Position numbers and translations under genes: made by a program
Shown: positions 1 to 57,323 of the stretch, piece by piece
Position numbering within the stretch: the stretch's first letter is position 1
How the letters are laid out: every line of letters begins with the position of its first letter
Notes under the pieces: generated by a model
Databases searched by the model: none
Told to the model about the DNA's origin: nothing
Seen by the model: only the letters and a program-made list of their open reading frames with translations
NCBI GenBank assembly: GCA_034002785.1
Contig: JAVEZX010000004.1
Location: forward strand, 1-57,323
Source of the DNA: Bacteroidales bacterium
GTDB taxonomy: Bacteria > Bacteroidota > Bacteroidia > Bacteroidales > VadinHA17
Direction of reading: 5' to 3'
DNA: 57,323 nt

Positions 1-1314
1 GCCTATACGCTTCTCTGCAAACCTCTTGTCAGTAATGCAATGCACAGGCTGCATCGACGGAATTACACCCAGGGCGCTGAAGCGGGGGATATCCTCCTCT
101 GTCAGTATCTGGGCATGTTCCGACCGGTGTCGGCTGTCACGCACACCGTTGACATCACGGGCCTTTTCATAGGCATTGAGAATCCAGTTGTTCGCTTTTG
201 GACCGATGGCATGGATCCCGATCTGGAATCCGCGGCTGTCGGCTGCCAGTACCCTTGCCTCCAGTTCTTCATAGCTCATCTGGGGGAGCCCGGTCTTGTC
301 AGGCTCATCGGCAAAGGGTTCAAACATCATTGCCGTGGCCGAGCCCAGTGTGCCGTCCATGAAATCCTTCAGGTACCCGAACCTTATCCAGTCACCGGAT
401 GCCGGATATTTATTCTTCATCTCTTCATATTTGGAAAGACGGTCCGGATCTGAAGTCAGCTCACCGCCTATATCGATGCGGCAGGTCAGCCTTCCCTGTG
501 CCATAATTGAGTCATACATGTCAAAATCGGCACTACCGGGAATCTGTATGCTGGTTATCCCGCTCTCAGCTGCCATCTGCAGCGCCATCAGGTAACCGGT
601 CCATTCTCTTTCACGCTCCTCCTGCTCAGTCCTTTCCACCTTTATGGCACCGGTCCTGATCAGTGACATGGCACTCTCCTTGAGTATGCCCGTTGGCTCA
701 CCCGTGACCGGATCGCGCATAATTTCTCCACCGAAGGGGTCCGCTGTGTTCTTTGTTATGCCTGACTGCTTCAGTACAAAACTGTTGACCAGGGCACTGT
801 GACCGTCAGTGCGCCGCAATACAACCGGATTGTCAGGGGAGACGGCGTCAATCAGCTCCTTCGTTGGCCATTCCCGGGTGCTGAACATCTCGTGTTCCCA
901 GTGGCCGCCGTAAATGAGTTCACCTTTCTGCACCCGGCCTGCCTGCTCCTTTACCTTTGCGGTAATGACAGACGGGTCCGTGGTATACCTCAGCTCAATA
1001 TAGTCAGGATCAAGCGGGCCGAAGTGCGCGTGCGCATCGTTAAAGCCCGGGATCACTGCCCTGCCTGCAGCATCTATGACCTTCGTGACCACCGGATCAA
1101 TGTGCCTGCTTATCTCCTTCACGGTGCCAACCGCCAGTATCCTGTTTCCCTTTACCGCCACTGCCCCGGCATAAAGGCCCTCATAATCAGCCGTGAATAC
1201 CTTCCCTCCGGTGATGACAAGATCAGCCTTCTCAGCCTGCCTGCAGCCGGGTGCAAGAACCATCAGTAACGCCATAATAATTAATATTCCCTGTTTCATA
1301 AGAACGATTTTCAT
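1..1314 (-). CDS. amidohydrolase-family metal-dependent hydrolase (Amidohydro_3/YtcJ-like), lipoprotein; C-terminus runs off the left edge
   Basis: Absent from the ORF track because it is open to the window edge. My reverse-strand translation from ATG 1314 reads MKIVLMKQGILIIMALLMVLAPGCRQAEKADLVITGGKVFTADYEG...VIPGFNDAHAHF...RRTDGHSALVNS. That gives a lipobox and the HxH metal motif. The + strand ORFs at 40..1269 are antisense shadows. Confidence 0.8.
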   Translation of the reverse strand, partial: MKIVLMKQGILIIMALLMVLAPGCRQAEKADLVITGGKVFTADYEGLYAGAVAVKGNRILAVGTVKEISRHIDPVVTKVIDAAGRAVIPGFNDAHAHFGPLDPDYIELRYTTDPSVITAKVKEQAGRVQKGELIYGGHWEHEMFSTREWPTKELIDAVSPDNPVVLRRTDGHSALVNSFVLKQSGITKNTADPFGGEIMRDPVTGEPTGILKESAMSLIRTGAIKVERTEQEEREREWTGYLMALQMAAESGITSIQIPGSADFDMYDSIMAQGRLTCRIDIGGELTSDPDRLSKYEEMKNKYPASGDWIRFGYLKDFMDGTLGSATAMMFEPFADEPDKTGLPQMSYEELEARVLAADSRGFQIGIHAIGPKANNWILNAYEKARDVNGVRDSRHRSEHAQILTEEDIPRFSALGVIPSMQPVHCITDKRFAEKRIG

Positions 1315-1396
1315 AAAACCGGTGCAAGATATGAAAATAGACATTATTTTAGTTGCCCATTAACCTGTGATTATAAACTCCAATCTTCAAGAACCT

Positions 1397-2683
1397 ATGA
1401 AAAGCAAGGTTATTCCTCCCGGCTACCTCTTTACTAAAAGGTATTCAAATTATGTTTTTATCCTTTTGTTCCTTCTGTACCTGTTCGATTACGCTGACAG
1501 GATGGTGGTCAGCTCGATGTTTTCATACATTCAGGCCGATCTGGGTATCAACGATTTTCAGTCAGGATGGCTGGTCTCAGTGATATACCTGACAATTGGC
1601 ATCATGACCTTTCCGGTCTCCCTGGTAATCGACAGATGGAGCAGGACCAAGACAGTAGGCATAATGGCTATCGTATGGAGCCTTGCAACCCTGCTGTGTG
1701 CATTTACCGGCAATTATGTCCAGCTTTTTCTTGCACGCGTCCTCATAGGATTCGGTGAGGCAGGATATGCTCCCGGCGGAAGCGCTCTCATCTCCGGTAT
1801 GTACCCGATGGAAAAGCGTTCCAAGATGATGGGATTATGGAATGCTTCCATTCCGATCGGATCTGCCATAGGGGTGACCGCCGGCGGCATAATAGCCAGC
1901 ACCTGGGGCTGGAAACATGCCTTTGGCCTGGTTGCCATTCCCGGCCTGTTGATCGCTATCCTCTTCCTCTTTGTCAAGGATTACAAGACTGTGGCCCTTT
2001 CAAAGGTCGACGAATCAAACCAGAAGATCAAAATGGAGAGGAAGGACATTGCAAAGGAATTCCTCCGGAAACCATCGGTCATCTTTACATACTTTGCCAT
2101 GACGGCCATAGTCTTCGTGACAACTGCCCTCCTGGTCTGGCTGCCGAAATTCTTCCAGGTCACCAGCGGAATGGATCCCAAAAAGGCAGGAAGCCTTGCT
2201 GGCGCTGTCATGATGCTGGCACTTGTCGGAGCACCACTCGGCGGATACATCATTGACCGCTGGAGAAAGACAATGCCAACCGCAAGAATGATCTATCCTG
2301 CCATCTCTACATTCATCTCGGCAGCACTCCTCTTTCTCGCTCTCTATGTCTTCAAGGGCACTGCCCAGATTGTCACTCTCTTCATCTTTGGCATATTCAT
2401 AATGCAGTTTATAAGCGGAGCGGCAGCAGTGACACAGGACGTGATCCATCCGGGTCTGCGTGCAACGTCATATGCAATAGCAGTGCTTGTACAGAACCTC
2501 CTTGGTTCATTCACGGCACCAATCGCACTGGGACGCATATCTGACCTTACAAACATACAGACAGCCGTCAGTATACTCCCATTCTCACTGGTGCTAGGGG
2601 CTCTGCTGTTCCTGATAGGAGCAAGGTACTATTTAAAAGATCTTAATAAGGTCGCACCTGTAAAGCTGGAAGCAGCAAGCTGA
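1397..2683 (+). CDS. MFS transporter
   Basis: About 12 hydrophobic segments, with the MFS loop motif (DRWSRTKT) after TM2. ATG 1397 (MKSKVIPPGY) is preferred over GTG 1367. Confidence 0.8.
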   Translation: MKSKVIPPGYLFTKRYSNYVFILLFLLYLFDYADRMVVSSMFSYIQADLGINDFQSGWLVSVIYLTIGIMTFPVSLVIDRWSRTKTVGIMAIVWSLATLLCAFTGNYVQLFLARVLIGFGEAGYAPGGSALISGMYPMEKRSKMMGLWNASIPIGSAIGVTAGGIIASTWGWKHAFGLVAIPGLLIAILFLFVKDYKTVALSKVDESNQKIKMERKDIAKEFLRKPSVIFTYFAMTAIVFVTTALLVWLPKFFQVTSGMDPKKAGSLAGAVMMLALVGAPLGGYIIDRWRKTMPTARMIYPAISTFISAALLFLALYVFKGTAQIVTLFIFGIFIMQFISGAAAVTQDVIHPGLRATSYAIAVLVQNLLGSFTAPIALGRISDLTNIQTAVSILPFSLVLGALLFLIGARYYLKDLNKVAPVKLEAAS

Positions 2684-2813
2684 CGCTCTTCTTCCTGATA
2701 TAACTCCACTGGAGAGGGCAGAGGGGAGCGATGAACCCTCCTTGCTGCCTTTTGAATTCATATTATCCCGTACACGCATGAGCGCAATGCGGGATGATTT
2801 GAATTTATTATAG

Positions 2814-2821
2814 TAGATTTG
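2814..2821 (+). promoter_or_regulatory. Bacteroidota-type -7 promoter box TAGATTTG (TAnnTTTG)
   Basis: Exact TAnnTTTG match 21 nt upstream of the lepB ATG. Confidence 0.45.
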
Positions 2822-2841
2822 CATTCCGAAATCAAATTAAG

Positions 2842-4242
2842 ATGAAAGAAATTCTGCGGAACAAGTATTTCAAATTCGGAATAGCCGGTGTGCTGTTCCT
2901 GTTGTGGGTCATCTGGGTCGGCAATTACTGGCTGCTGCTCGGACTTCCTGTCGTCTTCGATATTTATGTAAGTAAAAAAGTCAACTGGTCCTTCTGGAAA
3001 AAGCGTAACGGCAAAAACAGCACTGTGATTGAATGGCTTGATGCCCTGATATTTGCAGTGATTGCAGTAACCCTCATAAACATCTTCCTGTTCCAGAACT
3101 ACCGCATACCAACTCCCTCAATGGAGAAGACCCTGCTGGTAGGTGATCATCTGGCTGTCAGCAAGGTGGCTTATGGCCCACGGTTGCCAAACACTCCTCT
3201 TGCATTCCCCTTCACCCAGCACACCCTTCCCCTTACCGGCGGGAAAGGCAAGTCATGGTCCGATCTCATACACTGGGACTATAAAAGACTCAAGGGATTC
3301 GGGCACGTGAAGAACGATGACATAGTGGTCTTCAACTTTCCTGCAGGTGATACTGTCTGCCTCGAGCAACAGGCAGTCAGTTACTATGATATTATGCGTG
3401 ACAGGATCGAGATGCTCTCCAGGGAGGATATCAGGCTGGGCAAGACTCTCAGAAGCAAGGATGAGTATTATGCCCAGGCCCGGCAGATGGTTTGGGATGA
3501 ATATACTGTCATATACAGGCCTGTTGACCGACGCGATAATTACGTAAAACGATGTGTGGGAATACCGGGCGACACGGTGAGGATAACAGGAGGAAAGCTC
3601 TTCGTTAACGGTGCAGAAGCTAAAGTGCACGATACCCAGCAGACATCCTACTACGTGCGCACGAACGGAACACGTATCAATCCCAAGGCGTTCGAAAGGA
3701 TGGGTGTATCGAAATCCGACCAGTCGATTATGCTGTCCGGAACGGTATACAGGCTGCCTCTGACCGCTGAGAATGCCCAGCTGATAGGCGGATTTGCAAA
3801 TGTGACAGGGATCGAGCCTGACTACCGCAGGCCGGGTGAGTATCTCTCAGGCGTCTTCCCGCATGATCCGCAGTACCGCTGGAACGAGGACCACTTCGGT
3901 CCCCTGTGGATACCGAAAAAGGGAACCACCGTGAAAATTGACATGACCAATATAAGCCTCTACACGTCAATCATCGACATCTACGAAGAGAACGACCTGG
4001 AGGTCCGTGATTCAGTAATCTATATCAACGGTTCACCCGCTGACAGCTATACATTTAAGATGGATTACTACTGGATGATGGGTGATAACCGGCATGACTC
4101 AGCCGACTCACGCTTCTGGGGATTTGTTCCCGAAGATCATATCGTCGGCCGCCCGGTAAGGGTATGGCTCTCGATTGACAAGGAAGCCCAGGGAATTAAA
4201 AAGATAAGATTTAACAGGTTCTTCAAAGCAGCCAAGAGATAA
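2842..4242 (+). CDS. lepB: signal peptidase I (S26 family)
   Basis: N-terminal TM segment. Catalytic boxes PTPSMEKTL (Ser), KRCVGIPGD (Lys) and GDNRHDSADSRFWGFVPEDHIVG. Confidence 0.9.
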   Translation: MKEILRNKYFKFGIAGVLFLLWVIWVGNYWLLLGLPVVFDIYVSKKVNWSFWKKRNGKNSTVIEWLDALIFAVIAVTLINIFLFQNYRIPTPSMEKTLLVGDHLAVSKVAYGPRLPNTPLAFPFTQHTLPLTGGKGKSWSDLIHWDYKRLKGFGHVKNDDIVVFNFPAGDTVCLEQQAVSYYDIMRDRIEMLSREDIRLGKTLRSKDEYYAQARQMVWDEYTVIYRPVDRRDNYVKRCVGIPGDTVRITGGKLFVNGAEAKVHDTQQTSYYVRTNGTRINPKAFERMGVSKSDQSIMLSGTVYRLPLTAENAQLIGGFANVTGIEPDYRRPGEYLSGVFPHDPQYRWNEDHFGPLWIPKKGTTVKIDMTNISLYTSIIDIYEENDLEVRDSVIYINGSPADSYTFKMDYYWMMGDNRHDSADSRFWGFVPEDHIVGRPVRVWLSIDKEAQGIKKIRFNRFFKAAKR

Positions 4243-4297
4243 TTTGCGATGTGCGATTTGCGAGTTCTGATTTAATTCGCACATCGCAAATCACAAA
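4243..4297. repeat. period-7 tract pair: TTTGCGA TGTGCGA TTTGCGA GTTCTGA / TCGCACA TCGCAAA TCACAAA (inverted arms)
   Basis: Read directly. It starts 1 nt after the lepB stop. The arms are reverse complements (TTTGCGATGTGCGA vs TCGCACATCGCAAA). Confidence 0.85.
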
Positions 4298-4328
4298 TAA
4301 AAAAGCGGGCCGCAGCCCGCTTTTTTTA
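4298..4328. terminator. bidirectional intrinsic terminator
   Basis: GCGGGC-CGCA-GCCCGC hairpin (4305-4320) flanked by an A-run and a T-run, between convergent lepB and rplT. Confidence 0.8.
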
Positions 4329-4329
4329 T

Positions 4330-4677
4330 TTACTCCTTGACTTTATCCACGATTGCCTTAAAGGCTTCGGGGTGGTTCATCGCCAGATCAGCGAGGGTCT
4401 TGCGGTTGAGGGATATTCCCTTCTTGTCAAGCCCGCCGATGAACTGCGAGTAACTCATTCCGTGAAGGCGTACGCCGGCGTTGATCCTCTGGATCCATAA
4501 CGCGCGAAACTGTCCCTTCTTGTCCTTGCGGTCACGATAAGCATAGGCAAGACCCTTCTCAAGTACGTTCTTGGCAACTGTGTAAACAGTAGCATTGTTG
4601 CCAAAGTACCCTTTTGCCTGTTTCAGGATCTTCTTCCTTCTTGCCTTCGATGCTGGTGCGTTTGTTGCTCTTGGCAT
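4330..4677 (-). CDS. rplT: 50S ribosomal protein L20
   Basis: 115 aa starting [26 protein letters not shown], in the thrS-infC-rpmI-rplT context. Confidence 0.97.
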
Positions 4678-4778
4678 TGTTGTTTCTCTTTTTCGGATGT
4701 AAGCGCCTCTTAAGGTCTTTTCTGCTTCACACCCAGGTTAATAATTCTGTTGATTATCACACTGACAGGTGGTAAACC

Positions 4779-4976
4779 CTACTTCAGTCCAAGAAGAAGC
4801 TTAACGTTCTTCTGATCTGCCTTGTCTACAAGTGTACCATACGTAAGATTCCTCTTGCGCTTGGTCGACTTCTTGGTAAGGATGTGGCTCTTGAAAGCAT
4901 GCTTACGCTTGATTTTACCTGTACCGGTCAAAGAAAACCTCTTCTTTGCACCCGGATTTACTTTCACTTTTGGCAT
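4779..4976 (-). CDS. rpmI: 50S ribosomal protein L35
   Basis: 65 aa, [36 protein letters not shown]. Confidence 0.95.
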
Positions 4977-5003
4977 GTTGTATATATATGTATAAAAAAA
5001 TTT

Positions 5004-5558
5004 CTACTTCTTCTTTTTAGGCGAGAGTATGATGATCATCCTCTTCCCTTCAAGTCTCGGAGTCTGATCTACCTTACCATACTCGTCGAGATCACTCACA
5101 AACCTCGCCAGGAGCTTTTCTCCCTGCTCCTTGAAGAGAATTGACCTTCCCTTGAAAAAGACATAAGCCCTCACCTTGGCACCTTCCTCCAGGAAACTGA
5201 TGGCGTGCTTCAGCTTGAAATTGTAATCGTGATCGTCAGTGTTCGGGCCGAAACGAATCTCCTTGACCACAACTTTGACAGCATTTGCCTTTATTTCCTT
5301 CTGTTTTTTCTTCTGTTGATACAGAAACTTCTGATAATCAACGATTTTGCAGACTGGCGGGTCAGCATTGGGAGATATCTCAACAAGATCCAGTTCCATC
5401 TCATCAGCGAGCCTTAGCGCTTCACCTATGCTAAGTACCTGTGCCTCTATGTTCTCACCCACAACCCTTACTGTTCTGGCTGTGATCCTGTTGTTAATCC
5501 GGTGTTCCGGTTCGGGTTTTCTTCCCGGCCTGGGCCTGGAAAAAGTCGGTCCTGCTAT
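5004..5558 (-). CDS. infC: translation initiation factor IF-3, probably initiated at a non-canonical ATA (5558) or CTG (5573)
   Basis: The track ORF starts at an internal GTG (5462). The frame stays open upstream to TAA 5574-5576 and encodes [35 protein letters not shown], which contains the conserved IF-3 N-terminal RINxxI..VR block. There is no ATG/GTG/TTG in that extension. Confidence 0.85.
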
Positions 5559-5604
5559 TGTCTTGTCCTCCAGTTAAGTTAATACTATCTTGAAAATCAA
5601 TCTT

Positions 5605-7545
5605 TTAATTGCCTATCTCCCGGCTAATCTCCTCCTTCACAAGGCTGATGAACTCTTCAGGTTTCATGACTCCCCTGTCACCTTCGCCCTGCTTTCTGAC
5701 GGAGACTGTTCCCGCCGCAACCTCTTTTTCTCCAATAACAAGAAGGTAGGGAATCCTCTTTAACTCGTTATCCCTTATCTTCTTACCTATCTTCTCGTTC
5801 CTTTCGTCAATCAGGGTGCGAATATCGTAATTATTAAGGAGATTTAAAACAGTTTTTGCATAATCATTGAATTTTTCGCTGATGGGCAGTATTACGGCCT
5901 GATCAGGCGTCAGCCAGATCGGGAACCGACCTGCGGTATTTTCTATCAGCACGGCAACAAACCGCTCCATGGATCCGAAGATGGCTCTGTGAATCATAAC
6001 CGGCTGATGCTTCTGGTTGTCACTGCCGGTGTACTCAAGACCGAACCGCTCAGGCAGGTTGTAGTCCACCTGTATCGTCCCCAACTGCCACTTGCGTCCG
6101 ATGGCATCCCTCACCATGAAATCGAGCTTCGGACCGTAGAACGCGGCTTCACCGATGGCAACGGTAGTAACCAGGTTCTTCTCTCCTGCAGCCTCGATGA
6201 TGGCCTTCTCAGCCTTCTCCCAGTTCTCGTCGCTGCCAATGTACTTCTCACGGTTTGCGGGATCCCTTAGAGATATCTGTGCCGTGAATTCGCTGAACCC
6301 GGCTATCTTGAAGATATACTGCACCAGGTCAATTATGCTTTTGAACTCCTCCTTGAGCTGTTCAGGGGCGCAGTAATGGTGGGCATCATCCTGGGTGAAG
6401 CTGCGAACCCTTGTGAGTCCGTGCAGCTCACCGCTCTGCTCGTAGCGGTATACCGTACCGAATTCAGCCATCCTTACCGGCAGGTCACGGTAGGAGTGGG
6501 GAGTGGCATTGAAAATCTCACAGTGATGCGGGCAGTTCATTGGCTTGAGCATGAATACCTCACCCTCCTGGGGAGTGGTGATGGGCCTGAACGAGTCAGC
6601 ACCGTACTTCTCATAATGACCTGAGGTCTTGTAGAGATCCACATTTCCTATATGCGGTGTTGAAACCATTGTATATCCCCTTGCCTTGAGCACCTTCGTC
6701 ATGAAATCGATCAGCCTCTGCTTCAGGTCTGCGCCTCGCGGAAGCCAGAGGGGAAGCCCCATCCCGACTTTCGGGGAGAAGGCGAAGAGCTCCAGCTCCC
6801 TGCCGATGCGGCGGTGGTCACGCTTGCGCGCCTCTTCAATCATCACCATGTACTCATCAAGCAACTTCTGCTTCGGGAAGGTGATGCCGTAGATGCGTGT
6901 CATCATCTTCCTCTTCTCGTCACCACGCCAGTATGCTCCGGCAAGACTGAGAACCTTTATAGCCTTGATCGATGAAGTGTCAGGCAGGTGCGGACCGCGG
7001 CAGAGATCTGTGAAGCTGCCCTGGCGGTAAAGTGTGATTGTGCCGTCCTCAAGCTCCGAGATCAGCTCTGTCTTGTATTCGTCGCCCTTGGTCGTAAAGA
7101 GTTCCATCGCATCCTTCTTACTGACCTCGGTACGGACAATGGGACTGTTCCTGGCGGCCAGTTCCTTCATCTTGTCCTCTATCAGGGGCAGGTCGGAATC
7201 GGTGATCACCTTGCCTTCGCCGGGATCAACATCGTAATAAAAGCCGTTCTCTATGGCCGGGCCGATGCCAAACTTCGTTCCGGGCCAGAGTGACTCCAGC
7301 GCTTCGGCCATCAGATGTGCCGATGAATGCCAGAATGCGTGCTTCGCCTCTGCATCATCCCACTTGTGAAACCTGACTGTGGCATTGCCAGTTATCGGCC
7401 TCGAGAGATCCCACAGCTCACCGTTAACCGTGGCTGCAAATATATCGGCAGCAAGTCCGGAACTGATTGAGCGCGCAATCTCATGACTGGTCACCCCGCT
7501 GTTGTACTCCCTGACGGACCCGTCGGGAAAGGTTATGCTGATCAT
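5605..7545 (-). CDS. thrS: threonine--tRNA ligase
   Basis: 646 aa with an N-terminal TGS-like domain, the editing-domain motif HSSAHLMA and a class II core ([18 protein letters not shown]). Confidence 0.97.
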
Positions 7546-7568
7546 AAAATCCTCTTTTAAATAGTTTG

Positions 7569-7576
7569 CAAAGATA
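7569..7576 (-). promoter_or_regulatory. -7 promoter box TATCTTTG for thrS operon
   Basis: The reverse complement of CAAAGATA is an exact TAnnTTTG, 24 nt upstream of the thrS ATG. Confidence 0.45.
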
Positions 7577-7692
7577 ATATTTTTTACTGTTCGGTGGGAG
7601 GGCTTCGCTCTGCGGTATTTAAGCCTGAAATATGGAATTTATTAATTGGCACAGATTTTGGATTTAACAAAACAGAATTAATTACGGGAATC

Positions 7693-8382
7693 ATGAAAAG
7701 AATTGTAATCTTAACGGCAGCAGCAGCACTGATAATGCTCAGCTCATGTGAACTTCAACCCGAGGCTTATTTCTTCTCAGACAAGATCAGGGCAGAGATA
7801 GGAGAGGAAGTGATCTTCTTCAACGGGTCATCAAATGCAACTGATTATGAATGGGATTTTGGCGACGGCACCTGGTCTGACGTCTACGAACCCATCCACT
7901 CCTTCAACGCTTCGGGCGTTTTCACCGTCGTCCTGAACGCTTACTCAAGAAACGGGCTTGTTGACAAGTCTTACCTCGATATAGAGGTACTCTCACCCAC
8001 GATGCTTGAGGTGGAGGTCCTTGAGTATTACGATCAGTACCCGGTATCGGGCGCCAGCGTGATTCTCTATCCAACCGAGACGGACTGGGACAATGAGACC
8101 AACGCCATTGTGGAAGGATTCACAAACGCCAGCGGCAAGGTGGTTTTCACCAACCTGCAGCCCCGTACCTACTACGTCGATGTCTGGCACACCTCACACA
8201 ACAACTATACCCTTAGAAACGAGGATGTATGGTTCATCAGGACTGACCAGCTTGAAAAGAACCAGCTTAATTCTTTCACGGCATGGGTTGATTACACGGG
8301 CACCAAGGGTACCGTGGGACGCGACAGGAAGCAGTTGCTGATAATGAAGGACAGGTCGGCAGAATCAACGGTAAAGAAGTAA
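7693..8382 (+). CDS. PKD-domain lipoprotein with C-terminal carboxypeptidase-regulatory-like beta-sandwich
   Basis: Signal/lipobox MKRIVILTAAAALIMLSSC and the PKD motif YEWDFGDGTWSD. ATG 7693 is preferred over the upstream GTG. Confidence 0.7.
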   Translation: MKRIVILTAAAALIMLSSCELQPEAYFFSDKIRAEIGEEVIFFNGSSNATDYEWDFGDGTWSDVYEPIHSFNASGVFTVVLNAYSRNGLVDKSYLDIEVLSPTMLEVEVLEYYDQYPVSGASVILYPTETDWDNETNAIVEGFTNASGKVVFTNLQPRTYYVDVWHTSHNNYTLRNEDVWFIRTDQLEKNQLNSFTAWVDYTGTKGTVGRDRKQLLIMKDRSAESTVKK

Positions 8383-8436
8383 TCTGAGACAGAAAACAAA
8401 ATAAACCGGCGCGCCGGTCCATTTGATAAATTTCTT

Positions 8437-8444
8437 TAAGTTTG
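8437..8444 (+). promoter_or_regulatory. -7 promoter box TAAGTTTG
   Basis: Exact TAnnTTTG match 30 nt upstream of ATG 8474. Confidence 0.4.
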
Positions 8445-8473
8445 TGTTTCACAAACCTAATCGAAAGAATCTC

Positions 8474-10204
8474 ATGGATACAAAATTTGCGCTTCATGGA
8501 ATAGACTACCTGATAATGGCGGTCTATTTCGTTTTTGTGCTGGGTATAGGCTGGGCCCTGAAGAAGTATATGAAGAATGCCACTGCCTTCCTTGAGGCGG
8601 GACGATCCATCCCGGCATGGGTTGCCGGTCTGGCGTTCATCTCCACAAACCTTGGCGCACTCGAGGTGATGGGTATGACAGGCTCAGGACTGAAGTACGG
8701 TATGCTCACGACACATTTCTACTGGATCGGAGCAATACCGGCAATGGTCTTCCTGGCCCTTTTCATGATGCGGTTTTATTACGGCTCAAAGGCCCGGTCA
8801 GTACCCGAATACCTGAAGCTTCGGTTTGATGAGAAGACGCGGGGACTGAATGCCATACTGTTTGCTGTCATGACAGTGCTTGCATCAGGGATATCCATGT
8901 ATGCACTCGCACTCCTCCTCGAGAATGTCCTGGGCTGGAACTTCAACGTCTCCCTCTTTGCCTCCGCAGCAATAGTGCTGGGGTATACATACCTGGGAGG
9001 ACTCTCTTCAGCCATCTACAATGAGGTGCTGCAGTTCTTCATTATTGTCATCGGCCTCCTGCCAATGGCATTTCTTGTGATGAAAGACGTTGGGGGATGG
9101 GGCGGCATGCAGGCCAGCCTGGCTCCGATAGTGGAGAGCAAGGGTTTTGCGGCGGACGCATGGACCACCACATGGAAATATACCGGTTCCGCCTCCGGAA
9201 ACCCTCTGGGAGTGGCATGGTACGGCATCTTCGCGGGACTGGGCTTCGTCCTCTCCTTCGGCTACTGGTGCACCAACTTCCTTATCGTACAGCGTGCCAT
9301 GGCCGCAGAGTCAATGACGGCTGCTCGCAAAGTGCCTCTGATAGGCGCCATACCCAAGATGTTCATCCCCTTCCTTATAATTGTCCCCGGTATTGCTGCA
9401 CTTGTGCTCCTGAATGATCCGCTGAAGGGATTTGCCCTTCCTATGAACGACGCAGGACAGCCTATCTATGACTATACAATCATCATGCTGCTCAAACAGT
9501 ACCTTCCTGCCGGCGTACTTGGACTGGGAGTGACGGCCCTGCTTGCCTCCTTCATGTCAGGAATGGCCGGAAACGTTTCGGCTTTCAATACGGTATGGAC
9601 CTACGATATCTATCAGAGCTACATCCGGCCTGCAACAGGCAACAAGGATGCTGATGACAAACATTACCTCAAGGTCGGAAAGATGGCTACTGTTGTCGGT
9701 GTGCTGGTCAGCATCGCGGCAGCCTATATCGCAAGCAAGTTCGGCAACATAATGGACTTCCTGCAGACGATCTTCTCAATGATCAATGCCCCGCTCTTCG
9801 CCGTCATCTTCCTTGGAATGTTCTGGAAACGATCCACCGGCAACGCGGCATTTACGGGACTTCTTGCAGGATTCCTCCTTGCACTCGTACATCACGGCCT
9901 CACACAGCCTGAAGGCGCCACCACCCTGGTCAAGGGCGGCTGGCTGGGAGTGATTCATACATACCCGGTTGAGATGGCCCAGAACTTCTGGACGGCAATA
10001 ATAGCCTTCACAGTGGCAACGCTGCTGACGGTGATCATCTCATTGCTCTCAAAACGCACCAAGACCGATGCTGAACTCGACGGCCTCGTTTACTCGATGA
10101 CGAAGAAGCTCGACGACTCCGGCGTGGTGTGGTACAACAGGCCCTGGTTCCTTGCTCTGATTGTGGGAATCATTATGATTGTGCTCTCAATTTTGTTCTG
10201 GTAA
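8474..10204 (+). CDS. sodium:solute symporter (SSS) family transporter
   Basis: About 13-14 TM segments with SSS-like N-terminal organisation (IDYLIMAVYFVFVLGIGW...). Substrate is unknown. The start is taken at MDTKFALHG. Confidence 0.8.
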   Translation: MDTKFALHGIDYLIMAVYFVFVLGIGWALKKYMKNATAFLEAGRSIPAWVAGLAFISTNLGALEVMGMTGSGLKYGMLTTHFYWIGAIPAMVFLALFMMRFYYGSKARSVPEYLKLRFDEKTRGLNAILFAVMTVLASGISMYALALLLENVLGWNFNVSLFASAAIVLGYTYLGGLSSAIYNEVLQFFIIVIGLLPMAFLVMKDVGGWGGMQASLAPIVESKGFAADAWTTTWKYTGSASGNPLGVAWYGIFAGLGFVLSFGYWCTNFLIVQRAMAAESMTAARKVPLIGAIPKMFIPFLIIVPGIAALVLLNDPLKGFALPMNDAGQPIYDYTIIMLLKQYLPAGVLGLGVTALLASFMSGMAGNVSAFNTVWTYDIYQSYIRPATGNKDADDKHYLKVGKMATVVGVLVSIAAAYIASKFGNIMDFLQTIFSMINAPLFAVIFLGMFWKRSTGNAAFTGLLAGFLLALVHHGLTQPEGATTLVKGGWLGVIHTYPVEMAQNFWTAIIAFTVATLLTVIISLLSKRTKTDAELDGLVYSMTKKLDDSGVVWYNRPWFLALIVGIIMIVLSILFW

Positions 10205-10223
10205 CCTTAAAAAAACGACGATC

Positions 10224-10436
10224 ATGTTAGATATAAGATTTCCGATTGGACTGATGTTCTCCATTTTCGGGCTGATAATAACCATTTACGGCATTGCCAC
10301 AATTGGAAATGACGCAATGTATGCCCGTTCGCTGAACGTGAATGTTAACCTGGTTTCAGGTATCTGTACCCTGCTGTTTGGCCTCATCATGCTCTTCTTC
10401 TCCGGCCCGGTGAAGAAACTGATGAAGAGAAAATAA
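10224..10436 (+). CDS. small two-TM membrane protein downstream of the symporter
   Basis: 70 aa (MLDIRFPIGLMFSIFGLIITIYG...) with two hydrophobic helices. It starts 19 nt after the symporter stop. Confidence 0.5.
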   Translation: MLDIRFPIGLMFSIFGLIITIYGIATIGNDAMYARSLNVNVNLVSGICTLLFGLIMLFFSGPVKKLMKRK

Positions 10437-10438
10437 CA

Positions 10439-10468
10439 TAAAAAAAGCTGCCTGGGCAGCTTTTTTTA
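10439..10468. terminator. bidirectional intrinsic terminator
   Basis: A-run, GCTGCC-TG-GGCAGC hairpin (10447-10460), then T-run. Confidence 0.75.
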
Positions 10469-10470
10469 TT

Positions 10471-10512
10471 TGCGATTTGCGAATTGCGATTTGCGAATTG
10501 ACTTCACAAGGA
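10471..10512. repeat. period-7 tract: TGCGATT TGCGAAT TGCGATT TGCGAAT, followed by a degenerate opposite arm (TCACAAG GATCACAAATCA) reaching the lysA stop
   Basis: Read directly. Four exact-period units span 10471-10498. Confidence 0.8.
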
Positions 10513-11661
10513 TCACAAATCATCTGAGAAGACCGCCTCAGGCAGTGACCGCATATTGTAGCGCGAGGCCATCACCTCGCCGTACGCCCCGGCAGAACGG
10601 ATGGCTATCAGGTCACCACGGTGCGTCTCAGGCAGTGCAATGAACTTGCCAAAAGTATCTGTTGTCTCACAGATCGGACCTACCACGGTGTATTTCTTCT
10701 CCGGACCTTCAGAGGTAAGATTCTCAATGCGATGATAGGCATGGTACAGCGCTGGCCTCATCAGCTCGGTCATACCTGCATCAAGGATCACAAAAGTCTC
10801 CGCTGCGCCGGGCTTGACATACAGTACCCTGGCTATAAGCGATCCGCAGTTTGCAGTGAGCGACCTGCCAAGCTCGAAGGAAACGGTGCTCCTGATCCGG
10901 CTGTCAAGGTGATTCCTGAAGACATCAAAATAGTCTGCAAATGGCGGGAACCGGTCAGGATCGTCATAACTCACCCCAAGGCCACCGCCAACATTTATGT
11001 CCTCAGGCTCAAATCCCCTGTCTGTCAGCCACTGCCAGAGCTCATTAATTCTTGTGCAGAGATTCCGGTAAACATGCAGGTCGGTGATCTGTGACCCGAT
11101 GTGGAAGTGAATGCCTCTGTACTCAACGTTATTCAGGTCCTTCATCCTCTCCAGCACACCCTCGAGCTCAACTATCCTTATACCAAACTTATTCTCATCG
11201 GTGCCCGTCGTAATGTTCTTGATAGTGTGAGCCTCGACATTTGGATTGATGCGCAGGGCGACGGAGGCCTTTTTCCCCATTTTCCCGGCGATGCTGTCAA
11301 TGACCTCAAGTTCTGCGGCTGATTCCGCATTGAAGCACTTGATTCCAAGCTTCAGGGCAGTCTCAATCTCCCGGTCGCTCTTGCCCACCCCTGCAAAGAC
11401 AGTCTCGCTGGCAGGAAAGCCGCACGATATGGCATGTTGAACCTCGTTGCCGCTGACGCAGTCGGCTCCGAATCCGTATCCTGCCATGATCTTCATTATC
11501 ACCGGATTAAAGTTGGCCTTAACTGCAAAATGAACATGAAAATCCCTGATGGCGGCTTCGCCTGAGGCCACTTCCAGCGTCTCACGCAGCATCTCAAGGT
11601 CATAATAATAGAAGGGGGTCTCACGGCTCCCGAGTTTTTCAGTAATCTCTTTTGTGATCAT
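10513..11661 (-). CDS. lysA: diaminopimelate decarboxylase
   Basis: 382 aa with the PLP lysine box HFAVKANFN, GGGLGVSY and a fold-type III decarboxylase C-terminus. It lies adjacent to lysC. Confidence 0.9.
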   Translation of the reverse strand: MITKEITEKLGSRETPFYYYDLEMLRETLEVASGEAAIRDFHVHFAVKANFNPVIMKIMAGYGFGADCVSGNEVQHAISCGFPASETVFAGVGKSDREIETALKLGIKCFNAESAAELEVIDSIAGKMGKKASVALRINPNVEAHTIKNITTGTDENKFGIRIVELEGVLERMKDLNNVEYRGIHFHIGSQITDLHVYRNLCTRINELWQWLTDRGFEPEDINVGGGLGVSYDDPDRFPPFADYFDVFRNHLDSRIRSTVSFELGRSLTANCGSLIARVLYVKPGAAETFVILDAGMTELMRPALYHAYHRIENLTSEGPEKKYTVVGPICETTDTFGKFIALPETHRGDLIAIRSAGAYGEVMASRYNMRSLPEAVFSDDL

Positions 11662-11666
11662 GCTTT

Positions 11667-12989
11667 CTATGAAAATAACTTCTCGTTTAGCGCCTTTAGC
11701 GCCGTAATCTTGTCGGTTGTATTGATAAGTATGGATACACTGTGATCACTGCCACCGTATGATATCATCTTCACCGGGATCTCGTTCAACGCTTCGAAGA
11801 TCTCAGGAGCAGACCCGACACGGTCAGGCCGGAAGTCGCCCACAATGCAGATGATTGTCTGTTGATGATCGATTTCCACATGGCCAATTGAGCTGAGCGA
11901 ATTCACTATCTCATCCAGGTGAGTGGGATCCTCGATTGTCAGAGAGACTGATACTTCCGATGTAGTGATCATGTCTATCGGCGTCTTGAAGGCTTCGAAT
12001 GCCTCGAAAATCCTCCTCATGAAACCGTAGGCCATCAGCATCCTGTCTGAGCGGATCCTGATGCCAGTTATGCCGTCTTTGGCGGCCACGGCAGTGTAAT
12101 CCTGAAGGGTTGATGCAGAGGTGATAAGGGTTCCTTCGTCTGCAGGCTCCATTGTATTCTTGAGCCTGACGGGTATATTCTTCATCCTTGCCGGATTAAT
12201 GCTTGAGGGATGAAGAATTTTCGCACCGAAGAAGGCCAGTTCAGCTGCCTCGCTGAAGGAGAGGCTCCTGATGACCTTTGTGTTTTCAACGTACCTGGGG
12301 TCATTATTATGAAGTCCGCTGATATCAGTCCAGATCTGAATCTCCTCCGCACCCAGCGCGGCTCCGATAATGGTAGCGCTGTAGTCGCTCCCCCCACGGC
12401 GCAGGTTGTCAGTCTCCCCGAAGACATTCCGGCAGATGAATCCCTGCGTTATTATGATCTGCTCGTCCTTTATTACTGTCAGCTCACGCTTCAGGTTTTC
12501 CCTTATATAGAAATAATCGGGCTCGCCATCCTTGTCCACCCTCATGAAGTTCAGCGCCGGGATAAGTGCAGAGGCAATCCCGACTTCGGAAAGCAGGAAG
12601 TGGAGCAGGGCGGTTGACAACAACTCGCCGCGGGCCAGTATCCGTTTTTCATTATGCCTGCTGAACTCTCTTGAAAAGAGACTGATGAGGTAGCTGAAAT
12701 GTTCGTCAATTATATCATGTGCCCGCTCAGACCACGTCGCGGAGGCGTAGAGCTCCTCTGCAACGGCGTGATACACTGACCGCAGCTTTTCGCTCCGCTG
12801 CATGGCCCTGTCACTGTCACCAGAAGAAAAGAGTCCGGATATCTCAACCAGCTCATTTGTAGTTCCTGCCATGGCTGACAGAACCACTATCTTCTGTTCT
12901 CCGTCACTGATCAGAGGCACAAGCGCCCTGAACCGCTCAGGACTGCCTACCGATGTGCCTCCGAATTTGTATACTTTCATCTTCTTCAA
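11667..12989 (-). CDS. lysC: aspartate kinase
   Basis: 440 aa with N-terminal KVYKFGGTSVGS, an amino-acid kinase core and a C-terminal ACT-like region. Confidence 0.9.
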   Translation of the reverse strand: MKKMKVYKFGGTSVGSPERFRALVPLISDGEQKIVVLSAMAGTTNELVEISGLFSSGDSDRAMQRSEKLRSVYHAVAEELYASATWSERAHDIIDEHFSYLISLFSREFSRHNEKRILARGELLSTALLHFLLSEVGIASALIPALNFMRVDKDGEPDYFYIRENLKRELTVIKDEQIIITQGFICRNVFGETDNLRRGGSDYSATIIGAALGAEEIQIWTDISGLHNNDPRYVENTKVIRSLSFSEAAELAFFGAKILHPSSINPARMKNIPVRLKNTMEPADEGTLITSASTLQDYTAVAAKDGITGIRIRSDRMLMAYGFMRRIFEAFEAFKTPIDMITTSEVSVSLTIEDPTHLDEIVNSLSSIGHVEIDHQQTIICIVGDFRPDRVGSAPEIFEALNEIPVKMISYGGSDHSVSILINTTDKITALKALNEKLFS

Positions 12990-13038
12990 TATTCAGTGAG
13001 ATAATGCGCACAGTCTGATTTCATCATGTTTTGGGACT

Positions 13039-13046
13039 CAAAGATA
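13039..13046 (-). promoter_or_regulatory. -7 promoter box TATCTTTG for lysC-lysA
   Basis: Exact TAnnTTTG on the - strand, 50 nt upstream of the lysC ATG. Confidence 0.4.
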
Positions 13047-13117
13047 TATAAAAGTGAAATCTCTGATAATTTTTTTTCTCTTTTGGTCAAAGTGATTCAT
13101 TGATTTAAAAAAATAGT

Positions 13118-13125
13118 TATTTTTG
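13118..13125 (+). promoter_or_regulatory. -7 promoter box TATTTTTG for the tRNA-Leu pair
   Basis: Exact TAnnTTTG match about 70 nt upstream of the first tRNA. Confidence 0.4.
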
Positions 13126-13194
13126 CAGCCGCATTGAAGGATTAAGTGCAGGGTGGAGTCTCACGACGGAATACTCTCTCTTATCCGGCAAGTG

Positions 13195-13281
13195 GCCCAG
13201 ATGGCGAAAGTGGTAGACGCGCTAGTTTCAGGGACTAGTGTCAGCAATGATGTGCAGGTTCGAGTCCTGTTCTGGGCACCA
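13195..13281 (+). tRNA. tRNA-Leu (anticodon CAG), CCA encoded
   Basis: Acceptor GCCCAGA/TCTGGGC, anticodon stem CTAGT/ACTAG with loop TTCAGGG, a long variable arm, T-loop GGTTCGAGTCC, then ACCA. Confidence 0.9.
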
Positions 13282-13289
13282 CCAACAAC

Positions 13290-13373
13290 GCCCAGGTGGT
13301 GAAATTGGTAGACACGCCAGCTTGAGGGGCTGGTGCTCGTAAGGGTGTGCAAGTTCGAGTCTTGTCCTGGGCA
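13290..13373 (+). tRNA. tRNA-Leu (anticodon GAG)
   Basis: Acceptor GCCCAGG/CCTGGGC, anticodon stem CCAGC/GCTGG with loop TTGAGGG, a long variable arm and T-loop AGTTCGAGTCT. No encoded CCA. Confidence 0.9.
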
Positions 13374-13375
13374 CA

Positions 13376-13410
13376 CGAAAAAAAAGCTGCGGAAACGCGG
13401 CTTTTTTTAT
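13376..13410. terminator. bidirectional intrinsic terminator
   Basis: A-run, AGCTGCG-GAAA-CGCGGCT hairpin (13385-13402), then T-run. Confidence 0.75.
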
Positions 13411-13411
13411 T

Positions 13412-13473
13412 TACGATTGGCGATGTGCGATGTTCGAATTAATTCCCAAATCGCAAATCGCAAATCGCAAATC
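13412..13473. repeat. period-7 tract pair: degenerate TACGATT GGCGATG TGCGATG TTCGAAT / TCCCAAA TCGCAAA TCGCAAA TCGCAAA TCAATC
   Basis: Read directly. Three perfect TCGCAAA units span 13451-13471 and run into the stop codon of the GH3 gene. Confidence 0.85.
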
Positions 13474-16400
13474 AATCTGTCTTTGAATCATACACTGCCT
13501 GCAATATCCTTCCCCGGATGGATAGGTCTGACAGCCGGTTATTGTTCCTCGTGGGGTAGACCCGGTTGCTCAGGAAAACATATGATATCTCCTCCTCCGG
13601 GTCAACCCAGATGAATGTGCCGGTAAACCCTGAATGGCCAAAACTTAACGGGGATGCGGAGTAACACGGATAGGCCTCGTCGGGCGGAATTGTATCATTA
13701 CCAAGAAGGGGTTTGTCAAACCCCAATGCCCTGCGGTTCTCATTCTCGGGATACTGAACCCGGGTGAATTCCTTCAGGACATCGCTGCTCAGAACCCTGA
13801 CTCCCCCGTATTCACCTCCCCTGCGGTACATCTCCACCAGCTTGAGGAGGTCATTGCCCGTGGCAAAGAGGCCTGCATGGCCTGATACCCCACCAAGCAT
13901 TGCAGTACCCTCATCATGCACTGTGCCCCTGAGCAGCTGTCTCCTGAAGAGAGAGTCATACTCTGTGGGTACTATGCGTTCACGGGGATACTTCTCAAGA
14001 GGATTATAGGTGATGTTTAGCGCACCGATAGGCCTGTAAATGTTTGCCGGCACAAACCGGTCAATTGTGCTGTCTGTGAGACTCTCAATGATCTCTGCAG
14101 CAAGGATGAAAGTGAGGTCGGAATAGACATACTTCTTGCTTCCGACAGGACTGTCACGGATTTCCCTGAACATATCCCTGAGGTAATGACGGTTCATGTA
14201 TAGTGAGTCCGAAACCGGCAGGGTAAACCTGCGGTTTGTATAGTCGCTGAAGACTCCTTTCCTGAAGGTGCTGTCATTCTCCATGGTGTTCCTCCAGAAA
14301 GGTATCCATGACCGCAACCCTGCCTGGTGTGCCAGCATGTCACGCAGTACCATGTCACCCTTGTTCGAGAAACGAAACCAGGGAAGGTAGTATCCAAGGG
14401 TCCTGTCAGGATCAAACAGACCCCGGTCTGTGAGCAGCATCAGTGACGGGGTGGCTGCAGAGACCTTGGTTACTGAAGCGAGGTCCCACAGGTCATATTC
14501 GCTGACCGCCTCGGTGCTGTCAAAGAGATGAAAGCCGTAACATTTGTTCAACACCACAACTCCCTTGCGGGCGATGAGCACATGACAGCCGGGGTAGGCG
14601 AGAGAGTCAAGCCCTTCCTGGACTATCGAGTCGATCCTGCTGATCAGCCGTACCGTCGATAGCCCGGCGTTCTCCGGAAAGCCGAACTGTAACCTGATGT
14701 TTCCGGCAGTCTTGATACCTGTCCCGGCCGGATAGGTCTCATTGATCGTTACAGGCAGTCTTCCGGCAGCGCCAATAGCGCCAAAGAGAACCTGTACAGC
14801 TACCTGTTGCGTGTAACTGTTGTCCTGGTAGGCAACCAGCAGCGCGGAGGGCTTTGCTGTCATATCAAGGCGGGCAATGCCATATGGATTGCCGAACCAG
14901 ATAATGGCAGACCGGTCAAGGGAAGCTATCCGGCTGAAAACCCGGTTAAGTGCAGTAGTCACACCATAGAGCCCTGCAGGCTTTTGTTCCAGGGCGCAGA
15001 ATCCTGCTATGACTACATCATAATCGCTGAGTTTCGACAGAACGAACTGTGCTCCCTGCTCGTTGGAAGGATCGATAAAAAAGTGATCCGCATTTGTGTA
15101 CCTGTCCGTCATCTTCTGAAACTCGGTCATCGCGAGTCTGTTAACAGATACAGTGGCAATTCGCATCTGATCTGTTCTGCCGATGGGCAGCAGGTTATTG
15201 TTGTTTTCGAGCAGGGTCATGGCGCCGGCATATAGATCACGGATCAGTGCCGGGTGTTCAGCTCCGGGAATACCGGCGTGTGCAGGAGCCGGTATATTCC
15301 CATCAGCCAGTGACGGGACAGTCTCAGGAGCAGGCATCACTGTTCCGGCAGCTACCGCAGAGTCGTTACAGGCAATGAGAGCTTCACCATGCACGGATCT
15401 CTGACTTTCAAGCCACATCTTGGCTTCCAGTAGTTTGCGGCATCTCTCTTTAACCTCGCTGACAGCAATCTCTCCCTTTTCAACCCTTCTGGCTATCTCA
15501 TCTATGGCGCGGACCGGGTCGGTGGAATATTCTATTATGTCATTTCCTGCCTTTAAGGCCTCTGCATCAGCTACACCTGAGGGGAAGGTCATGGTGGCGC
15601 CGGCCATGTTCATAGCATCGGTGAGGATCAGTCCCCTGAAGTGAGCCTCTTCACGGAGGAGTCCGCTCACCACCTTGTGGGAAAATGTTGCCGGGATACC
15701 TGACTTATCGAGTCCCGGAACGGTTATATGTGCCGTCATTACTGCCCCGACGCCTTCATCGACAAGCCGCCTGAAGGGAACAAGTTCCACCTGATCGAAA
15801 CGGTCGCGATCACCCCTTATGACGGGAAGACCGGTGTGTGAATCGGTGTCAGTGTCGCCGTGGCCCGGAAAATGCTTCGCGCAGGCGATAATACCGTTAT
15901 CCTGCAGCCCTTTCATGTACATGGCGGCCTTTTCGGCAACCTGCTCAGGATTCTCACCGAACGAGCGGTAGTTGATTACCGGATTCAGGGGGTTGTTGTT
16001 CACATCTGCAACAGGCGCCAGGTTCAGGTTTACACCTATGTCACGGCACTGCCATGCAACGGCAGCACCCATCTTATATATCAGGGAGTCATTCTGTACG
16101 GCTCCCATAGTCATCTGGTAGGGAAAGTCCTCCACTTCGCGAAGCCTCATACCGGTTCCCCATTCGGCATCCTGCGCAATTATAAGCGGAATTCTTGATA
16201 CCCGGCTTAGACGTTCAGTGAAGTCAACCTGCAGATCACGGGATCCCTCGAAGAAGATAACGCCTCCGATGCCGTACTTCGTAACCAGGTCTTCTACCTG
16301 CCTGTAGTTGCCGCCCTTTTTGTCAGCCCATGCCGGAATCCATATCAGCTGTGCAATCATCTCCCTGACAGTCATCGTGCTGAGAATGCTGTCAACCTTC

Positions 16401-16513
16401 TGATCCCCGGCAAACTTCTTCCATGGGAGGTTGTTTTCAGCGGGGCGTACTCCGGAGAGGGTCAGTAGTAATACAGCAACAGCAGAAGTCAGGGTCAGGA
16501 AGCTCTTTCTCAT
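13472..16513 (-). CDS. secreted fusion: GH3 beta-N-acetylhexosaminidase (NagZ-like) N-terminal half plus beta-lactamase/PBP-type serine hydrolase C-terminal half
   Basis: Signal peptide, the GH3 box KHFPGHGDTDTDSHTGLP and the C-terminal SxxK motif (LASVTKVSAATP), plus the HSGFTG box typical of class C-like serine hydrolases. Confidence 0.85.
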   Translation of the reverse strand: MRKSFLTLTSAVAVLLLTLSGVRPAENNLPWKKFAGDQKVDSILSTMTVREMIAQLIWIPAWADKKGGNYRQVEDLVTKYGIGGVIFFEGSRDLQVDFTERLSRVSRIPLIIAQDAEWGTGMRLREVEDFPYQMTMGAVQNDSLIYKMGAAVAWQCRDIGVNLNLAPVADVNNNPLNPVINYRSFGENPEQVAEKAAMYMKGLQDNGIIACAKHFPGHGDTDTDSHTGLPVIRGDRDRFDQVELVPFRRLVDEGVGAVMTAHITVPGLDKSGIPATFSHKVVSGLLREEAHFRGLILTDAMNMAGATMTFPSGVADAEALKAGNDIIEYSTDPVRAIDEIARRVEKGEIAVSEVKERCRKLLEAKMWLESQRSVHGEALIACNDSAVAAGTVMPAPETVPSLADGNIPAPAHAGIPGAEHPALIRDLYAGAMTLLENNNNLLPIGRTDQMRIATVSVNRLAMTEFQKMTDRYTNADHFFIDPSNEQGAQFVLSKLSDYDVVIAGFCALEQKPAGLYGVTTALNRVFSRIASLDRSAIIWFGNPYGIARLDMTAKPSALLVAYQDNSYTQQVAVQVLFGAIGAAGRLPVTINETYPAGTGIKTAGNIRLQFGFPENAGLSTVRLISRIDSIVQEGLDSLAYPGCHVLIARKGVVVLNKCYGFHLFDSTEAVSEYDLWDLASVTKVSAATPSLMLLTDRGLFDPDRTLGYYLPWFRFSNKGDMVLRDMLAHQAGLRSWIPFWRNTMENDSTFRKGVFSDYTNRRFTLPVSDSLYMNRHYLRDMFREIRDSPVGSKKYVYSDLTFILAAEIIESLTDSTIDRFVPANIYRPIGALNITYNPLEKYPRERIVPTEYDSLFRRQLLRGTVHDEGTAMLGGVSGHAGLFATGNDLLKLVEMYRRGGEYGGVRVLSSDVLKEFTRVQYPENENRRALGFDKPLLGNDTIPPDEAYPCYSASPLSFGHSGFTGTFIWVDPEEEISYVFLSNRVYPTRNNNRLSDLSIRGRILQAVYDSKTD

Positions 16514-16538
16514 TTGATGGACTGATTTTGAATTGAAT

Positions 16539-16546
16539 CAAAAATA
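16539..16546 (-). promoter_or_regulatory. -7 promoter box TATTTTTG for the GH3 fusion gene
   Basis: Exact TAnnTTTG on the - strand, 26 nt upstream of ATG 16513. Confidence 0.4.
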
Positions 16547-16621
16547 GTACTTTTCTTTGTCATTCTTTTCCCCGGTTGATTGGTATCATTTTGTTATTTT
16601 TACCCGACCAAAACAACCGAT

Positions 16622-17749
16622 ATGACACCATCCAAGAGTTCCGGAAAGAGCGCCGGCAAGTCGGCACGGCTTATGTCCCTCGATGTATTCAGGGGTATGA
16701 CTGTGGTTTTCATGATCATCGTAAACACCCCCGGCACGTGGAGCCATGTATATGCTCCACTGAGACATGCCTCGTGGCATGGCTGCACCCCGACTGACCT
16801 TGTCTTCCCCTCATTTCTCTTTATCTCCGGGGTGGCAATGTGGTACTCCCTGCGTAAATTCAACTTTGAATTTTCGGGTCCGGCACTGTTTCGTATAATC
16901 AGGCGTGTAGCCCTCATATTTGCAGTCGGTCTGTTTCTGAACATTTTTCCCCGCTTTGCCCGTGACTATGATACGCTTCGCATAATGGGCGTGTTGCAGA
17001 GAATTGCACTGGCCTGGGGCCTGGGCGCAATACTGGTACTCCTGATCAAAAAGAATTACATCTGGGTTGCCACTGCCGTCTTACTCTTTGGCTACTGGGC
17101 CCTCATGTACTTTATGGGCGGCAGTGACCCATACTCCCTGGAAGGCAACTATGTCCGCACTGTTGACCTGGCTGTGTTTGGCGAAAACCATCTCTACAAG
17201 GGATTCGGTATCCCGTTTGACCCCGAAGGACTGCTCAGTACACTGCCGGCGACGGCTACTGTGCTGCTTGGATTTATGACCGGTGGTCTGATTACCGGTA
17301 AAGGTAACTCCTGGAAGACAGTGGGATGGCTCTCATTTGTCGGAGTGCTGCTGATTGGTGCCGGACTGCTCTGGGGCGAATATTTCCCGATCAACAAACC
17401 CATCTGGACCAGCTCCTATGTTCTGTACGCCGGGGGTATCGGGATGGTGATACTGGCACTGCTTTTCACAATAGTGGACATCTGGAATCTGAGGGGTTGG
17501 ACCGGCTTCTTCAATACCTTCGGGACAAATGCCCTGTTCACATACGTGCTTGCCGGAATGCTCACGAAGACCCTGCTTATTATCAAGGTAGGGGAGGTCT
17601 CTCTTTATAACTGGATATTTACCCATGTCTGCAGCCCTCTTTTTCAGGAACAGAAGCTGGCAAGCCTCCTCTTCCCGATATTGCTCGTCACTGTCATCTG
17701 GGCACTGGGTTATATACTGTACCGAAAAAAGATAATAATACGGCTTTAA
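16622..17749 (+). CDS. polytopic membrane protein of the heparan-alpha-glucosaminide N-acetyltransferase-like (DUF5009/DUF1624) family
   Basis: N-terminal RLMSLDVFRGMTVVFMIIVNTPG signature and about 11 TM segments. Start taken at MTPSKSSGK. Confidence 0.7.
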   Translation: MTPSKSSGKSAGKSARLMSLDVFRGMTVVFMIIVNTPGTWSHVYAPLRHASWHGCTPTDLVFPSFLFISGVAMWYSLRKFNFEFSGPALFRIIRRVALIFAVGLFLNIFPRFARDYDTLRIMGVLQRIALAWGLGAILVLLIKKNYIWVATAVLLFGYWALMYFMGGSDPYSLEGNYVRTVDLAVFGENHLYKGFGIPFDPEGLLSTLPATATVLLGFMTGGLITGKGNSWKTVGWLSFVGVLLIGAGLLWGEYFPINKPIWTSSYVLYAGGIGMVILALLFTIVDIWNLRGWTGFFNTFGTNALFTYVLAGMLTKTLLIIKVGEVSLYNWIFTHVCSPLFQEQKLASLLFPILLVTVIWALGYILYRKKIIIRL

Positions 17750-17750
17750 G

Positions 17751-19169
17751 ATGGATATAAGAACACAGGTAGAAAAAGCTTTCGAGCGCTGGAAAGGCTC
17801 GCCGCCTGATATAATCACCCGCCTTCCGCAGTCAGGTTCAGACAGGGTCTATTTCCGGCTCATGTGCCGCGAGGATCAGGTTATCGGTGCCTACAACCCC
17901 AGCCGTGAGGAGAACGAAGCCTTTGTGGGTTTCTCCAACCACTTCAGATCGAAAAGCCTTCCTGTTCCGGAGATTTATGTCTATTATCCCGATGAGCGAA
18001 TCTACTTTTTGGAGGACCTGGGTGATGTAAACCTCTTTACCTGGCTGGCGCGGCGTTCTGATGAGGAACGCTTTAACGAAGAGACGGAAAACCTCTTCCT
18101 GACTATTGCCGCTGATCTGGTAAGGATTCAGACTGAGGGCATCAGGGGACTCGACCTGTCGCTCTGCTACCCGCACCGCAGCTTTGACCGTCAGAGTATA
18201 GTATGGGACATGAACTACTATAAGTACATGTTCCTGAAGCTTATCGGAGCACCTTTCAACGAGACCAGGCTGGAGCGCGATTTTGAAATACTGACAAGGT
18301 ACCTTCTTGATGCCGGACAGGAGTTTTTCCTCTTCCGCGATTTCCAGACAGCCAACATCATGATCCGTGACGGCAAGCCGTGGTATATTGATTACCAGGG
18401 GGGCCGACTTGGCGCACCGCAGTATGATATCGCTTCGCTTGTCTATGATGCCAAGGCATTCATCCCTCAGAAGATCAGGGAGATAACTATTGACCGCCAC
18501 CTTGAGCTCTTCGCAGCTGCAACCGGCAGGAGCCGTGAGTCTATTGAGATGTACCAGGGGGCCTTCACCCTGATAAGGCTTATGCAGGCCCTCGGCGCAT
18601 TCGGGTTCAGAGGTCTGCATGAGAACAAACCCACCTTTAACGAGAGTATTGTTCCGGCAGTAGAACTGATGAACGAACTGCTTGAGAGTGATGCCCTCAG
18701 GATTGACCTGCCTGAGTTGAAAAAAGCCTCGCTGGCTGTTCCGCTGCAGCGCAAATACCGGATCCTGGAACATTACCAGGACCTCGTTACGGTGAATATT
18801 GAGAGCTTCTCCTATGTTAAGGGAAGGACTATCAGCTATGATAACGGCAGCGGATTTGTATTCGACTGCCGGGGACTGCGCAATCCTGTCACCGTGGCTG
18901 AACTGAGCGAACTCACCGGGCTCGATCCTGAAGTAATCGAGTTCTTCAACAATGATGATGAGGCAGTGGCTTTTGCAGGCGACTGCACCAACATCGTCCG
19001 TAACTCACTGCCCATGATGAGGCGGAAGGGAATTCTCGCTATTCATGTTGCCTTTGGCTGCGTGGGCGGTCACCACCGTTCCGTATGGTGCGGGGAGAGG
19101 GTGGCATCAATGCTCTCATCCATGCCTGGCGTTGAGGTCACAGTTAAACATACTTCACTGACAGCATGA
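17751..19169 (+). CDS. amgK: fusion protein: AmgK-like anomeric amino-sugar kinase (APH fold) plus RapZ C-terminal domain
   Basis: The N-terminal ~330 aa have the APH/AmgK catalytic loop FLFRDFQTANIMI, then WYIDYQGG...PQYDIASLVYD. The C-terminal ~130 aa align with the RapZ CTD: VNIESFSY.., FVFDCRGLRNP, LTGLDPEVIEFF, VAFGCVGGHHRSV. Confidence 0.75.
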   Translation: MDIRTQVEKAFERWKGSPPDIITRLPQSGSDRVYFRLMCREDQVIGAYNPSREENEAFVGFSNHFRSKSLPVPEIYVYYPDERIYFLEDLGDVNLFTWLARRSDEERFNEETENLFLTIAADLVRIQTEGIRGLDLSLCYPHRSFDRQSIVWDMNYYKYMFLKLIGAPFNETRLERDFEILTRYLLDAGQEFFLFRDFQTANIMIRDGKPWYIDYQGGRLGAPQYDIASLVYDAKAFIPQKIREITIDRHLELFAAATGRSRESIEMYQGAFTLIRLMQALGAFGFRGLHENKPTFNESIVPAVELMNELLESDALRIDLPELKKASLAVPLQRKYRILEHYQDLVTVNIESFSYVKGRTISYDNGSGFVFDCRGLRNPVTVAELSELTGLDPEVIEFFNNDDEAVAFAGDCTNIVRNSLPMMRRKGILAIHVAFGCVGGHHRSVWCGERVASMLSSMPGVEVTVKHTSLTA

Positions 19170-19882
19170 AGGCGATGATCTTTGCCGCAGGCCTTGGAAC
19201 AAGGCTTGGCGAGCTAACCCTGACAAAACCCAAGGCGCTGGCTGACATCAACGGCAGGACCATGCTTGAACTGACGGCAGAAAAGCTTGCCATAGCAGGA
19301 TTTAACGACCTGCTGGTAAATATCCACCATCACCCGGAGCAGATGCTTGAGGAGATTGACAGGCTCAGGAGCCGGGGTTATGTCATAACGGTCTCTGATG
19401 AGAGGGATGAGCTGCTTGATACGGCCGGAGGGCTGTACAGGGCAAGGGAATTCTTCGGCAGTGAACCTTTCCTCGCTCATAATGTCGATGAATTCACTGA
19501 CCTTGATCTTCCTGCGATGTACCGACAGCACGTGGAATCAGGGGCCCTGGCTACTCTTGCAGTAAGACACAGAGCCGGCAACAGGATGCTCCTGGTGGAT
19601 TCTGCAGGTCGTCTTCGCGGATGGCGCAACAACGCCACAAAAGAGGAGATCATAACAGTGGAGAACAGCAGAAAGCTTGAAGAAGTGGGCTTTTCCGGCA
19701 TTCAGGTACTTTCACCGGCAATCTTTGACCTGATGACAGAAGGGATCTACTCCCTTACATCACTCTATCTGATGCTGGCCAAAAATCACTCAATCATGAC
19801 CTGCCTGCATGACTACGGCTACTGGTTCGACTGCGGCACACCCCGAAACCTTGAAAAGATCAGGGCTCATCTCGGAAAGTAA
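19166..19882 (+). CDS. murU: sugar-1-phosphate nucleotidyltransferase, MurU-like (MurNAc-alpha-1-P uridylyltransferase candidate)
   Basis: N-terminal MKAMIFAAGLGTRLGELTLTKPKAL NTP-transferase box. An ATGA overlap joins it to the upstream kinase gene. Confidence 0.65.
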   Translation: MKAMIFAAGLGTRLGELTLTKPKALADINGRTMLELTAEKLAIAGFNDLLVNIHHHPEQMLEEIDRLRSRGYVITVSDERDELLDTAGGLYRAREFFGSEPFLAHNVDEFTDLDLPAMYRQHVESGALATLAVRHRAGNRMLLVDSAGRLRGWRNNATKEEIITVENSRKLEEVGFSGIQVLSPAIFDLMTEGIYSLTSLYLMLAKNHSIMTCLHDYGYWFDCGTPRNLEKIRAHLGK

Positions 19883-19897
19883 AGGGGCGAGCGTATA

Positions 19898-19921
19898 TAA
19901 AATGCCCGGGGGGCATTTTTA
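19898..19921 (+). terminator. intrinsic terminator after murU-like gene
   Basis: AATGCCC-GGG-GGGCATT hairpin followed by TTTTT. Confidence 0.65.
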
Positions 19922-19930
19922 GCGAGCAGC

Positions 19931-20029
19931 CAGACCGCCAGACTATAGGACTTTCAGACTCTCAGATTGAGACCCCTAGGGTCGAAACCCCGTACACGAA
20001 GTGTCGGGGCCCTCAGACTCTCAGACTGA
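19931..20029. repeat. period-8 tracts CAGACCGC CAGACTAT AGGACTTT CAGACTCT CAGATTGA ... CAGACTCT CAGACTGA flanking two short hairpins
   Basis: Read directly. CAGAC recurs at 19931, 19939, 19955, 19963 (CAGAT), 20014 and 20022. Central hairpins are GACCC-CTA-GGGTC and CCCCGtACAC-GAA-GTGTCGGGG. Confidence 0.8.
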
Positions 20030-20033
20030 GCTG

Positions 20034-20963
20034 TTACATCCACTTCATTCTCCTGAGAAGCAATACCCCGAGAAATGAAAGCAAAAGTGACCCGCCCAGG
20101 ATCAGCCAGAAGGCTAATGCGTTGTCTTCAAGCATATTAGGTACATTCATGCCGTAAAAGCTCGCGACAAGTGTCGGTACCATGAGGATTATAGTAATGA
20201 TTGTCAGGGATTTCATTACAATGCTCAGGTTATTCGATATCACTGAAGCGAAGGCGTCCATCATACCACTCTGTATATCACTGTAAATCTTTGCCATCTC
20301 AATTGCCTGACGGTTCTCGATTGTGGCCTCCTCAAGCAGGTCGGACGAGAACTCATAGTCACGGATCCATTTCGAATTCTTCAGCTTGAGCATCATCATC
20401 TCATTCGAGCGGAGCGAAGTGGTGAAGTACACAAGACACTTCTCCATCTTCAGCAGCCGGTGAAGCTCCTGGTTGCGGGTCGACTTCTCAAGGTCCTGCT
20501 CGATCATCGCCGTCTGGTTGTTGATCTGCTTCAGGTAACGGTGATAGAACATAGTGGTTCTCAGGAATAGATGGAGAATCAGATCGATCTTCGTCTCAAT
20601 TGTTATACCCTTGCCGCTGCGACTGAAAAAATCGTCCAGCACCTCGTTGTTCCTGTGACAGATGATAACAAGGCTGTTCTTGTCAAGCACGAGTCCGAGG
20701 GGAATTGTTGTAAAGGGAAACCCATTCGACTGGTTCTGGTATGGGATACGGTAGATCATCAGCAGCGTATCATCCTCAACCTCCATGCGAGATCGCTCGT
20801 CAACGTCAAGAATGTCAGCAAGAAAGTCCTCAGGAACTTTCAGGGTGGTTTTCAGGATCCCAAGCTCTGAAGGGGTGGGATCAGTGACGTTTACAATGCA
20901 ACCTTTTTCAAATGAGTTCAACGGTAGGAGACCGTTCGGAATCATCTGCCAGTAAGTAATCAT
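20034..20963 (-). CDS. corA: magnesium/cobalt transporter CorA
   Basis: C-terminal two TM segments with the YGMNV signature (SFYGMNVPNM). ATG 20963 (MITYWQM) is preferred over the upstream GTG. Confidence 0.9.
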   Translation of the reverse strand: MITYWQMIPNGLLPLNSFEKGCIVNVTDPTPSELGILKTTLKVPEDFLADILDVDERSRMEVEDDTLLMIYRIPYQNQSNGFPFTTIPLGLVLDKNSLVIICHRNNEVLDDFFSRSGKGITIETKIDLILHLFLRTTMFYHRYLKQINNQTAMIEQDLEKSTRNQELHRLLKMEKCLVYFTTSLRSNEMMMLKLKNSKWIRDYEFSSDLLEEATIENRQAIEMAKIYSDIQSGMMDAFASVISNNLSIVMKSLTIITIILMVPTLVASFYGMNVPNMLEDNALAFWLILGGSLLLSFLGVLLLRRMKWM

Positions 20964-21084
20964 TCTAGTACCTCCTCTTTTGTGTTCCACAGAGGTACCT
21001 TTTCAGTCTACCCCGGCAGAACTAAATTAATAAAACGGCTCGCGTGATAATCGTCCATAAAAGACAACTCTATTGATACGAGTG

Positions 21085-21092
21085 CAAAAATA
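21085..21092 (-). promoter_or_regulatory. possible -7 box TATTTTTG upstream of corA
   Basis: Exact TAnnTTTG on the - strand, but about 120 nt from the start, so the assignment is weak. Confidence 0.25.
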
Positions 21093-21143
21093 TAACTTTT
21101 ATACTAACGGCCTCTCAGGGCCGCAAAAAATGTCCAAAAAAAT

Positions 21144-21151
21144 TACCTTTG
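21144..21151 (+). promoter_or_regulatory. -7 promoter box TACCTTTG
   Basis: Exact TAnnTTTG match 23 nt upstream of ATG 21174. Confidence 0.45.
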
Positions 21152-21173
21152 CACAGAACCTAAATATAACGTG

Positions 21174-22370
21174 ATGGGAAAGGTACTTGTTGTAGGCGCC
21201 GGTGGCGTCGGCACCGTTGCAGTGACCAAAATGGCCGGGATGTCTGATGTGTTTGACAGCATATTGCTTGCAAGCCGCACCAAATCAAAATGCGACGCAA
21301 TAGCTGAAAGGATCGGAGGCAACAGGATTCAGACCGCACGGGTGGATGCAGACAATGTCCAGGAGATGACTGAACTTATCCGCTCCTTCGGGCCTGACCT
21401 GGTGGTCAATCTCGCACTGCCTTACCAGGATCTCAACATAATGGATGCATGCCTTGCAACAGGTGTAGCCTACCTTGACACTGCCAACTATGAGCCACCC
21501 GAAGAGGCAAAATACGAGTACTCCTGGCAGTGGGCCTATCATGACCGCTTTCGCGAAGCAGGACTGACAGCTATCCTCGGCTGCGGATTCGATCCCGGCG
21601 TCACGGGTGTATTCACGGCTCACGCCGCGAAGCACCACTTCAGCGAGATACAGTACCTCGATATCGTTGACTGCAATGCAGGAGACCACGGTAAACCTTT
21701 TGCCACCAACTTCAACCCGGAGATCAATATCCGCGAGGTGACGCAAAAGGGCAAATACTGGGATAACGGTCAGTGGGTTTACACCGAGCCTCATGAGATT
21801 CACAAGCCTCTGACATACCCGGGTATAGGAGCGAAGGAGTCATACCTGATCTATCATGAGGAGCTCGAATCACTTGTGAAAAACTTCCCCTCAATCAGGA
21901 GGGCACGCTTCTGGATGACCTTCGGTCAGGAATATCTTACTCACCTGCGCGTCATACAGAATATTGGTATGGCCCGCATTGACCCGGTGATGTACAACGG
22001 TGTTGAAATAATACCCATTCAGTTTCTGAAAGAGGTGCTCCCAAATCCCGGCGACCTGGGCGAGAACTACAAGGGATGGACCTCGATAGGATGTCGCATA
22101 AAAGGCATGGACAAAGAGGGCAGGGAGCGTACATACTACATCTGGAACAACTGCAACCATGAGGAGGCCTACCGCGAGACCGGTACCCAGGCGGTGAGCT
22201 ACACAACCGGAGTGCCTGCTGCAACCGGTGCCATGATGTACATGAAGGGCCTCTGGAAGAAACCAGGTGTTTGGAACGTTGAACAGTTTGATCCCGATCC
22301 GTTCCTCACCGAACTGGCCCGCCTCGGCCTGCCCTGGCATGAGAAGTTTGATATAGACCTCGAGCTCTGA
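21174..22370 (+). CDS. carboxynorspermidine/carboxyspermidine dehydrogenase (saccharopine dehydrogenase family)
   Basis: Rossmann N-terminus KVLVVGAGGVGTV, about 398 aa, immediately followed by nspC. Confidence 0.85.
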   Translation: MGKVLVVGAGGVGTVAVTKMAGMSDVFDSILLASRTKSKCDAIAERIGGNRIQTARVDADNVQEMTELIRSFGPDLVVNLALPYQDLNIMDACLATGVAYLDTANYEPPEEAKYEYSWQWAYHDRFREAGLTAILGCGFDPGVTGVFTAHAAKHHFSEIQYLDIVDCNAGDHGKPFATNFNPEINIREVTQKGKYWDNGQWVYTEPHEIHKPLTYPGIGAKESYLIYHEELESLVKNFPSIRRARFWMTFGQEYLTHLRVIQNIGMARIDPVMYNGVEIIPIQFLKEVLPNPGDLGENYKGWTSIGCRIKGMDKEGRERTYYIWNNCNHEEAYRETGTQAVSYTTGVPAATGAMMYMKGLWKKPGVWNVEQFDPDPFLTELARLGLPWHEKFDIDLEL

Positions 22371-22371
22371 T

Positions 22372-23508
22372 ATGATTGATTACCACAAAGTCCCCTCTCC
22401 GTGCTATGTGATTGACGAGGAGAGGCTTAGGCGGAACCTTGGCCTGATCAGGGATGTCGCACAGGCCTCAGGTGCAGAGATTATCCTTGCATTCAAGGGT
22501 TTCGCGATGTGGTCGGTTTTCCCTGTGGTGCGTGAATATGTTTCAGGAGCAGCCGCCAGCTCAATTCACGAGGCCAGGCTTTGCTATGAAGAAATGGGTG
22601 TGCCGGCACATACATATGCACCAGCCTTCCGCAGGGAAGAATTCGGTACTATAATGCGATACAGCTCTCACGTAACTTTCAACTCACTGGCACAGTACAG
22701 GAAATTTGCCCCTGTGCTTCAACGAGAGGGAAAGCATATCTCGCCGGGACTGCGCATTAACCCGGAGTACTCCGAGGTGGCCCACGGCATCTATAACCCC
22801 TGCTCCCCGGGTTCACGCCTGGGCGTCACCGCTGCTGAGCTGGCCGACGGATTGCCGGAAGGAGTGGAGGGACTCCATTTTCACGTCCTGTTCGAGTCGG
22901 ATTCCTATACCCTGGAGAAGGTGCTTGCAGTGGTTGAGGAAAAGTTCGGACACCTGCTGCCCAGACTTAAATGGCTGAATATGGGGGGCGGACACCTCAT
23001 GACACGCCGCGGTTATGATACCGCTCACCTTATTGGGCTGCTGAAGCGGTTCAAAGAGAAATACAATATTCATCTCATCCTTGAACCCGGCAGCGCCTTT
23101 GCCTGGGAGACCGGCGAACTGGTTGCCACCGTGGAGGATATAATCGTCCGTGACGGGATAAAAACCGCAATTCTCGATGTCTCTTTCACGGCACACATGC
23201 CTGACTGTCTCGAGATGCCCTATAAACCGGTAATAATGGGGGCCTTTGACCCGGTGCCTGGCAAACCCACCTACAGGATGGGTGGTAACTCATGTCTCTC
23301 GGGCGATTTCATGGGCGACTGGTCGTTCCACCGCGAGCTTGAGGTTGGTGACACGGTTGTCTTCTGGGACATGATCCACTACACAATGGTCAAGACCACA
23401 ACATTCAACGGGGTGCCTCATCCGCATATCGGTATATGGACTGCAGATCAGAAGTTCCGGCTTGTCAGGGAGTTCGGTTATACTGACTATCGCGACAGAC
23501 TCTCTTAG
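22372..23508 (+). CDS. nspC: carboxynorspermidine/carboxyspermidine decarboxylase
   Basis: 378 aa starting PSPCYVIDEERLRRNL, with a fold-type III PLP decarboxylase layout. It starts 1 nt after the dehydrogenase stop. Confidence 0.85.
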   Translation: MIDYHKVPSPCYVIDEERLRRNLGLIRDVAQASGAEIILAFKGFAMWSVFPVVREYVSGAAASSIHEARLCYEEMGVPAHTYAPAFRREEFGTIMRYSSHVTFNSLAQYRKFAPVLQREGKHISPGLRINPEYSEVAHGIYNPCSPGSRLGVTAAELADGLPEGVEGLHFHVLFESDSYTLEKVLAVVEEKFGHLLPRLKWLNMGGGHLMTRRGYDTAHLIGLLKRFKEKYNIHLILEPGSAFAWETGELVATVEDIIVRDGIKTAILDVSFTAHMPDCLEMPYKPVIMGAFDPVPGKPTYRMGGNSCLSGDFMGDWSFHRELEVGDTVVFWDMIHYTMVKTTTFNGVPHPHIGIWTADQKFRLVREFGYTDYRDRLS

Positions 23509-23512
23509 GCAG

Positions 23513-23622
23513 GCAGTAGGTATTATGCAATAGGCAATATTGTTGACAATGATATGCTTAGGATCAACCTGAGTGGCACTGATTTCACTACTGCCTATTG
23601 CCAATTGCCTATTGCCTAATAA
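23513..23622. repeat. period-7 tract pair: GCAGTAG GTATTAT GCAATAG GCAATAT (23513-23540) / 47-nt spacer / CTACTGC CTATTGC CAATTGC CTATTGC CTAATAA (23588-23622), inverted arms
   Basis: Read directly. GCARTAG is the reverse complement of CTAYTGC. The repeat begins a few nt after the nspC stop. Confidence 0.85.
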
Positions 23623-23648
23623 AAAAAACAGGCGGATCTCTCCGCCTG
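23620..23648 (-). terminator. intrinsic terminator for the small OMP gene
   Basis: CAGGCGGA-TCTC-TCCGCCTG hairpin with a 9-nt A-run on its left, which is a U-run in the - strand transcript. Confidence 0.7.
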
Positions 23649-23674
23649 CCTTATATTCTCTATTGTGTTCAGTC

Positions 23675-24181
23675 TTAGAACGCGTAGCCAATAGCCAGTG
23701 TGGCGCTTGGCATTATCCCGTCAATACTGCTCTCACTGTCCCCTCCTTTGGCAATTGTATACATTGGCCCGATACCCAGGTCAAGGACAAAACCACTTTC
23801 CCAGACCCACTGGTAACCCAGCTCGGCGCCGAAACCAACTGTGCTTGCACTATAGTTGCCTTCAGTGTCATCATTTACTTTTCCAAATGAAAACGCTACC
23901 TGCGGGTTAATGTAAAAACCACCGGGAACAGGTTTCTTTGCATGTGTAAAATAGTACCTGTAGCCCAGGCCTGCACCGGCAAGACTGACATCTATTCCAA
24001 GTAGCTTGTACATGTACTGTCCCCTGACAAGAAGGGAAGAGCTGGTGCCGAATACTCTCTCATAGGTGGCATTGAAGTTCCCGAAGGCAAGACCTAGAGG
24101 ATTGGTTTTGATTACATTGCTCTGTGCGTTCATTGTAAACGCGAAAGCAACAAACAGAAAGGAAAGGATCAGTTTTTTCAT
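23675..24181 (-). CDS. small outer-membrane beta-barrel protein
   Basis: Signal peptide MKKLILSFLFVAFAFTMNAQ, alternating beta-strand pattern and a C-terminal aromatic residue (..AIGYAF). Confidence 0.7.
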   Translation of the reverse strand: MKKLILSFLFVAFAFTMNAQSNVIKTNPLGLAFGNFNATYERVFGTSSSLLVRGQYMYKLLGIDVSLAGAGLGYRYYFTHAKKPVPGGFYINPQVAFSFGKVNDDTEGNYSASTVGFGAELGYQWVWESGFVLDLGIGPMYTIAKGGDSESSIDGIMPSATLAIGYAF

Positions 24182-24263
24182 GGTACTTGAATTTTGTTTA
24201 ACAACTACGAATAACTGCGGTATTATAACAATTATTGTTCCAGTATGTTTTCAGAAACCTGGT

Positions 24264-25463
24264 TCAATCAGCTATTGCTCCTGATCCCAGCAATTCATCA
24301 CCATCATACCAGGCGGCAAACTGCCCTGGCGTAATTCCCCTCTGATCCTTTTCAAAGATAATGTAATAACCGCTGTTGCGGTAAAAAATTCGTGCATTCT
24401 GCAGCGGCTGCCGGTAACGTATCCGTACCATCTGATCGCGGCTCTCACCGGCATTGAGGGCAAGGTCATTCCTGATCCAGTGCACATCCCCGGACCGGAT
24501 AAACAATCCCTTCCTGTAGAGGCCGGGATGCATCTGTCCTTCACCCACATACACCAGGTTAGCAGTGGTGTCGGTTCCTATTACAAACAGCGGCTCCTTA
24601 TATCCCCCCAGGTTTAAACCCTTGCGCTGGCCAACCGTATAAAAGTGAGCACCTGTGTGAACCCCTGCTGTAATACCGTCACCGGGATTCAGACTGTGAG
24701 GCTTTGCCATCAGCGCCAGTTCCTCATCCGTAACGCTCTCCGCCGGCAGACCTTCCGGCCATCTTTTAAACCCTTTGTCCGCAGGTACATAGATCACCCT
24801 TCCCTTGCGGGCCTCGAGCTTCTGCTGCAGAAATACAGGAAGGTCAACCTTACCCACAAAGCAAATACCCTGCGAATCCTTCCTTACTGCTGTGGCAAGA
24901 CCCAGGTCAGTTGCGATCTTCCGTACTTCCGGCTTTGTGAGCGCTCCGACAGGAAAAAGCACATTGTCCAGCTGCTCCTGGCTCACCTGGCAGAGAAAAT
25001 AACTCTGATCCTTGTTGTGGTCAACACCGGCAAGCAGCCTGTTGACCCTTCCACCGGCTGTAATTGCCTCCTCATTGCGGCAGTAATGCCCTGTTGCCAC
25101 ATACTCCGCACCATGTTTCTGCGCCTCACGCACGAATGAATCGAATTTGATCTCACGGTTGCACAGCACATCCGGATTTGGAGTGCGTCCCGCAGCATAT
25201 TCACTGAACATGTAATCAACCACTCTTGTGCGGTACTCTCCGCTCAGATCAACCGTACGCAGCCTTATTCCAAGCTTCCGGGCCACCATCTCTGCAAAGG
25301 TTATGTCTTCATCATACGGACAGTCGCCCTTCAGCAAACCACGGCTGTCATGCCAGTTGACCATGAAGAGACCCTCCACTTCGTAGCCCTGTTCCTTCAG
25401 CAGCCACGCAGCCACACTGGAGTCAACCCCGCCTGACAATCCGACAACAACCTTCTTTTTCAC
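24264..25463 (-). CDS. mnmA: tRNA 2-thiouridine(34) synthase MnmA
   Basis: PP-loop VVVGLSGGVDSSVAA with MnmA-like length and motifs. GTG 25463 (VKKKVVVGLSGG) is preferred, because the track N-terminal extension overlaps the divergent promoter region. The start is uncertain. Confidence 0.9.
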   Translation of the reverse strand: MKKKVVVGLSGGVDSSVAAWLLKEQGYEVEGLFMVNWHDSRGLLKGDCPYDEDITFAEMVARKLGIRLRTVDLSGEYRTRVVDYMFSEYAAGRTPNPDVLCNREIKFDSFVREAQKHGAEYVATGHYCRNEEAITAGGRVNRLLAGVDHNKDQSYFLCQVSQEQLDNVLFPVGALTKPEVRKIATDLGLATAVRKDSQGICFVGKVDLPVFLQQKLEARKGRVIYVPADKGFKRWPEGLPAESVTDEELALMAKPHSLNPGDGITAGVHTGAHFYTVGQRKGLNLGGYKEPLFVIGTDTTANLVYVGEGQMHPGLYRKGLFIRSGDVHWIRNDLALNAGESRDQMVRIRYRQPLQNARIFYRNSGYYIIFEKDQRGITPGQFAAWYDGDELLGSGAIAD

Positions 25464-25553
25464 GGTGCAAAGGTAAGTCTTTAACTCAATATGTTGAAAA
25501 CTACTTCGTGCACCTTCAGTGTGATGGTACTTTTTTTTATTAATTTTCAAAAG

Positions 25554-28500
25554 ATGAATACAGCGGGTAAGTTGTTGAAATACAGTGCATCGGCAGGGTC
25601 AGGCAAGACCCATGCCCTTACTGCCTTCTACCTCTCACGGATTCTTCATGACCCTGGAGCTTACCGGCGCATACTTGCCGTCACCTTTACAAATGCCGCC
25701 GCGGCTGAGATGAAGAGCCGCATTCTGAAGCGATTGCACCTTCTTGGCCTGAATGGAGAAAAGGGTGATGATGAGAGAGGGGAGTTCACTGAATATCTCT
25801 GCCGGTTCTTTCCCGAAGTATGGCCTGACAGGCAGGCAGCCCTTCTGACTGTCAAAAAAAATGCCCCCGTGGCACTCGGCAATATCCTTCAGGACTACTC
25901 CCGCTTCACAGTAGGAACAATTGACTCATTCTTCCAGCGGGTTATCAGGGCCTTCGCACGCGAAATAGACATTCCGGCAGGGTACGAGATAGAGCTTGAG
26001 CACCAGACACTACTGTCTGACGCCGTGGACAGCCTCCTGTCACAAGTGGCAACTGACGGCAAACTGCGGGGCTGGATCTCGTCATATGTGGCTTCACGCC
26101 TCGATGAAAGCAAGGGATGGGACATCAGGCGCGAGATACTCCATGTGGCAGACCAGGTATTCAGGGAAAATTTCAGACAGCTCAGCACTGAAGACCGGAA
26201 GAAAATCAGCGATTACACAATCATGGCCAATTACGCCTCAACAGTTCATGCAATCAGACAACGGTTTGAAAATGAACTGAAAAGGATGGCCGGTGAGGCG
26301 GTAACCATTTACTCTGAGTGCGGACTTACCCCGGAAGACTTCCTGTCAAAAACAAAGGGCGGCGTTGGCGAGACGCTTAGAAAATACTCGCAGGGCGATG
26401 TCCGAAAGCCTGGTGCAACCTGGATGAAGGCTGCCGCAGAGGGAAAATACCTCGCAGCCTCCGCCGGCAAGGAAATTGTAACGGCATTCTCCGTGGCGAT
26501 GAGCAGGGGACTGGGCGAGCGGGTGACTGCCATCACGGAATGGTTTGACCGGGAGTACGGCCTTTACGTCTCAGCCCTTGCACAGATGAGGACAATACAC
26601 GTGATTGGCATCCTGGGAGCCATCAGCGAAAGGGTAAGGGAACAGGCGAACGAGCAGAACATCTTCCTCCTCTCTGATGCGGGAGAACTTATAAGCAGGC
26701 TTATTGCTGATGATGATACACCCTTTATTTACGAGAAGATCGGGGCGGCATATGACCATTTTATAATTGACGAATTCCAGGATACCTCACGCATTCAGTG
26801 GAACAACTTCAGGCCACTGATTGCCGAGACACTGTCGCGAGGCAAGGACAACCTCGTTGTTGGCGATGTCAAGCAGTCGATCTACAGATGGCGCAACAGC
26901 GACTGGCGCATCATTCACAGCGAGGCGGCCGCAGCCTTTGGACAGGAGTCGGTGAGACCGGTACATCTGAGTACAAACTACCGCAGCCGCGGGAATATAA
27001 TCGCCTTTAACAACAGCATCTTTGGCCGGGAGTCAATCCCTTCGCTCTGCGATGAGAAGCTGAATTTTGATATGCTGAAGCTGGGAGATGTCTACTCGGA
27101 TTCAGGGCAGGAGGGTACCGAGGGTAAGAAGGGGGGACTGGTGCGTGTAACCCTTTACCCCAAAAGTGAGGATGAGGGATGGAAGGAGAGGGTTCTGAAT
27201 GATCTTCCCGCGGTGATTGAGCAGATTCAGGATCACGGTTACGGAGCTGATGAGATACTTTTTCTGTGCCGCACAAATGAGGAGGGAAAGCAGATTATCA
27301 GCCGGATACTGGAGTACAGTGCAACATGTACACCTGAACAGCGTGAGCATTTCAATTATGAGATCACCTCCGGCGAGTCACTGCTGCTTGAGCGCAATCC
27401 CGCCGTCACCCTCATAATTTCCTGCCTGAGGTATCTCACTGATCCTGCAAGCCGCATCAACAGAAGCCAGATGGTGCGCTCATATATCCTTGCCACCGGA
27501 GGCGACGAGCGTCTGCTCTACAGCGGTGACGCCCCCGTGCCACAGGCAGAGTCAATGACTGCGGATACCCCGGTCCGCACCGAAGCAACCCTCCCTCAAG
27601 GCTGGGAACAGATGCTGGAGTCATACCGCAACAGCTCACTCTTCAGTGCAACCGAGAACATTATACGCTTCTTCGGCCTTGGCGAAAACAGCGAGAACAT
27701 AGCATATATAAGCTCCTTCCAGGATGCAGTGCTGACATGGTCAGGAAGACACAGCTCCGATATCTCCGCCTTTGTCCGGTGGTGGGATGATGACGGATGC
27801 ACCAGCACACTCAATCAGTCCGACAGGCAGGAGGCGATGCGGGTGATGACAATACACAGGGCCAAGGGGCTGCAGAGCCGGGTGGTGATAGTCCCCTTTG
27901 CGGCGTGGGATTTTACAAAGTCCGGCTTCAACAGGCAACTGTTGTGGGTAACCGATGTGCCACCCCCGTTTGCCCCCATGCCTGTTGTCCTGCCTGAGAT
28001 GAGCAGCAAGCTGGATGAATCTCTCTTTGCCGTCCAGGCCAGGATGGAGAAGGTGTCCGACTGGCTAGACGGTATCAACCTGCTCTACGTGGCTTTTACC
28101 AGGGCCGTGGATGCACTCTTCATTATGTCTCCGGAGGTGCAGGGTACCACGGGCAGTGGCGCCAACTCCGGCGCCCTCCTCAACCAGGCTCTTGCGAAAC
28201 TGCCGGCGAATTTCACAAGGAGGGAGACGGACTCCATGACTGTAGTTGCGTGCGGCGAGCTACCTCCTGTGGTGCGTGAAGAGCATGAACAACCACTTGA
28301 GATGAACCGCTATACAGTCAGCGAGCCGCGAGCTGCCCTCAGGCTGAGAACGGGCGGCGCCCTCCCGCAGGATGAACTGAAACTCGGCGAACCCGGCGGC
28401 CGGGCATACGGCATCATGATGCATGATCTCCTCAGCCGCATAATTACAACTGCCGATATTGAACCGGCCGTGGAGCGTGCCTGTGCCGGAGGCCTCCTTC

Positions 28501-28817
28501 CTGCAGACAGACGTAATGCAACAGTCACTCACCTGCACGAACTTCTCTCCTCTGACACCGTCCGCCCATGGTTCAACGGCAACGCAACAGTCATGACAGA
28601 GGCCTCCGTGATTCTGCCCTCGGGCGCCGCCCGCCGCCCGGACAGGGTAATGATACGCGACGGACAGGTAACAATAGTCGACTATAAATTCGGGGAGCCG
28701 TCGCCACGACACCGTCAGCAGGCAGCCGCCTACCGCGAGATACTTGCAAGGATGGGTTATGCCGGCGTAAGATCATGGCTCTGGTACGTTGAAAAAAATA
28801 TAATAGAAGAGGCATGA
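25554..28817 (+). CDS. UvrD/Rep-type helicase with C-terminal PD-(D/E)XK nuclease (AddA-like subunit)
   Basis: Walker A SAGSGKTHALT, motif II IIDEFQDTS, and C-terminal nuclease motifs RPDRV, IVDYKFG, QQAAAY. Confidence 0.85.
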   Translation: MNTAGKLLKYSASAGSGKTHALTAFYLSRILHDPGAYRRILAVTFTNAAAAEMKSRILKRLHLLGLNGEKGDDERGEFTEYLCRFFPEVWPDRQAALLTVKKNAPVALGNILQDYSRFTVGTIDSFFQRVIRAFAREIDIPAGYEIELEHQTLLSDAVDSLLSQVATDGKLRGWISSYVASRLDESKGWDIRREILHVADQVFRENFRQLSTEDRKKISDYTIMANYASTVHAIRQRFENELKRMAGEAVTIYSECGLTPEDFLSKTKGGVGETLRKYSQGDVRKPGATWMKAAAEGKYLAASAGKEIVTAFSVAMSRGLGERVTAITEWFDREYGLYVSALAQMRTIHVIGILGAISERVREQANEQNIFLLSDAGELISRLIADDDTPFIYEKIGAAYDHFIIDEFQDTSRIQWNNFRPLIAETLSRGKDNLVVGDVKQSIYRWRNSDWRIIHSEAAAAFGQESVRPVHLSTNYRSRGNIIAFNNSIFGRESIPSLCDEKLNFDMLKLGDVYSDSGQEGTEGKKGGLVRVTLYPKSEDEGWKERVLNDLPAVIEQIQDHGYGADEILFLCRTNEEGKQIISRILEYSATCTPEQREHFNYEITSGESLLLERNPAVTLIISCLRYLTDPASRINRSQMVRSYILATGGDERLLYSGDAPVPQAESMTADTPVRTEATLPQGWEQMLESYRNSSLFSATENIIRFFGLGENSENIAYISSFQDAVLTWSGRHSSDISAFVRWWDDDGCTSTLNQSDRQEAMRVMTIHRAKGLQSRVVIVPFAAWDFTKSGFNRQLLWVTDVPPPFAPMPVVLPEMSSKLDESLFAVQARMEKVSDWLDGINLLYVAFTRAVDALFIMSPEVQGTTGSGANSGALLNQALAKLPANFTRRETDSMTVVACGELPPVVREEHEQPLEMNRYTVSEPRAALRLRTGGALPQDELKLGEPGGRAYGIMMHDLLSRIITTADIEPAVERACAGGLLPADRRNATVTHLHELLSSDTVRPWFNGNATVMTEASVILPSGAARRPDRVMIRDGQVTIVDYKFGEPSPRHRQQAAAYREILARMGYAGVRSWLWYVEKNIIEEA

Positions 28818-29773
28818 CCGCTCCTGTAACATATGATTGGGGGACAACCCGTCGATTCAATTCCTATGCCGACTGGTTTGCCAGGCTGTTCGGGGGCAGG
28901 GTGCAGAAGGTGAGCATCAACGCAGGCTTCACCTGCCCCAACCGTGACGGCACCCTGGGCACCGGGGGATGCACCTACTGCAACAACGAGGCATTCATCC
29001 CTGCATACTGCACACCTGAGAAAAGCGTCACCGAACAGATTGAACAGGGCATCGCCTTCCACCGGCACAGATACCGCCGGGCTGATCAGTATATTGCATA
29101 TTTCCAGGCCTATACAAACACCTATGCCGGTACGGAGAAACTTATCGGCCTCTATGGCCAGGCACTCAACCACCCTTCGGTGACGGGAATAGTCATTGGC
29201 ACCCGACCCGACTGCGTCAGCACAGACCTGCTTGACAGGCTGGCTGTGATGGCACGCGACTACTTCATCATGATCGAATACGGCATCGAATCAGTACATG
29301 ACGATATATTGAAGAGGATAAACAGGGGACATGATTATGCCTCGGCAGAGAAAGCTGTCCGTGAGACTGCGGCACGCGGCCTGAATGTGGGCGCTCATCT
29401 GATATTCGGCCTTCCGGGAGAGACGCGTAACATGCTGGAAGAGAGTGCTGAAATCATATCTTCCCTGCCGCTTACATCCATAAAAATAAGGCAGCTTCAG
29501 CTGATCAGGGGTACTGCCATGGCCGAAGAATACAAAATAAATCCCGATGCATTTGAACTCTTCTCCCTCGATGAGTACCTTGACCTGGTGATCTCATTTA
29601 CAGAGAGACTGTCACCGGGAATAATGATTGACCGTATCAGCGGTGAGGCACCGCCGCGCCTGCTGGATGACCCGCGCGACTGGCACATGCGGAGCAATGA
29701 AATATTCAGACTCTTTGAGCAGAGACTGGGGGAAAGAGACACATGGCAGGGGAGACTCTGTACAAAACGCTGA
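28814..29773 (+). CDS. radical SAM protein, TIGR01212 (YhcC-like) family
   Basis: Family-specific cluster box FTCPNRDGTLGTGGCTYCN and a TIM-like radical SAM core. An ATGA overlap joins it to the AddA-like stop. Confidence 0.8.
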   Translation: MTAPVTYDWGTTRRFNSYADWFARLFGGRVQKVSINAGFTCPNRDGTLGTGGCTYCNNEAFIPAYCTPEKSVTEQIEQGIAFHRHRYRRADQYIAYFQAYTNTYAGTEKLIGLYGQALNHPSVTGIVIGTRPDCVSTDLLDRLAVMARDYFIMIEYGIESVHDDILKRINRGHDYASAEKAVRETAARGLNVGAHLIFGLPGETRNMLEESAEIISSLPLTSIKIRQLQLIRGTAMAEEYKINPDAFELFSLDEYLDLVISFTERLSPGIMIDRISGEAPPRLLDDPRDWHMRSNEIFRLFEQRLGERDTWQGRLCTKR

Positions 29774-29775
29774 AG

Positions 29776-32646
29776 ATGGATTTCCTGGAAAGAGTGGCAT
29801 ACAGACTCCGTGAGCAGCACGGTGACGAGATGGAAAAGCAGACGGTGGTACTGCCCAGCAGGAGGGCCGGCCTCTGGCTCACCCGCTCACTGGCAAGACT
29901 GGGAGATAAACCCGTCTGGTCACCCACTATGTTGACTGTCAGTGAGTTGTTCAGATCATTCACAGATCTTGTCCCGGCAGACGCAGACACTCAGATATTC
30001 GGGCTCTACAATGTCTGGCGGAGACTGTTCGGGGAGGATATGAGTTTCGACGATTTCTGGTCATGGGGCGAGGTGATTATCAATGACTTCAATGATATCG
30101 ATCTTTATATGGCCGATGCGGGTAAGCTGTACAGCAATATCTCGGACCTGAAGGAGATCGATGCAGCCTTTGGCGGGCTTACCGATGAACAGGTTGAGAT
30201 TATAAGGGGTTTCTGGAAATCGTTTAACCCTGCATCAGCAGACAGTGATGCCCGCACAAAATTCCGCACTGTATGGCAGAAGCTGGGACCTCTCTACAAC
30301 GCCTTCAGGGAGTCAATGCTGGCTCGCGGCATGGCCGGTGACGGCATGCTGTGCCGGGAGGTGGCGGAGAAGGCCGCAGCCGGGCGGCTCATGCTGCCTG
30401 AAGGGAGACGTTGGCATATTGTCGGGCTGAATGCCCTCAACAACTGTGAGAAGATTCTTTTCAGATATCTCAGGCAGCAGGGAGTGGCTGACTTCTATTG
30501 GGATGATGACCACTTCTTCATGGATGACCCGGATCACAAGGCCTCTCTGTTTATCAGTGAGAACAGACGGATATTCGGGAATGCAATCGGCCTTGCCGAC
30601 GGCGGGAAGCATGAACCGCCCCGCGGTGACTGGCAGATAATTGATACCCCGTCAGATACCGCACAGGCGCGGATGGTTGCACAACTGCTTGAAAAGGAAA
30701 ATATTACTGACGATGAGGACCTGACATCCACTGCAGTCATCCTCGCAGATGAGAAGCTGCTCATGCCTGTACTGGGCTCACTGCCGGCATCGGTGCAGGA
30801 TGTGAATGTTACAATGGGACACCCTTTCCGGCTGACATCACTGTACTCCTTCCTGAAGCAGTTGCTTGCCCTGATCAGATCAGCCAGGGAGAGCAACGGA
30901 ATCGTAAGTTTCCGCAGTGATGATGTAATGGCACTGCTCAGGCATCAGTATTTCAGACTTCTCGCCGGCGGAGAAGGAGACACGGTGGTAAGGGAGATCA
31001 TCAGGGGCAACATGATCAGGGTCAGTGCATCGATGCTCTCCGAACGTTTCAGTCTGAAAAAGCTCTTTTCGGTGCCGTCAACAGGTTCAGAAATACCAGG
31101 ACACCTGGCTGAGGTAATGGAGCTTCTCGAGGAGGCTACGTTCTCTGCGGAGAGAGATGGTGCCACGCTTAGTGTCGACCGTGAGTACCTCAGGATTGCA
31201 ATGAACAGTACCGTTCGCCTTGCGAACCTGATCAGCAGTCATAACCTTGAGCTGAAACCTGAAACATGTATAAGGCTGCTTGACAGGATCTTCAGAAAAA
31301 TGATTGTCCCATTCTCGGGAGAACCTCTCAGGGGGATACAGATTATGGGTGTCCTCGAAACAAGGGCGCTGGAATTCAGGAATATCATAGTCCTTTCCCT
31401 CAATGAGGGTATCTTCCCGGGTGCATCGTGGGACAATTCGTACATCCCGTATAATATCCGCCGGGCATTCGGCCTGCCGACCGTTAACGAGCACGAATCG
31501 ATCTACTCATACTACTTCTTCAGGCTTCTGCGCAAGCCTGCCAGGGGATGGTTCATGTACAACTCCACGGCACAGGGACTCAGCAGCGGGGAGATGAGCC
31601 GCTACCTCGTCAGAATGAGCTACAGCCCTCTCTTTGCTCCGCGACAGAGGTCAGTGCATATCAGGGTGGGGAGGAGCAGGATGATGTCTGAATCGCTGCC
31701 TCGGCAACCGGAGCATAACAGGACCCTTCTGAACCTCTACTCCGGTGATGGCGGGGCAGGCAAGTCCTTGTCGCCGAGCGCGGTGAACACCTGGATAAAC
31801 TGCAGGATGAGATTCTATTTCAGGTACGTCTGCGGCATGCCCGAGGAGGAGATACTGGAGAAGGAGATCGACCAGCGCAGGTTTGGAAATATAATGCATG
31901 AGACACTGCGCCGTCTCTACGAACCCCTGCGGAATTCACAGGATACCGGAGCCTCTGTCGCCAGGCTGGCAACCGAACGTGACACCATCAGGGAGACTGT
32001 GATCGGTGCTGCAACGGATGAAATGCACTGGGACAGGGAGACGCTGTTTTCGGGAAAAGGGGTTATAATCGTCGACGTTCTTGAACGGTATGCAATTGAA
32101 CTGCTGGAATATGACGGTAGAAATCCCGACCTGACCCTGCTTCACCTCGAGGACGACTTCACCTCCGTCCGCACCGTGACCACGGGGAAAGGTGAAGTGA
32201 TTGTGCGCCTTGGAGGCAGGGCCGACAGGGTTGACATGACCGGAGGTGTTATAAGGGTGGTCGATTACAAGACAGGTTCCCCGAAGCGGGAGGCTGTCAC
32301 GGCTGAAGGGCTTTTTGACGAGGTGAAGGAGAAACGCAATGATGCAGTGCTTCAGGCTCTGCTCTACTGTTTAATGGTGGAGAGAAACCATCCCGGACGG
32401 ATCGTTTTGCCTGCCATATACTGGATACAGCAGCTGAAGTCGGACGGATTCACACCGTATGCATCTGCCCCGGGCCTTGAAGGTACAGACGCACTGCGCG
32501 GTGAATGGGATGCTTTTATGAAAGCTTTCACGCAGGAGCTTGACCTGACTCTGCAAAGGATCTTTTCTGACAGTGAGGACTTTACAAAGACAACCTTCAG
32601 GCAGCGCTGCTCCTCATGCCCCTACAGGACACTGTGCCGGAGATGA
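29776..32646 (+). CDS. PD-(D/E)XK nuclease family protein (AddB-like subunit with Fe-S cysteine staple)
   Basis: Nuclease motifs GRADRVD, VVDYKTG, LQALLY. Cysteines INCRMRF...VCG plus C-terminal CSSCPYRTLC match the AddB C..CxxCx5C pattern. The start is either ATG 29776 or ATG 29743. Confidence 0.75.
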   Translation: MDFLERVAYRLREQHGDEMEKQTVVLPSRRAGLWLTRSLARLGDKPVWSPTMLTVSELFRSFTDLVPADADTQIFGLYNVWRRLFGEDMSFDDFWSWGEVIINDFNDIDLYMADAGKLYSNISDLKEIDAAFGGLTDEQVEIIRGFWKSFNPASADSDARTKFRTVWQKLGPLYNAFRESMLARGMAGDGMLCREVAEKAAAGRLMLPEGRRWHIVGLNALNNCEKILFRYLRQQGVADFYWDDDHFFMDDPDHKASLFISENRRIFGNAIGLADGGKHEPPRGDWQIIDTPSDTAQARMVAQLLEKENITDDEDLTSTAVILADEKLLMPVLGSLPASVQDVNVTMGHPFRLTSLYSFLKQLLALIRSARESNGIVSFRSDDVMALLRHQYFRLLAGGEGDTVVREIIRGNMIRVSASMLSERFSLKKLFSVPSTGSEIPGHLAEVMELLEEATFSAERDGATLSVDREYLRIAMNSTVRLANLISSHNLELKPETCIRLLDRIFRKMIVPFSGEPLRGIQIMGVLETRALEFRNIIVLSLNEGIFPGASWDNSYIPYNIRRAFGLPTVNEHESIYSYYFFRLLRKPARGWFMYNSTAQGLSSGEMSRYLVRMSYSPLFAPRQRSVHIRVGRSRMMSESLPRQPEHNRTLLNLYSGDGGAGKSLSPSAVNTWINCRMRFYFRYVCGMPEEEILEKEIDQRRFGNIMHETLRRLYEPLRNSQDTGASVARLATERDTIRETVIGAATDEMHWDRETLFSGKGVIIVDVLERYAIELLEYDGRNPDLTLLHLEDDFTSVRTVTTGKGEVIVRLGGRADRVDMTGGVIRVVDYKTGSPKREAVTAEGLFDEVKEKRNDAVLQALLYCLMVERNHPGRIVLPAIYWIQQLKSDGFTPYASAPGLEGTDALRGEWDAFMKAFTQELDLTLQRIFSDSEDFTKTTFRQRCSSCPYRTLCRR

Positions 32647-32647
32647 C

Positions 32648-33136
32648 CTATTTTTCCATCAGCCGCTGAAGAGCAGCCATCTTAATGGCAGTCACGGCTG
32701 CTTCATCGCCTTTGTTCCCGTGCCTGCCGCCTGCACGGTCAAGGGCCTGCTGAAGGTTCAGGGTGGTGAGGACCCCAAATATGAAAGGAATGTTGTAGTC
32801 GAGATTCAGCTGGGTGATGCCCTGCGTTACCCCTTCACAGATATATGTGAAATGCGGCGTTTCTCCCTGTATCACACATCCAAGGCAGATGACGCCGTCC
32901 AGGTCTTCATACTCTGCCATCCATTGAGCAGCAAGTGTGATCTCGAAAGTTCCGGGCACATGCCTGACAATGATATCCTCATCCGCCACCCCGTGACGAA
33001 GAAGGGTACTGACGGCACCGTTCAGAAGGGAATGTGTGACTTCGCTGTTCCAGTCGGCTACAACAATGCCGAATCTCAGTCCCGATGCATCAGGGACGCG
33101 CGAGGGATCATAGTCCGAAAGATCGCGGGTTGCCAC
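32648..33136 (-). CDS. ribH: 6,7-dimethyl-8-ribityllumazine synthase
   Basis: 162 aa with FGIVVADWNSEVT.., VPGTFE and CLGCVIQGETPHF signatures. Confidence 0.95.
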   Translation of the reverse strand: MATRDLSDYDPSRVPDASGLRFGIVVADWNSEVTHSLLNGAVSTLLRHGVADEDIIVRHVPGTFEITLAAQWMAEYEDLDGVICLGCVIQGETPHFTYICEGVTQGITQLNLDYNIPFIFGVLTTLNLQQALDRAGGRHGNKGDEAAVTAIKMAALQRLMEK

Positions 33137-33139
33137 TGT

Positions 33140-33817
33140 CTAGATGTGCAGTTTGACTCTTGCAATATACTTGTCGATACTCCTGCCTTCATTGCTCTCA
33201 GGGTACTTCTCCTGAATCTGCTCATAAAGCTTCAGCGCCTCTGCATAGTCGCCCTGGCTTTCATGCAGCATGCCGGCTTTCATGAGGTAGATAGGGCTGT
33301 GGAAGTTATTCTCCGCCAATGTAGCTGCTTCAAGATAGTTTTTTATGCCTGCGGCGAAGTCGCCCAACTCAACCTTCGCATCCCCGATAAGACCCTTTGC
33401 CTGCGGTGCAAGCACCTCATCCTTCAGTTTGTACTTGTTCAGATAACCGATAGCCTCATCAAACTGGCCGAGGTGAACAAGGCATGCGCCTGCATAGAAA
33501 TTCGCAAGCTTGCCTGATTTGGTACTCCTGTATTCCTTTGCTATATCGATAAAACCAAGATTGTTCCCGTCGCCGTTAAGGGCAAGATTGAGTGAGTCCT
33601 GTCCGAAATACTGCTCAGCCATGAACATCTGGCTCAGCGCCTCCTCATTCTGCTTTTGGGTATACATTCTAAGAAGCCAGAATATCCCGACGAGCACAAC
33701 AGCTCCGACGAGTACATATAAGAGAGGCTTATAATTCTGTTCCAGAAACTGTTCGGTTTTTGTCAGTGTCTGCTCAACATTCTCGATCCCTTTTGCGGTC
33801 TCCTTTTTCTTGCTCAT
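33140..33817 (-). CDS. membrane-anchored tetratricopeptide-repeat protein (YfgM-like)
   Basis: One N-terminal TM segment (LLYVLVGAVVLVGIFWLL) followed by TPR-like helices, upstream of ribH. Confidence 0.7.
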   Translation of the reverse strand: MSKKKETAKGIENVEQTLTKTEQFLEQNYKPLLYVLVGAVVLVGIFWLLRMYTQKQNEEALSQMFMAEQYFGQDSLNLALNGDGNNLGFIDIAKEYRSTKSGKLANFYAGACLVHLGQFDEAIGYLNKYKLKDEVLAPQAKGLIGDAKVELGDFAAGIKNYLEAATLAENNFHSPIYLMKAGMLHESQGDYAEALKLYEQIQEKYPESNEGRSIDKYIARVKLHI

Positions 33818-33854
33818 ATCAATCTTCTCAGTTACAGGTCAAAAAATAACTCCG

Positions 33855-33862
33855 CAAAAGTA
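33855..33862 (-). promoter_or_regulatory. -7 promoter box TACTTTTG for TPR-ribH
   Basis: Exact TAnnTTTG on the - strand, 38 nt upstream of ATG 33817. Confidence 0.4.
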
Positions 33863-33966
33863 GTATTTCTGACTTTATTAAAAAATAAAAGGTTTAAAAA
33901 AAACAAAGGCCTCCGGAGGCATGCCAGGACCTCCCCCTGAACGCTTGTCACAGCCGTTTCTTTTCG

Positions 33967-33974
33967 TAACTTTG
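33967..33974 (+). promoter_or_regulatory. -7 promoter box TAACTTTG for recF
   Basis: Exact TAnnTTTG match 21 nt upstream of ATG 33995. Confidence 0.45.
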
Positions 33975-33994
33975 GCCTCCGCCAACGGCTTTAT

Positions 33995-35113
33995 ATGATG
34001 ATGCATCTCGCAAGGCTGGAACTGACCAACTTCAAGAACTATGAAGAAGTGACCCTCGAATTCTCCCCGGGGTTCAATTGCTTTGTGGGGAACAACGGCG
34101 TGGGCAAAACCAATATCCTCGACGCCGTACACTACCTCTCCCTCACAAAAAGCTTCTTCAACAGCTCAGACACACTCAGTATCCGTCACGGTGAGGACTA
34201 CTTCATGATCAAGGGAACCTTCGTTACCGACGGCATCAGCGATGATCTGCACTGCGCCTTCCAGAAACAGAAGCAGAAGATCTTCCGGATTAACGGCAAG
34301 GAGTATCAGCGAATGTCAGACCACGTGGGTAAATACCCGGTGGTGATGCTCTCTCCGGCCGACAGCACGCTAATAACCGGCAGCAGCGAGGAGCGACGCC
34401 GTTTCCTGAATATGATCATCAGCCAGTATGACCCTCCCTATCTCGAGGCACATATGCGCTATAACAAGGCCCTGATGCAACGCAACAGGATCCTTCGCGG
34501 CAGCGGCAATGATGTATCCGGTTTGCTGGAGATCTATGACGAACAGATGGCTATTGAGGCAGAGATAATTTACCAGTCGCGACGCAAGCTCACGGAAAAT
34601 CTGCTGCCTCTCTTCCGTTCCTATTACGAAAAGATCTCCGGCGGAGCCGAAAAGGTCTCCATCCGTTACCGCTCGCACCTTTGCACAGGAGAATACCTCA
34701 GGCAGCTTTCCGAATCCAGGGGGAGGGACTTCGCTCTGCAATATACAACTGCAGGGATACACCGTGACGACCTCATCTTCGAGATCGACGGTCATTCGGC
34801 CAGGACCACTGCCAGCCAGGGACAGCAGAAGTCATTCATCGTGGCACTGAAACTTGCAAAGTTCAGCCTGATAAGCAGGATGAACGGTTTCGCGCCGGCG
34901 CTGCTGCTTGACGATATCTTCGACAAGTTTGATCAGACAAGGGTGCAGGAGATAATACGCCTCGCTGGATCCGGCGAATTCGGACAGGTATTCATCACTG
35001 ACACACAGCAGGACCGGATCCACCGCATCCTGGACAGTACCGGCGTCGACTTCAGACTCTACAGGATAGGGAACAATGGTATCGAGGAGGAGATAAGCAA
35101 CGGTTCAAAGTAA
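33995..35113 (+). CDS. recF: DNA replication/repair protein RecF
   Basis: LELTNFKNY, Walker A GNNGVGKTNILDA, the SMC-like signature SQGQQKS and Walker B LLLDDIF. Confidence 0.93.
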   Translation: MMMHLARLELTNFKNYEEVTLEFSPGFNCFVGNNGVGKTNILDAVHYLSLTKSFFNSSDTLSIRHGEDYFMIKGTFVTDGISDDLHCAFQKQKQKIFRINGKEYQRMSDHVGKYPVVMLSPADSTLITGSSEERRRFLNMIISQYDPPYLEAHMRYNKALMQRNRILRGSGNDVSGLLEIYDEQMAIEAEIIYQSRRKLTENLLPLFRSYYEKISGGAEKVSIRYRSHLCTGEYLRQLSESRGRDFALQYTTAGIHRDDLIFEIDGHSARTTASQGQQKSFIVALKLAKFSLISRMNGFAPALLLDDIFDKFDQTRVQEIIRLAGSGEFGQVFITDTQQDRIHRILDSTGVDFRLYRIGNNGIEEEISNGSK

Positions 35114-35116
35114 GCC

Positions 35117-35407
35117 ATGCGGCGAAACAAAACCATAACACTCGGCGAAGCGCTCAATGACCTCATCAGGGAATACCGGCTGGGGCCCGGGCTGAAGGAA
35201 GCTACCGTTCTCGGCATCTGGGAATCCATTGCCGGGAAGGTAATCACCGCACGAACCAAGAAAACATACCTTAAGGATGGTGTGCTGCACATATACCTCA
35301 CCTCATCGGTAGTGCGAAATGAGCTGATGATGCTGCGTGATTCCCTCAAGGCTCAGATCAACAGCCGGGCGGGAGAAGAGGTCGTCAGGGAGATAATGCT
35401 TCATTGA
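35117..35407 (+). CDS. DUF721 (DciA-like) domain protein
   Basis: 96 aa, basic, immediately after recF as is usual in Bacteroidota, with an LGEALNDLIREY..W..IAG pattern. Confidence 0.65.
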   Translation: MRRNKTITLGEALNDLIREYRLGPGLKEATVLGIWESIAGKVITARTKKTYLKDGVLHIYLTSSVVRNELMMLRDSLKAQINSRAGEEVVREIMLH

Positions 35408-35468
35408 CGGCGCGATAGCCCGGTCAGACTGCCGGCTCACAACATCTTTATCCGGTCATAGTCCTCTC

Positions 35469-37217
35469 TCAGAGAACCCTGTATTCACTTCCCTTGATAA
35501 GGATGCTTTTATTGTGCCCCATTGAGGATTGAAAACTATACCTTCTTCCTTCGTACTCCACGGCAGACAGGTCACCCTGAAGGGTCAGGGAGATTTCGGC
35601 TTCAGTGTCATTGAAGTGAAGGGCATCAGCCATCAGGAAGGCCTTCTCGGCACCGTCACCGCGCCCGAAGTTCCAGACTTCATCCGGTTGCGCCATCCTG
35701 CCGGAATCATAGATCGACTCATTCTCCAGCTTGCTGATTATCTCATGGATCTCATCCGCGCTCAGGCCACGCAGCGGTTCATGACAGACAGGATTTCTTT
35801 CGATGGCGGCCTTAATGAACGGCCTCCAGTCGGTATGCTCCATATCCCTGTATGCATAGAGGGTGAGGTGTGCCATCTCCGACACGTCAGCGATCTCCCT
35901 GATTTTGCGGATGATCTCCTCGCGGGTATCATTCACCGTCAGCTGCGGGTAAACGGCGTGGACAAACTTTCTCTCTGCGGAGGGCAGCCTTGGCTCGGTG
36001 ATAATAAAGCTCCTGATATCGGCAAACATACGCTTCACACAGTCCTGGTGCTCGGTAGTGAAGATTTCCGTGAACTCTGCCTCAAGAACTTCAAGATCAG
36101 CATTTCCGAGCTTTCTGAGAAACGCTTCCACTTCATTGAGCATAATCTTGCCGGGAACGGTATCATACAGGAACTCATCCGGATCAACCTCAGCCAGAAG
36201 CTTGTCACGCGTCTCTTCATTCATGCTTGATTTGGAGGAGTGCTCGTACTCAAACAGCTTCTCAAGGGTGATGTAGTGGCTTGTACCGGTGCGGAGATAA
36301 TGGTATTGGAACAGGCATTTGTATTCCGACTTGAATCTCAGAAAGTTGATGAAGACGGTGGGGGTAAGGGGACTCCTGACGAAACTTTTCAGCTTCCCGG
36401 TGAAGGCGAGATATGCTTCCCTGTCAATCGTTGCTGTTTCATAGACTGTATGAATGTGGCCTGTTATGTGTGATACTATCGTGACCTTCTCATTCTCGAG
36501 GGCTCTTCTTGCCTTGCCGGAGAGGGAGGTACCGTTGAACCACATGTTCTTCGTCATGATCCTCCTGTTGTTGGTCAGTAGCCCGTCCTTCTCATCAATG
36601 TAGTTCTGTGAGTGCAGCGGGGTTGCCATCATGAATATCTTCTCCAGGGGTACCTCCCCGACGATGAACATGGCAGCTGCATAGAGGGCGGCCAGGCTGA
36701 CACACTCACCCGCACCTGTGGTATAATGCTCCTTGTGCCTGAAGGCTGTCATCGCCTCCACCGTCTCAGTCTTCCAGTAGGGGATGGCTGTAGTGTTGTA
36801 CTTGTCGAGGCCAAAGTGCCGGCGAATGTCAATGTCAAAATAATATTTGTCTCCCTCGTAACCGAAAAGGGCGTTGGACTGTCTAAGTAACTCAGTATCA
36901 AAGAAATCACTGAACCTTGCAGTCTCCTTCTCCTTATCAGTCAGGCCCCACGTCTCCAGATCGAGGTTGAAGATGTAGTTGTCAATGATGTACTGCTTGA
37001 TCCTGTTCGATTTGCTTATGAAGTTTTTACGGTGCATCTCCCTGAACCATGGATCATCGCGCCATTTCCAGATGACCGGTGACATGATGTTGGCCAGCAC
37101 AAGGGGGTAGAACAGATCCGGGAAGATGAAGATCTCCATATCGGAGAGGGTATAGGCAGAGGAGTACTTTTCGAGTGTTTTTTTGTCCGAAAAGTCTGGA
37201 GAAAACGTTTTGGTCAT
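35469..37217 (-). CDS. hypothetical 582-aa cytoplasmic protein (possible transglutaminase-like Cys-His core)
   Basis: Long uninterrupted ORF with normal composition, no signal peptide and no TM segment. I recognise no family. Candidate motif TTGAGECVSLAALYAAAMF...TPLHSQNYIDEKD. Confidence 0.6.
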   Translation of the reverse strand: MTKTFSPDFSDKKTLEKYSSAYTLSDMEIFIFPDLFYPLVLANIMSPVIWKWRDDPWFREMHRKNFISKSNRIKQYIIDNYIFNLDLETWGLTDKEKETARFSDFFDTELLRQSNALFGYEGDKYYFDIDIRRHFGLDKYNTTAIPYWKTETVEAMTAFRHKEHYTTGAGECVSLAALYAAAMFIVGEVPLEKIFMMATPLHSQNYIDEKDGLLTNNRRIMTKNMWFNGTSLSGKARRALENEKVTIVSHITGHIHTVYETATIDREAYLAFTGKLKSFVRSPLTPTVFINFLRFKSEYKCLFQYHYLRTGTSHYITLEKLFEYEHSSKSSMNEETRDKLLAEVDPDEFLYDTVPGKIMLNEVEAFLRKLGNADLEVLEAEFTEIFTTEHQDCVKRMFADIRSFIITEPRLPSAERKFVHAVYPQLTVNDTREEIIRKIREIADVSEMAHLTLYAYRDMEHTDWRPFIKAAIERNPVCHEPLRGLSADEIHEIISKLENESIYDSGRMAQPDEVWNFGRGDGAEKAFLMADALHFNDTEAEISLTLQGDLSAVEYEGRRYSFQSSMGHNKSILIKGSEYRVL

Positions 37218-37260
37218 TTCGATTTTTTAGGGAAACAAGCAATGAGGGTTTTTGTTGCCT

Positions 37261-37680
37261 TCAGAATATTTCGATTGCTGAAAAGAAGAAAGAGGCCTCC
37301 CTGAGGGCATTTTCCGGCGAGTCGGAGCCATGAACGGCATTCATTCTGACATCTGAGCCGAAATCAGCCCTGACAGTTCCGGGAGCAGCTTTGGCCGGGT
37401 CAGTGCTCCCTATCAGGCTGCGGAACTCCTCTACGGCGTTCGGATGGCTGAGCACAGTCACAATCACCGGACCTGATGACATGAATTCAACTAGTCCTTC
37501 GTAGAAAGGCCTGCCCCGGTGAACTTCGTAAAAGCCTTCCGCCTGGCCGCGGGTCATATGCAGCATCTTCAGTGCTGCTATCCGGAATCCGGCTTCGCTG
37601 ATCCTCGCAAGGATTCTTCCTGTATTGCCCGTTCCTACTGCATCGGGCTTGATGATGGAAAAAGTAATTTCTTCACTCAT
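37261..37680 (-). CDS. ndk: nucleoside-diphosphate kinase
   Basis: 139 aa with FSIIKPDAV and the active-site NAVHGSDS. Confidence 0.97.
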   Translation of the reverse strand: MSEEITFSIIKPDAVGTGNTGRILARISEAGFRIAALKMLHMTRGQAEGFYEVHRGRPFYEGLVEFMSSGPVIVTVLSHPNAVEEFRSLIGSTDPAKAAPGTVRADFGSDVRMNAVHGSDSPENALREASFFFSAIEIF

Positions 37681-37734
37681 AACTGCATGAGAATGGGGTT
37701 AATTCAACTCTTTTTCAAAAACTTATTATTTTCT

Positions 37735-37742
37735 TATCTTTG
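37735..37742 (+). promoter_or_regulatory. -7 promoter box TATCTTTG
   Basis: Exact TAnnTTTG match 23 nt upstream of GTG 37765. Confidence 0.45.
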
Positions 37743-37764
37743 TCGCCTTAAAAAGCCTTAAACA

Positions 37765-38805
37765 GTGCCAGAGTTCGGTAAATATACAAAAGAATTAAAG
37801 AAGCTGATTGATGAGTCAGATCATATTCTGCTTATCTGCCATATCAATCCCGACGGCGATGCAATAGGCGCCATGCTGGCAATGAGAAGGTGGATTATCT
37901 CCCAGGGCAAGAACCCCCGGATGATCTCGCCAAATGCACTCCAGCAGTTCCTTGTCTGGATGCAGGATGTAGACCAGGTAGTGGACTTCCATCATAATAT
38001 CGCTGAAGGGTCGAAGCTCATAAATGACGCTGACCTGATAATAATGGTTGATTTCAATACAACCTCCAGGATGGGCAAGGCCGAGCAACTGGTTGTCAGC
38101 TCGGGGGCAAGGAAGGTGATGATAGACCACCATCCCGATCCGGGGCAATTCGCTGACCTCATCATCTCGGACGTGAGCCGCAGTTCAACATCAGAACTTG
38201 TTTATTTCCTGGTAAACGGTATGGAAGGTTCGGAATTCAGTGACCCTGACTTTATAACTGCCGTCTATGTCGGGATCATAACGGATACGGGCAACTTCGA
38301 GCACGGCTATTATACCGGTGACACGATGCGTACGGTAGGCCACCTGCTTGATATGGGAGTTGACAAGGAGCGGATCCATGATCATATCTTCAGCAACTTC
38401 TCACCTGACAGGATAAGGCTCAAGGGCTTTGCACTCCATAGCCGGATGATTGTTCATCCTGAACTGCATACGGCATATGTCTGGCTGACGAGGGAAGATC
38501 TCGACAGGTTTCACCACGTAAAAGGTGATACTGAAGGATTTGCAAACGTGCTGCTGACAATGAAGGGCATCGTACTGTCAGTCCTCTTCATCGAGCGGAC
38601 GGGCTTCGTTAAGATGTCTCTCCGCTCAAAGGGCAGCTTCAATGCCAACGAACTTTCCCGCAAATGCTTCAACGGCGGAGGTCACCGCAATGCAGCAGGA
38701 GGGGAGATGAAGGGAACCATTCACGAGGTGGTCAACCACTTCGAGAATACCCTTCCGGCGTTCCGTAAGGAACTGGAAGTGGCCGCAGAGGAGATGCAGA
38801 GATGA
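37765..38805 (+). CDS. DHH/DHHA1 phosphoesterase (NrnA-like oligoribonuclease/pAp phosphatase)
   Basis: Motifs HINPDGDAIG, DHH-type MIDHHP, ITDTGNF and C-terminal GGGHRNAAGG. Confidence 0.85.
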   Translation: MPEFGKYTKELKKLIDESDHILLICHINPDGDAIGAMLAMRRWIISQGKNPRMISPNALQQFLVWMQDVDQVVDFHHNIAEGSKLINDADLIIMVDFNTTSRMGKAEQLVVSSGARKVMIDHHPDPGQFADLIISDVSRSSTSELVYFLVNGMEGSEFSDPDFITAVYVGIITDTGNFEHGYYTGDTMRTVGHLLDMGVDKERIHDHIFSNFSPDRIRLKGFALHSRMIVHPELHTAYVWLTREDLDRFHHVKGDTEGFANVLLTMKGIVLSVLFIERTGFVKMSLRSKGSFNANELSRKCFNGGGHRNAAGGEMKGTIHEVVNHFENTLPAFRKELEVAAEEMQR

Positions 38806-39302
38806 GAACGGCATTGCTGATATTGATTATGGTCCTGGCATCTGGATGCCAGAACAAGCCGGATACCAGAAGTACCGCAGCACCGCGGACGGAGGACGAA
38901 CTCATTCAGATTAACCGCTCCATGATAACCCGGGACCGTGAACAGATCACCGGATACCTGAAAAAAACAAACAGACAGTTCAGTGAGACCAACACCGGAC
39001 TCTGGTACAGCATACTTGATAATGGCACCGGCCCTGTAGTAAAAACCGGCGACAATGTAAGCTACGACTTTGAATGCACCTTGCTCAGCGGTGAACCGTG
39101 CTACAGCGGTACCCAGACAATCAGGGTGGGCTATACCGATGCTGGCAGCGGAGTCACCGAAGGACTGCAAATGATGCAGGAGGGAAGCGATTACCTCTTC
39201 ATCGTGCCGCCTTACCTTGCCTTTGGCCTGACAGGCGACGGCGGTAAGATTCCCGGCAGGGCAATACTGATTTACAGGATAAGAATTAAAGATATAATCT
39301 AG
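38802..39302 (+). CDS. FKBP-type peptidyl-prolyl isomerase, lipoprotein
   Basis: Lipobox LASGC and an FKBP C-terminal fold pattern (..YLFIVPPYLAFG..GKIPGRAILIY). An ATGA overlap joins it to the upstream gene. Confidence 0.8.
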   Translation: MRTALLILIMVLASGCQNKPDTRSTAAPRTEDELIQINRSMITRDREQITGYLKKTNRQFSETNTGLWYSILDNGTGPVVKTGDNVSYDFECTLLSGEPCYSGTQTIRVGYTDAGSGVTEGLQMMQEGSDYLFIVPPYLAFGLTGDGGKIPGRAILIYRIRIKDII

Positions 39303-39344
39303 TTTGGAATGATATTTGAAGGGAAAAGGAGAAATTTACGTACC

Positions 39345-39857
39345 ATGAACATGAAAGTCCGCGCTGCAGCACTTGTATTTATTACAGTTGTTATTGTTGC
39401 CTGCAATCCTGCAAAAAAGTATGAGGAAGAAGAAAAAAGTCTTATTCAGGACTATGTCTTGAAGAATGGCATCACAGTCAGTGCCGATGCCAACGGTATC
39501 TATATCACTGAAGTCTATCCGGGTACAGGAGATTTAATACAGGAGGGAGACTCAGTGGGTGTCTGGTATACCGGCACTTTCCTGAGCGGAAAACAGTTCG
39601 ACAGCAACACGGAAGCCACAACACCTTACCGTTTCAGGGTGGGTACTCCATACCTGATAGAGGGCTGGTCACTGGCGCTGGTGAAAATGAAACTTGGCTC
39701 AAAGACTGAGGTACTGCTGCCATCAAAGGTGGCTTACGGTTCCATGGGTTTCGGAACATATGACCAGTACGGTTATTATTATACATTGATTCCGGGATAC
39801 ACCCCCCTGCTCTTTGAAATGGAGGTAGTGGAATTAACCCGGAAAACCAAAAAGTAA
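39345..39857 (+). CDS. FKBP-type peptidyl-prolyl isomerase
   Basis: Signal/anchor then VWYTGTFLSGKQFDS...GWSLALVKMKLGSK..LPSKVAYG. Confidence 0.8.
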   Translation: MNMKVRAAALVFITVVIVACNPAKKYEEEEKSLIQDYVLKNGITVSADANGIYITEVYPGTGDLIQEGDSVGVWYTGTFLSGKQFDSNTEATTPYRFRVGTPYLIEGWSLALVKMKLGSKTEVLLPSKVAYGSMGFGTYDQYGYYYTLIPGYTPLLFEMEVVELTRKTKK

Positions 39858-39861
39858 ATGA

Positions 39862-39890
39862 GAATGCGCCGGCTGACGGCGCATTTTTCA
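39862..39890 (+). terminator. intrinsic terminator after the FKBP pair
   Basis: ATGCGCCG-GCTGA-CGGCGCAT hairpin then TTTTT. A second GC hairpin (39917-39937) with a T-run follows. Confidence 0.7.
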
Positions 39891-39939
39891 TATCAGAATC
39901 ACAAAGCAGATCCTGGTGCGCCGGCAGCCGGCACATTTT

Positions 39940-42900
39940 CTATTTCAGTATCACTTCGTCCCCCTTCAGGATTACCTCCGTCAGCTTTGTCCTGTATCTT
40001 GCCCAGCTGCCATCAAGGAAGTCTCCGGTCATCCTCGCGGCTTCAGCAAGCGCAGCCTCAGCATCAGCAATTCCCTTCTCCTCCTGCTCCGTCAGTGATC
40101 CTGAAGCTGTCAGAAGCGACCTGTATCCGCCGATGCGCCCAGACAACCCATCCTGACGTCTTCCGAAGGCTTCGTCAAGCTTTGCAAGCTCCTCTTTAAC
40201 AGCTTGGTACTCCCCGGAGACTGCTGCTGCGAAGTCCGGGTTCCCGACGAGAAGCTTCTCAGTCTTCGCAAGGCTTTCGCGGACATCAACAAGGTTCTTG
40301 AGTTTTGCATTGAGCGATTCAATCCCGGTCCCGAAAGTCACAGCTCTTTCATAGTTCTTTCGCAGGGCATCAATGTCCGGGGCAGCCATCCTCGGGTCCG
40401 GATTAACCTTTATTTCTGACGTTGAGCTGGCACTGCCGAGGGAGAGACTGACAGTGTATGTTCCGGGGAAAACCGTACCGCCGAATCCCCTGAAAAATCT
40501 TGCGCGGGGGTCCTGCTGCTGATCCTGCCCGGAGGGGTATGTCAGTTGCGGCAACGGATTGCGGTCGAGACGCCACGAGAACCGGTTGAAGCCCTTCACT
40601 GCATTTATCTGCTGTGATTTTACAACGTTGCCTGATTCGTCCTTTATCTCAACTGAAACCTTGCCTGAATCAGCACTGGTGAAGAAGGTGATCATTCCCC
40701 CTGGTTCCCTGTTCTGTCCGCGGTACATCGCATCACCGTAGAAGTAGTAACCGGGCAGGTTCCTGGTTGAAGCAAGGTATGCCTCCGGTGCGTCGAACGC
40801 CGTAAGCTCAGTGCCAAGCAGCTTCCTGCCTGATGAGGCTAGTGCCCGCAGAGGCCTGATATCATCAAGAACCCACAGGGCACGCCCGAAGGTGGCAATG
40901 ACGAGATCGCTCTCCCGTGGCTGTATCGTCATGTCATATGTCGATACCGTCGGGTAGCCGCTGCTCCACCTGTTCCAGTTGTCTCCGCCGTCAAAGGTGA
41001 TATAGAGACCATATTCCGTGCCAGCAAACATCAGGTTAGGTTCTTTCGGGTCCTGAACGAAGCAGAGCAGATAACCCCAAACATCAGTATCGTCAATGAT
41101 GCGCTGCCAGTTTCGGCCGTAGTCTTTCGTCCTGTAGAGATATGCCGCATTGTCGCCCTGGCGGTAGTCATTGACCACAGCAAAGGCTTCACCGGGTTGA
41201 TGAGCCGAGGCAGTCACCTGGGGAACCCATCCGTTGCGTGGCATACCCTTGATGTTCTGAGAGGTGTTCTTCCAGCTAACGCCACCGTCCGTGGTGACCT
41301 GTATCATGCCGTCATCGGTGCCTGCCCAGATGACTCCTTTCTCTACCGGGCTGGGGGAGATTGTGATGACAGTACAGTGGTTCTCCGCACCGGTGGCCTC
41401 TTTGGTGATCCCTCCGCTCTGGTCCTGCTTCTGCTTCTCAGGGTCATTGGTTGTGAGGTCAGGAGAGATCCTGGTCCATGAGTCACCCCTGTCGCTGCTC
41501 TTATGCACATACTGGCTGCCGAAGTAGATTGTATTGTTGTCAAACGGGTCCTGTGCCAGTGCGGCATTCCAGTTGAAACGGAGCCTCTCGCCGGTTTCGG
41601 GCGCAGGCCTGATGCTCTTGTTCCAGCCTGTAAGCACATCGAACCTGCGGAGTGATCCGCCCTGCGACTGGGCGTAGCAATATCGGCTGTCTCCCGGTAC
41701 CGGCATGGCATCAAAACCGTCGCCGCCCATCAGGAATTCAAACATCTCGTTGATCAGTGGCCCGTTGTGCCAGGAATAGGCAGGTCCGCGCCATGAGCCG
41801 TTGTCCTGCAGCCCGCCGTAGATGTTGTATGGGATATCGTTGTCAACGTTGATATGGTAGAACTGACCTGCCGGCAGGTTCTCAATGTGACGCCAGGTGG
41901 TGCCACGATCATAGGTGATGCCCATGCCTCCGTCATTGCCGTCCAGCATCCTGTCAGGGTTGATCGGATCAATATACCATGCATGATGGTCGAGGTGCAC
42001 CGATTCAGCTGTGCGCCCGTCAAAGGTGAGGGCACCGTCTTCGCTCACGTTGACTCCTGAGTAGAGCGTGTAGACCCTGTTTTCGTTCTGCGGATCAACA
42101 TATATCTCAGCATAATAGAAAGGCCTGTTGCCAATGTTCCGCTCTCCGCGCTTCTCCCAGTTTGTTCCGCCGTCAGTGGAGCGGTAGATGGCAGTAGGCT
42201 CTGACTCTACATATGCATATACATAATCAGGATTTGACCGGGCGATGGCCAGCCCGATACGGCCCACCTTTCCGGGCAGTCCTCCCTGAACGCGACTGAA
42301 GGTATCTCCGCCGTCGCGGGTCACCCACAGTCCGGATCCGGCAGAGGAGGAGCTGAAGGACCATGGCCAGCGCCGGTGATCCCACATCGCCACGAATATC
42401 TTGCCGGGATTCGAGGGATCCATCACCATGTCTGCCACGCCCGATGTTTCATTGGTAAACAGCATTCTCTGCCATGTGAGACCTCCGTCCCTGGTACGGT
42501 AAAATCCCCTCTCCGTATGCGGTGCCCACGGATTTCCGATGGCGCCAACATAGACAATGTCAGGATTAACGGGGTCAACTATGATGCGGTGTATATATCT
42601 TGTCAGCTCCAGCCCCATGCACTTCCAGGTCTGCCCACCGTCCATGCTCTTATAGATGCCATAACCTCCCGTGACACTGTTTCTCGGGTTACCCTCACCG
42701 GTGCCGGCCCATATAATGTCCGGCCTCAGCGGGTCGATTGCAAGTGCACCTATCGAAGCTACTGCCTCATTGTCAAAAATGGGGGTGAAGGTCGTGCCGG
42801 CATTGACGCTCTTCCATAACCCGCCGGAGGCTGTGCCGACGAAAAACAGATTCTCATTGCGCGGGTCAACGGCAAAGGCTGTCACCCTGCCGCTCATACC

Positions 42901-43026
42901 TCCGGGTCCTATGTTTCTGGGTTTGATACCGCTGAACAGGGACATGTCGGTTTTCTGACCCGCCAAGGTTGCGGAAATGATTATCAGTAAGGCTGAAAGG
43001 AGTGTTCTTCTGGTCATCTCGGTCAC
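39940..43026 (-). CDS. secreted BNR/Sortilin-Vps10-type repeat protein (double beta-propeller)
   Basis: Signal peptide and many SxDxGxTW motifs (SMDGGQTW, TRDGGLTW, STDGGTNW, SSDRGDSW, TTDGGVSW, TFDGGDNW). Confidence 0.8.
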   Translation of the reverse strand: MTEMTRRTLLSALLIIISATLAGQKTDMSLFSGIKPRNIGPGGMSGRVTAFAVDPRNENLFFVGTASGGLWKSVNAGTTFTPIFDNEAVASIGALAIDPLRPDIIWAGTGEGNPRNSVTGGYGIYKSMDGGQTWKCMGLELTRYIHRIIVDPVNPDIVYVGAIGNPWAPHTERGFYRTRDGGLTWQRMLFTNETSGVADMVMDPSNPGKIFVAMWDHRRWPWSFSSSSAGSGLWVTRDGGDTFSRVQGGLPGKVGRIGLAIARSNPDYVYAYVESEPTAIYRSTDGGTNWEKRGERNIGNRPFYYAEIYVDPQNENRVYTLYSGVNVSEDGALTFDGRTAESVHLDHHAWYIDPINPDRMLDGNDGGMGITYDRGTTWRHIENLPAGQFYHINVDNDIPYNIYGGLQDNGSWRGPAYSWHNGPLINEMFEFLMGGDGFDAMPVPGDSRYCYAQSQGGSLRRFDVLTGWNKSIRPAPETGERLRFNWNAALAQDPFDNNTIYFGSQYVHKSSDRGDSWTRISPDLTTNDPEKQKQDQSGGITKEATGAENHCTVITISPSPVEKGVIWAGTDDGMIQVTTDGGVSWKNTSQNIKGMPRNGWVPQVTASAHQPGEAFAVVNDYRQGDNAAYLYRTKDYGRNWQRIIDDTDVWGYLLCFVQDPKEPNLMFAGTEYGLYITFDGGDNWNRWSSGYPTVSTYDMTIQPRESDLVIATFGRALWVLDDIRPLRALASSGRKLLGTELTAFDAPEAYLASTRNLPGYYFYGDAMYRGQNREPGGMITFFTSADSGKVSVEIKDESGNVVKSQQINAVKGFNRFSWRLDRNPLPQLTYPSGQDQQQDPRARFFRGFGGTVFPGTYTVSLSLGSASSTSEIKVNPDPRMAAPDIDALRKNYERAVTFGTGIESLNAKLKNLVDVRESLAKTEKLLVGNPDFAAAVSGEYQAVKEELAKLDEAFGRRQDGLSGRIGGYRSLLTASGSLTEQEEKGIADAEAALAEAARMTGDFLDGSWARYRTKLTEVILKGDEVILK

Positions 43027-43140
43027 TTTTTTACGGACACAATTTAACCAATAAAATCGCTTGCTGTTTATTAATGGAATGTGTTGTGCAATAGAGACAG
43101 GGTCCGGGGGGGGCGCGGGCGGGGGACCTCCCTTCTACAA

Positions 43141-43280
43141 TGCCTGATGGCCTACAGCCATCTGCCATGCGTTGCCAACACTACTGCCTTCCCGATCCGC
43201 CAACTGGCGGATGCGGGATTGAGCCTCCTCCTGCGTCTGAGGCTCAAATTGGCTATTGCCTACTGCCTATTGCCTGAATT
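43141..43280. repeat. composite repeat: degenerate period-7 tract (TGCCTGA TGGCCTA CAGCCAT CTGCCAT ...), two hairpins, then CTATTGC CTACTGC CTATTGC CTGAATT
   Basis: Read directly. The right tract (43253-43280) uses the same unit and orientation as 23588-23622 and supplies the last codons and stop of the methyltransferase ORF. Hairpins lie at 43195-43212 and 43219-43247. Confidence 0.75.
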
Positions 43281-43969
43281 AAGAACACCGCAGGGCGCTT
43301 ATCCAGCTCCGGTACATGTCTGCGCCAGTCTGACACTGTCATCGTCCTTATCTCCTCATCAGGAAGGGTTATGTCTGCCGCAATGCACAGCCTCGTTGAT
43401 GGCTGACATACCGAAAGAATATCTTCAACCATCTTCGGGTTCCTGTACGGCGTCTCCATGAATATCTGCGTCTGCCCTCCGGCCGACAGCTTTTCCAGGT
43501 CCCTGATAGCCTTCCGGCGCCCCTGCGAATCAACCGGCAGATAGCCGTGAAAGGCAAACGACTGGCCGTTAAGACCTGATGCAACCAGGGCCAGCATCAC
43601 CGAGGAGGGCCCCGTAAGAGGCACAACCTTTATTCCACACCGGTGCGCTTCGGCCGATACAATGTTTCCCGGATCCGCCAGTCCCGGCATCCCGGCTTCA
43701 CTCATAACCCCGGCATCTGCCCCAGCAGCTACCCTCTCAAACAAATCAGCCAGCTCAGCCGGATCAGAGTGCTTCCCGACAGCAATAAAAAGAGTGTCAT
43801 CAACGGGAAAGCTCCTGTCCAGGCCTCTCAGCCAGCGACGGGCCGTCCTAATATCCTCTACGGCAAAAAGCCTCAGTGAACGAGTTATCTCCAGCGTCCT
43901 GCCGGGTATCGACAGCTCGGGCGCGGAATCACCCAGTGTCACAGGTATCATGTATACAGTTCCGCTCAT
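43253..43969 (-). CDS. SAM-dependent methyltransferase of the tetrapyrrole-methylase fold (RsmI-like)
   Basis: N-terminal GTVYMIPVTLGD, then ..SEAGMPGLADPG.., ..GPSSVMLALVASG... ATG 43969 is preferred over TTG 44002. Confidence 0.75.
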   Translation of the reverse strand: MSGTVYMIPVTLGDSAPELSIPGRTLEITRSLRLFAVEDIRTARRWLRGLDRSFPVDDTLFIAVGKHSDPAELADLFERVAAGADAGVMSEAGMPGLADPGNIVSAEAHRCGIKVVPLTGPSSVMLALVASGLNGQSFAFHGYLPVDSQGRRKAIRDLEKLSAGGQTQIFMETPYRNPKMVEDILSVCQPSTRLCIAADITLPDEEIRTMTVSDWRRHVPELDKRPAVFLIQAIGSRQ

Positions 43970-44058
43970 CGGTTGAACTTTAGATGCAGTAAAGATATCC
44001 AATTAGCCAATTGCCGGCTAAAGTGACCGCGGATATTGTTCTTCTCTCATTTTCGGAT

Positions 44059-44066
44059 TATGTTTG
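44059..44066 (+). promoter_or_regulatory. -7 promoter box TATGTTTG
   Basis: Exact TAnnTTTG match 20 nt upstream of GTG 44086. Confidence 0.45.
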
Positions 44067-44085
44067 CAGTGCGAAACTTAAAACG

Positions 44086-44853
44086 GTGAAGATCACTTTT
44101 CTCGGTACCGGAACATCACAGGGAGTGCCTGTAATAGCATGTGAATGTGCTGTCTGTACATCACCTGACCCGAAGGATAAGAGACTCAGAGCCTCTCTTC
44201 TCGTAGAGACGGCACTGAATACCTTCGTTATCGACGCCGGTCCTGATTTCAGGCAGCAGATGCTCAACGCCAGGGTTAAGAAACTGGATGCAATCCTCCT
44301 GACCCACGAACACAAGGACCACATCGCCGGGATGGACGACCTGAGAGCCTTCAACTACAAGAGCCAGGGTGCAATAGACATCTACGCCGAGGAGAGGGTG
44401 CAGGCAGCCGTGAGAAAGGAGTATGCGTACGTCTTCTCCGAAAACCACTACCCCGGAGTGCCGAAAATGGAGCTTCACAATATCGATAACTTCAACTTTG
44501 TCATTAAGGGCGACACCATCACACCTCTCCGCATATTCCACTACCGGTTGCCGATATTTGGCTTCAGGATAGGGGATATGGCCTACATCACTGACGCCAA
44601 CTATATCTCCGAGGAAACGAAGGAGAAACTTTTCGGGGTCAAATACCTGGTAATTAACGCTCTGAGAAAAGAGAAGCATATATCCCACTTCAGCCTTGCC
44701 GAAGCCCTCGACCTTATCCGTGAGGTCTCTCCGCGGAAGGCCTATATCACGCATATCGGCCACCAGATGGGAAGGCACGAGGATGTAAACAGGGATTTGC
44801 CTCAAAATGTGACACTGGCCTGGGATGGCCAGGAAGTCGTCTGCGAGGAATAA
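44086..44853 (+). CDS. MBL-fold metallo-hydrolase (PhnP/GPMB-like)
   Basis: VKITFLGTGTSQGVP and the HxHxDH box LLTHEHKDHIAG. The start is placed at GTG 44086 because of the promoter box. Confidence 0.8.
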   Translation: MKITFLGTGTSQGVPVIACECAVCTSPDPKDKRLRASLLVETALNTFVIDAGPDFRQQMLNARVKKLDAILLTHEHKDHIAGMDDLRAFNYKSQGAIDIYAEERVQAAVRKEYAYVFSENHYPGVPKMELHNIDNFNFVIKGDTITPLRIFHYRLPIFGFRIGDMAYITDANYISEETKEKLFGVKYLVINALRKEKHISHFSLAEALDLIREVSPRKAYITHIGHQMGRHEDVNRDLPQNVTLAWDGQEVVCEE

Positions 44854-44859
44854 TTACGA

Positions 44860-45066
44860 TTACCTCTTTTTGTAACGGTAAAGTTTTTTCTGATATTTTT
44901 TCGAGAAGAAATACTTGTTCCGTCCTAGCTGCGAGGTGTCAATATATGAATTCTTGCGGGCAGTGTTGTAACTCTTCTTTTTGGAGGATGCACAGCCAGG
45001 CATCAGCATTATTGCTGACAGGATCAGTATTATGAGTGTGATGGCCTTGCAGTTAACCTTTTTCAT
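44860..45066 (-). CDS. small basic lipoprotein
   Basis: 68 aa with lipobox LMPGC and a very Lys/Tyr-rich mature part. Only ORF-level support. Confidence 0.45.
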   Translation of the reverse strand: MKKVNCKAITLIILILSAIMLMPGCASSKKKSYNTARKNSYIDTSQLGRNKYFFSKKYQKKLYRYKKR

Positions 45067-45240
45067 CAGATGGACCTGAACCTTTTTCTAAATGCTGATA
45101 TAATACTTAACGGGTGAACACGCTGAAATATTATCTCTAAAATCACTCATTACCTGTATCTTCACTTTTATTTTCAGATACAATGTAATAAATTGCGCTC
45201 CCGATTGTTCGGTGAGCTAATTATATCAGTTTAAACTCCG

Positions 45241-48015
45241 ATGTGCAGCTTTAGGTTTCGGTTTTTCCCTGTTTTTTTCATCCTCTGTCTGACAGCCTCC
45301 GGCCAGTCGCTTCAAAATATCGGAGTTGTCAGGGAGAACGGCGCTGCCGCAGTCGCTCTCATCCTCGATGACAGCACACGGACTAACCTCATGGCGCCCA
45401 GGCCCATTTTCAGTTTCAGACTTGACGGTGTCAGCCTGGAGTCTGACGATGTGCCGGCGGGTCTCATCGGCAGCCGCTTCCTGATGGTCTTTGCCGGCGG
45501 CGCCGAAGCCTCCTATACACCCCGCGGTGGCTCACACCCGGGATTCATGGCTGAACTGACCCTGCGAAACAACTGGAATGATACCATCACCGTCAGCGAT
45601 GTAGTGCCCTTCGGCGAAAAGAACAATGATGCCTTCATAACCGGTGCGGGACCCCGCGACCTTGCCCGTGCATACCTCAACCTGCCGGGGAAGAGCCCGG
45701 TACGCGTCATCCTGCCCGATAACGCCTGGGAGATGGGATTCAGCACCTTCAAAGCCCAGGGTGATCTGTCGGTAGCCGCCATCGCAAGGCGAATCAAAAC
45801 TGACAACGGCACGGCAAGAAGATACGAAACAATCCTCCCCCCCGGAGCCTCTGTGACTTACCACATCTATGCCGACCTCTTCAGGGGCGACTGGCAGCAG
45901 GGCCTGAAGCTTATGTTCGCAGAGCGATGGCTCTATGATCTGTCACGGTTCGATGAGACTCTCTATGAGCGGGAAGACCTGAAGTGGATACGCACATCCT
46001 ACCTGATGATACTGCAGATGGCATGGGACAGGGAATATCACAATCGCCTCACCGGTGATGAGGGATTTACTGATTACCTTGGTCAGTATAACCGGCTCTT
46101 CGGACATGTTGATGTATGGGGCATCTGGCCCACATGGCCCCGCCTCGGCCTCGACGACCGCAATCAGTGGGATCTGTATCGCGATCTGCCCGGAGGAACC
46201 GCCGGCCTCAGACAACTGGGCCGGGAAGCAAGGACTGACGGATGCAGGTTCTTCATAGCCTATAACCCGTGGGATAAAAGCACCCGTCCTGAAGACCATC
46301 TTCGCGGGATGGCGCAGATAATAGCTGAAACGGAAGCCGACGGCGTAGTGCTCGACACAGAGGGCAGCTCCTCGGCAGAACTGCAGGGAGCCGCGGATAC
46401 GGTTCGCAGCGGAGTGGTGATGTATTCCGAGGGTATGCCTGTTGTTAAGGATATGCCCGGTATAGTGGCAGCCAGGGTCCATAATGCACTGTTCCTCAGT
46501 CCGGAACTTAACCTGAACAAGCTTATCAGACCTGATTTTGCAATCTTCAGGGTGGCCGACGTCGGCGAAGATATCCTCCACCGCGAGATCTCCGTCGCCT
46601 TCTTCAACGGCTACGGCACCGAGCTTAATATGTTCAGACCCGGAGGCAGGGGAGAAGATTTCAGGAAGGATCTGGGATACCTGGCAAAAACAACCTATAT
46701 CCTGCGAAGAAACAGCGATGCATTTGCCGGCACAAACTGGACCCCACTGGTGCAAAGCGGCGCTGACAGGGTCTATGTTAACAGCTGGAACGCCGGGGAG
46801 AAGAAGATTTATACCGTGCTGAACATGGACCACCGTGGTTACAGCGGTCCCCTCTTCAGCCCGGGTGATACCGTGGGAAAACACCTTGTCTCACTCTGGA
46901 GACATGAGGAGATTAATCCGTCTGTCGTCAACGGAACCCTAATGGCTCCTGTGGAAACCCCGGGCTGGAGCCAGATGTTCAACGGCACCAGGCGCGAGAG
47001 CTCTATAGACTGCATAGCGTTGCTGCCACGATTGATCACAGCTGAGTTCAGGGGTAACAGGATACGGATTGCTGCAGAGGTAAGCGGCACACTGCTTATA
47101 AGCAGCGGAGAGCCCGGTTATGACAGACCTCCTGTCAGGATTACAGCTCCGGCAGACACCCTCCTTAGTTCCGACACACTGCTGGGAATTGAAGGGGATA
47201 AGATAGTGATCGAGCTGACTGACGCCGATGGAATACTGCTCGATGAAAGCGTCGTCAGGCCCGGAACCGGACGTCCCTGGCTGGTGTCTGAGACGAAACG
47301 CACCGCTCCGGCAGTTGATATACCTTCGGGAATGGTGCTTATACCCTCTGCCGTTATTGAATACCACCTCAGCTCTGCAGATGAGTTCGTGCCGTATCCT
47401 TCAGGTGGTGAAGTAATTACGGCCTCACCTGACAGTTTCCTGATAGACAGGTACCCCGTGACAAACGAAGAATTCCTTCAGTTTATAAGGGCTTCCGGAT
47501 ATATCCCGTCAGATACTTCCAACTATCTAAGGCACTGGGAACAGGGACTGCCGGTCACCGGTCAGGAACGCTATCCGGTGGTCTGGATAAGCCTCGAGGA
47601 TGCCAGGGCATACGCCCGCTGGGCAGGCAAGCGTCTCCCCACTGAATCGGAGTGGCAACTTGCGGCACAGGGTACCGATGGCAGGGAGTGGCCCTGGGGT
47701 GATGAGTTTCATGCGACCAAATGCAACAACGGATTTGGCAGACCGACACCTGTGGATGCCTTTCCCAAAGGGGAGAGTCCCTACGGGGTGGCAGACCTGG
47801 TAGGCAATGTCTGGCAGATGACAAACGATGTCTATAGTAACGGAGCTTACTATTTCAATATAATCAGGGGAGGCAGCTGGTTCCGCCCGGAATCAAGCTG
47901 GTGGTACGTTCGTGGCGGCCCTCAGCCGCTCTCAATGACACAGATGCAGCTCCTCGTCTCACCGGGCTATGACCGCAGCGCTACAGTCGGATTCCGCTGC
48001 CTAAAGGATTTATGA
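45241..48015 (+). CDS. secreted 924-aa protein: uncharacterised ~640-aa N-terminal region plus C-terminal FGE-sulfatase (SUMF1-type) domain
   Basis: Signal peptide. The C-terminus reads DRYPVTNEEFLQFI.., YPVVWISLEDARAYARWAGKRLPTESEWQLAAQG, WPWGDEF, VADLVGNVWQMTND, IRGGSW. Confidence 0.75.
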   Translation: MCSFRFRFFPVFFILCLTASGQSLQNIGVVRENGAAAVALILDDSTRTNLMAPRPIFSFRLDGVSLESDDVPAGLIGSRFLMVFAGGAEASYTPRGGSHPGFMAELTLRNNWNDTITVSDVVPFGEKNNDAFITGAGPRDLARAYLNLPGKSPVRVILPDNAWEMGFSTFKAQGDLSVAAIARRIKTDNGTARRYETILPPGASVTYHIYADLFRGDWQQGLKLMFAERWLYDLSRFDETLYEREDLKWIRTSYLMILQMAWDREYHNRLTGDEGFTDYLGQYNRLFGHVDVWGIWPTWPRLGLDDRNQWDLYRDLPGGTAGLRQLGREARTDGCRFFIAYNPWDKSTRPEDHLRGMAQIIAETEADGVVLDTEGSSSAELQGAADTVRSGVVMYSEGMPVVKDMPGIVAARVHNALFLSPELNLNKLIRPDFAIFRVADVGEDILHREISVAFFNGYGTELNMFRPGGRGEDFRKDLGYLAKTTYILRRNSDAFAGTNWTPLVQSGADRVYVNSWNAGEKKIYTVLNMDHRGYSGPLFSPGDTVGKHLVSLWRHEEINPSVVNGTLMAPVETPGWSQMFNGTRRESSIDCIALLPRLITAEFRGNRIRIAAEVSGTLLISSGEPGYDRPPVRITAPADTLLSSDTLLGIEGDKIVIELTDADGILLDESVVRPGTGRPWLVSETKRTAPAVDIPSGMVLIPSAVIEYHLSSADEFVPYPSGGEVITASPDSFLIDRYPVTNEEFLQFIRASGYIPSDTSNYLRHWEQGLPVTGQERYPVVWISLEDARAYARWAGKRLPTESEWQLAAQGTDGREWPWGDEFHATKCNNGFGRPTPVDAFPKGESPYGVADLVGNVWQMTNDVYSNGAYYFNIIRGGSWFRPESSWWYVRGGPQPLSMTQMQLLVSPGYDRSATVGFRCLKDL

Positions 48016-48086
48016 TTTGCGATTTGCGAGTTGAAGAATAAATCGCAATTCGCAACTCGCAACTCGCAATTCGCAATTCGCAACTC
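48016..48086. repeat. period-7 tract pair: TTTGCGA TTTGCGA GTTG / spacer / TCGCAAT TCGCAAC TCGCAAC TCGCAAT TCGCAAT TCGCAAC (inverted arms)
   Basis: Read directly. It fills the whole gap between two convergent stop codons. Confidence 0.9.
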
Positions 48087-49253
48087 TCATATCCTCCTTG
48101 CTCCATCGCCGATGCCGGGCAGGTAGAATTCAGCCGTCAGGCCTGTCTTTGCGGTGTAAACCTCACCCAGCTTCCGGATGAACTCATCGGTATGCCTGTT
48201 TTCTACTATCGAGACCGTGCATCCACCGAATCCGGCCCCGGTCATCCTGGTACCCACAACACCAGGAAGCTTCCTTCCCTCATACACCAGGGTGTCAAGC
48301 TCCGTACCCGTCACTTCATAATCTGTGCAGAGCGAATCATGAGACTCGTTCATAAGCTTGCCCAGCAGGCTTATATCATTGTTTTGAAGTGCCTTTATGG
48401 CATCCAGCGTCCGGCCGTTCTCGGTGATGACATGCTTCGCCCTCTTCCGTACCACGGGATCCGGAATGTAGCTGTCAAGCATCCAAAGGTCAGCCACTGA
48501 CAGTTCACTGAGGTTCTTTATGGGTCGGTGTTCAGAGATGAGCGCCACAGCCCTCTCGCACTCTGACCGCCGCTCATTGTACTTGCTGTCAGTCAGCCCC
48601 CTGCGCTTATTGGTGTTGGTGATCACCAGACGCCTGTCGCCCAGGTTCAGCGGGGCATACCTGTATTCAAGAGTGTCACAGTTAAGGTTGATTGCATGAT
48701 CCTTTCTTCCGAACCCGACAGCAAACTGATCCATGATGCCGCAATTCATCCCCACAAACCCGTTCTCGGCCTTCTGGGCCATCCTGACCATCTCCATCAT
48801 CTCCAGGCCTGACTCCGTAAGCTCATTAATTGCTACGGCCGTAACCATCTCAATAGACGCAGATGATGAGAGTCCCGCACCGTTTGGGATGTCACCCATG
48901 AAGAGCATCTCCATTCCGGGTGCTCTGATTCCCTTGCGGGCAAACTCGTTGACAACCCCAACCGGGTAATTGGTCCAGCTCTTCGGAACAGGCAGGTAAT
49001 TGAGCGCAATGGGAATGATTACCTCGCCGGGAAAGTTGAGGCTGTTCATCAGCATCTCCTGCCTGCCTGTCTTGCGGACCAGCAGTGTGGTCCCGAAATC
49101 CAGTGCACAGGGAAAAACATATCCGCCATTGTAGTCGGTGTGCTCACCAATCAGGTTTACCCTTCCGGGTGAATAAAAAAGGACAGGCTCTTTGTCCCTG
49201 TCCCCGTATAACCTGAAAAATTCTTCCTTCAGATAGTTTGTGTCAGCTTTCAT
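48087..49253 (-). CDS. galK: galactokinase
   Basis: GHMP kinase with the galactokinase signature GRVNLIGEHTDYNGG and PNGAGLSSSAS. Confidence 0.93.
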   Translation of the reverse strand: MKADTNYLKEEFFRLYGDRDKEPVLFYSPGRVNLIGEHTDYNGGYVFPCALDFGTTLLVRKTGRQEMLMNSLNFPGEVIIPIALNYLPVPKSWTNYPVGVVNEFARKGIRAPGMEMLFMGDIPNGAGLSSSASIEMVTAVAINELTESGLEMMEMVRMAQKAENGFVGMNCGIMDQFAVGFGRKDHAINLNCDTLEYRYAPLNLGDRRLVITNTNKRRGLTDSKYNERRSECERAVALISEHRPIKNLSELSVADLWMLDSYIPDPVVRKRAKHVITENGRTLDAIKALQNNDISLLGKLMNESHDSLCTDYEVTGTELDTLVYEGRKLPGVVGTRMTGAGFGGCTVSIVENRHTDEFIRKLGEVYTAKTGLTAEFYLPGIGDGARRI

Positions 49254-50680
49254 ACCTTGAGCTTTTTCTCTATTTCCAAAATCTGGCTCCTGAAATGCCG
49301 GTCAGTATCAATCAGGTTGTTTACGGTCTTGCAGGCATGAAGCACGGTTGCGTGATCCTTGCCCCCGATGGATGAGCCGATACTTGCAAGCGAAGCCTTT
49401 GTCAGGCTCTTCGAGAAATACATCGAGACCTGCCGTGCCTGAACTATCTCCCGCTTTCGGGTCTTCCCCTGCATCTGATCCACGGGTATCTTGTAGTACT
49501 CGCAGACAACCTTCTGGATATAGTCAATTGTGATCTCCCGGCGCTGGGTGTTCACCAGCCTGTCCACCATCTGGCGGGCAAGCTCGAGAGTTACCTCCTT
49601 GCGATTGAGAGTCGATTGCGCATAAAGCGAAATGAGGCCCGATTCAAGCTCCCTTATGTTCGAGGAGATATTCTCCGCCAGGAACTCGAAGATCTCGTCC
49701 GGCAGCTCGATACCGTCATTGTACGCCTTCTTCCTGAGAATGGCAAGCCTGGTCTCGAAATCGGGCTTCTGCAGGTCAGCCAGCAGTCCCCATTTGAACC
49801 TCGACAGGAGCCGCTGCTCCATCCCCTGAAGCTCCACCGGGGGCTTGTCACAGGTGAGTATCAACTGCTTGCCCGACTGATGGAGATGATTGAAAATGTG
49901 AAAGAATGTATCCTGGGTCTTCTCCTTCCCTGCAAATTCATGGACATCGTCAATGATCAGGACGTCAATCATCTGGTAGAAATGGAGAAAATCGTTTTTG
50001 TTGTTGTTGCGGATCGACTCCACAAACTGGGTCTGGAATTTATTCGCGTTAACGTAAAGCACTGTCTTGTCCGGGAACTTCTCCTTTACCAGGATGCCAA
50101 TGGCCTGAACCAGGTGAGTCTTACCAAGTCCGGAATCACCGTAGATCATCAGGGGGTTAAAGGCGGTGCCGCCGGGATTGTTGCCCACTGCAATACCTGC
50201 TGAACGGGCAAGACGGTTGCATTCACCCTCGACGAAATTGGAAAAGGAGTAGTCAGGATTGAGCCTCGGATCAAAATGAAGCTTCTTTATTCCCGGTATA
50301 ATGAAAGGATTCCTGATGGCAGGCTGTGTCACCTCAAAAGGTACCTGCATCGGCTTGTTCTGAAGGTCTGACTTGTTTCTCGACGGATACCTGACAGTGT
50401 AGGGCTTGCCGTTTGCGTAGCCTGAGTTCTCCATGATGATTGTGTACTCAAGCTTGGCATCATTGCCTATCTCCCTCCTGAGTGTCTTGCGGAGGATATC
50501 TATGTACTGCTCTTCAAGGTATTCATAAAAGAAAGGGCTGGGCACCTGTATTGTAAGTATGTTCTTTTCGAGCCTGAGAGGAACAATTGGCTCGAACCAT
50601 GTTTTAAAGCTGGCCGATGGAATAATGTCACGAATTATTTCCAGACAGTTATTCCAAACCTCATCGTGTGACTTGTTCAT
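49250..50680 (-). CDS. dnaA: chromosomal replication initiator protein DnaA
   Basis: 476 aa with AAA+ Walker A YGDSGLGKTHL, LIIDDVH, and the C-terminal DnaA-box-binding domain (..IVQARQVSMYF...SLASIG...DHATVLHA). Confidence 0.95.
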   Translation of the reverse strand: MNKSHDEVWNNCLEIIRDIIPSASFKTWFEPIVPLRLEKNILTIQVPSPFFYEYLEEQYIDILRKTLRREIGNDAKLEYTIIMENSGYANGKPYTVRYPSRNKSDLQNKPMQVPFEVTQPAIRNPFIIPGIKKLHFDPRLNPDYSFSNFVEGECNRLARSAGIAVGNNPGGTAFNPLMIYGDSGLGKTHLVQAIGILVKEKFPDKTVLYVNANKFQTQFVESIRNNNKNDFLHFYQMIDVLIIDDVHEFAGKEKTQDTFFHIFNHLHQSGKQLILTCDKPPVELQGMEQRLLSRFKWGLLADLQKPDFETRLAILRKKAYNDGIELPDEIFEFLAENISSNIRELESGLISLYAQSTLNRKEVTLELARQMVDRLVNTQRREITIDYIQKVVCEYYKIPVDQMQGKTRKREIVQARQVSMYFSKSLTKASLASIGSSIGGKDHATVLHACKTVNNLIDTDRHFRSQILEIEKKLKV

Positions 50681-51003
50681 TCAGATTGAAATTAAAAAAC
50701 TCTTTTTTTTCGTCGGTGCTGAAAGCCGTGACAATATTTGTAAAAAAAAAGGTTAAAAAAAAATATTTTTGCTCTTGACTTTTACATTTATTCTTTACTG
50801 TGATGACCTTCAGGTCCTTAAAGTGAAAAACATTGGTCAAAATTTATAATATGCAGATATTCAATAATATACGATGAAGAGTATGGACTACAGTCCTTTA
50901 TAAAATTGAAGATATTCCGGTCCTGAACTGCCAAGTTTGGGAAACCTCTGTCAGGAGGCTTGCAACCGGGTGATCCAGTATTGTTTAGTATTATTCTAAC
51001 AAA
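50681..51003. other. AT-rich non-coding region upstream of dnaA (dnaA promoter and possible oriC or DNA-unwinding segment)
   Basis: 323 nt with no credible ORF. It has long A/T runs (GTAAAAAAAAAGGTTAAAAAAAAATATTTTTG) and short inverted repeats GACCT-TC-AGGTC and GGACT-AC-AGTCC. I saw no TTATCCACA-type box. Confidence 0.35.
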
Positions 51004-51945
51004 TCAATCGGCCTTTTTGCCAAAAAGGGAGAAATGGACATATTTCTTCGGATTTTCCTTCATGTCACGCAGCAAAAGGTCAAGACTGCCAAGCGTATTA
51101 CTCAGATTATTGTAAAGACTGTCGTTGGTCATCAGCTTGCCAGCCGATCCTTCGCCCTGGCTGATGCCCTTTACTATGGTTTCAAGACCGGAGAGAGAGG
51201 AGCGGAGAGAGGTGAGCGTGGTCCCCAGGTCGGCCGCTGCCAGTTCCTCAGAGATACCTCCAATATTTTTCAGTGCTGAATCAAGAGTTGTGCTGTTTGC
51301 CGAGAGCATGGCCGTAAAGGTTTGCAGATCAGCAATGGCTGCCGTTAGTTCATCCTTGCTGCTGTTTGAGACCTCCTTAAGATCAGAGGTGACGGAGCTG
51401 ACATCTGACATGGCAGACCTGATATTACCTGTCATCTCCGGTGTGAAAACGCTGTTCAGCGCAGTGACCACTGAGTCAAGCCTGACAATGATACTAGTGA
51501 TATTACCCTCCAGCGGGGAGAAAGTCTGCCCAAGCCTGTCAATGATCGAGGTGGCTACGTATCCCTGCAGGGTATCATGACTGTGGCACATCTCGCTGCT
51601 CTCACCCATCTGAAGGACAATCTTCATGCCCGCAATGAGTGTGGCCGTGGTAATCTCTGCCCTGGTGTCCCTGGGAATGTTGAAGTTCTTGTCCACGGAG
51701 AGCGATACAAGTATTAGCCCGGATCCGTCATTGATCAGCCTGACATCCTGCACCACACCCGCATGGTAGCCGTTTATCTCAACAGGATTTGATTCTGTAA
51801 GTCCTGCGATGTTATCATATACAATATGATAGGTGTCAGTACTTGTGAAGAGGGCAGTACCCTTCAGGAACTGGAACATCAGAATGAATGCGATTATTGT
51901 AATCAGCGCAACGGCTCCGATCTTGACCTCGTGGGATATCTTCAT
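51004..51945 (-). CDS. mlaD: MlaD/MCE-family protein
   Basis: N-terminal TM segment, an MCE domain (..VYDNIAGLTESNPVEINGYHAGVV..) and a long helical C-terminus. Confidence 0.8.
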   Translation of the reverse strand: MKISHEVKIGAVALITIIAFILMFQFLKGTALFTSTDTYHIVYDNIAGLTESNPVEINGYHAGVVQDVRLINDGSGLILVSLSVDKNFNIPRDTRAEITTATLIAGMKIVLQMGESSEMCHSHDTLQGYVATSIIDRLGQTFSPLEGNITSIIVRLDSVVTALNSVFTPEMTGNIRSAMSDVSSVTSDLKEVSNSSKDELTAAIADLQTFTAMLSANSTTLDSALKNIGGISEELAAADLGTTLTSLRSSLSGLETIVKGISQGEGSAGKLMTNDSLYNNLSNTLGSLDLLLRDMKENPKKYVHFSLFGKKAD

Positions 51946-51954
51946 AGGGTTATG

Positions 51955-53184
51955 TTATCTTTTCTTTGCATCAATTGCCTCCCTGAGAGGCATTATCTTA
52001 CCATTCCTGACAGCAATGACGAACGCGTCTGGGAATCGTCCCGTCAGTTTCCGTCTGTAATTCAGGGCGTCAGCATATAGAACGAATTTTCCTGACGCAT
52101 ATTTAATCCGCTCACCGTCTTCTATCTTGCTTAACGGTTCCAGTTCCTTTAAAATGCTCTGATTAAGTTCCCTGTTCTTTGGCATTGCAGCCACCTGAAC
52201 CATGAAGAGGATCTCGTCTGCAGCCGCCAGGGGTTTTTCCGTATCATCTGCCACGGATCCGGGGGTGCTGTCATTACGGCCTGCCGGTTGTTCAGTCACT
52301 TGCGCAACAGCACTGTCAGAGATGACCGGCGTTGATGGCTCCCCGTGGATCACTCCGTTGCCGTTCTTTACACCTGACCTGTTGTCTATTGTCTGCTTGT
52401 AATCCCTGAACGCCCGGAATATGGCAGATGCCATGTAGTCCTGACCCTGCTCTGACATGAGGAATTTCTCTTCATCGGAATTGGTAATATAACCAAGCTC
52501 AACAAGAACGGACGGCATTGTCGTACGCCAGAGAACCACAAACCCAGCCTGCCTTACACCACGGTCCTTCCTGCCAACACGTTCCCTGAACTGATCCTGG
52601 ATCAGCGTGGCAAACTCTGTGCTCTGTTTCAGATAGGTATTTTGCATCAGGGAAAATATAATATAGGATTCAACCGAGTTCGGATCGAAACCCTCATATT
52701 TCGTTTCGTAGTCCTTCTCAAAGGTGATGACCGAGTTCTCCTTCATTGCAACCTGCAGGTTCGCTTCATCCATTGTCTGACCGAGAACATAGGTCTCTGC
52801 GCCAAACAATCGCTTGTCAGACAATGCATTCGAATGTATTGAAATAAACAGGTCAGCCTTGTTCCTGTTGGCAACCTCGGCTCTTTCAGCAAGTCCGGGA
52901 TAGGTATCATCATCCCTGGTGAATATGACCTTTACATCTTTCAGGTTGTCCCTGATATACTTACCTGTCTTCAGGGCCACGGCAAGGTTTATATTCTTCT
53001 CCCTGGCCTTTGAGCCTACCGCACCCGGATCCTTCCCGCCGTGACCGGCATCAATTACCACAACCCATTCATCTTCTGCAGGCAACGGTTGCGCCCCCAG
53101 ATCTGCCGGCACGGTTATTGCTGCCATCAGAAGGGCACATGCCAGAATATCTTTCAACCCTCTTATTTTGGTACTCTGCCGCAT
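51955..53184 (-). CDS. N-acetylmuramoyl-L-alanine amidase (Amidase_3) with C-terminal SPOR-like domain
   Basis: VVIDAGHGGKDPGA, ..FISIHSNA.. zinc ligands, and a C-terminal LFMVQVAAMPKNRE...SPOR-like segment. Start taken at MRQSTKIRG. Confidence 0.85.
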   Translation of the reverse strand: MRQSTKIRGLKDILACALLMAAITVPADLGAQPLPAEDEWVVVIDAGHGGKDPGAVGSKAREKNINLAVALKTGKYIRDNLKDVKVIFTRDDDTYPGLAERAEVANRNKADLFISIHSNALSDKRLFGAETYVLGQTMDEANLQVAMKENSVITFEKDYETKYEGFDPNSVESYIIFSLMQNTYLKQSTEFATLIQDQFRERVGRKDRGVRQAGFVVLWRTTMPSVLVELGYITNSDEEKFLMSEQGQDYMASAIFRAFRDYKQTIDNRSGVKNGNGVIHGEPSTPVISDSAVAQVTEQPAGRNDSTPGSVADDTEKPLAAADEILFMVQVAAMPKNRELNQSILKELEPLSKIEDGERIKYASGKFVLYADALNYRRKLTGRFPDAFVIAVRNGKIMPLREAIDAKKR

Positions 53185-53205
53185 TACTGCTATGCGAATT
53201 TTAAT

Positions 53206-53213
53206 TAGTTTTG
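53206..53213 (+). promoter_or_regulatory. -7 promoter box TAGTTTTG
   Basis: Exact TAnnTTTG match 9-18 nt upstream of the two candidate ATGs of the LptD-like gene. Confidence 0.35.
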
Positions 53214-53221
53214 CCGCTGGC

Positions 53222-56011
53222 ATGTCAAAGATGCGCAACGACTACGCAAAAATAGCATTTAAACTGCATTTTGTCTCACAAAGATTGTTTGTGTCAATTT
53301 TCATGCCGGTTCTTTTCGCCGTGTCATTATCTGCCCAGGAGCAGGTAAGGCCGGATACACTCCGGAGTATGAGGGCAGACACACTTGGCATTCCTGTGTC
53401 AGATCCCGCTGCAAATCCCCTCTTCATAAATGACACCCTGTTTACTGATCCCTCTGTTTCAGATCAGGACACTGCAGGGGTGAAGGGACCGCTGATAGTC
53501 TCTCCCGATGCCGTGGATGAACCGATTATCTACAACGCCGAAGGTTATATGAAGACAGACCTTCGAACCCGCAAGGTGAGCCTTGTTCAGAACGCAAAGG
53601 TCACCTACGGCACTATTGAACTGACAGCTGACTCTATTGTGCTCGACATGGAGACGGGATCGGTTTATGCCACTTTCAGACCCGATTCCGCCGGAAACGC
53701 AGTAGGGTTGCCGAAATACAAGGATGGCTCGGAAGAGTTCGAGTCGAAGGAGCTTACCTATAATTTCAAGTCTAAGAAGGGGGTTATCCGCAACGTCACC
53801 ACGGAGCAGGAGGGAGGCTACCTTCAGAGTCTGACCACAAAGCGGCATGAGGACGGTACTCTGCACGTAAACCGGAGCAAGTTCACAACCTGCGATGCCG
53901 AAGAGCCCCATTTCTATCTCGCCCTGCCGAGAGCAAAGGTCTATCCCGGCGAAAAGATAGTCTCCGGCCCGGCCTATATGGTGGTTGCTGATATCCCGCT
54001 GCCGCTGATACTGCCTTTCGGTTTCTTCCCGGTGCAGCAGAAGAGAGCCTCCGGCATCGTCATGCCAAAGTACGGACAGGAGGCCCGCCGTGGCTACTTC
54101 CTCTCAAACGGCGGATATTATTTCGCGCTGAGCGATTACTTCGACCTTAAACTTACCGGTACGATCTACACGAACGGCACATGGCTTGCCGATGCCTCGA
54201 CTTCATACCGCCTGAGGTACCGCTTCTCGGGGTCCTTTGCATTCAGCTATGCAAACAACGTCAACAGTTACAAGGGGATGCCTGATTACGGGCAGAATAC
54301 CAACTACCGCATCAGCTGGTCACATTCGCAGGATGGCAAGGCCAACCCCGGATCACGTTTCTCGGCCAGCGTGAATATGAGCTCCAGCGGCTATGACAAG
54401 AATAACAGCTACGAGGTGGCAGACCACGTGACAACCACCAGGCAGTCGAGCATCAACTACTCGAAATCATGGGCAGGAACGCCTATCAGCTTCTCAACAA
54501 GCCTCAACCAGTCTCAGAACGTTCAGAACAAGACCATGGTGCTGAACCTGCCAAAGGGAAGCTTCAACGTATCCCGCATCTATCCCTTCAAACCAAGTAA
54601 ACCGGTGGCAAAGACCAGGTGGTACCACGATCTGACTACCCAGTATTCAGCCACCTTCGAGAACAAGATCGACACATACGACAGTCTTCTGTTTACAAGC
54701 GCCGTATGGAAAAGCATGAAGAACGGATTCAAGCATGAGGTTCCGTTCAGCCTGCAGATCAGGCCGTTCAACAACTTCTCCATATCTCCCTCGCTGAGGT
54801 ATACCGGGGTGCTTTATACACAGCAGATACACAAACGCTGGGATCCTGATTTCTATGATGAGAGCAGGAACAAGGTGGTTCCGTCAGTGGTCAATGACAC
54901 AATACGCGGGCTGACTTACGGTCAGGCTTTGGTGCCTTCGCTGAGCGCTGCCTTCAACCCCTCGGTATACGGTACCTTTGTCTTCACTAAAAAAGGTTCA
55001 CGTATTGAATCCATCAGGCACGTAATGAAACCATCCGTAGGCTTCTCCTATTCGCCTGACAGTGACAAGCTGACGAGTGACATGTTCAGGTCAGTCCAGA
55101 CTGATACCACAGGCAGGACAAGAGAATATTCGATCTATGAGGGGAGCATTTACGGAACCCCTTCCACCGGAAGGCGCGCGGGTTCGGTTTCGCTTAGCCT
55201 CACCAATCTCGTGGAAGCCAAGGTTTTTGCCAGGAATGATACTACAGGTAAGCCCAAGAAGGTCAAGATAATTGAGAGTCTGTCCCTGAACACATCGTAC
55301 AACATCTTCGCCGACTCGCTCAACTGGTCTCCTGTGAATATGTCCTTCCGAACAACCCTTGCCCAGAATATAAATATTCAGGCAGGTAGTACCTTCAATA
55401 TCTATGGGATAAACGAAAAAGGAGGATCGGTCAACCAACTTGCTGTCAGTCAAGGGCTAGGACTGGCAAGGATGACCAGCCTGAACGCGAGTCTGGACCT
55501 TGACCTGGGGCGGTTGCTTGGTGGCAAGAACAAAGACAATCAGCAGCAACAGTCCTCGGGGCAGAGAAGTCAGAGGCCTTCGGGACGAGCTCCTGATGAA
55601 CCGGGTGCAGAAGGGGGCGCTGCCACGAATAACCTGCCCCTGGCGAGCAACAGCTATGACGAATACGGTTATGTACGGTTTGATGTGCCCTGGTCTCTCA
55701 GGATGGCTTATAACTTCAGCTACAGCAAACCCGGCCTTACATCCAATATTATGCAGACAATGACACTGTCAGGGGATGTGAGGCTCACATCCAAGATGGC
55801 AATCAACTACAACACCGGATTTGACTTCAAGCAAAAGGAGATTACAATGACCCGTGTGGGCATCAGTCGCGACCTCCATTGCTGGGAGATGAGTTTCAAC
55901 TGGATCCCTGTTGGCTACATGAAGAGCTGGAACTTCACGATCAGGGCCAGGGCCAGTATGCTGCAGGATCTCAAGTATGAACGCAGGAAGGACTACCATG
56001 AGAATTACTAA
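53222..56011 (+). CDS. large outer-membrane protein, Bacteroidota LptD-like (putative LPS assembly protein)
   Basis: Signal peptide ending ..AVSLSAQE, an N-terminal OstA/LptD-like beta-jellyroll region, and a long C-terminal beta-strand-rich region. It is divergent from the amidase gene as in many Bacteroidota. The start is 53222 or 53231. Confidence 0.6.
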   Translation: MSKMRNDYAKIAFKLHFVSQRLFVSIFMPVLFAVSLSAQEQVRPDTLRSMRADTLGIPVSDPAANPLFINDTLFTDPSVSDQDTAGVKGPLIVSPDAVDEPIIYNAEGYMKTDLRTRKVSLVQNAKVTYGTIELTADSIVLDMETGSVYATFRPDSAGNAVGLPKYKDGSEEFESKELTYNFKSKKGVIRNVTTEQEGGYLQSLTTKRHEDGTLHVNRSKFTTCDAEEPHFYLALPRAKVYPGEKIVSGPAYMVVADIPLPLILPFGFFPVQQKRASGIVMPKYGQEARRGYFLSNGGYYFALSDYFDLKLTGTIYTNGTWLADASTSYRLRYRFSGSFAFSYANNVNSYKGMPDYGQNTNYRISWSHSQDGKANPGSRFSASVNMSSSGYDKNNSYEVADHVTTTRQSSINYSKSWAGTPISFSTSLNQSQNVQNKTMVLNLPKGSFNVSRIYPFKPSKPVAKTRWYHDLTTQYSATFENKIDTYDSLLFTSAVWKSMKNGFKHEVPFSLQIRPFNNFSISPSLRYTGVLYTQQIHKRWDPDFYDESRNKVVPSVVNDTIRGLTYGQALVPSLSAAFNPSVYGTFVFTKKGSRIESIRHVMKPSVGFSYSPDSDKLTSDMFRSVQTDTTGRTREYSIYEGSIYGTPSTGRRAGSVSLSLTNLVEAKVFARNDTTGKPKKVKIIESLSLNTSYNIFADSLNWSPVNMSFRTTLAQNINIQAGSTFNIYGINEKGGSVNQLAVSQGLGLARMTSLNASLDLDLGRLLGGKNKDNQQQQSSGQRSQRPSGRAPDEPGAEGGAATNNLPLASNSYDEYGYVRFDVPWSLRMAYNFSYSKPGLTSNIMQTMTLSGDVRLTSKMAINYNTGFDFKQKEITMTRVGISRDLHCWEMSFNWIPVGYMKSWNFTIRARASMLQDLKYERRKDYHENY

Positions 56012-56030
56012 CGAAATTAAACAATCAGGT

Positions 56031-56408
56031 ATGAAAAGGATTATCAGCACAACGGCTGCCCCGGGAGCAATCGGTCCCTACAGCCAGGCCGTAGAGGCAA
56101 ACGGAACGCTTTACATCTCCGGACAGGTGCCCATTGACCCTGCCACAGGCAAGCTGGTTGAGGGAGGTATCACTGAACAGACCAGGCAGGCACTTAAAAA
56201 CATTAGGGCGATACTTCTTGCCGCAGGCTACACGATGGACAATGTGGTCAAGTCTACCTGCCTGCTCTCGGATATGTCGGATTTCAAGGCGATGAATGAG
56301 GTCTATGCGCAGTTTTATACCTCGGACCAGCCGGCGAGGGCTGCTTTCGCCGTGAAGGGGCTGCCGCTTGGTGCTCTCATTGAGATTGAGACCGTGGCGG
56401 TTAAATGA
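56031..56408 (+). CDS. ridA: RidA family reactive-intermediate deaminase
   Basis: MKRIISTTAAPGAIGPYSQA..., ..ARAAFAVKGLPLGALIEIE. Start taken after the LptD-like stop. Confidence 0.9.
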   Translation: MKRIISTTAAPGAIGPYSQAVEANGTLYISGQVPIDPATGKLVEGGITEQTRQALKNIRAILLAAGYTMDNVVKSTCLLSDMSDFKAMNEVYAQFYTSDQPARAAFAVKGLPLGALIEIETVAVK

Positions 56409-56451
56409 TATCGTAACGGCGGGTCCGGGACCCGCCACCACCCGGCATCAT

Positions 56452-56489
56452 AAAAAAACAACAGCGGCGGGTCCTGGGATCCGCCGCTG
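56452..56489 (-). terminator. intrinsic terminator for the rpsF-rpsR-rplI operon
   Basis: CAGCGGCGGGTCC-TG-GGATCCGCCGCTG hairpin with an A-run on its left, which is a U-run in the - strand transcript. Confidence 0.7.
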
Positions 56490-56513
56490 CTCGTTTATTG
56501 CTGTGCTGTGTTC

Positions 56514-56960
56514 TTATTCTGCCACCACTTCGAAATCGATCTCGACCTTTACATCACGATGCAGCTTGACAACTGCCTTGTGGCTTCCTGTCTCCTTGAT
56601 GGCGTCTTCACCGAGCATGATGTTCTTGCGGTCAATCTCAAAACCCTTCGCGTTAAGCGCTTCAGCAAGCTGAATGGTGTTGACTGATCCGAATATCTTG
56701 CCGGCAGAGCTGACCTTGGCGCCGATCACAAGCTTCACGCCTGCAAGCTTTTCAGCCAGTTTCTCAGCCTCTTTCCTGATCTGCTCTTCCTTGTGAGCCC
56801 TCTGCTTCAGGTTCTCATTGTGAACCTTTACGGCAGAGTCAGTTGCCTGAATGGCCATACCCTTCGGGATAAGGAAATTCCTTGCATATCCGGTCTTCAC
56901 GGTCAGAATGTCATTCTTCTGACCAAGCTTATCAATGTCCTGCTTAAGTATAATCTTCAT
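56514..56960 (-). CDS. rplI: 50S ribosomal protein L9
   Basis: MKIILKQDIDKLGQKNDILTVKTGYARNFLIPKGMA. Confidence 0.95.
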   Translation of the reverse strand: MKIILKQDIDKLGQKNDILTVKTGYARNFLIPKGMAIQATDSAVKVHNENLKQRAHKEEQIRKEAEKLAEKLAGVKLVIGAKVSSAGKIFGSVNTIQLAEALNAKGFEIDRKNIMLGEDAIKETGSHKAVVKLHRDVKVEIDFEVVAE

Positions 56961-56973
56961 CTCTCTTCCTCCT

Positions 56974-57243
56974 CTACTTTAAAAGGTCAGCAACATAAGG
57001 AAGCAGTGCAAGGTGACGGGCACGCTTGATAGCCTTTGAAACCCTCCTCTGATACTTGAGCGAGGTGCCGGTGATGCGACGGGGCAGAATCTTGCCCTGC
57101 TCATTGAGAAACTTCTTGAGGAACTCGGGATCCTTGTAGTCTATGTACTTGATCTTGTTCTTCTTGAACCTGCAGTATTTCTTCTTCTTGATCTCTACTG
57201 TAGGCGGTGTCAGGTACCTGATTTCTGAATTGTTCTGTGCCAT
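56974..57243 (-). CDS. rpsR: 30S ribosomal protein S18
   Basis: 89 aa, ..[18 protein letters not shown]...[32 protein letters not shown]. Confidence 0.95.
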
Positions 57244-57245
57244 GA

Positions 57246-57323
57246 TTACTCCTCCCTGACTTTTTCGGTTTCTTTCATCTTTCTCTTCTTCTCGGCATAC
57301 TCTACAGCATACTTGTCCATACG
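57246..57323 (-). CDS. rpsF: 30S ribosomal protein S6, 3' end only (N-terminus beyond the right edge)
   Basis: My reverse-strand translation gives ..[25 protein letters not shown] ending at TAA 57246-57248. Position upstream of rpsR-rplI supports the call. Confidence 0.7.

Follow-up and report, generated by a model that had tools for sequence, protein, structure and literature searches.

Stop-codon-adjacent heptanucleotide arrays between convergent genes of a Bacteroidales bacterium and their putative role as 3' RNA hairpins

In an uncultured Bacteroidales lineage from digesters and activated sludge, the galactokinase gene galK converges with a gene for a protein carrying an FGE-sulfatase domain, and the space between their stop codons is filled by an inverted pair of heptamer repeats. 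The locus raises the question of what kind of element this is, how it came to lie exactly between two stop codons and what it may do for the transcripts that end there. Heptamer repeats are over-represented in bacteria, and their origin and function are not understood (PMC4692102, PMC4679880, bioRxiv 10.1101/2022.06.06.494920). We analyzed the whole stretch of 57,323 nt that contains the locus (the window) together with related contigs. The reading that we favor, at a probability of about 60%, is that the gap holds a heptanucleotide SSR of the STRR or long SSR class, in which two complementary arrays, driven by slippage, fill the convergent 3' space and would act as a hairpin at the 3' end of the RNA.

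The focal gap (48016-48086, 71 nt) is bounded exactly by the stop codons of the two convergent genes. Re-reading the window sequence reproduced to the letter the coordinates and sequence reported in an earlier note on this DNA, and its description of the flanks as an FGE-domain gene and galK in convergent orientation was borne out by gene and domain assignment (Table 1). The six units at 48043-48084, TCGCAAY when given for the + strand, correspond to (A/G)TTGCGA on the - strand and form the G-rich, stop-proximal arm of the galK transcript; they are followed by TC and then by the galK stop TCA at 48087-48089 (- strand). TRF describes the focal array with a period of 7, 5.9 copies and 94% matches. 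The note had correctly remarked that a period of 7 matches neither a multiple of the codon length nor the helical repeat; it is the typical period of the heptanucleotide repeat class.

Table 1. Positions of the parts of the focal gap, of its flanking genes and of the other array loci in the window.
Feature	Position	Strand	Remark
FGE-domain gene, 924-aa protein, C-terminal FGE-sulfatase domain	45241-48015	+	convergent with galK
Last codons and stop of FGE-domain gene, GAT TTA TGA	48007-48015	+	
Stop TGA of FGE-domain gene	48013-48015	+	
G-rich arm TTTGCGA TTTGCGA GTTG, 2.5 units	48016-48033	+	sense strand of FGE-domain gene
AT-rich 9-nt spacer AAGAATAAA	48034-48042		hairpin loop in innermost register
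Six heptamers TCGCAAT TCGCAAC TCGCAAC TCGCAAT TCGCAAT TCGCAAC	48043-48084	-	
galK terminal heptamer including stop, GATATGA on - strand	48087-48093	-	
galK, galactokinase, 388 aa	48087-49253	-	overlaps dnaA upstream
TTTGCGA TGTGCGA TTTGCGA, loop, TCGCACA TCGCAAA TCACAAA	4243-4298	+	3' UTR of lepB (peptidase S26)
Degenerate TTTGTGA/TTGTGAA, then TCGCAAA x4 (- strand reading)	10470-10512	-	3' UTR of Orn/DAP decarboxylase gene
TTTGCGA x3 arm, loop, degenerate TCGNNCA arm	13409-13473	-	3' UTR of GH3/beta-lactamase gene
Direct arrays AGTCTGAG/GTCTG(A/G)N, period 7-8, around central GC hairpin	19923-20033	-	3' UTR of corA
Inverted pair GGCAATA/GGCAGTA, 43-nt spacer, TATTGCC/TACTGCC	23509-23622	+	unit unlike TTGCGAN family
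Direct arrays AGGCAAT/AGGCAGT around two GC hairpins	43141-43280	-	TP_methylase gene end

When the window was scanned for tandem tracts with periods of 4-12, four tracts had period 7 and each other period gave none. The motif TTGCGANTTGCGA, with up to one mismatch, has 16 matches, all within four window loci, compared with 0.31 expected from 100 dinucleotide shuffles. All seven array loci that had been counted in 57 kb are present, six of them in convergent gaps; the sole locus in a tandem gap, 43141-43280, extends over the TP_methylase stop codon at 43253-43255, with its arrays recurring ~90 nt downstream. The TTGCGAN unit is used at four loci, and three unit families coexist in the window. 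The inverted architecture turned out to be less general than the earlier note had proposed. Among the three further loci assigned the focal unit and architecture, those at 4243 and 13412 do have inverted arms, whereas the one at 10471 has a degenerate second arm (TTTGTGA/TTGTGAA); among the three tracts with other units that were described as architecturally equivalent, the one at 23513 is inverted, whereas those at 19931 and 43141 are direct arrays that flank GC hairpins. Inverted arms are thus borne out at 4243, 13412, 23513 and 48016. The 19931 locus has a period of 8 in part. Different loci share a composite arrangement in which GGCAGTA arrays are followed by GTAGTGA... and that in turn by CGCAGGAC/CAGAC arrays. 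An exact-protein look-up for the Orn/DAP decarboxylase whose 3' UTR holds the array at 10470-10512 returned no match.

With heptanucleotide long SSRs and STRR-type repeats these arrays share tandem 7-nt units, dispersal in non-coding DNA and polymorphism by whole units. Heptamer over-representation has reportedly been known since 1990 for STRRs and since 2007 for long SSRs, and the STRRs of heterocystous cyanobacteria, which Mazel and colleagues are said to have described in 1990, have the units CCCCAGT, TTGGTCA and CAACAGT. These three units are absent here and the host belongs to the Bacteroidales, so the focal arrays are not STRRs in the strict sense. The earlier note overlooked that heptanucleotide tandem repeats have already been described, as STRRs, long SSRs, Xanthomonas GGGAATC repeats and repeats of Nostoc trnL P6b. 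Much of the novelty, which the note had made dependent on there being no named family, is thereby removed.

Nostoc PCC 7120 has ATTGCGA among its listed dispersed repeats (PMC2408588), and ATTGCGAATTG are dispersed there with 79 and 26 copies (PMC2408588, Table 3). Our pattern scan for TTGCGAN-type arrays found at least 119 loci from many phyla, with Nostoc loci, but none from the species of the window, among the matches listed. According to Rehm et al. (2015, PMC4692102), heptameric repeats with the units GGGAATC in Xanthomonas and GGGGA(C/T)T in Nostoc occupy many intergenic loci; the Xanthomonas heptamers overlap stop codons or lie within 50 bp of them, their G-rich strand is the coding strand, and 70-75 of ~185 loci consist of inverted pairs with the potential to fold into stem-loops. 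The article also reports that the Xanthomonas repeats are transcribed and that their length and sequence differ between sister species at the same gene pair. As described there, the Xanthomonas and Nostoc units contain G-runs and were studied as G-quadruplex formers, and the Nostoc intergenic arrays are mostly single and direct with few inverted pairs, whereas the focal units have no G-runs and belong to a Bacteroidales host with several unrelated unit families per genome; the stop-codon register and likeness and the multi-register pairing seen here are not described in the part of that article available to us. In the P6b stem of the Nostoc tRNA-Leu(UAA) intron both sides consist of complementary heptamers (TDNGATT or NNTGAGT), with 7-nt indels on either side and repeat classes that replaced one another repeatedly (PMC4476775). 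P6b lies within a group I intron of another phylum, whereas the focal arrays lie in 3' UTRs.

Direct TAACTGA repeats have been described in Beggiatoaceae, cyanobacteria and five Bacteroidetes, with polymerase slippage as the proposed origin, and other heptamer arrays share intergenic regions in Gramella and Aequorivita (MacGregor, 2015, PMC4679880). Among the 5-11-nt long SSRs, heptamers are the commonest class (Mrazek et al., 2007, cited in PMC4679880). TAACTGA and the focal arrays are alike in being intergenic heptamer tandem repeats with a unit common to distant phyla. They differ in placement and orientation: TAACTGA arrays stand mainly immediately 5' of start codons, share one orientation and include a single indirect repeat (PMC4679880), whereas arrays of the focal type are 3' and mostly inverted pairs. 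For such arrays in Bacteroidales our literature search found MacGregor (2015) alone, with other units and 5' positions.

The earlier note was right in separating the arrays from REP, ERIC, MITE and CRISPR elements. The arrays consist of contiguous 7-nt units that vary in number and sequence. In Enterobacteria and Pseudomonas, REP, BIME and REPIN elements are found outside genes, often in the space between convergent genes or behind stop codons. REPs have a single conserved palindromic unit of ~35 nt with a GT(A/G)G head, are mobilized by RAYT transposases and are transcribed into 3' UTRs as hairpins that stabilize the upstream mRNA. This group is ruled out by the tandem heptamer arms, which contain no conserved palindromic unit of ~20-40 nt; no RAYT (IS200/IS605-like Y1) transposase domain was found among the 30 window proteins scanned. 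As an analogy, REP/BIME/REPIN elements offer the best functional comparison, from which the focal arrays differ in having no conserved unit and in arms of tandem heptamers that appear to grow in place from the stop-codon heptamer. A MITE was rejected, since filled sites set against empty ones reveal no duplication and the array ends grade into the stop codon and into the A-run of the terminator. CRISPR was rejected since it needs repeats of 23-47 nt with unique spacers of similar length and the units here are contiguous heptamers. Rfam at gathering score returned two tRNAs alone for the whole window, and at E<=1 the focal region gave sub-threshold matches to eukaryotic miRNA hairpins (28 bits compared with a gathering score of 79).

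Among relatives the unit sequence turns over freely, and the period of 7, the complementarity of the arms and the position are kept. The focal array has six units in the window and nine in strain L001, with flanks 98.96% identical; L222 and L223 are 99.6% identical, yet one focal-gap unit differs in identity, and further alleles occur in L224, in L221, in which essentially one arm is present, and in the nearly empty L220. Comparing copy number between strains, as the earlier note had proposed, thus gave a difference at the focal gap and also at 13409-13473, where the other arm has three copies in L212 and seven in L213. Whole arrays differ as well: the 4243-4298 site is empty in the relatives L201, L203 and L212, the rplT-lepB gap has two empty and four different filled alleles at flank identities of 91-97%, and at 10470-10512 another array family stands in place of the window array in L212 (genomes roughly 92-94% identical). 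In L211 (93% identical) the arms at 23509-23622 differ and the spacer is conserved, so that the arms diverge faster than the spacer. Arrays that gain, lose and swap their units as wholes, 7 nt at a time, carry the signature of strand slippage and unequal exchange. The suggestion of a slippage-prone minisatellite is therefore directly supported, by six compared with nine units at 99% identity and by the empty and filled alleles.

An assembly artefact was rejected, since identical arrays are present in independent assemblies (the window, L205 and L206) and related arrays in ENA, JGI, NCBI and Logan records of different projects; the tracts, of about 20-75 nt, are presumably short compared with typical sequencing reads. 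In the related contig L127 the array has a stretch of N within it.

At the galK gap the turnover can be followed over larger distances. An automatic scan of 33 orthologous galK gaps (GalK identity 72-95%) detected arrays in at least 23 of them, and in ~30 related metagenome contigs the architecture is kept with at least nine unit families, replacement units including CAGTCGG, GTAGGCA, GGTCTGA, GGGTTGA, GGTACAA and GAGTCAT. The unit already differs in a strain with 95% identical GalK. Replacement of the unit under a constant architecture argues against a sequence-specific binding site, a role that the earlier note had considered. If a sequence-specific protein bound the RNA or DNA of the array, one protomer per 7 nt, this would suit the regular spacing and the presence of TTGCGAN at four window loci and in many phyla, and PMC4679880 cites a report that CspB binds one heptamer per protein. 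We give this explanation almost no credence, as orthologous gaps keep their architecture with unrelated units and three unit families are found within the window itself.

The galK-gap arrays are closely tied to the stop codons. The FGE-domain gene ends in heptamer register with its array (GATTTAT GATTTGC GATTTGC, the first unit being degenerate), and on the galK side the GANTTGC units continue the register of the terminal heptamer GATATGA; relatives have GATTTGA in place of this heptamer, followed by GATTTGA and GATTTGC copies. At 13 of 34 loci the terminal heptamer has at most two mismatches to the next unit (for example GATTTGA before GATTTGA GATTTGA GATTTGC, TGACTGA before GGTCTGA, GTATTAG before GCAGTAG, and GTTATGA before GTTATGA GTCATGA), compared with 2 of 34 in a coding control. 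Register and likeness to the local stop-codon heptamer extend over four different families in the galK gap. Permutation gave p = 0.0005 for the galK side and 0.009 for the FGE side, values that are optimistic because related loci are phylogenetically non-independent. At 4243, 10471 and 13412 a comparison by eye gave 4-6 mismatches in 7 positions between terminal heptamer and unit, so that the anchoring result rests on the galK gap. There, an array that resembles the stop-codon heptamer and is in register with it points to birth in place or homogenization and not to insertion, which argues for galK-gap arrays that arise from the stop-codon heptamer or homogenize with it.

These observations bear on the idea of a mobile element, MITE-like or REPIN-like, that inserts beside terminators and has its transposase encoded elsewhere in the genome. 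The clean empty and filled alleles, the use of one unit (TTGCGAN) at four loci in 57 kb, the family replacement at 10470-10512 between genomes roughly 92-94% identical and the recurring composite of GGCAGTA, GTAGTGA... and CGCAGGAC/CAGAC arrays would all fit such an element. It is scarcely plausible, however, since the arrays have no full-length consensus, target-site duplication or fixed termini, arm lengths vary by single units, no transposase domain was found among the 30 window proteins scanned, and a match to the local stop-codon heptamer in four families is unexpected from insertion.

In the window and two relatives nearly all arrays sit in convergent gaps or 3' UTRs, as a rule with a stop codon on one side and a canonical terminator on the other. 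They occupy six of the nine convergent gaps of the window and one of its ~8 tandem gaps, and no divergent gap holds one. A count of tracts gave 36 in convergent gaps, one in a tandem gap and one in 429 kb of coding sequence, and with database gene calls the arrays of L212 and L213 are restricted to convergent gaps. All loci lie downstream of stop codons and touch the last few codons at most, which sets them apart from phase-variation (contingency) SSRs, whose copy number switches expression from within a promoter, 5' UTR or reading frame. On the sense strand, the stop-proximal half has more G than C in 39 arrays compared with 8; for TTGCGAN arrays in other phyla the polarity is 25 compared with 19, based on crude ORF calls that are unreliable in high-GC genomes.

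A terminator hairpin adjoins the arrays at five of the seven window loci, the number given in the earlier note, with support that differs between sites. The terminator scan confirmed 4299-4326, a bidirectional terminator directly 3' of the array at 4243-4298, 10438-10469, which follows the 10470-10512 array in - strand order, and 23625-23652, which follows the pair at 23509-23622. The site at 13379-13408, which follows the 13409-13473 array and also ends two tRNA-Leu genes, stood as a 13-nt inverted repeat with A/T runs, whereas the scan did not flag the short hairpin near 19903-19920. Arrays are thus not needed for termination at these loci, and the rplT-lepB site does without them in some relatives. 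Gaps that hold a terminator have their arrays on one side, within the 3' UTR of one gene, and not centered. This position counts against action at the level of DNA, by which cruciform or slipped structures, or binding of topoisomerase or nucleoid proteins, would relieve or insulate positive supercoiling between convergent genes. BIMEs, which bind gyrase and IHF, are the basis of this analogy, and the strong restriction to convergent gaps and the long, nearly perfect arms agree with it. It is highly unlikely, given that several loci are direct or single-armed and that no conserved sequence is present for a binding protein to read.

Transcribed as the end of an mRNA, the two arms would pair into a long, imperfect stem-loop that follows the stop codon directly. 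Folding of the focal gap gave -30.9 kcal/mol (z -5.0) for the + strand and -31.1 kcal/mol (z -3.4) for the - strand, with significance taken from shuffle z-scores, and z was <= -3 in 14 of 20 orthologous gaps. The focal arms can pair in five registers, 7 nt apart, so the stem-loop would survive changes in copy number. Variable unit positions often mismatch; at the focal locus each unit contributes one U.U or U.C. The variant pair TGTGCGA/TCGCACA is present in both arms in three strains; because L207 and L211 break this pattern we do not claim covariation, and no clear compensatory changes between the arms were found in the compared strains. The terminator scan of 48016-48086 detected no terminator-like site: the focal hairpin has no U-tract but is followed 3' by AUCAUAAAUCC or CUCUCAUAUCC, and therefore differs from a canonical intrinsic terminator with GC stem and U-tract.

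Since the arms fold well in both transcripts and sit in 3' UTRs, a 3'-end stabilizer or convergent-transcription insulator, as the earlier note had put forward, is possible. From the sequence we infer a role as a 3' RNA hairpin, as stabilizer or as termination aid. The most likely effect would be that of a REP-like 3' structure protecting the mRNA against 3' exonucleases; in the focal gap, which has no canonical terminator, the stem-loop would also help to stop or insulate the two converging transcripts.

The serious rival to this RNA role, although rather unlikely in our view, is a neutral or selfish by-product, in which slippage-born arrays persist wherever they disrupt nothing, that is in promoter-free convergent space, and bring the cell no benefit. 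Enrichment in convergent gaps is equally expected of neutral or selfish DNA, promoter-bearing gaps have no arrays, and the G over C bias of the sense strand could reflect transcription-associated mutation bias. Presence/absence polymorphism at one site, arrays beside fully canonical terminators, fast turnover with no convincing compensatory substitutions seen, and array ends of which one merges into the stop codon and the other into the terminator A-run also agree with it. Inversion would then come about because each gene seeds its own sense-oriented array, or by template switching within the palindrome. Against a mere by-product, the galK gap is still occupied across many species despite the changed unit family, the arms of most gaps are complementary far beyond chance, and the array hairpin is the sole structure at the focal gap to end two converging transcripts.

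A bolder form of the hairpin reading takes the stop-anchored heptamer hairpins to be a selected, self-renewing and bidirectional transcript-end structure that is independent of a U-tract and would serve as terminator, insulator or 3' stabilizer, and in its stronger version a dedicated activity with a 7-nt step would generate the arrays. Slippage would keep pace with mutation in restoring the stem, with any register shifted by 7 nt able to pair, and given the matches in other phyla the role might extend through the Bacteroidales and perhaps more widely. We consider this quite unlikely. Either version, if true, would explain why 7 is the favored period of long SSRs in bacteria.

The preferred reading, slippage-driven heptanucleotide arrays with a putative 3' hairpin role, adds a Bacteroidales lineage to the heptamer class, in which the phenomenon is unusually clean: it is confined to 3' ends, mostly forms paired hairpins and stands in stop-codon register. 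The turnover visible at the galK gap across dozens of public contigs amounts to a natural experiment on the birth, homogenization and loss of arrays, and the arrays could serve as strain markers. They alter C-terminal codons and the choice of stop codon, and they can shift predicted gene ends.

Direct reading of the 71 nt that separate the FGE-domain gene (TGA at 48013-48015) from the galK stop codon (48087-48089, - strand) gave a first arm of TTTGCGA TTTGCGA GTTG followed by AAGAATAAA, and a second arm of TCGCAAT TCGCAAC TCGCAAC TCGCAAT TCGCAAT TCGCAAC followed by TC, identical in sequence and coordinates to the description in the earlier note. Tandem Repeats Finder assigned this focal array a period of 7, 5.9 copies and 94% matches. 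The window was scanned with one relative threshold applied to every period from 4 to 12, which yielded four tracts of period 7 and none of any other period. Allowing up to one mismatch, TTGCGANTTGCGA has 16 matches in the window versus 0.31 expected from dinucleotide shuffles, all of them at four loci (table). The flanking genes encode an FGE-sulfatase-domain protein and galactokinase, and no terminator-like site was found in the focal gap. The upstream end of galK overlaps dnaA by 4 nt (49250-51003 region). The dnaA product has 476 aa, the AT-rich non-coding stretch upstream of dnaA is a possible replication origin, and a DciA-family gene lies 14 kb from the dnaA region.

Array loci and other features of the window
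Positions	Feature	Arms	TTGCGANTTGCGA matches	Canonical terminator
4243	rplT-lepB gap, convergent	inverted	4244-4296	4299-4326
10471	decarboxylase gene, convergent gap	stop-proximal arm degenerate only	10470-10496	10438-10469
13412	GH3/beta-lactamase gene, convergent gap	inverted	13444-13470	13379-13408
19931	corA, convergent gap	direct
23513	convergent gap	inverted		23625-23652
43141-43280	3' end of TP_methylase gene, tandem gap	direct
48016-48086	focal gap, convergent	inverted	48017-48083
13195-13374	two tandem tRNA-Leu genes
25491-32646	AddAB-like pair
35117-35407	DciA-family gene
43100-43130	G-rich run
43253-43280	AGGCAAT/AGGCAGT array
50681-51003	323-nt AT-rich non-coding stretch

The focal array varies between strains. 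An independent ENA contig (L001) with an identical GalK and 98.96% identity over 5.3 kb has nine units versus six in the window; short arm and loop are the same. Contigs whose GalK proteins belong to the same 90% cluster as that of the window (L220-L224) were also compared. At 99.6% identity, L222 and L223 differ in a single unit, GATTTGC in one and GAAGTGC in the other, and L224 shows a different unit mixture again. L221 has six G-arm units and a second arm that is nearly missing, and the galK gap of L220 is just 12 nt long with one GATTTGC. The proposal of a slippage-prone minisatellite is borne out by this variation in whole units. An assembly artefact is excluded, since independent assemblies agree.

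The window was surveyed using the gene map, Pfam assignments and sequence reading. Period-7 or period-7/8 arrays occupy six of the nine convergent gaps, in line with the count of six in the earlier note. The sole array locus in a tandem gap overlaps the stop codon of the TP_methylase gene, and none of the divergent (promoter) gaps of the window contains arrays. Two of the three array-free convergent gaps have ordinary GC hairpins; in the third (35408-35468) no clear structure was seen. The claim that three further loci are equivalent in architecture is valid only in part: the arms at 23513 are inverted, but the arrays at 19931 and 43141 are direct and lie on either side of GC hairpins. At the terminator-bearing loci the arrays sit between one gene's stop codon and the terminator, and therefore within the 3' UTR, and the C/A-rich arm continues directly into the terminator A-run.

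Some further features of the window were recorded. The AGGCAAT/AGGCAGT array runs across the end of the TP_methylase ORF, taking in its final codons and TAG stop, and thus specifies the C-terminal residues. The G-rich run GGGTCCGGGGGGGGCGCGGGCGGGGGACC, just downstream of these arrays in the gap upstream of a 1028-aa BNR/Sortilin-repeat gene, has a sequence that might form a G-quadruplex or an unusual hairpin. Both tRNA-Leu genes (anticodons CAG and GAG, mutual identity 80%) and the GH3/beta-lactamase fusion gene have the bidirectional terminator at 13379-13408 in common. The AddAB-like pair encodes a UvrD-helicase/PD-(D/E)XK protein (1108 aa) and a PD-(D/E)XK protein (967 aa), with a radical-SAM gene between them and overlapping ORF ends. 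The presence of DUF3575 and of a long S26 signal peptidase is consistent with Bacteroidota, and proteins that match the L20 and DnaA of the window at 90% identity or more carry the name "Bacteroidales bacterium" in NCBI MAG records.

The other loci were compared using 16 contigs that carry the exact L20 protein. The rplT-lepB gap equals the window sequence exactly in L205 and L206, differs in unit numbers and variants in L202, L204, L207 and L208/L210, and contains only the terminator (gap 31-33 nt) in L201/L212 and L203, whose flanks are about 88-94% identical. The TCGCAAA arm at the GH3 gene has three copies in L212 versus seven in L213; in the window the perfect arm of this locus is the other one. 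At the decarboxylase locus two TCGCAAA units are retained in L213; the L212 gap spans 187 nt, and its GGCAGT-type and CGCAGGAC/CAGAC arrays are followed by the same terminator as in the window. At the 23513 locus of L211 (93% identical) the arms differ unit-wise and the 43-nt spacer is almost unaltered. A composite array order was found at different genes and genomes (L212 4052-4238; L123 4167-4400; window 19923-20033 and 23509-23622), running from GGCAGTA-type units to GTAGTGA with an AT-rich stretch and on to CGCAGGAC/GACTGCAG units, which grade into (T/C)TCAGAC. This order reflects either a preferred mutation path along the array or blocks copied between loci.

A metagenome scan with GalK gave 80 loci (GalK identity 61-95%); the related contigs stem from activated-sludge and fermentation metagenomes. 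Of the 33 loci whose GalK identity is 72% or higher, at least 23 have period-7 tracts downstream of galK by automatic detection, and about 27 by eye. The heptamer unit varies among these orthologous gaps: TTGCGAN, CAGTCGG with GACTGRA (already at 95% GalK identity), GTAGGCA/GCAGTAG, GATTGTC, GGTCTGA with TTCAGAC, GGGTTGA with TTTCAAC, GGTACAA, GAGTCAT and further ones at more distant loci. The lack of unit conservation makes an array of binding sites for a sequence-specific protein, also considered in the earlier note, unlikely. Over 415 kb of galK loci, strict tracts numbered 27 for period 7, five for period 8 and 0-1 for each other period. With a relaxed threshold, the 10 kb of convergent gaps contained 36 tracts, against one in 19 kb of tandem gaps and one in 429 kb of coding sequence; these counts are biased because the galK gap is present in every locus sampled. 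In L212 and L213, according to database gene calls, arrays are confined to convergent gaps. L151 (4170-4215) and L150 are without GC-containing arrays, yet their gaps hold an AT-rich period-7/8 repeat (TTCTTAA TTCTTAT TTTCTTAA TTCTTAA); the periodic process may thus be able to work from whatever seed is present locally. In L127 a run of N lies inside a heptamer array (~4230-4240) where the near-twin L126 has TCGCAAA units; evidently, heptamer arrays can break or blur assemblies.

The last seven bases of galK including the stop, read in heptamer register, resemble the downstream units. GATTTGA is followed by GATTTGA GATTTGA GATTTGC in L222 and by three GATTTGC in L131, TGACTGA by GGTCTGA in L140-L146 and L152, GTATTAG by GCAGTAG in L125, and GTTATGA by GTTATGA GTCATGA in L153; in L134 the array itself provides the stop codon. 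The distance between stop heptamer and unit is at most 2/7 at 13 of 34 loci; the coding heptamer just before it, used as control, comes this close at 2 of 34. When gene ends were re-paired with arrays by shuffling among loci, the similarity had p = 0.0005 next to galK and p = 0.009 next to the FGE gene, values that are optimistic because the loci are related. At the conserved FGE-side C-terminus (...GFRC-x-x-DL*), codon choice follows the adjacent unit, with GAT TTA TGA beside TTTGCGA, CTG TGA beside TTTGTGA (L126) and CTG TAG beside TCTAAAG (L141, L143). This similarity on both sides argues that the stop-codon heptamer gave rise to the galK-gap arrays or was homogenised with them, which would account for the exact filling of the gap. 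No such stop-heptamer similarity was evident by eye at the remaining loci of the window. A MITE- or REPIN-like mobile element is unlikely, because the stop-codon register is hard to square with insertion and fixed ends are lacking. In L128, L132, L134 and L137 the arrays make the galK ORF 4-21 nt longer. Read on the nearer gene's sense strand, 39 arrays have more G than C and eight have less, some of the latter being second arms given to the wrong gene by the midpoint rule. At every window locus the stop-proximal array is, by eye, the G-rich version; for TTGCGAN arrays in other phyla, a crude polarity test counted 25 vs 19.

The focal region folds as + strand RNA with -30.9 kcal/mol (z -5.0; 0/200 shuffles as good) and as - strand RNA with -31.1 kcal/mol (z -3.4); the best - strand structure makes up only 3% of the ensemble. 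A repeat search found five alternative pairings (arm distances 7, 12, 19, 26 and 33 nt), so that every part of the long arm is available as a partner for the short arm. The focal stems contain a single mismatch in each unit. Among the orthologous galK gaps folded, z was -3 or lower in 14 of 20 (mononucleotide shuffles). At the DNA level, the comparisons show that the arrays undergo unit-wise slippage and unit-sequence turnover, arise in place at the stop codon in the galK gap, and are confined to promoter-free 3' space. At the RNA level, we infer from position and folding a role as a multi-register stem-loop at the mRNA end, which would resemble that of REP elements; in the focal gap the array stem-loop would be the sole structure between two converging transcripts. 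A serious rival is that the arrays are a neutral by-product, because empty alleles occur, canonical terminators co-occur with arrays, some loci have direct or single-armed arrays, and clear compensatory change between arms was not seen.

The pattern TTGCGANTTGCGANTTGCGA occurs at at least 119 loci of a species-representative genome collection; the matches listed include Nostocales, Planctomycetota, Acidobacteriota, Verrucomicrobiota, Chloroflexota and CPR groups, and also several Bacteroidales/Rikenellaceae MAGs. These TTGCGAN arrays of three or more units (L002-L120) span many bacterial phyla and one archaeal MAG and often adjoin arrays of other heptamers (for example in L008, L024, L028, L030, L037 and L044). 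Inverted pairs like the focal one were seen in Bacteroidales (L003, L014, L017, L022) and in L006, L037 and L045. Heptanucleotides are the commonest class of long SSRs, with polymerase slippage suggested as their origin (Mrazek et al., 2007, as summarised in PMC4679880 and PMC4692102). Rehm et al. described for Xanthomonas 186 GGGAATC-type arrays, 70-75 of them as inverted pairs, which are transcribed and differ in length and sequence between two species (PMC4692102). In the Nostoc tRNA-Leu intron, the P6b stem consists of complementary heptamers and can grow or shrink by 7-nt units on each of its sides, and one repeat class repeatedly supplanted the other (PMC4476775); Nostoc PCC 7120 has ATTGCGAATTG among its listed dispersed repeats (PMC2408588, Table 3). 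MacGregor described TAACTGA arrays, mainly upstream of start codons, in Beggiatoaceae, cyanobacteria and five Bacteroidetes (PMC4679880), and promoter-proximal heptamer repeats alter reporter expression in Nostoc, with no mechanism given (preprint, 10.1101/2022.06.06.494920). No published description of 3'-anchored heptamer hairpins in Bacteroidales was found in the literature searched. The feature is real and well-defined and belongs to the known class of bacterial heptanucleotide repeats, within which the host lineage and the units are new. Stop-codon anchoring, multi-register pairing and an architecture kept without its sequence may be of use in tackling the long-standing question of why such repeats exist.
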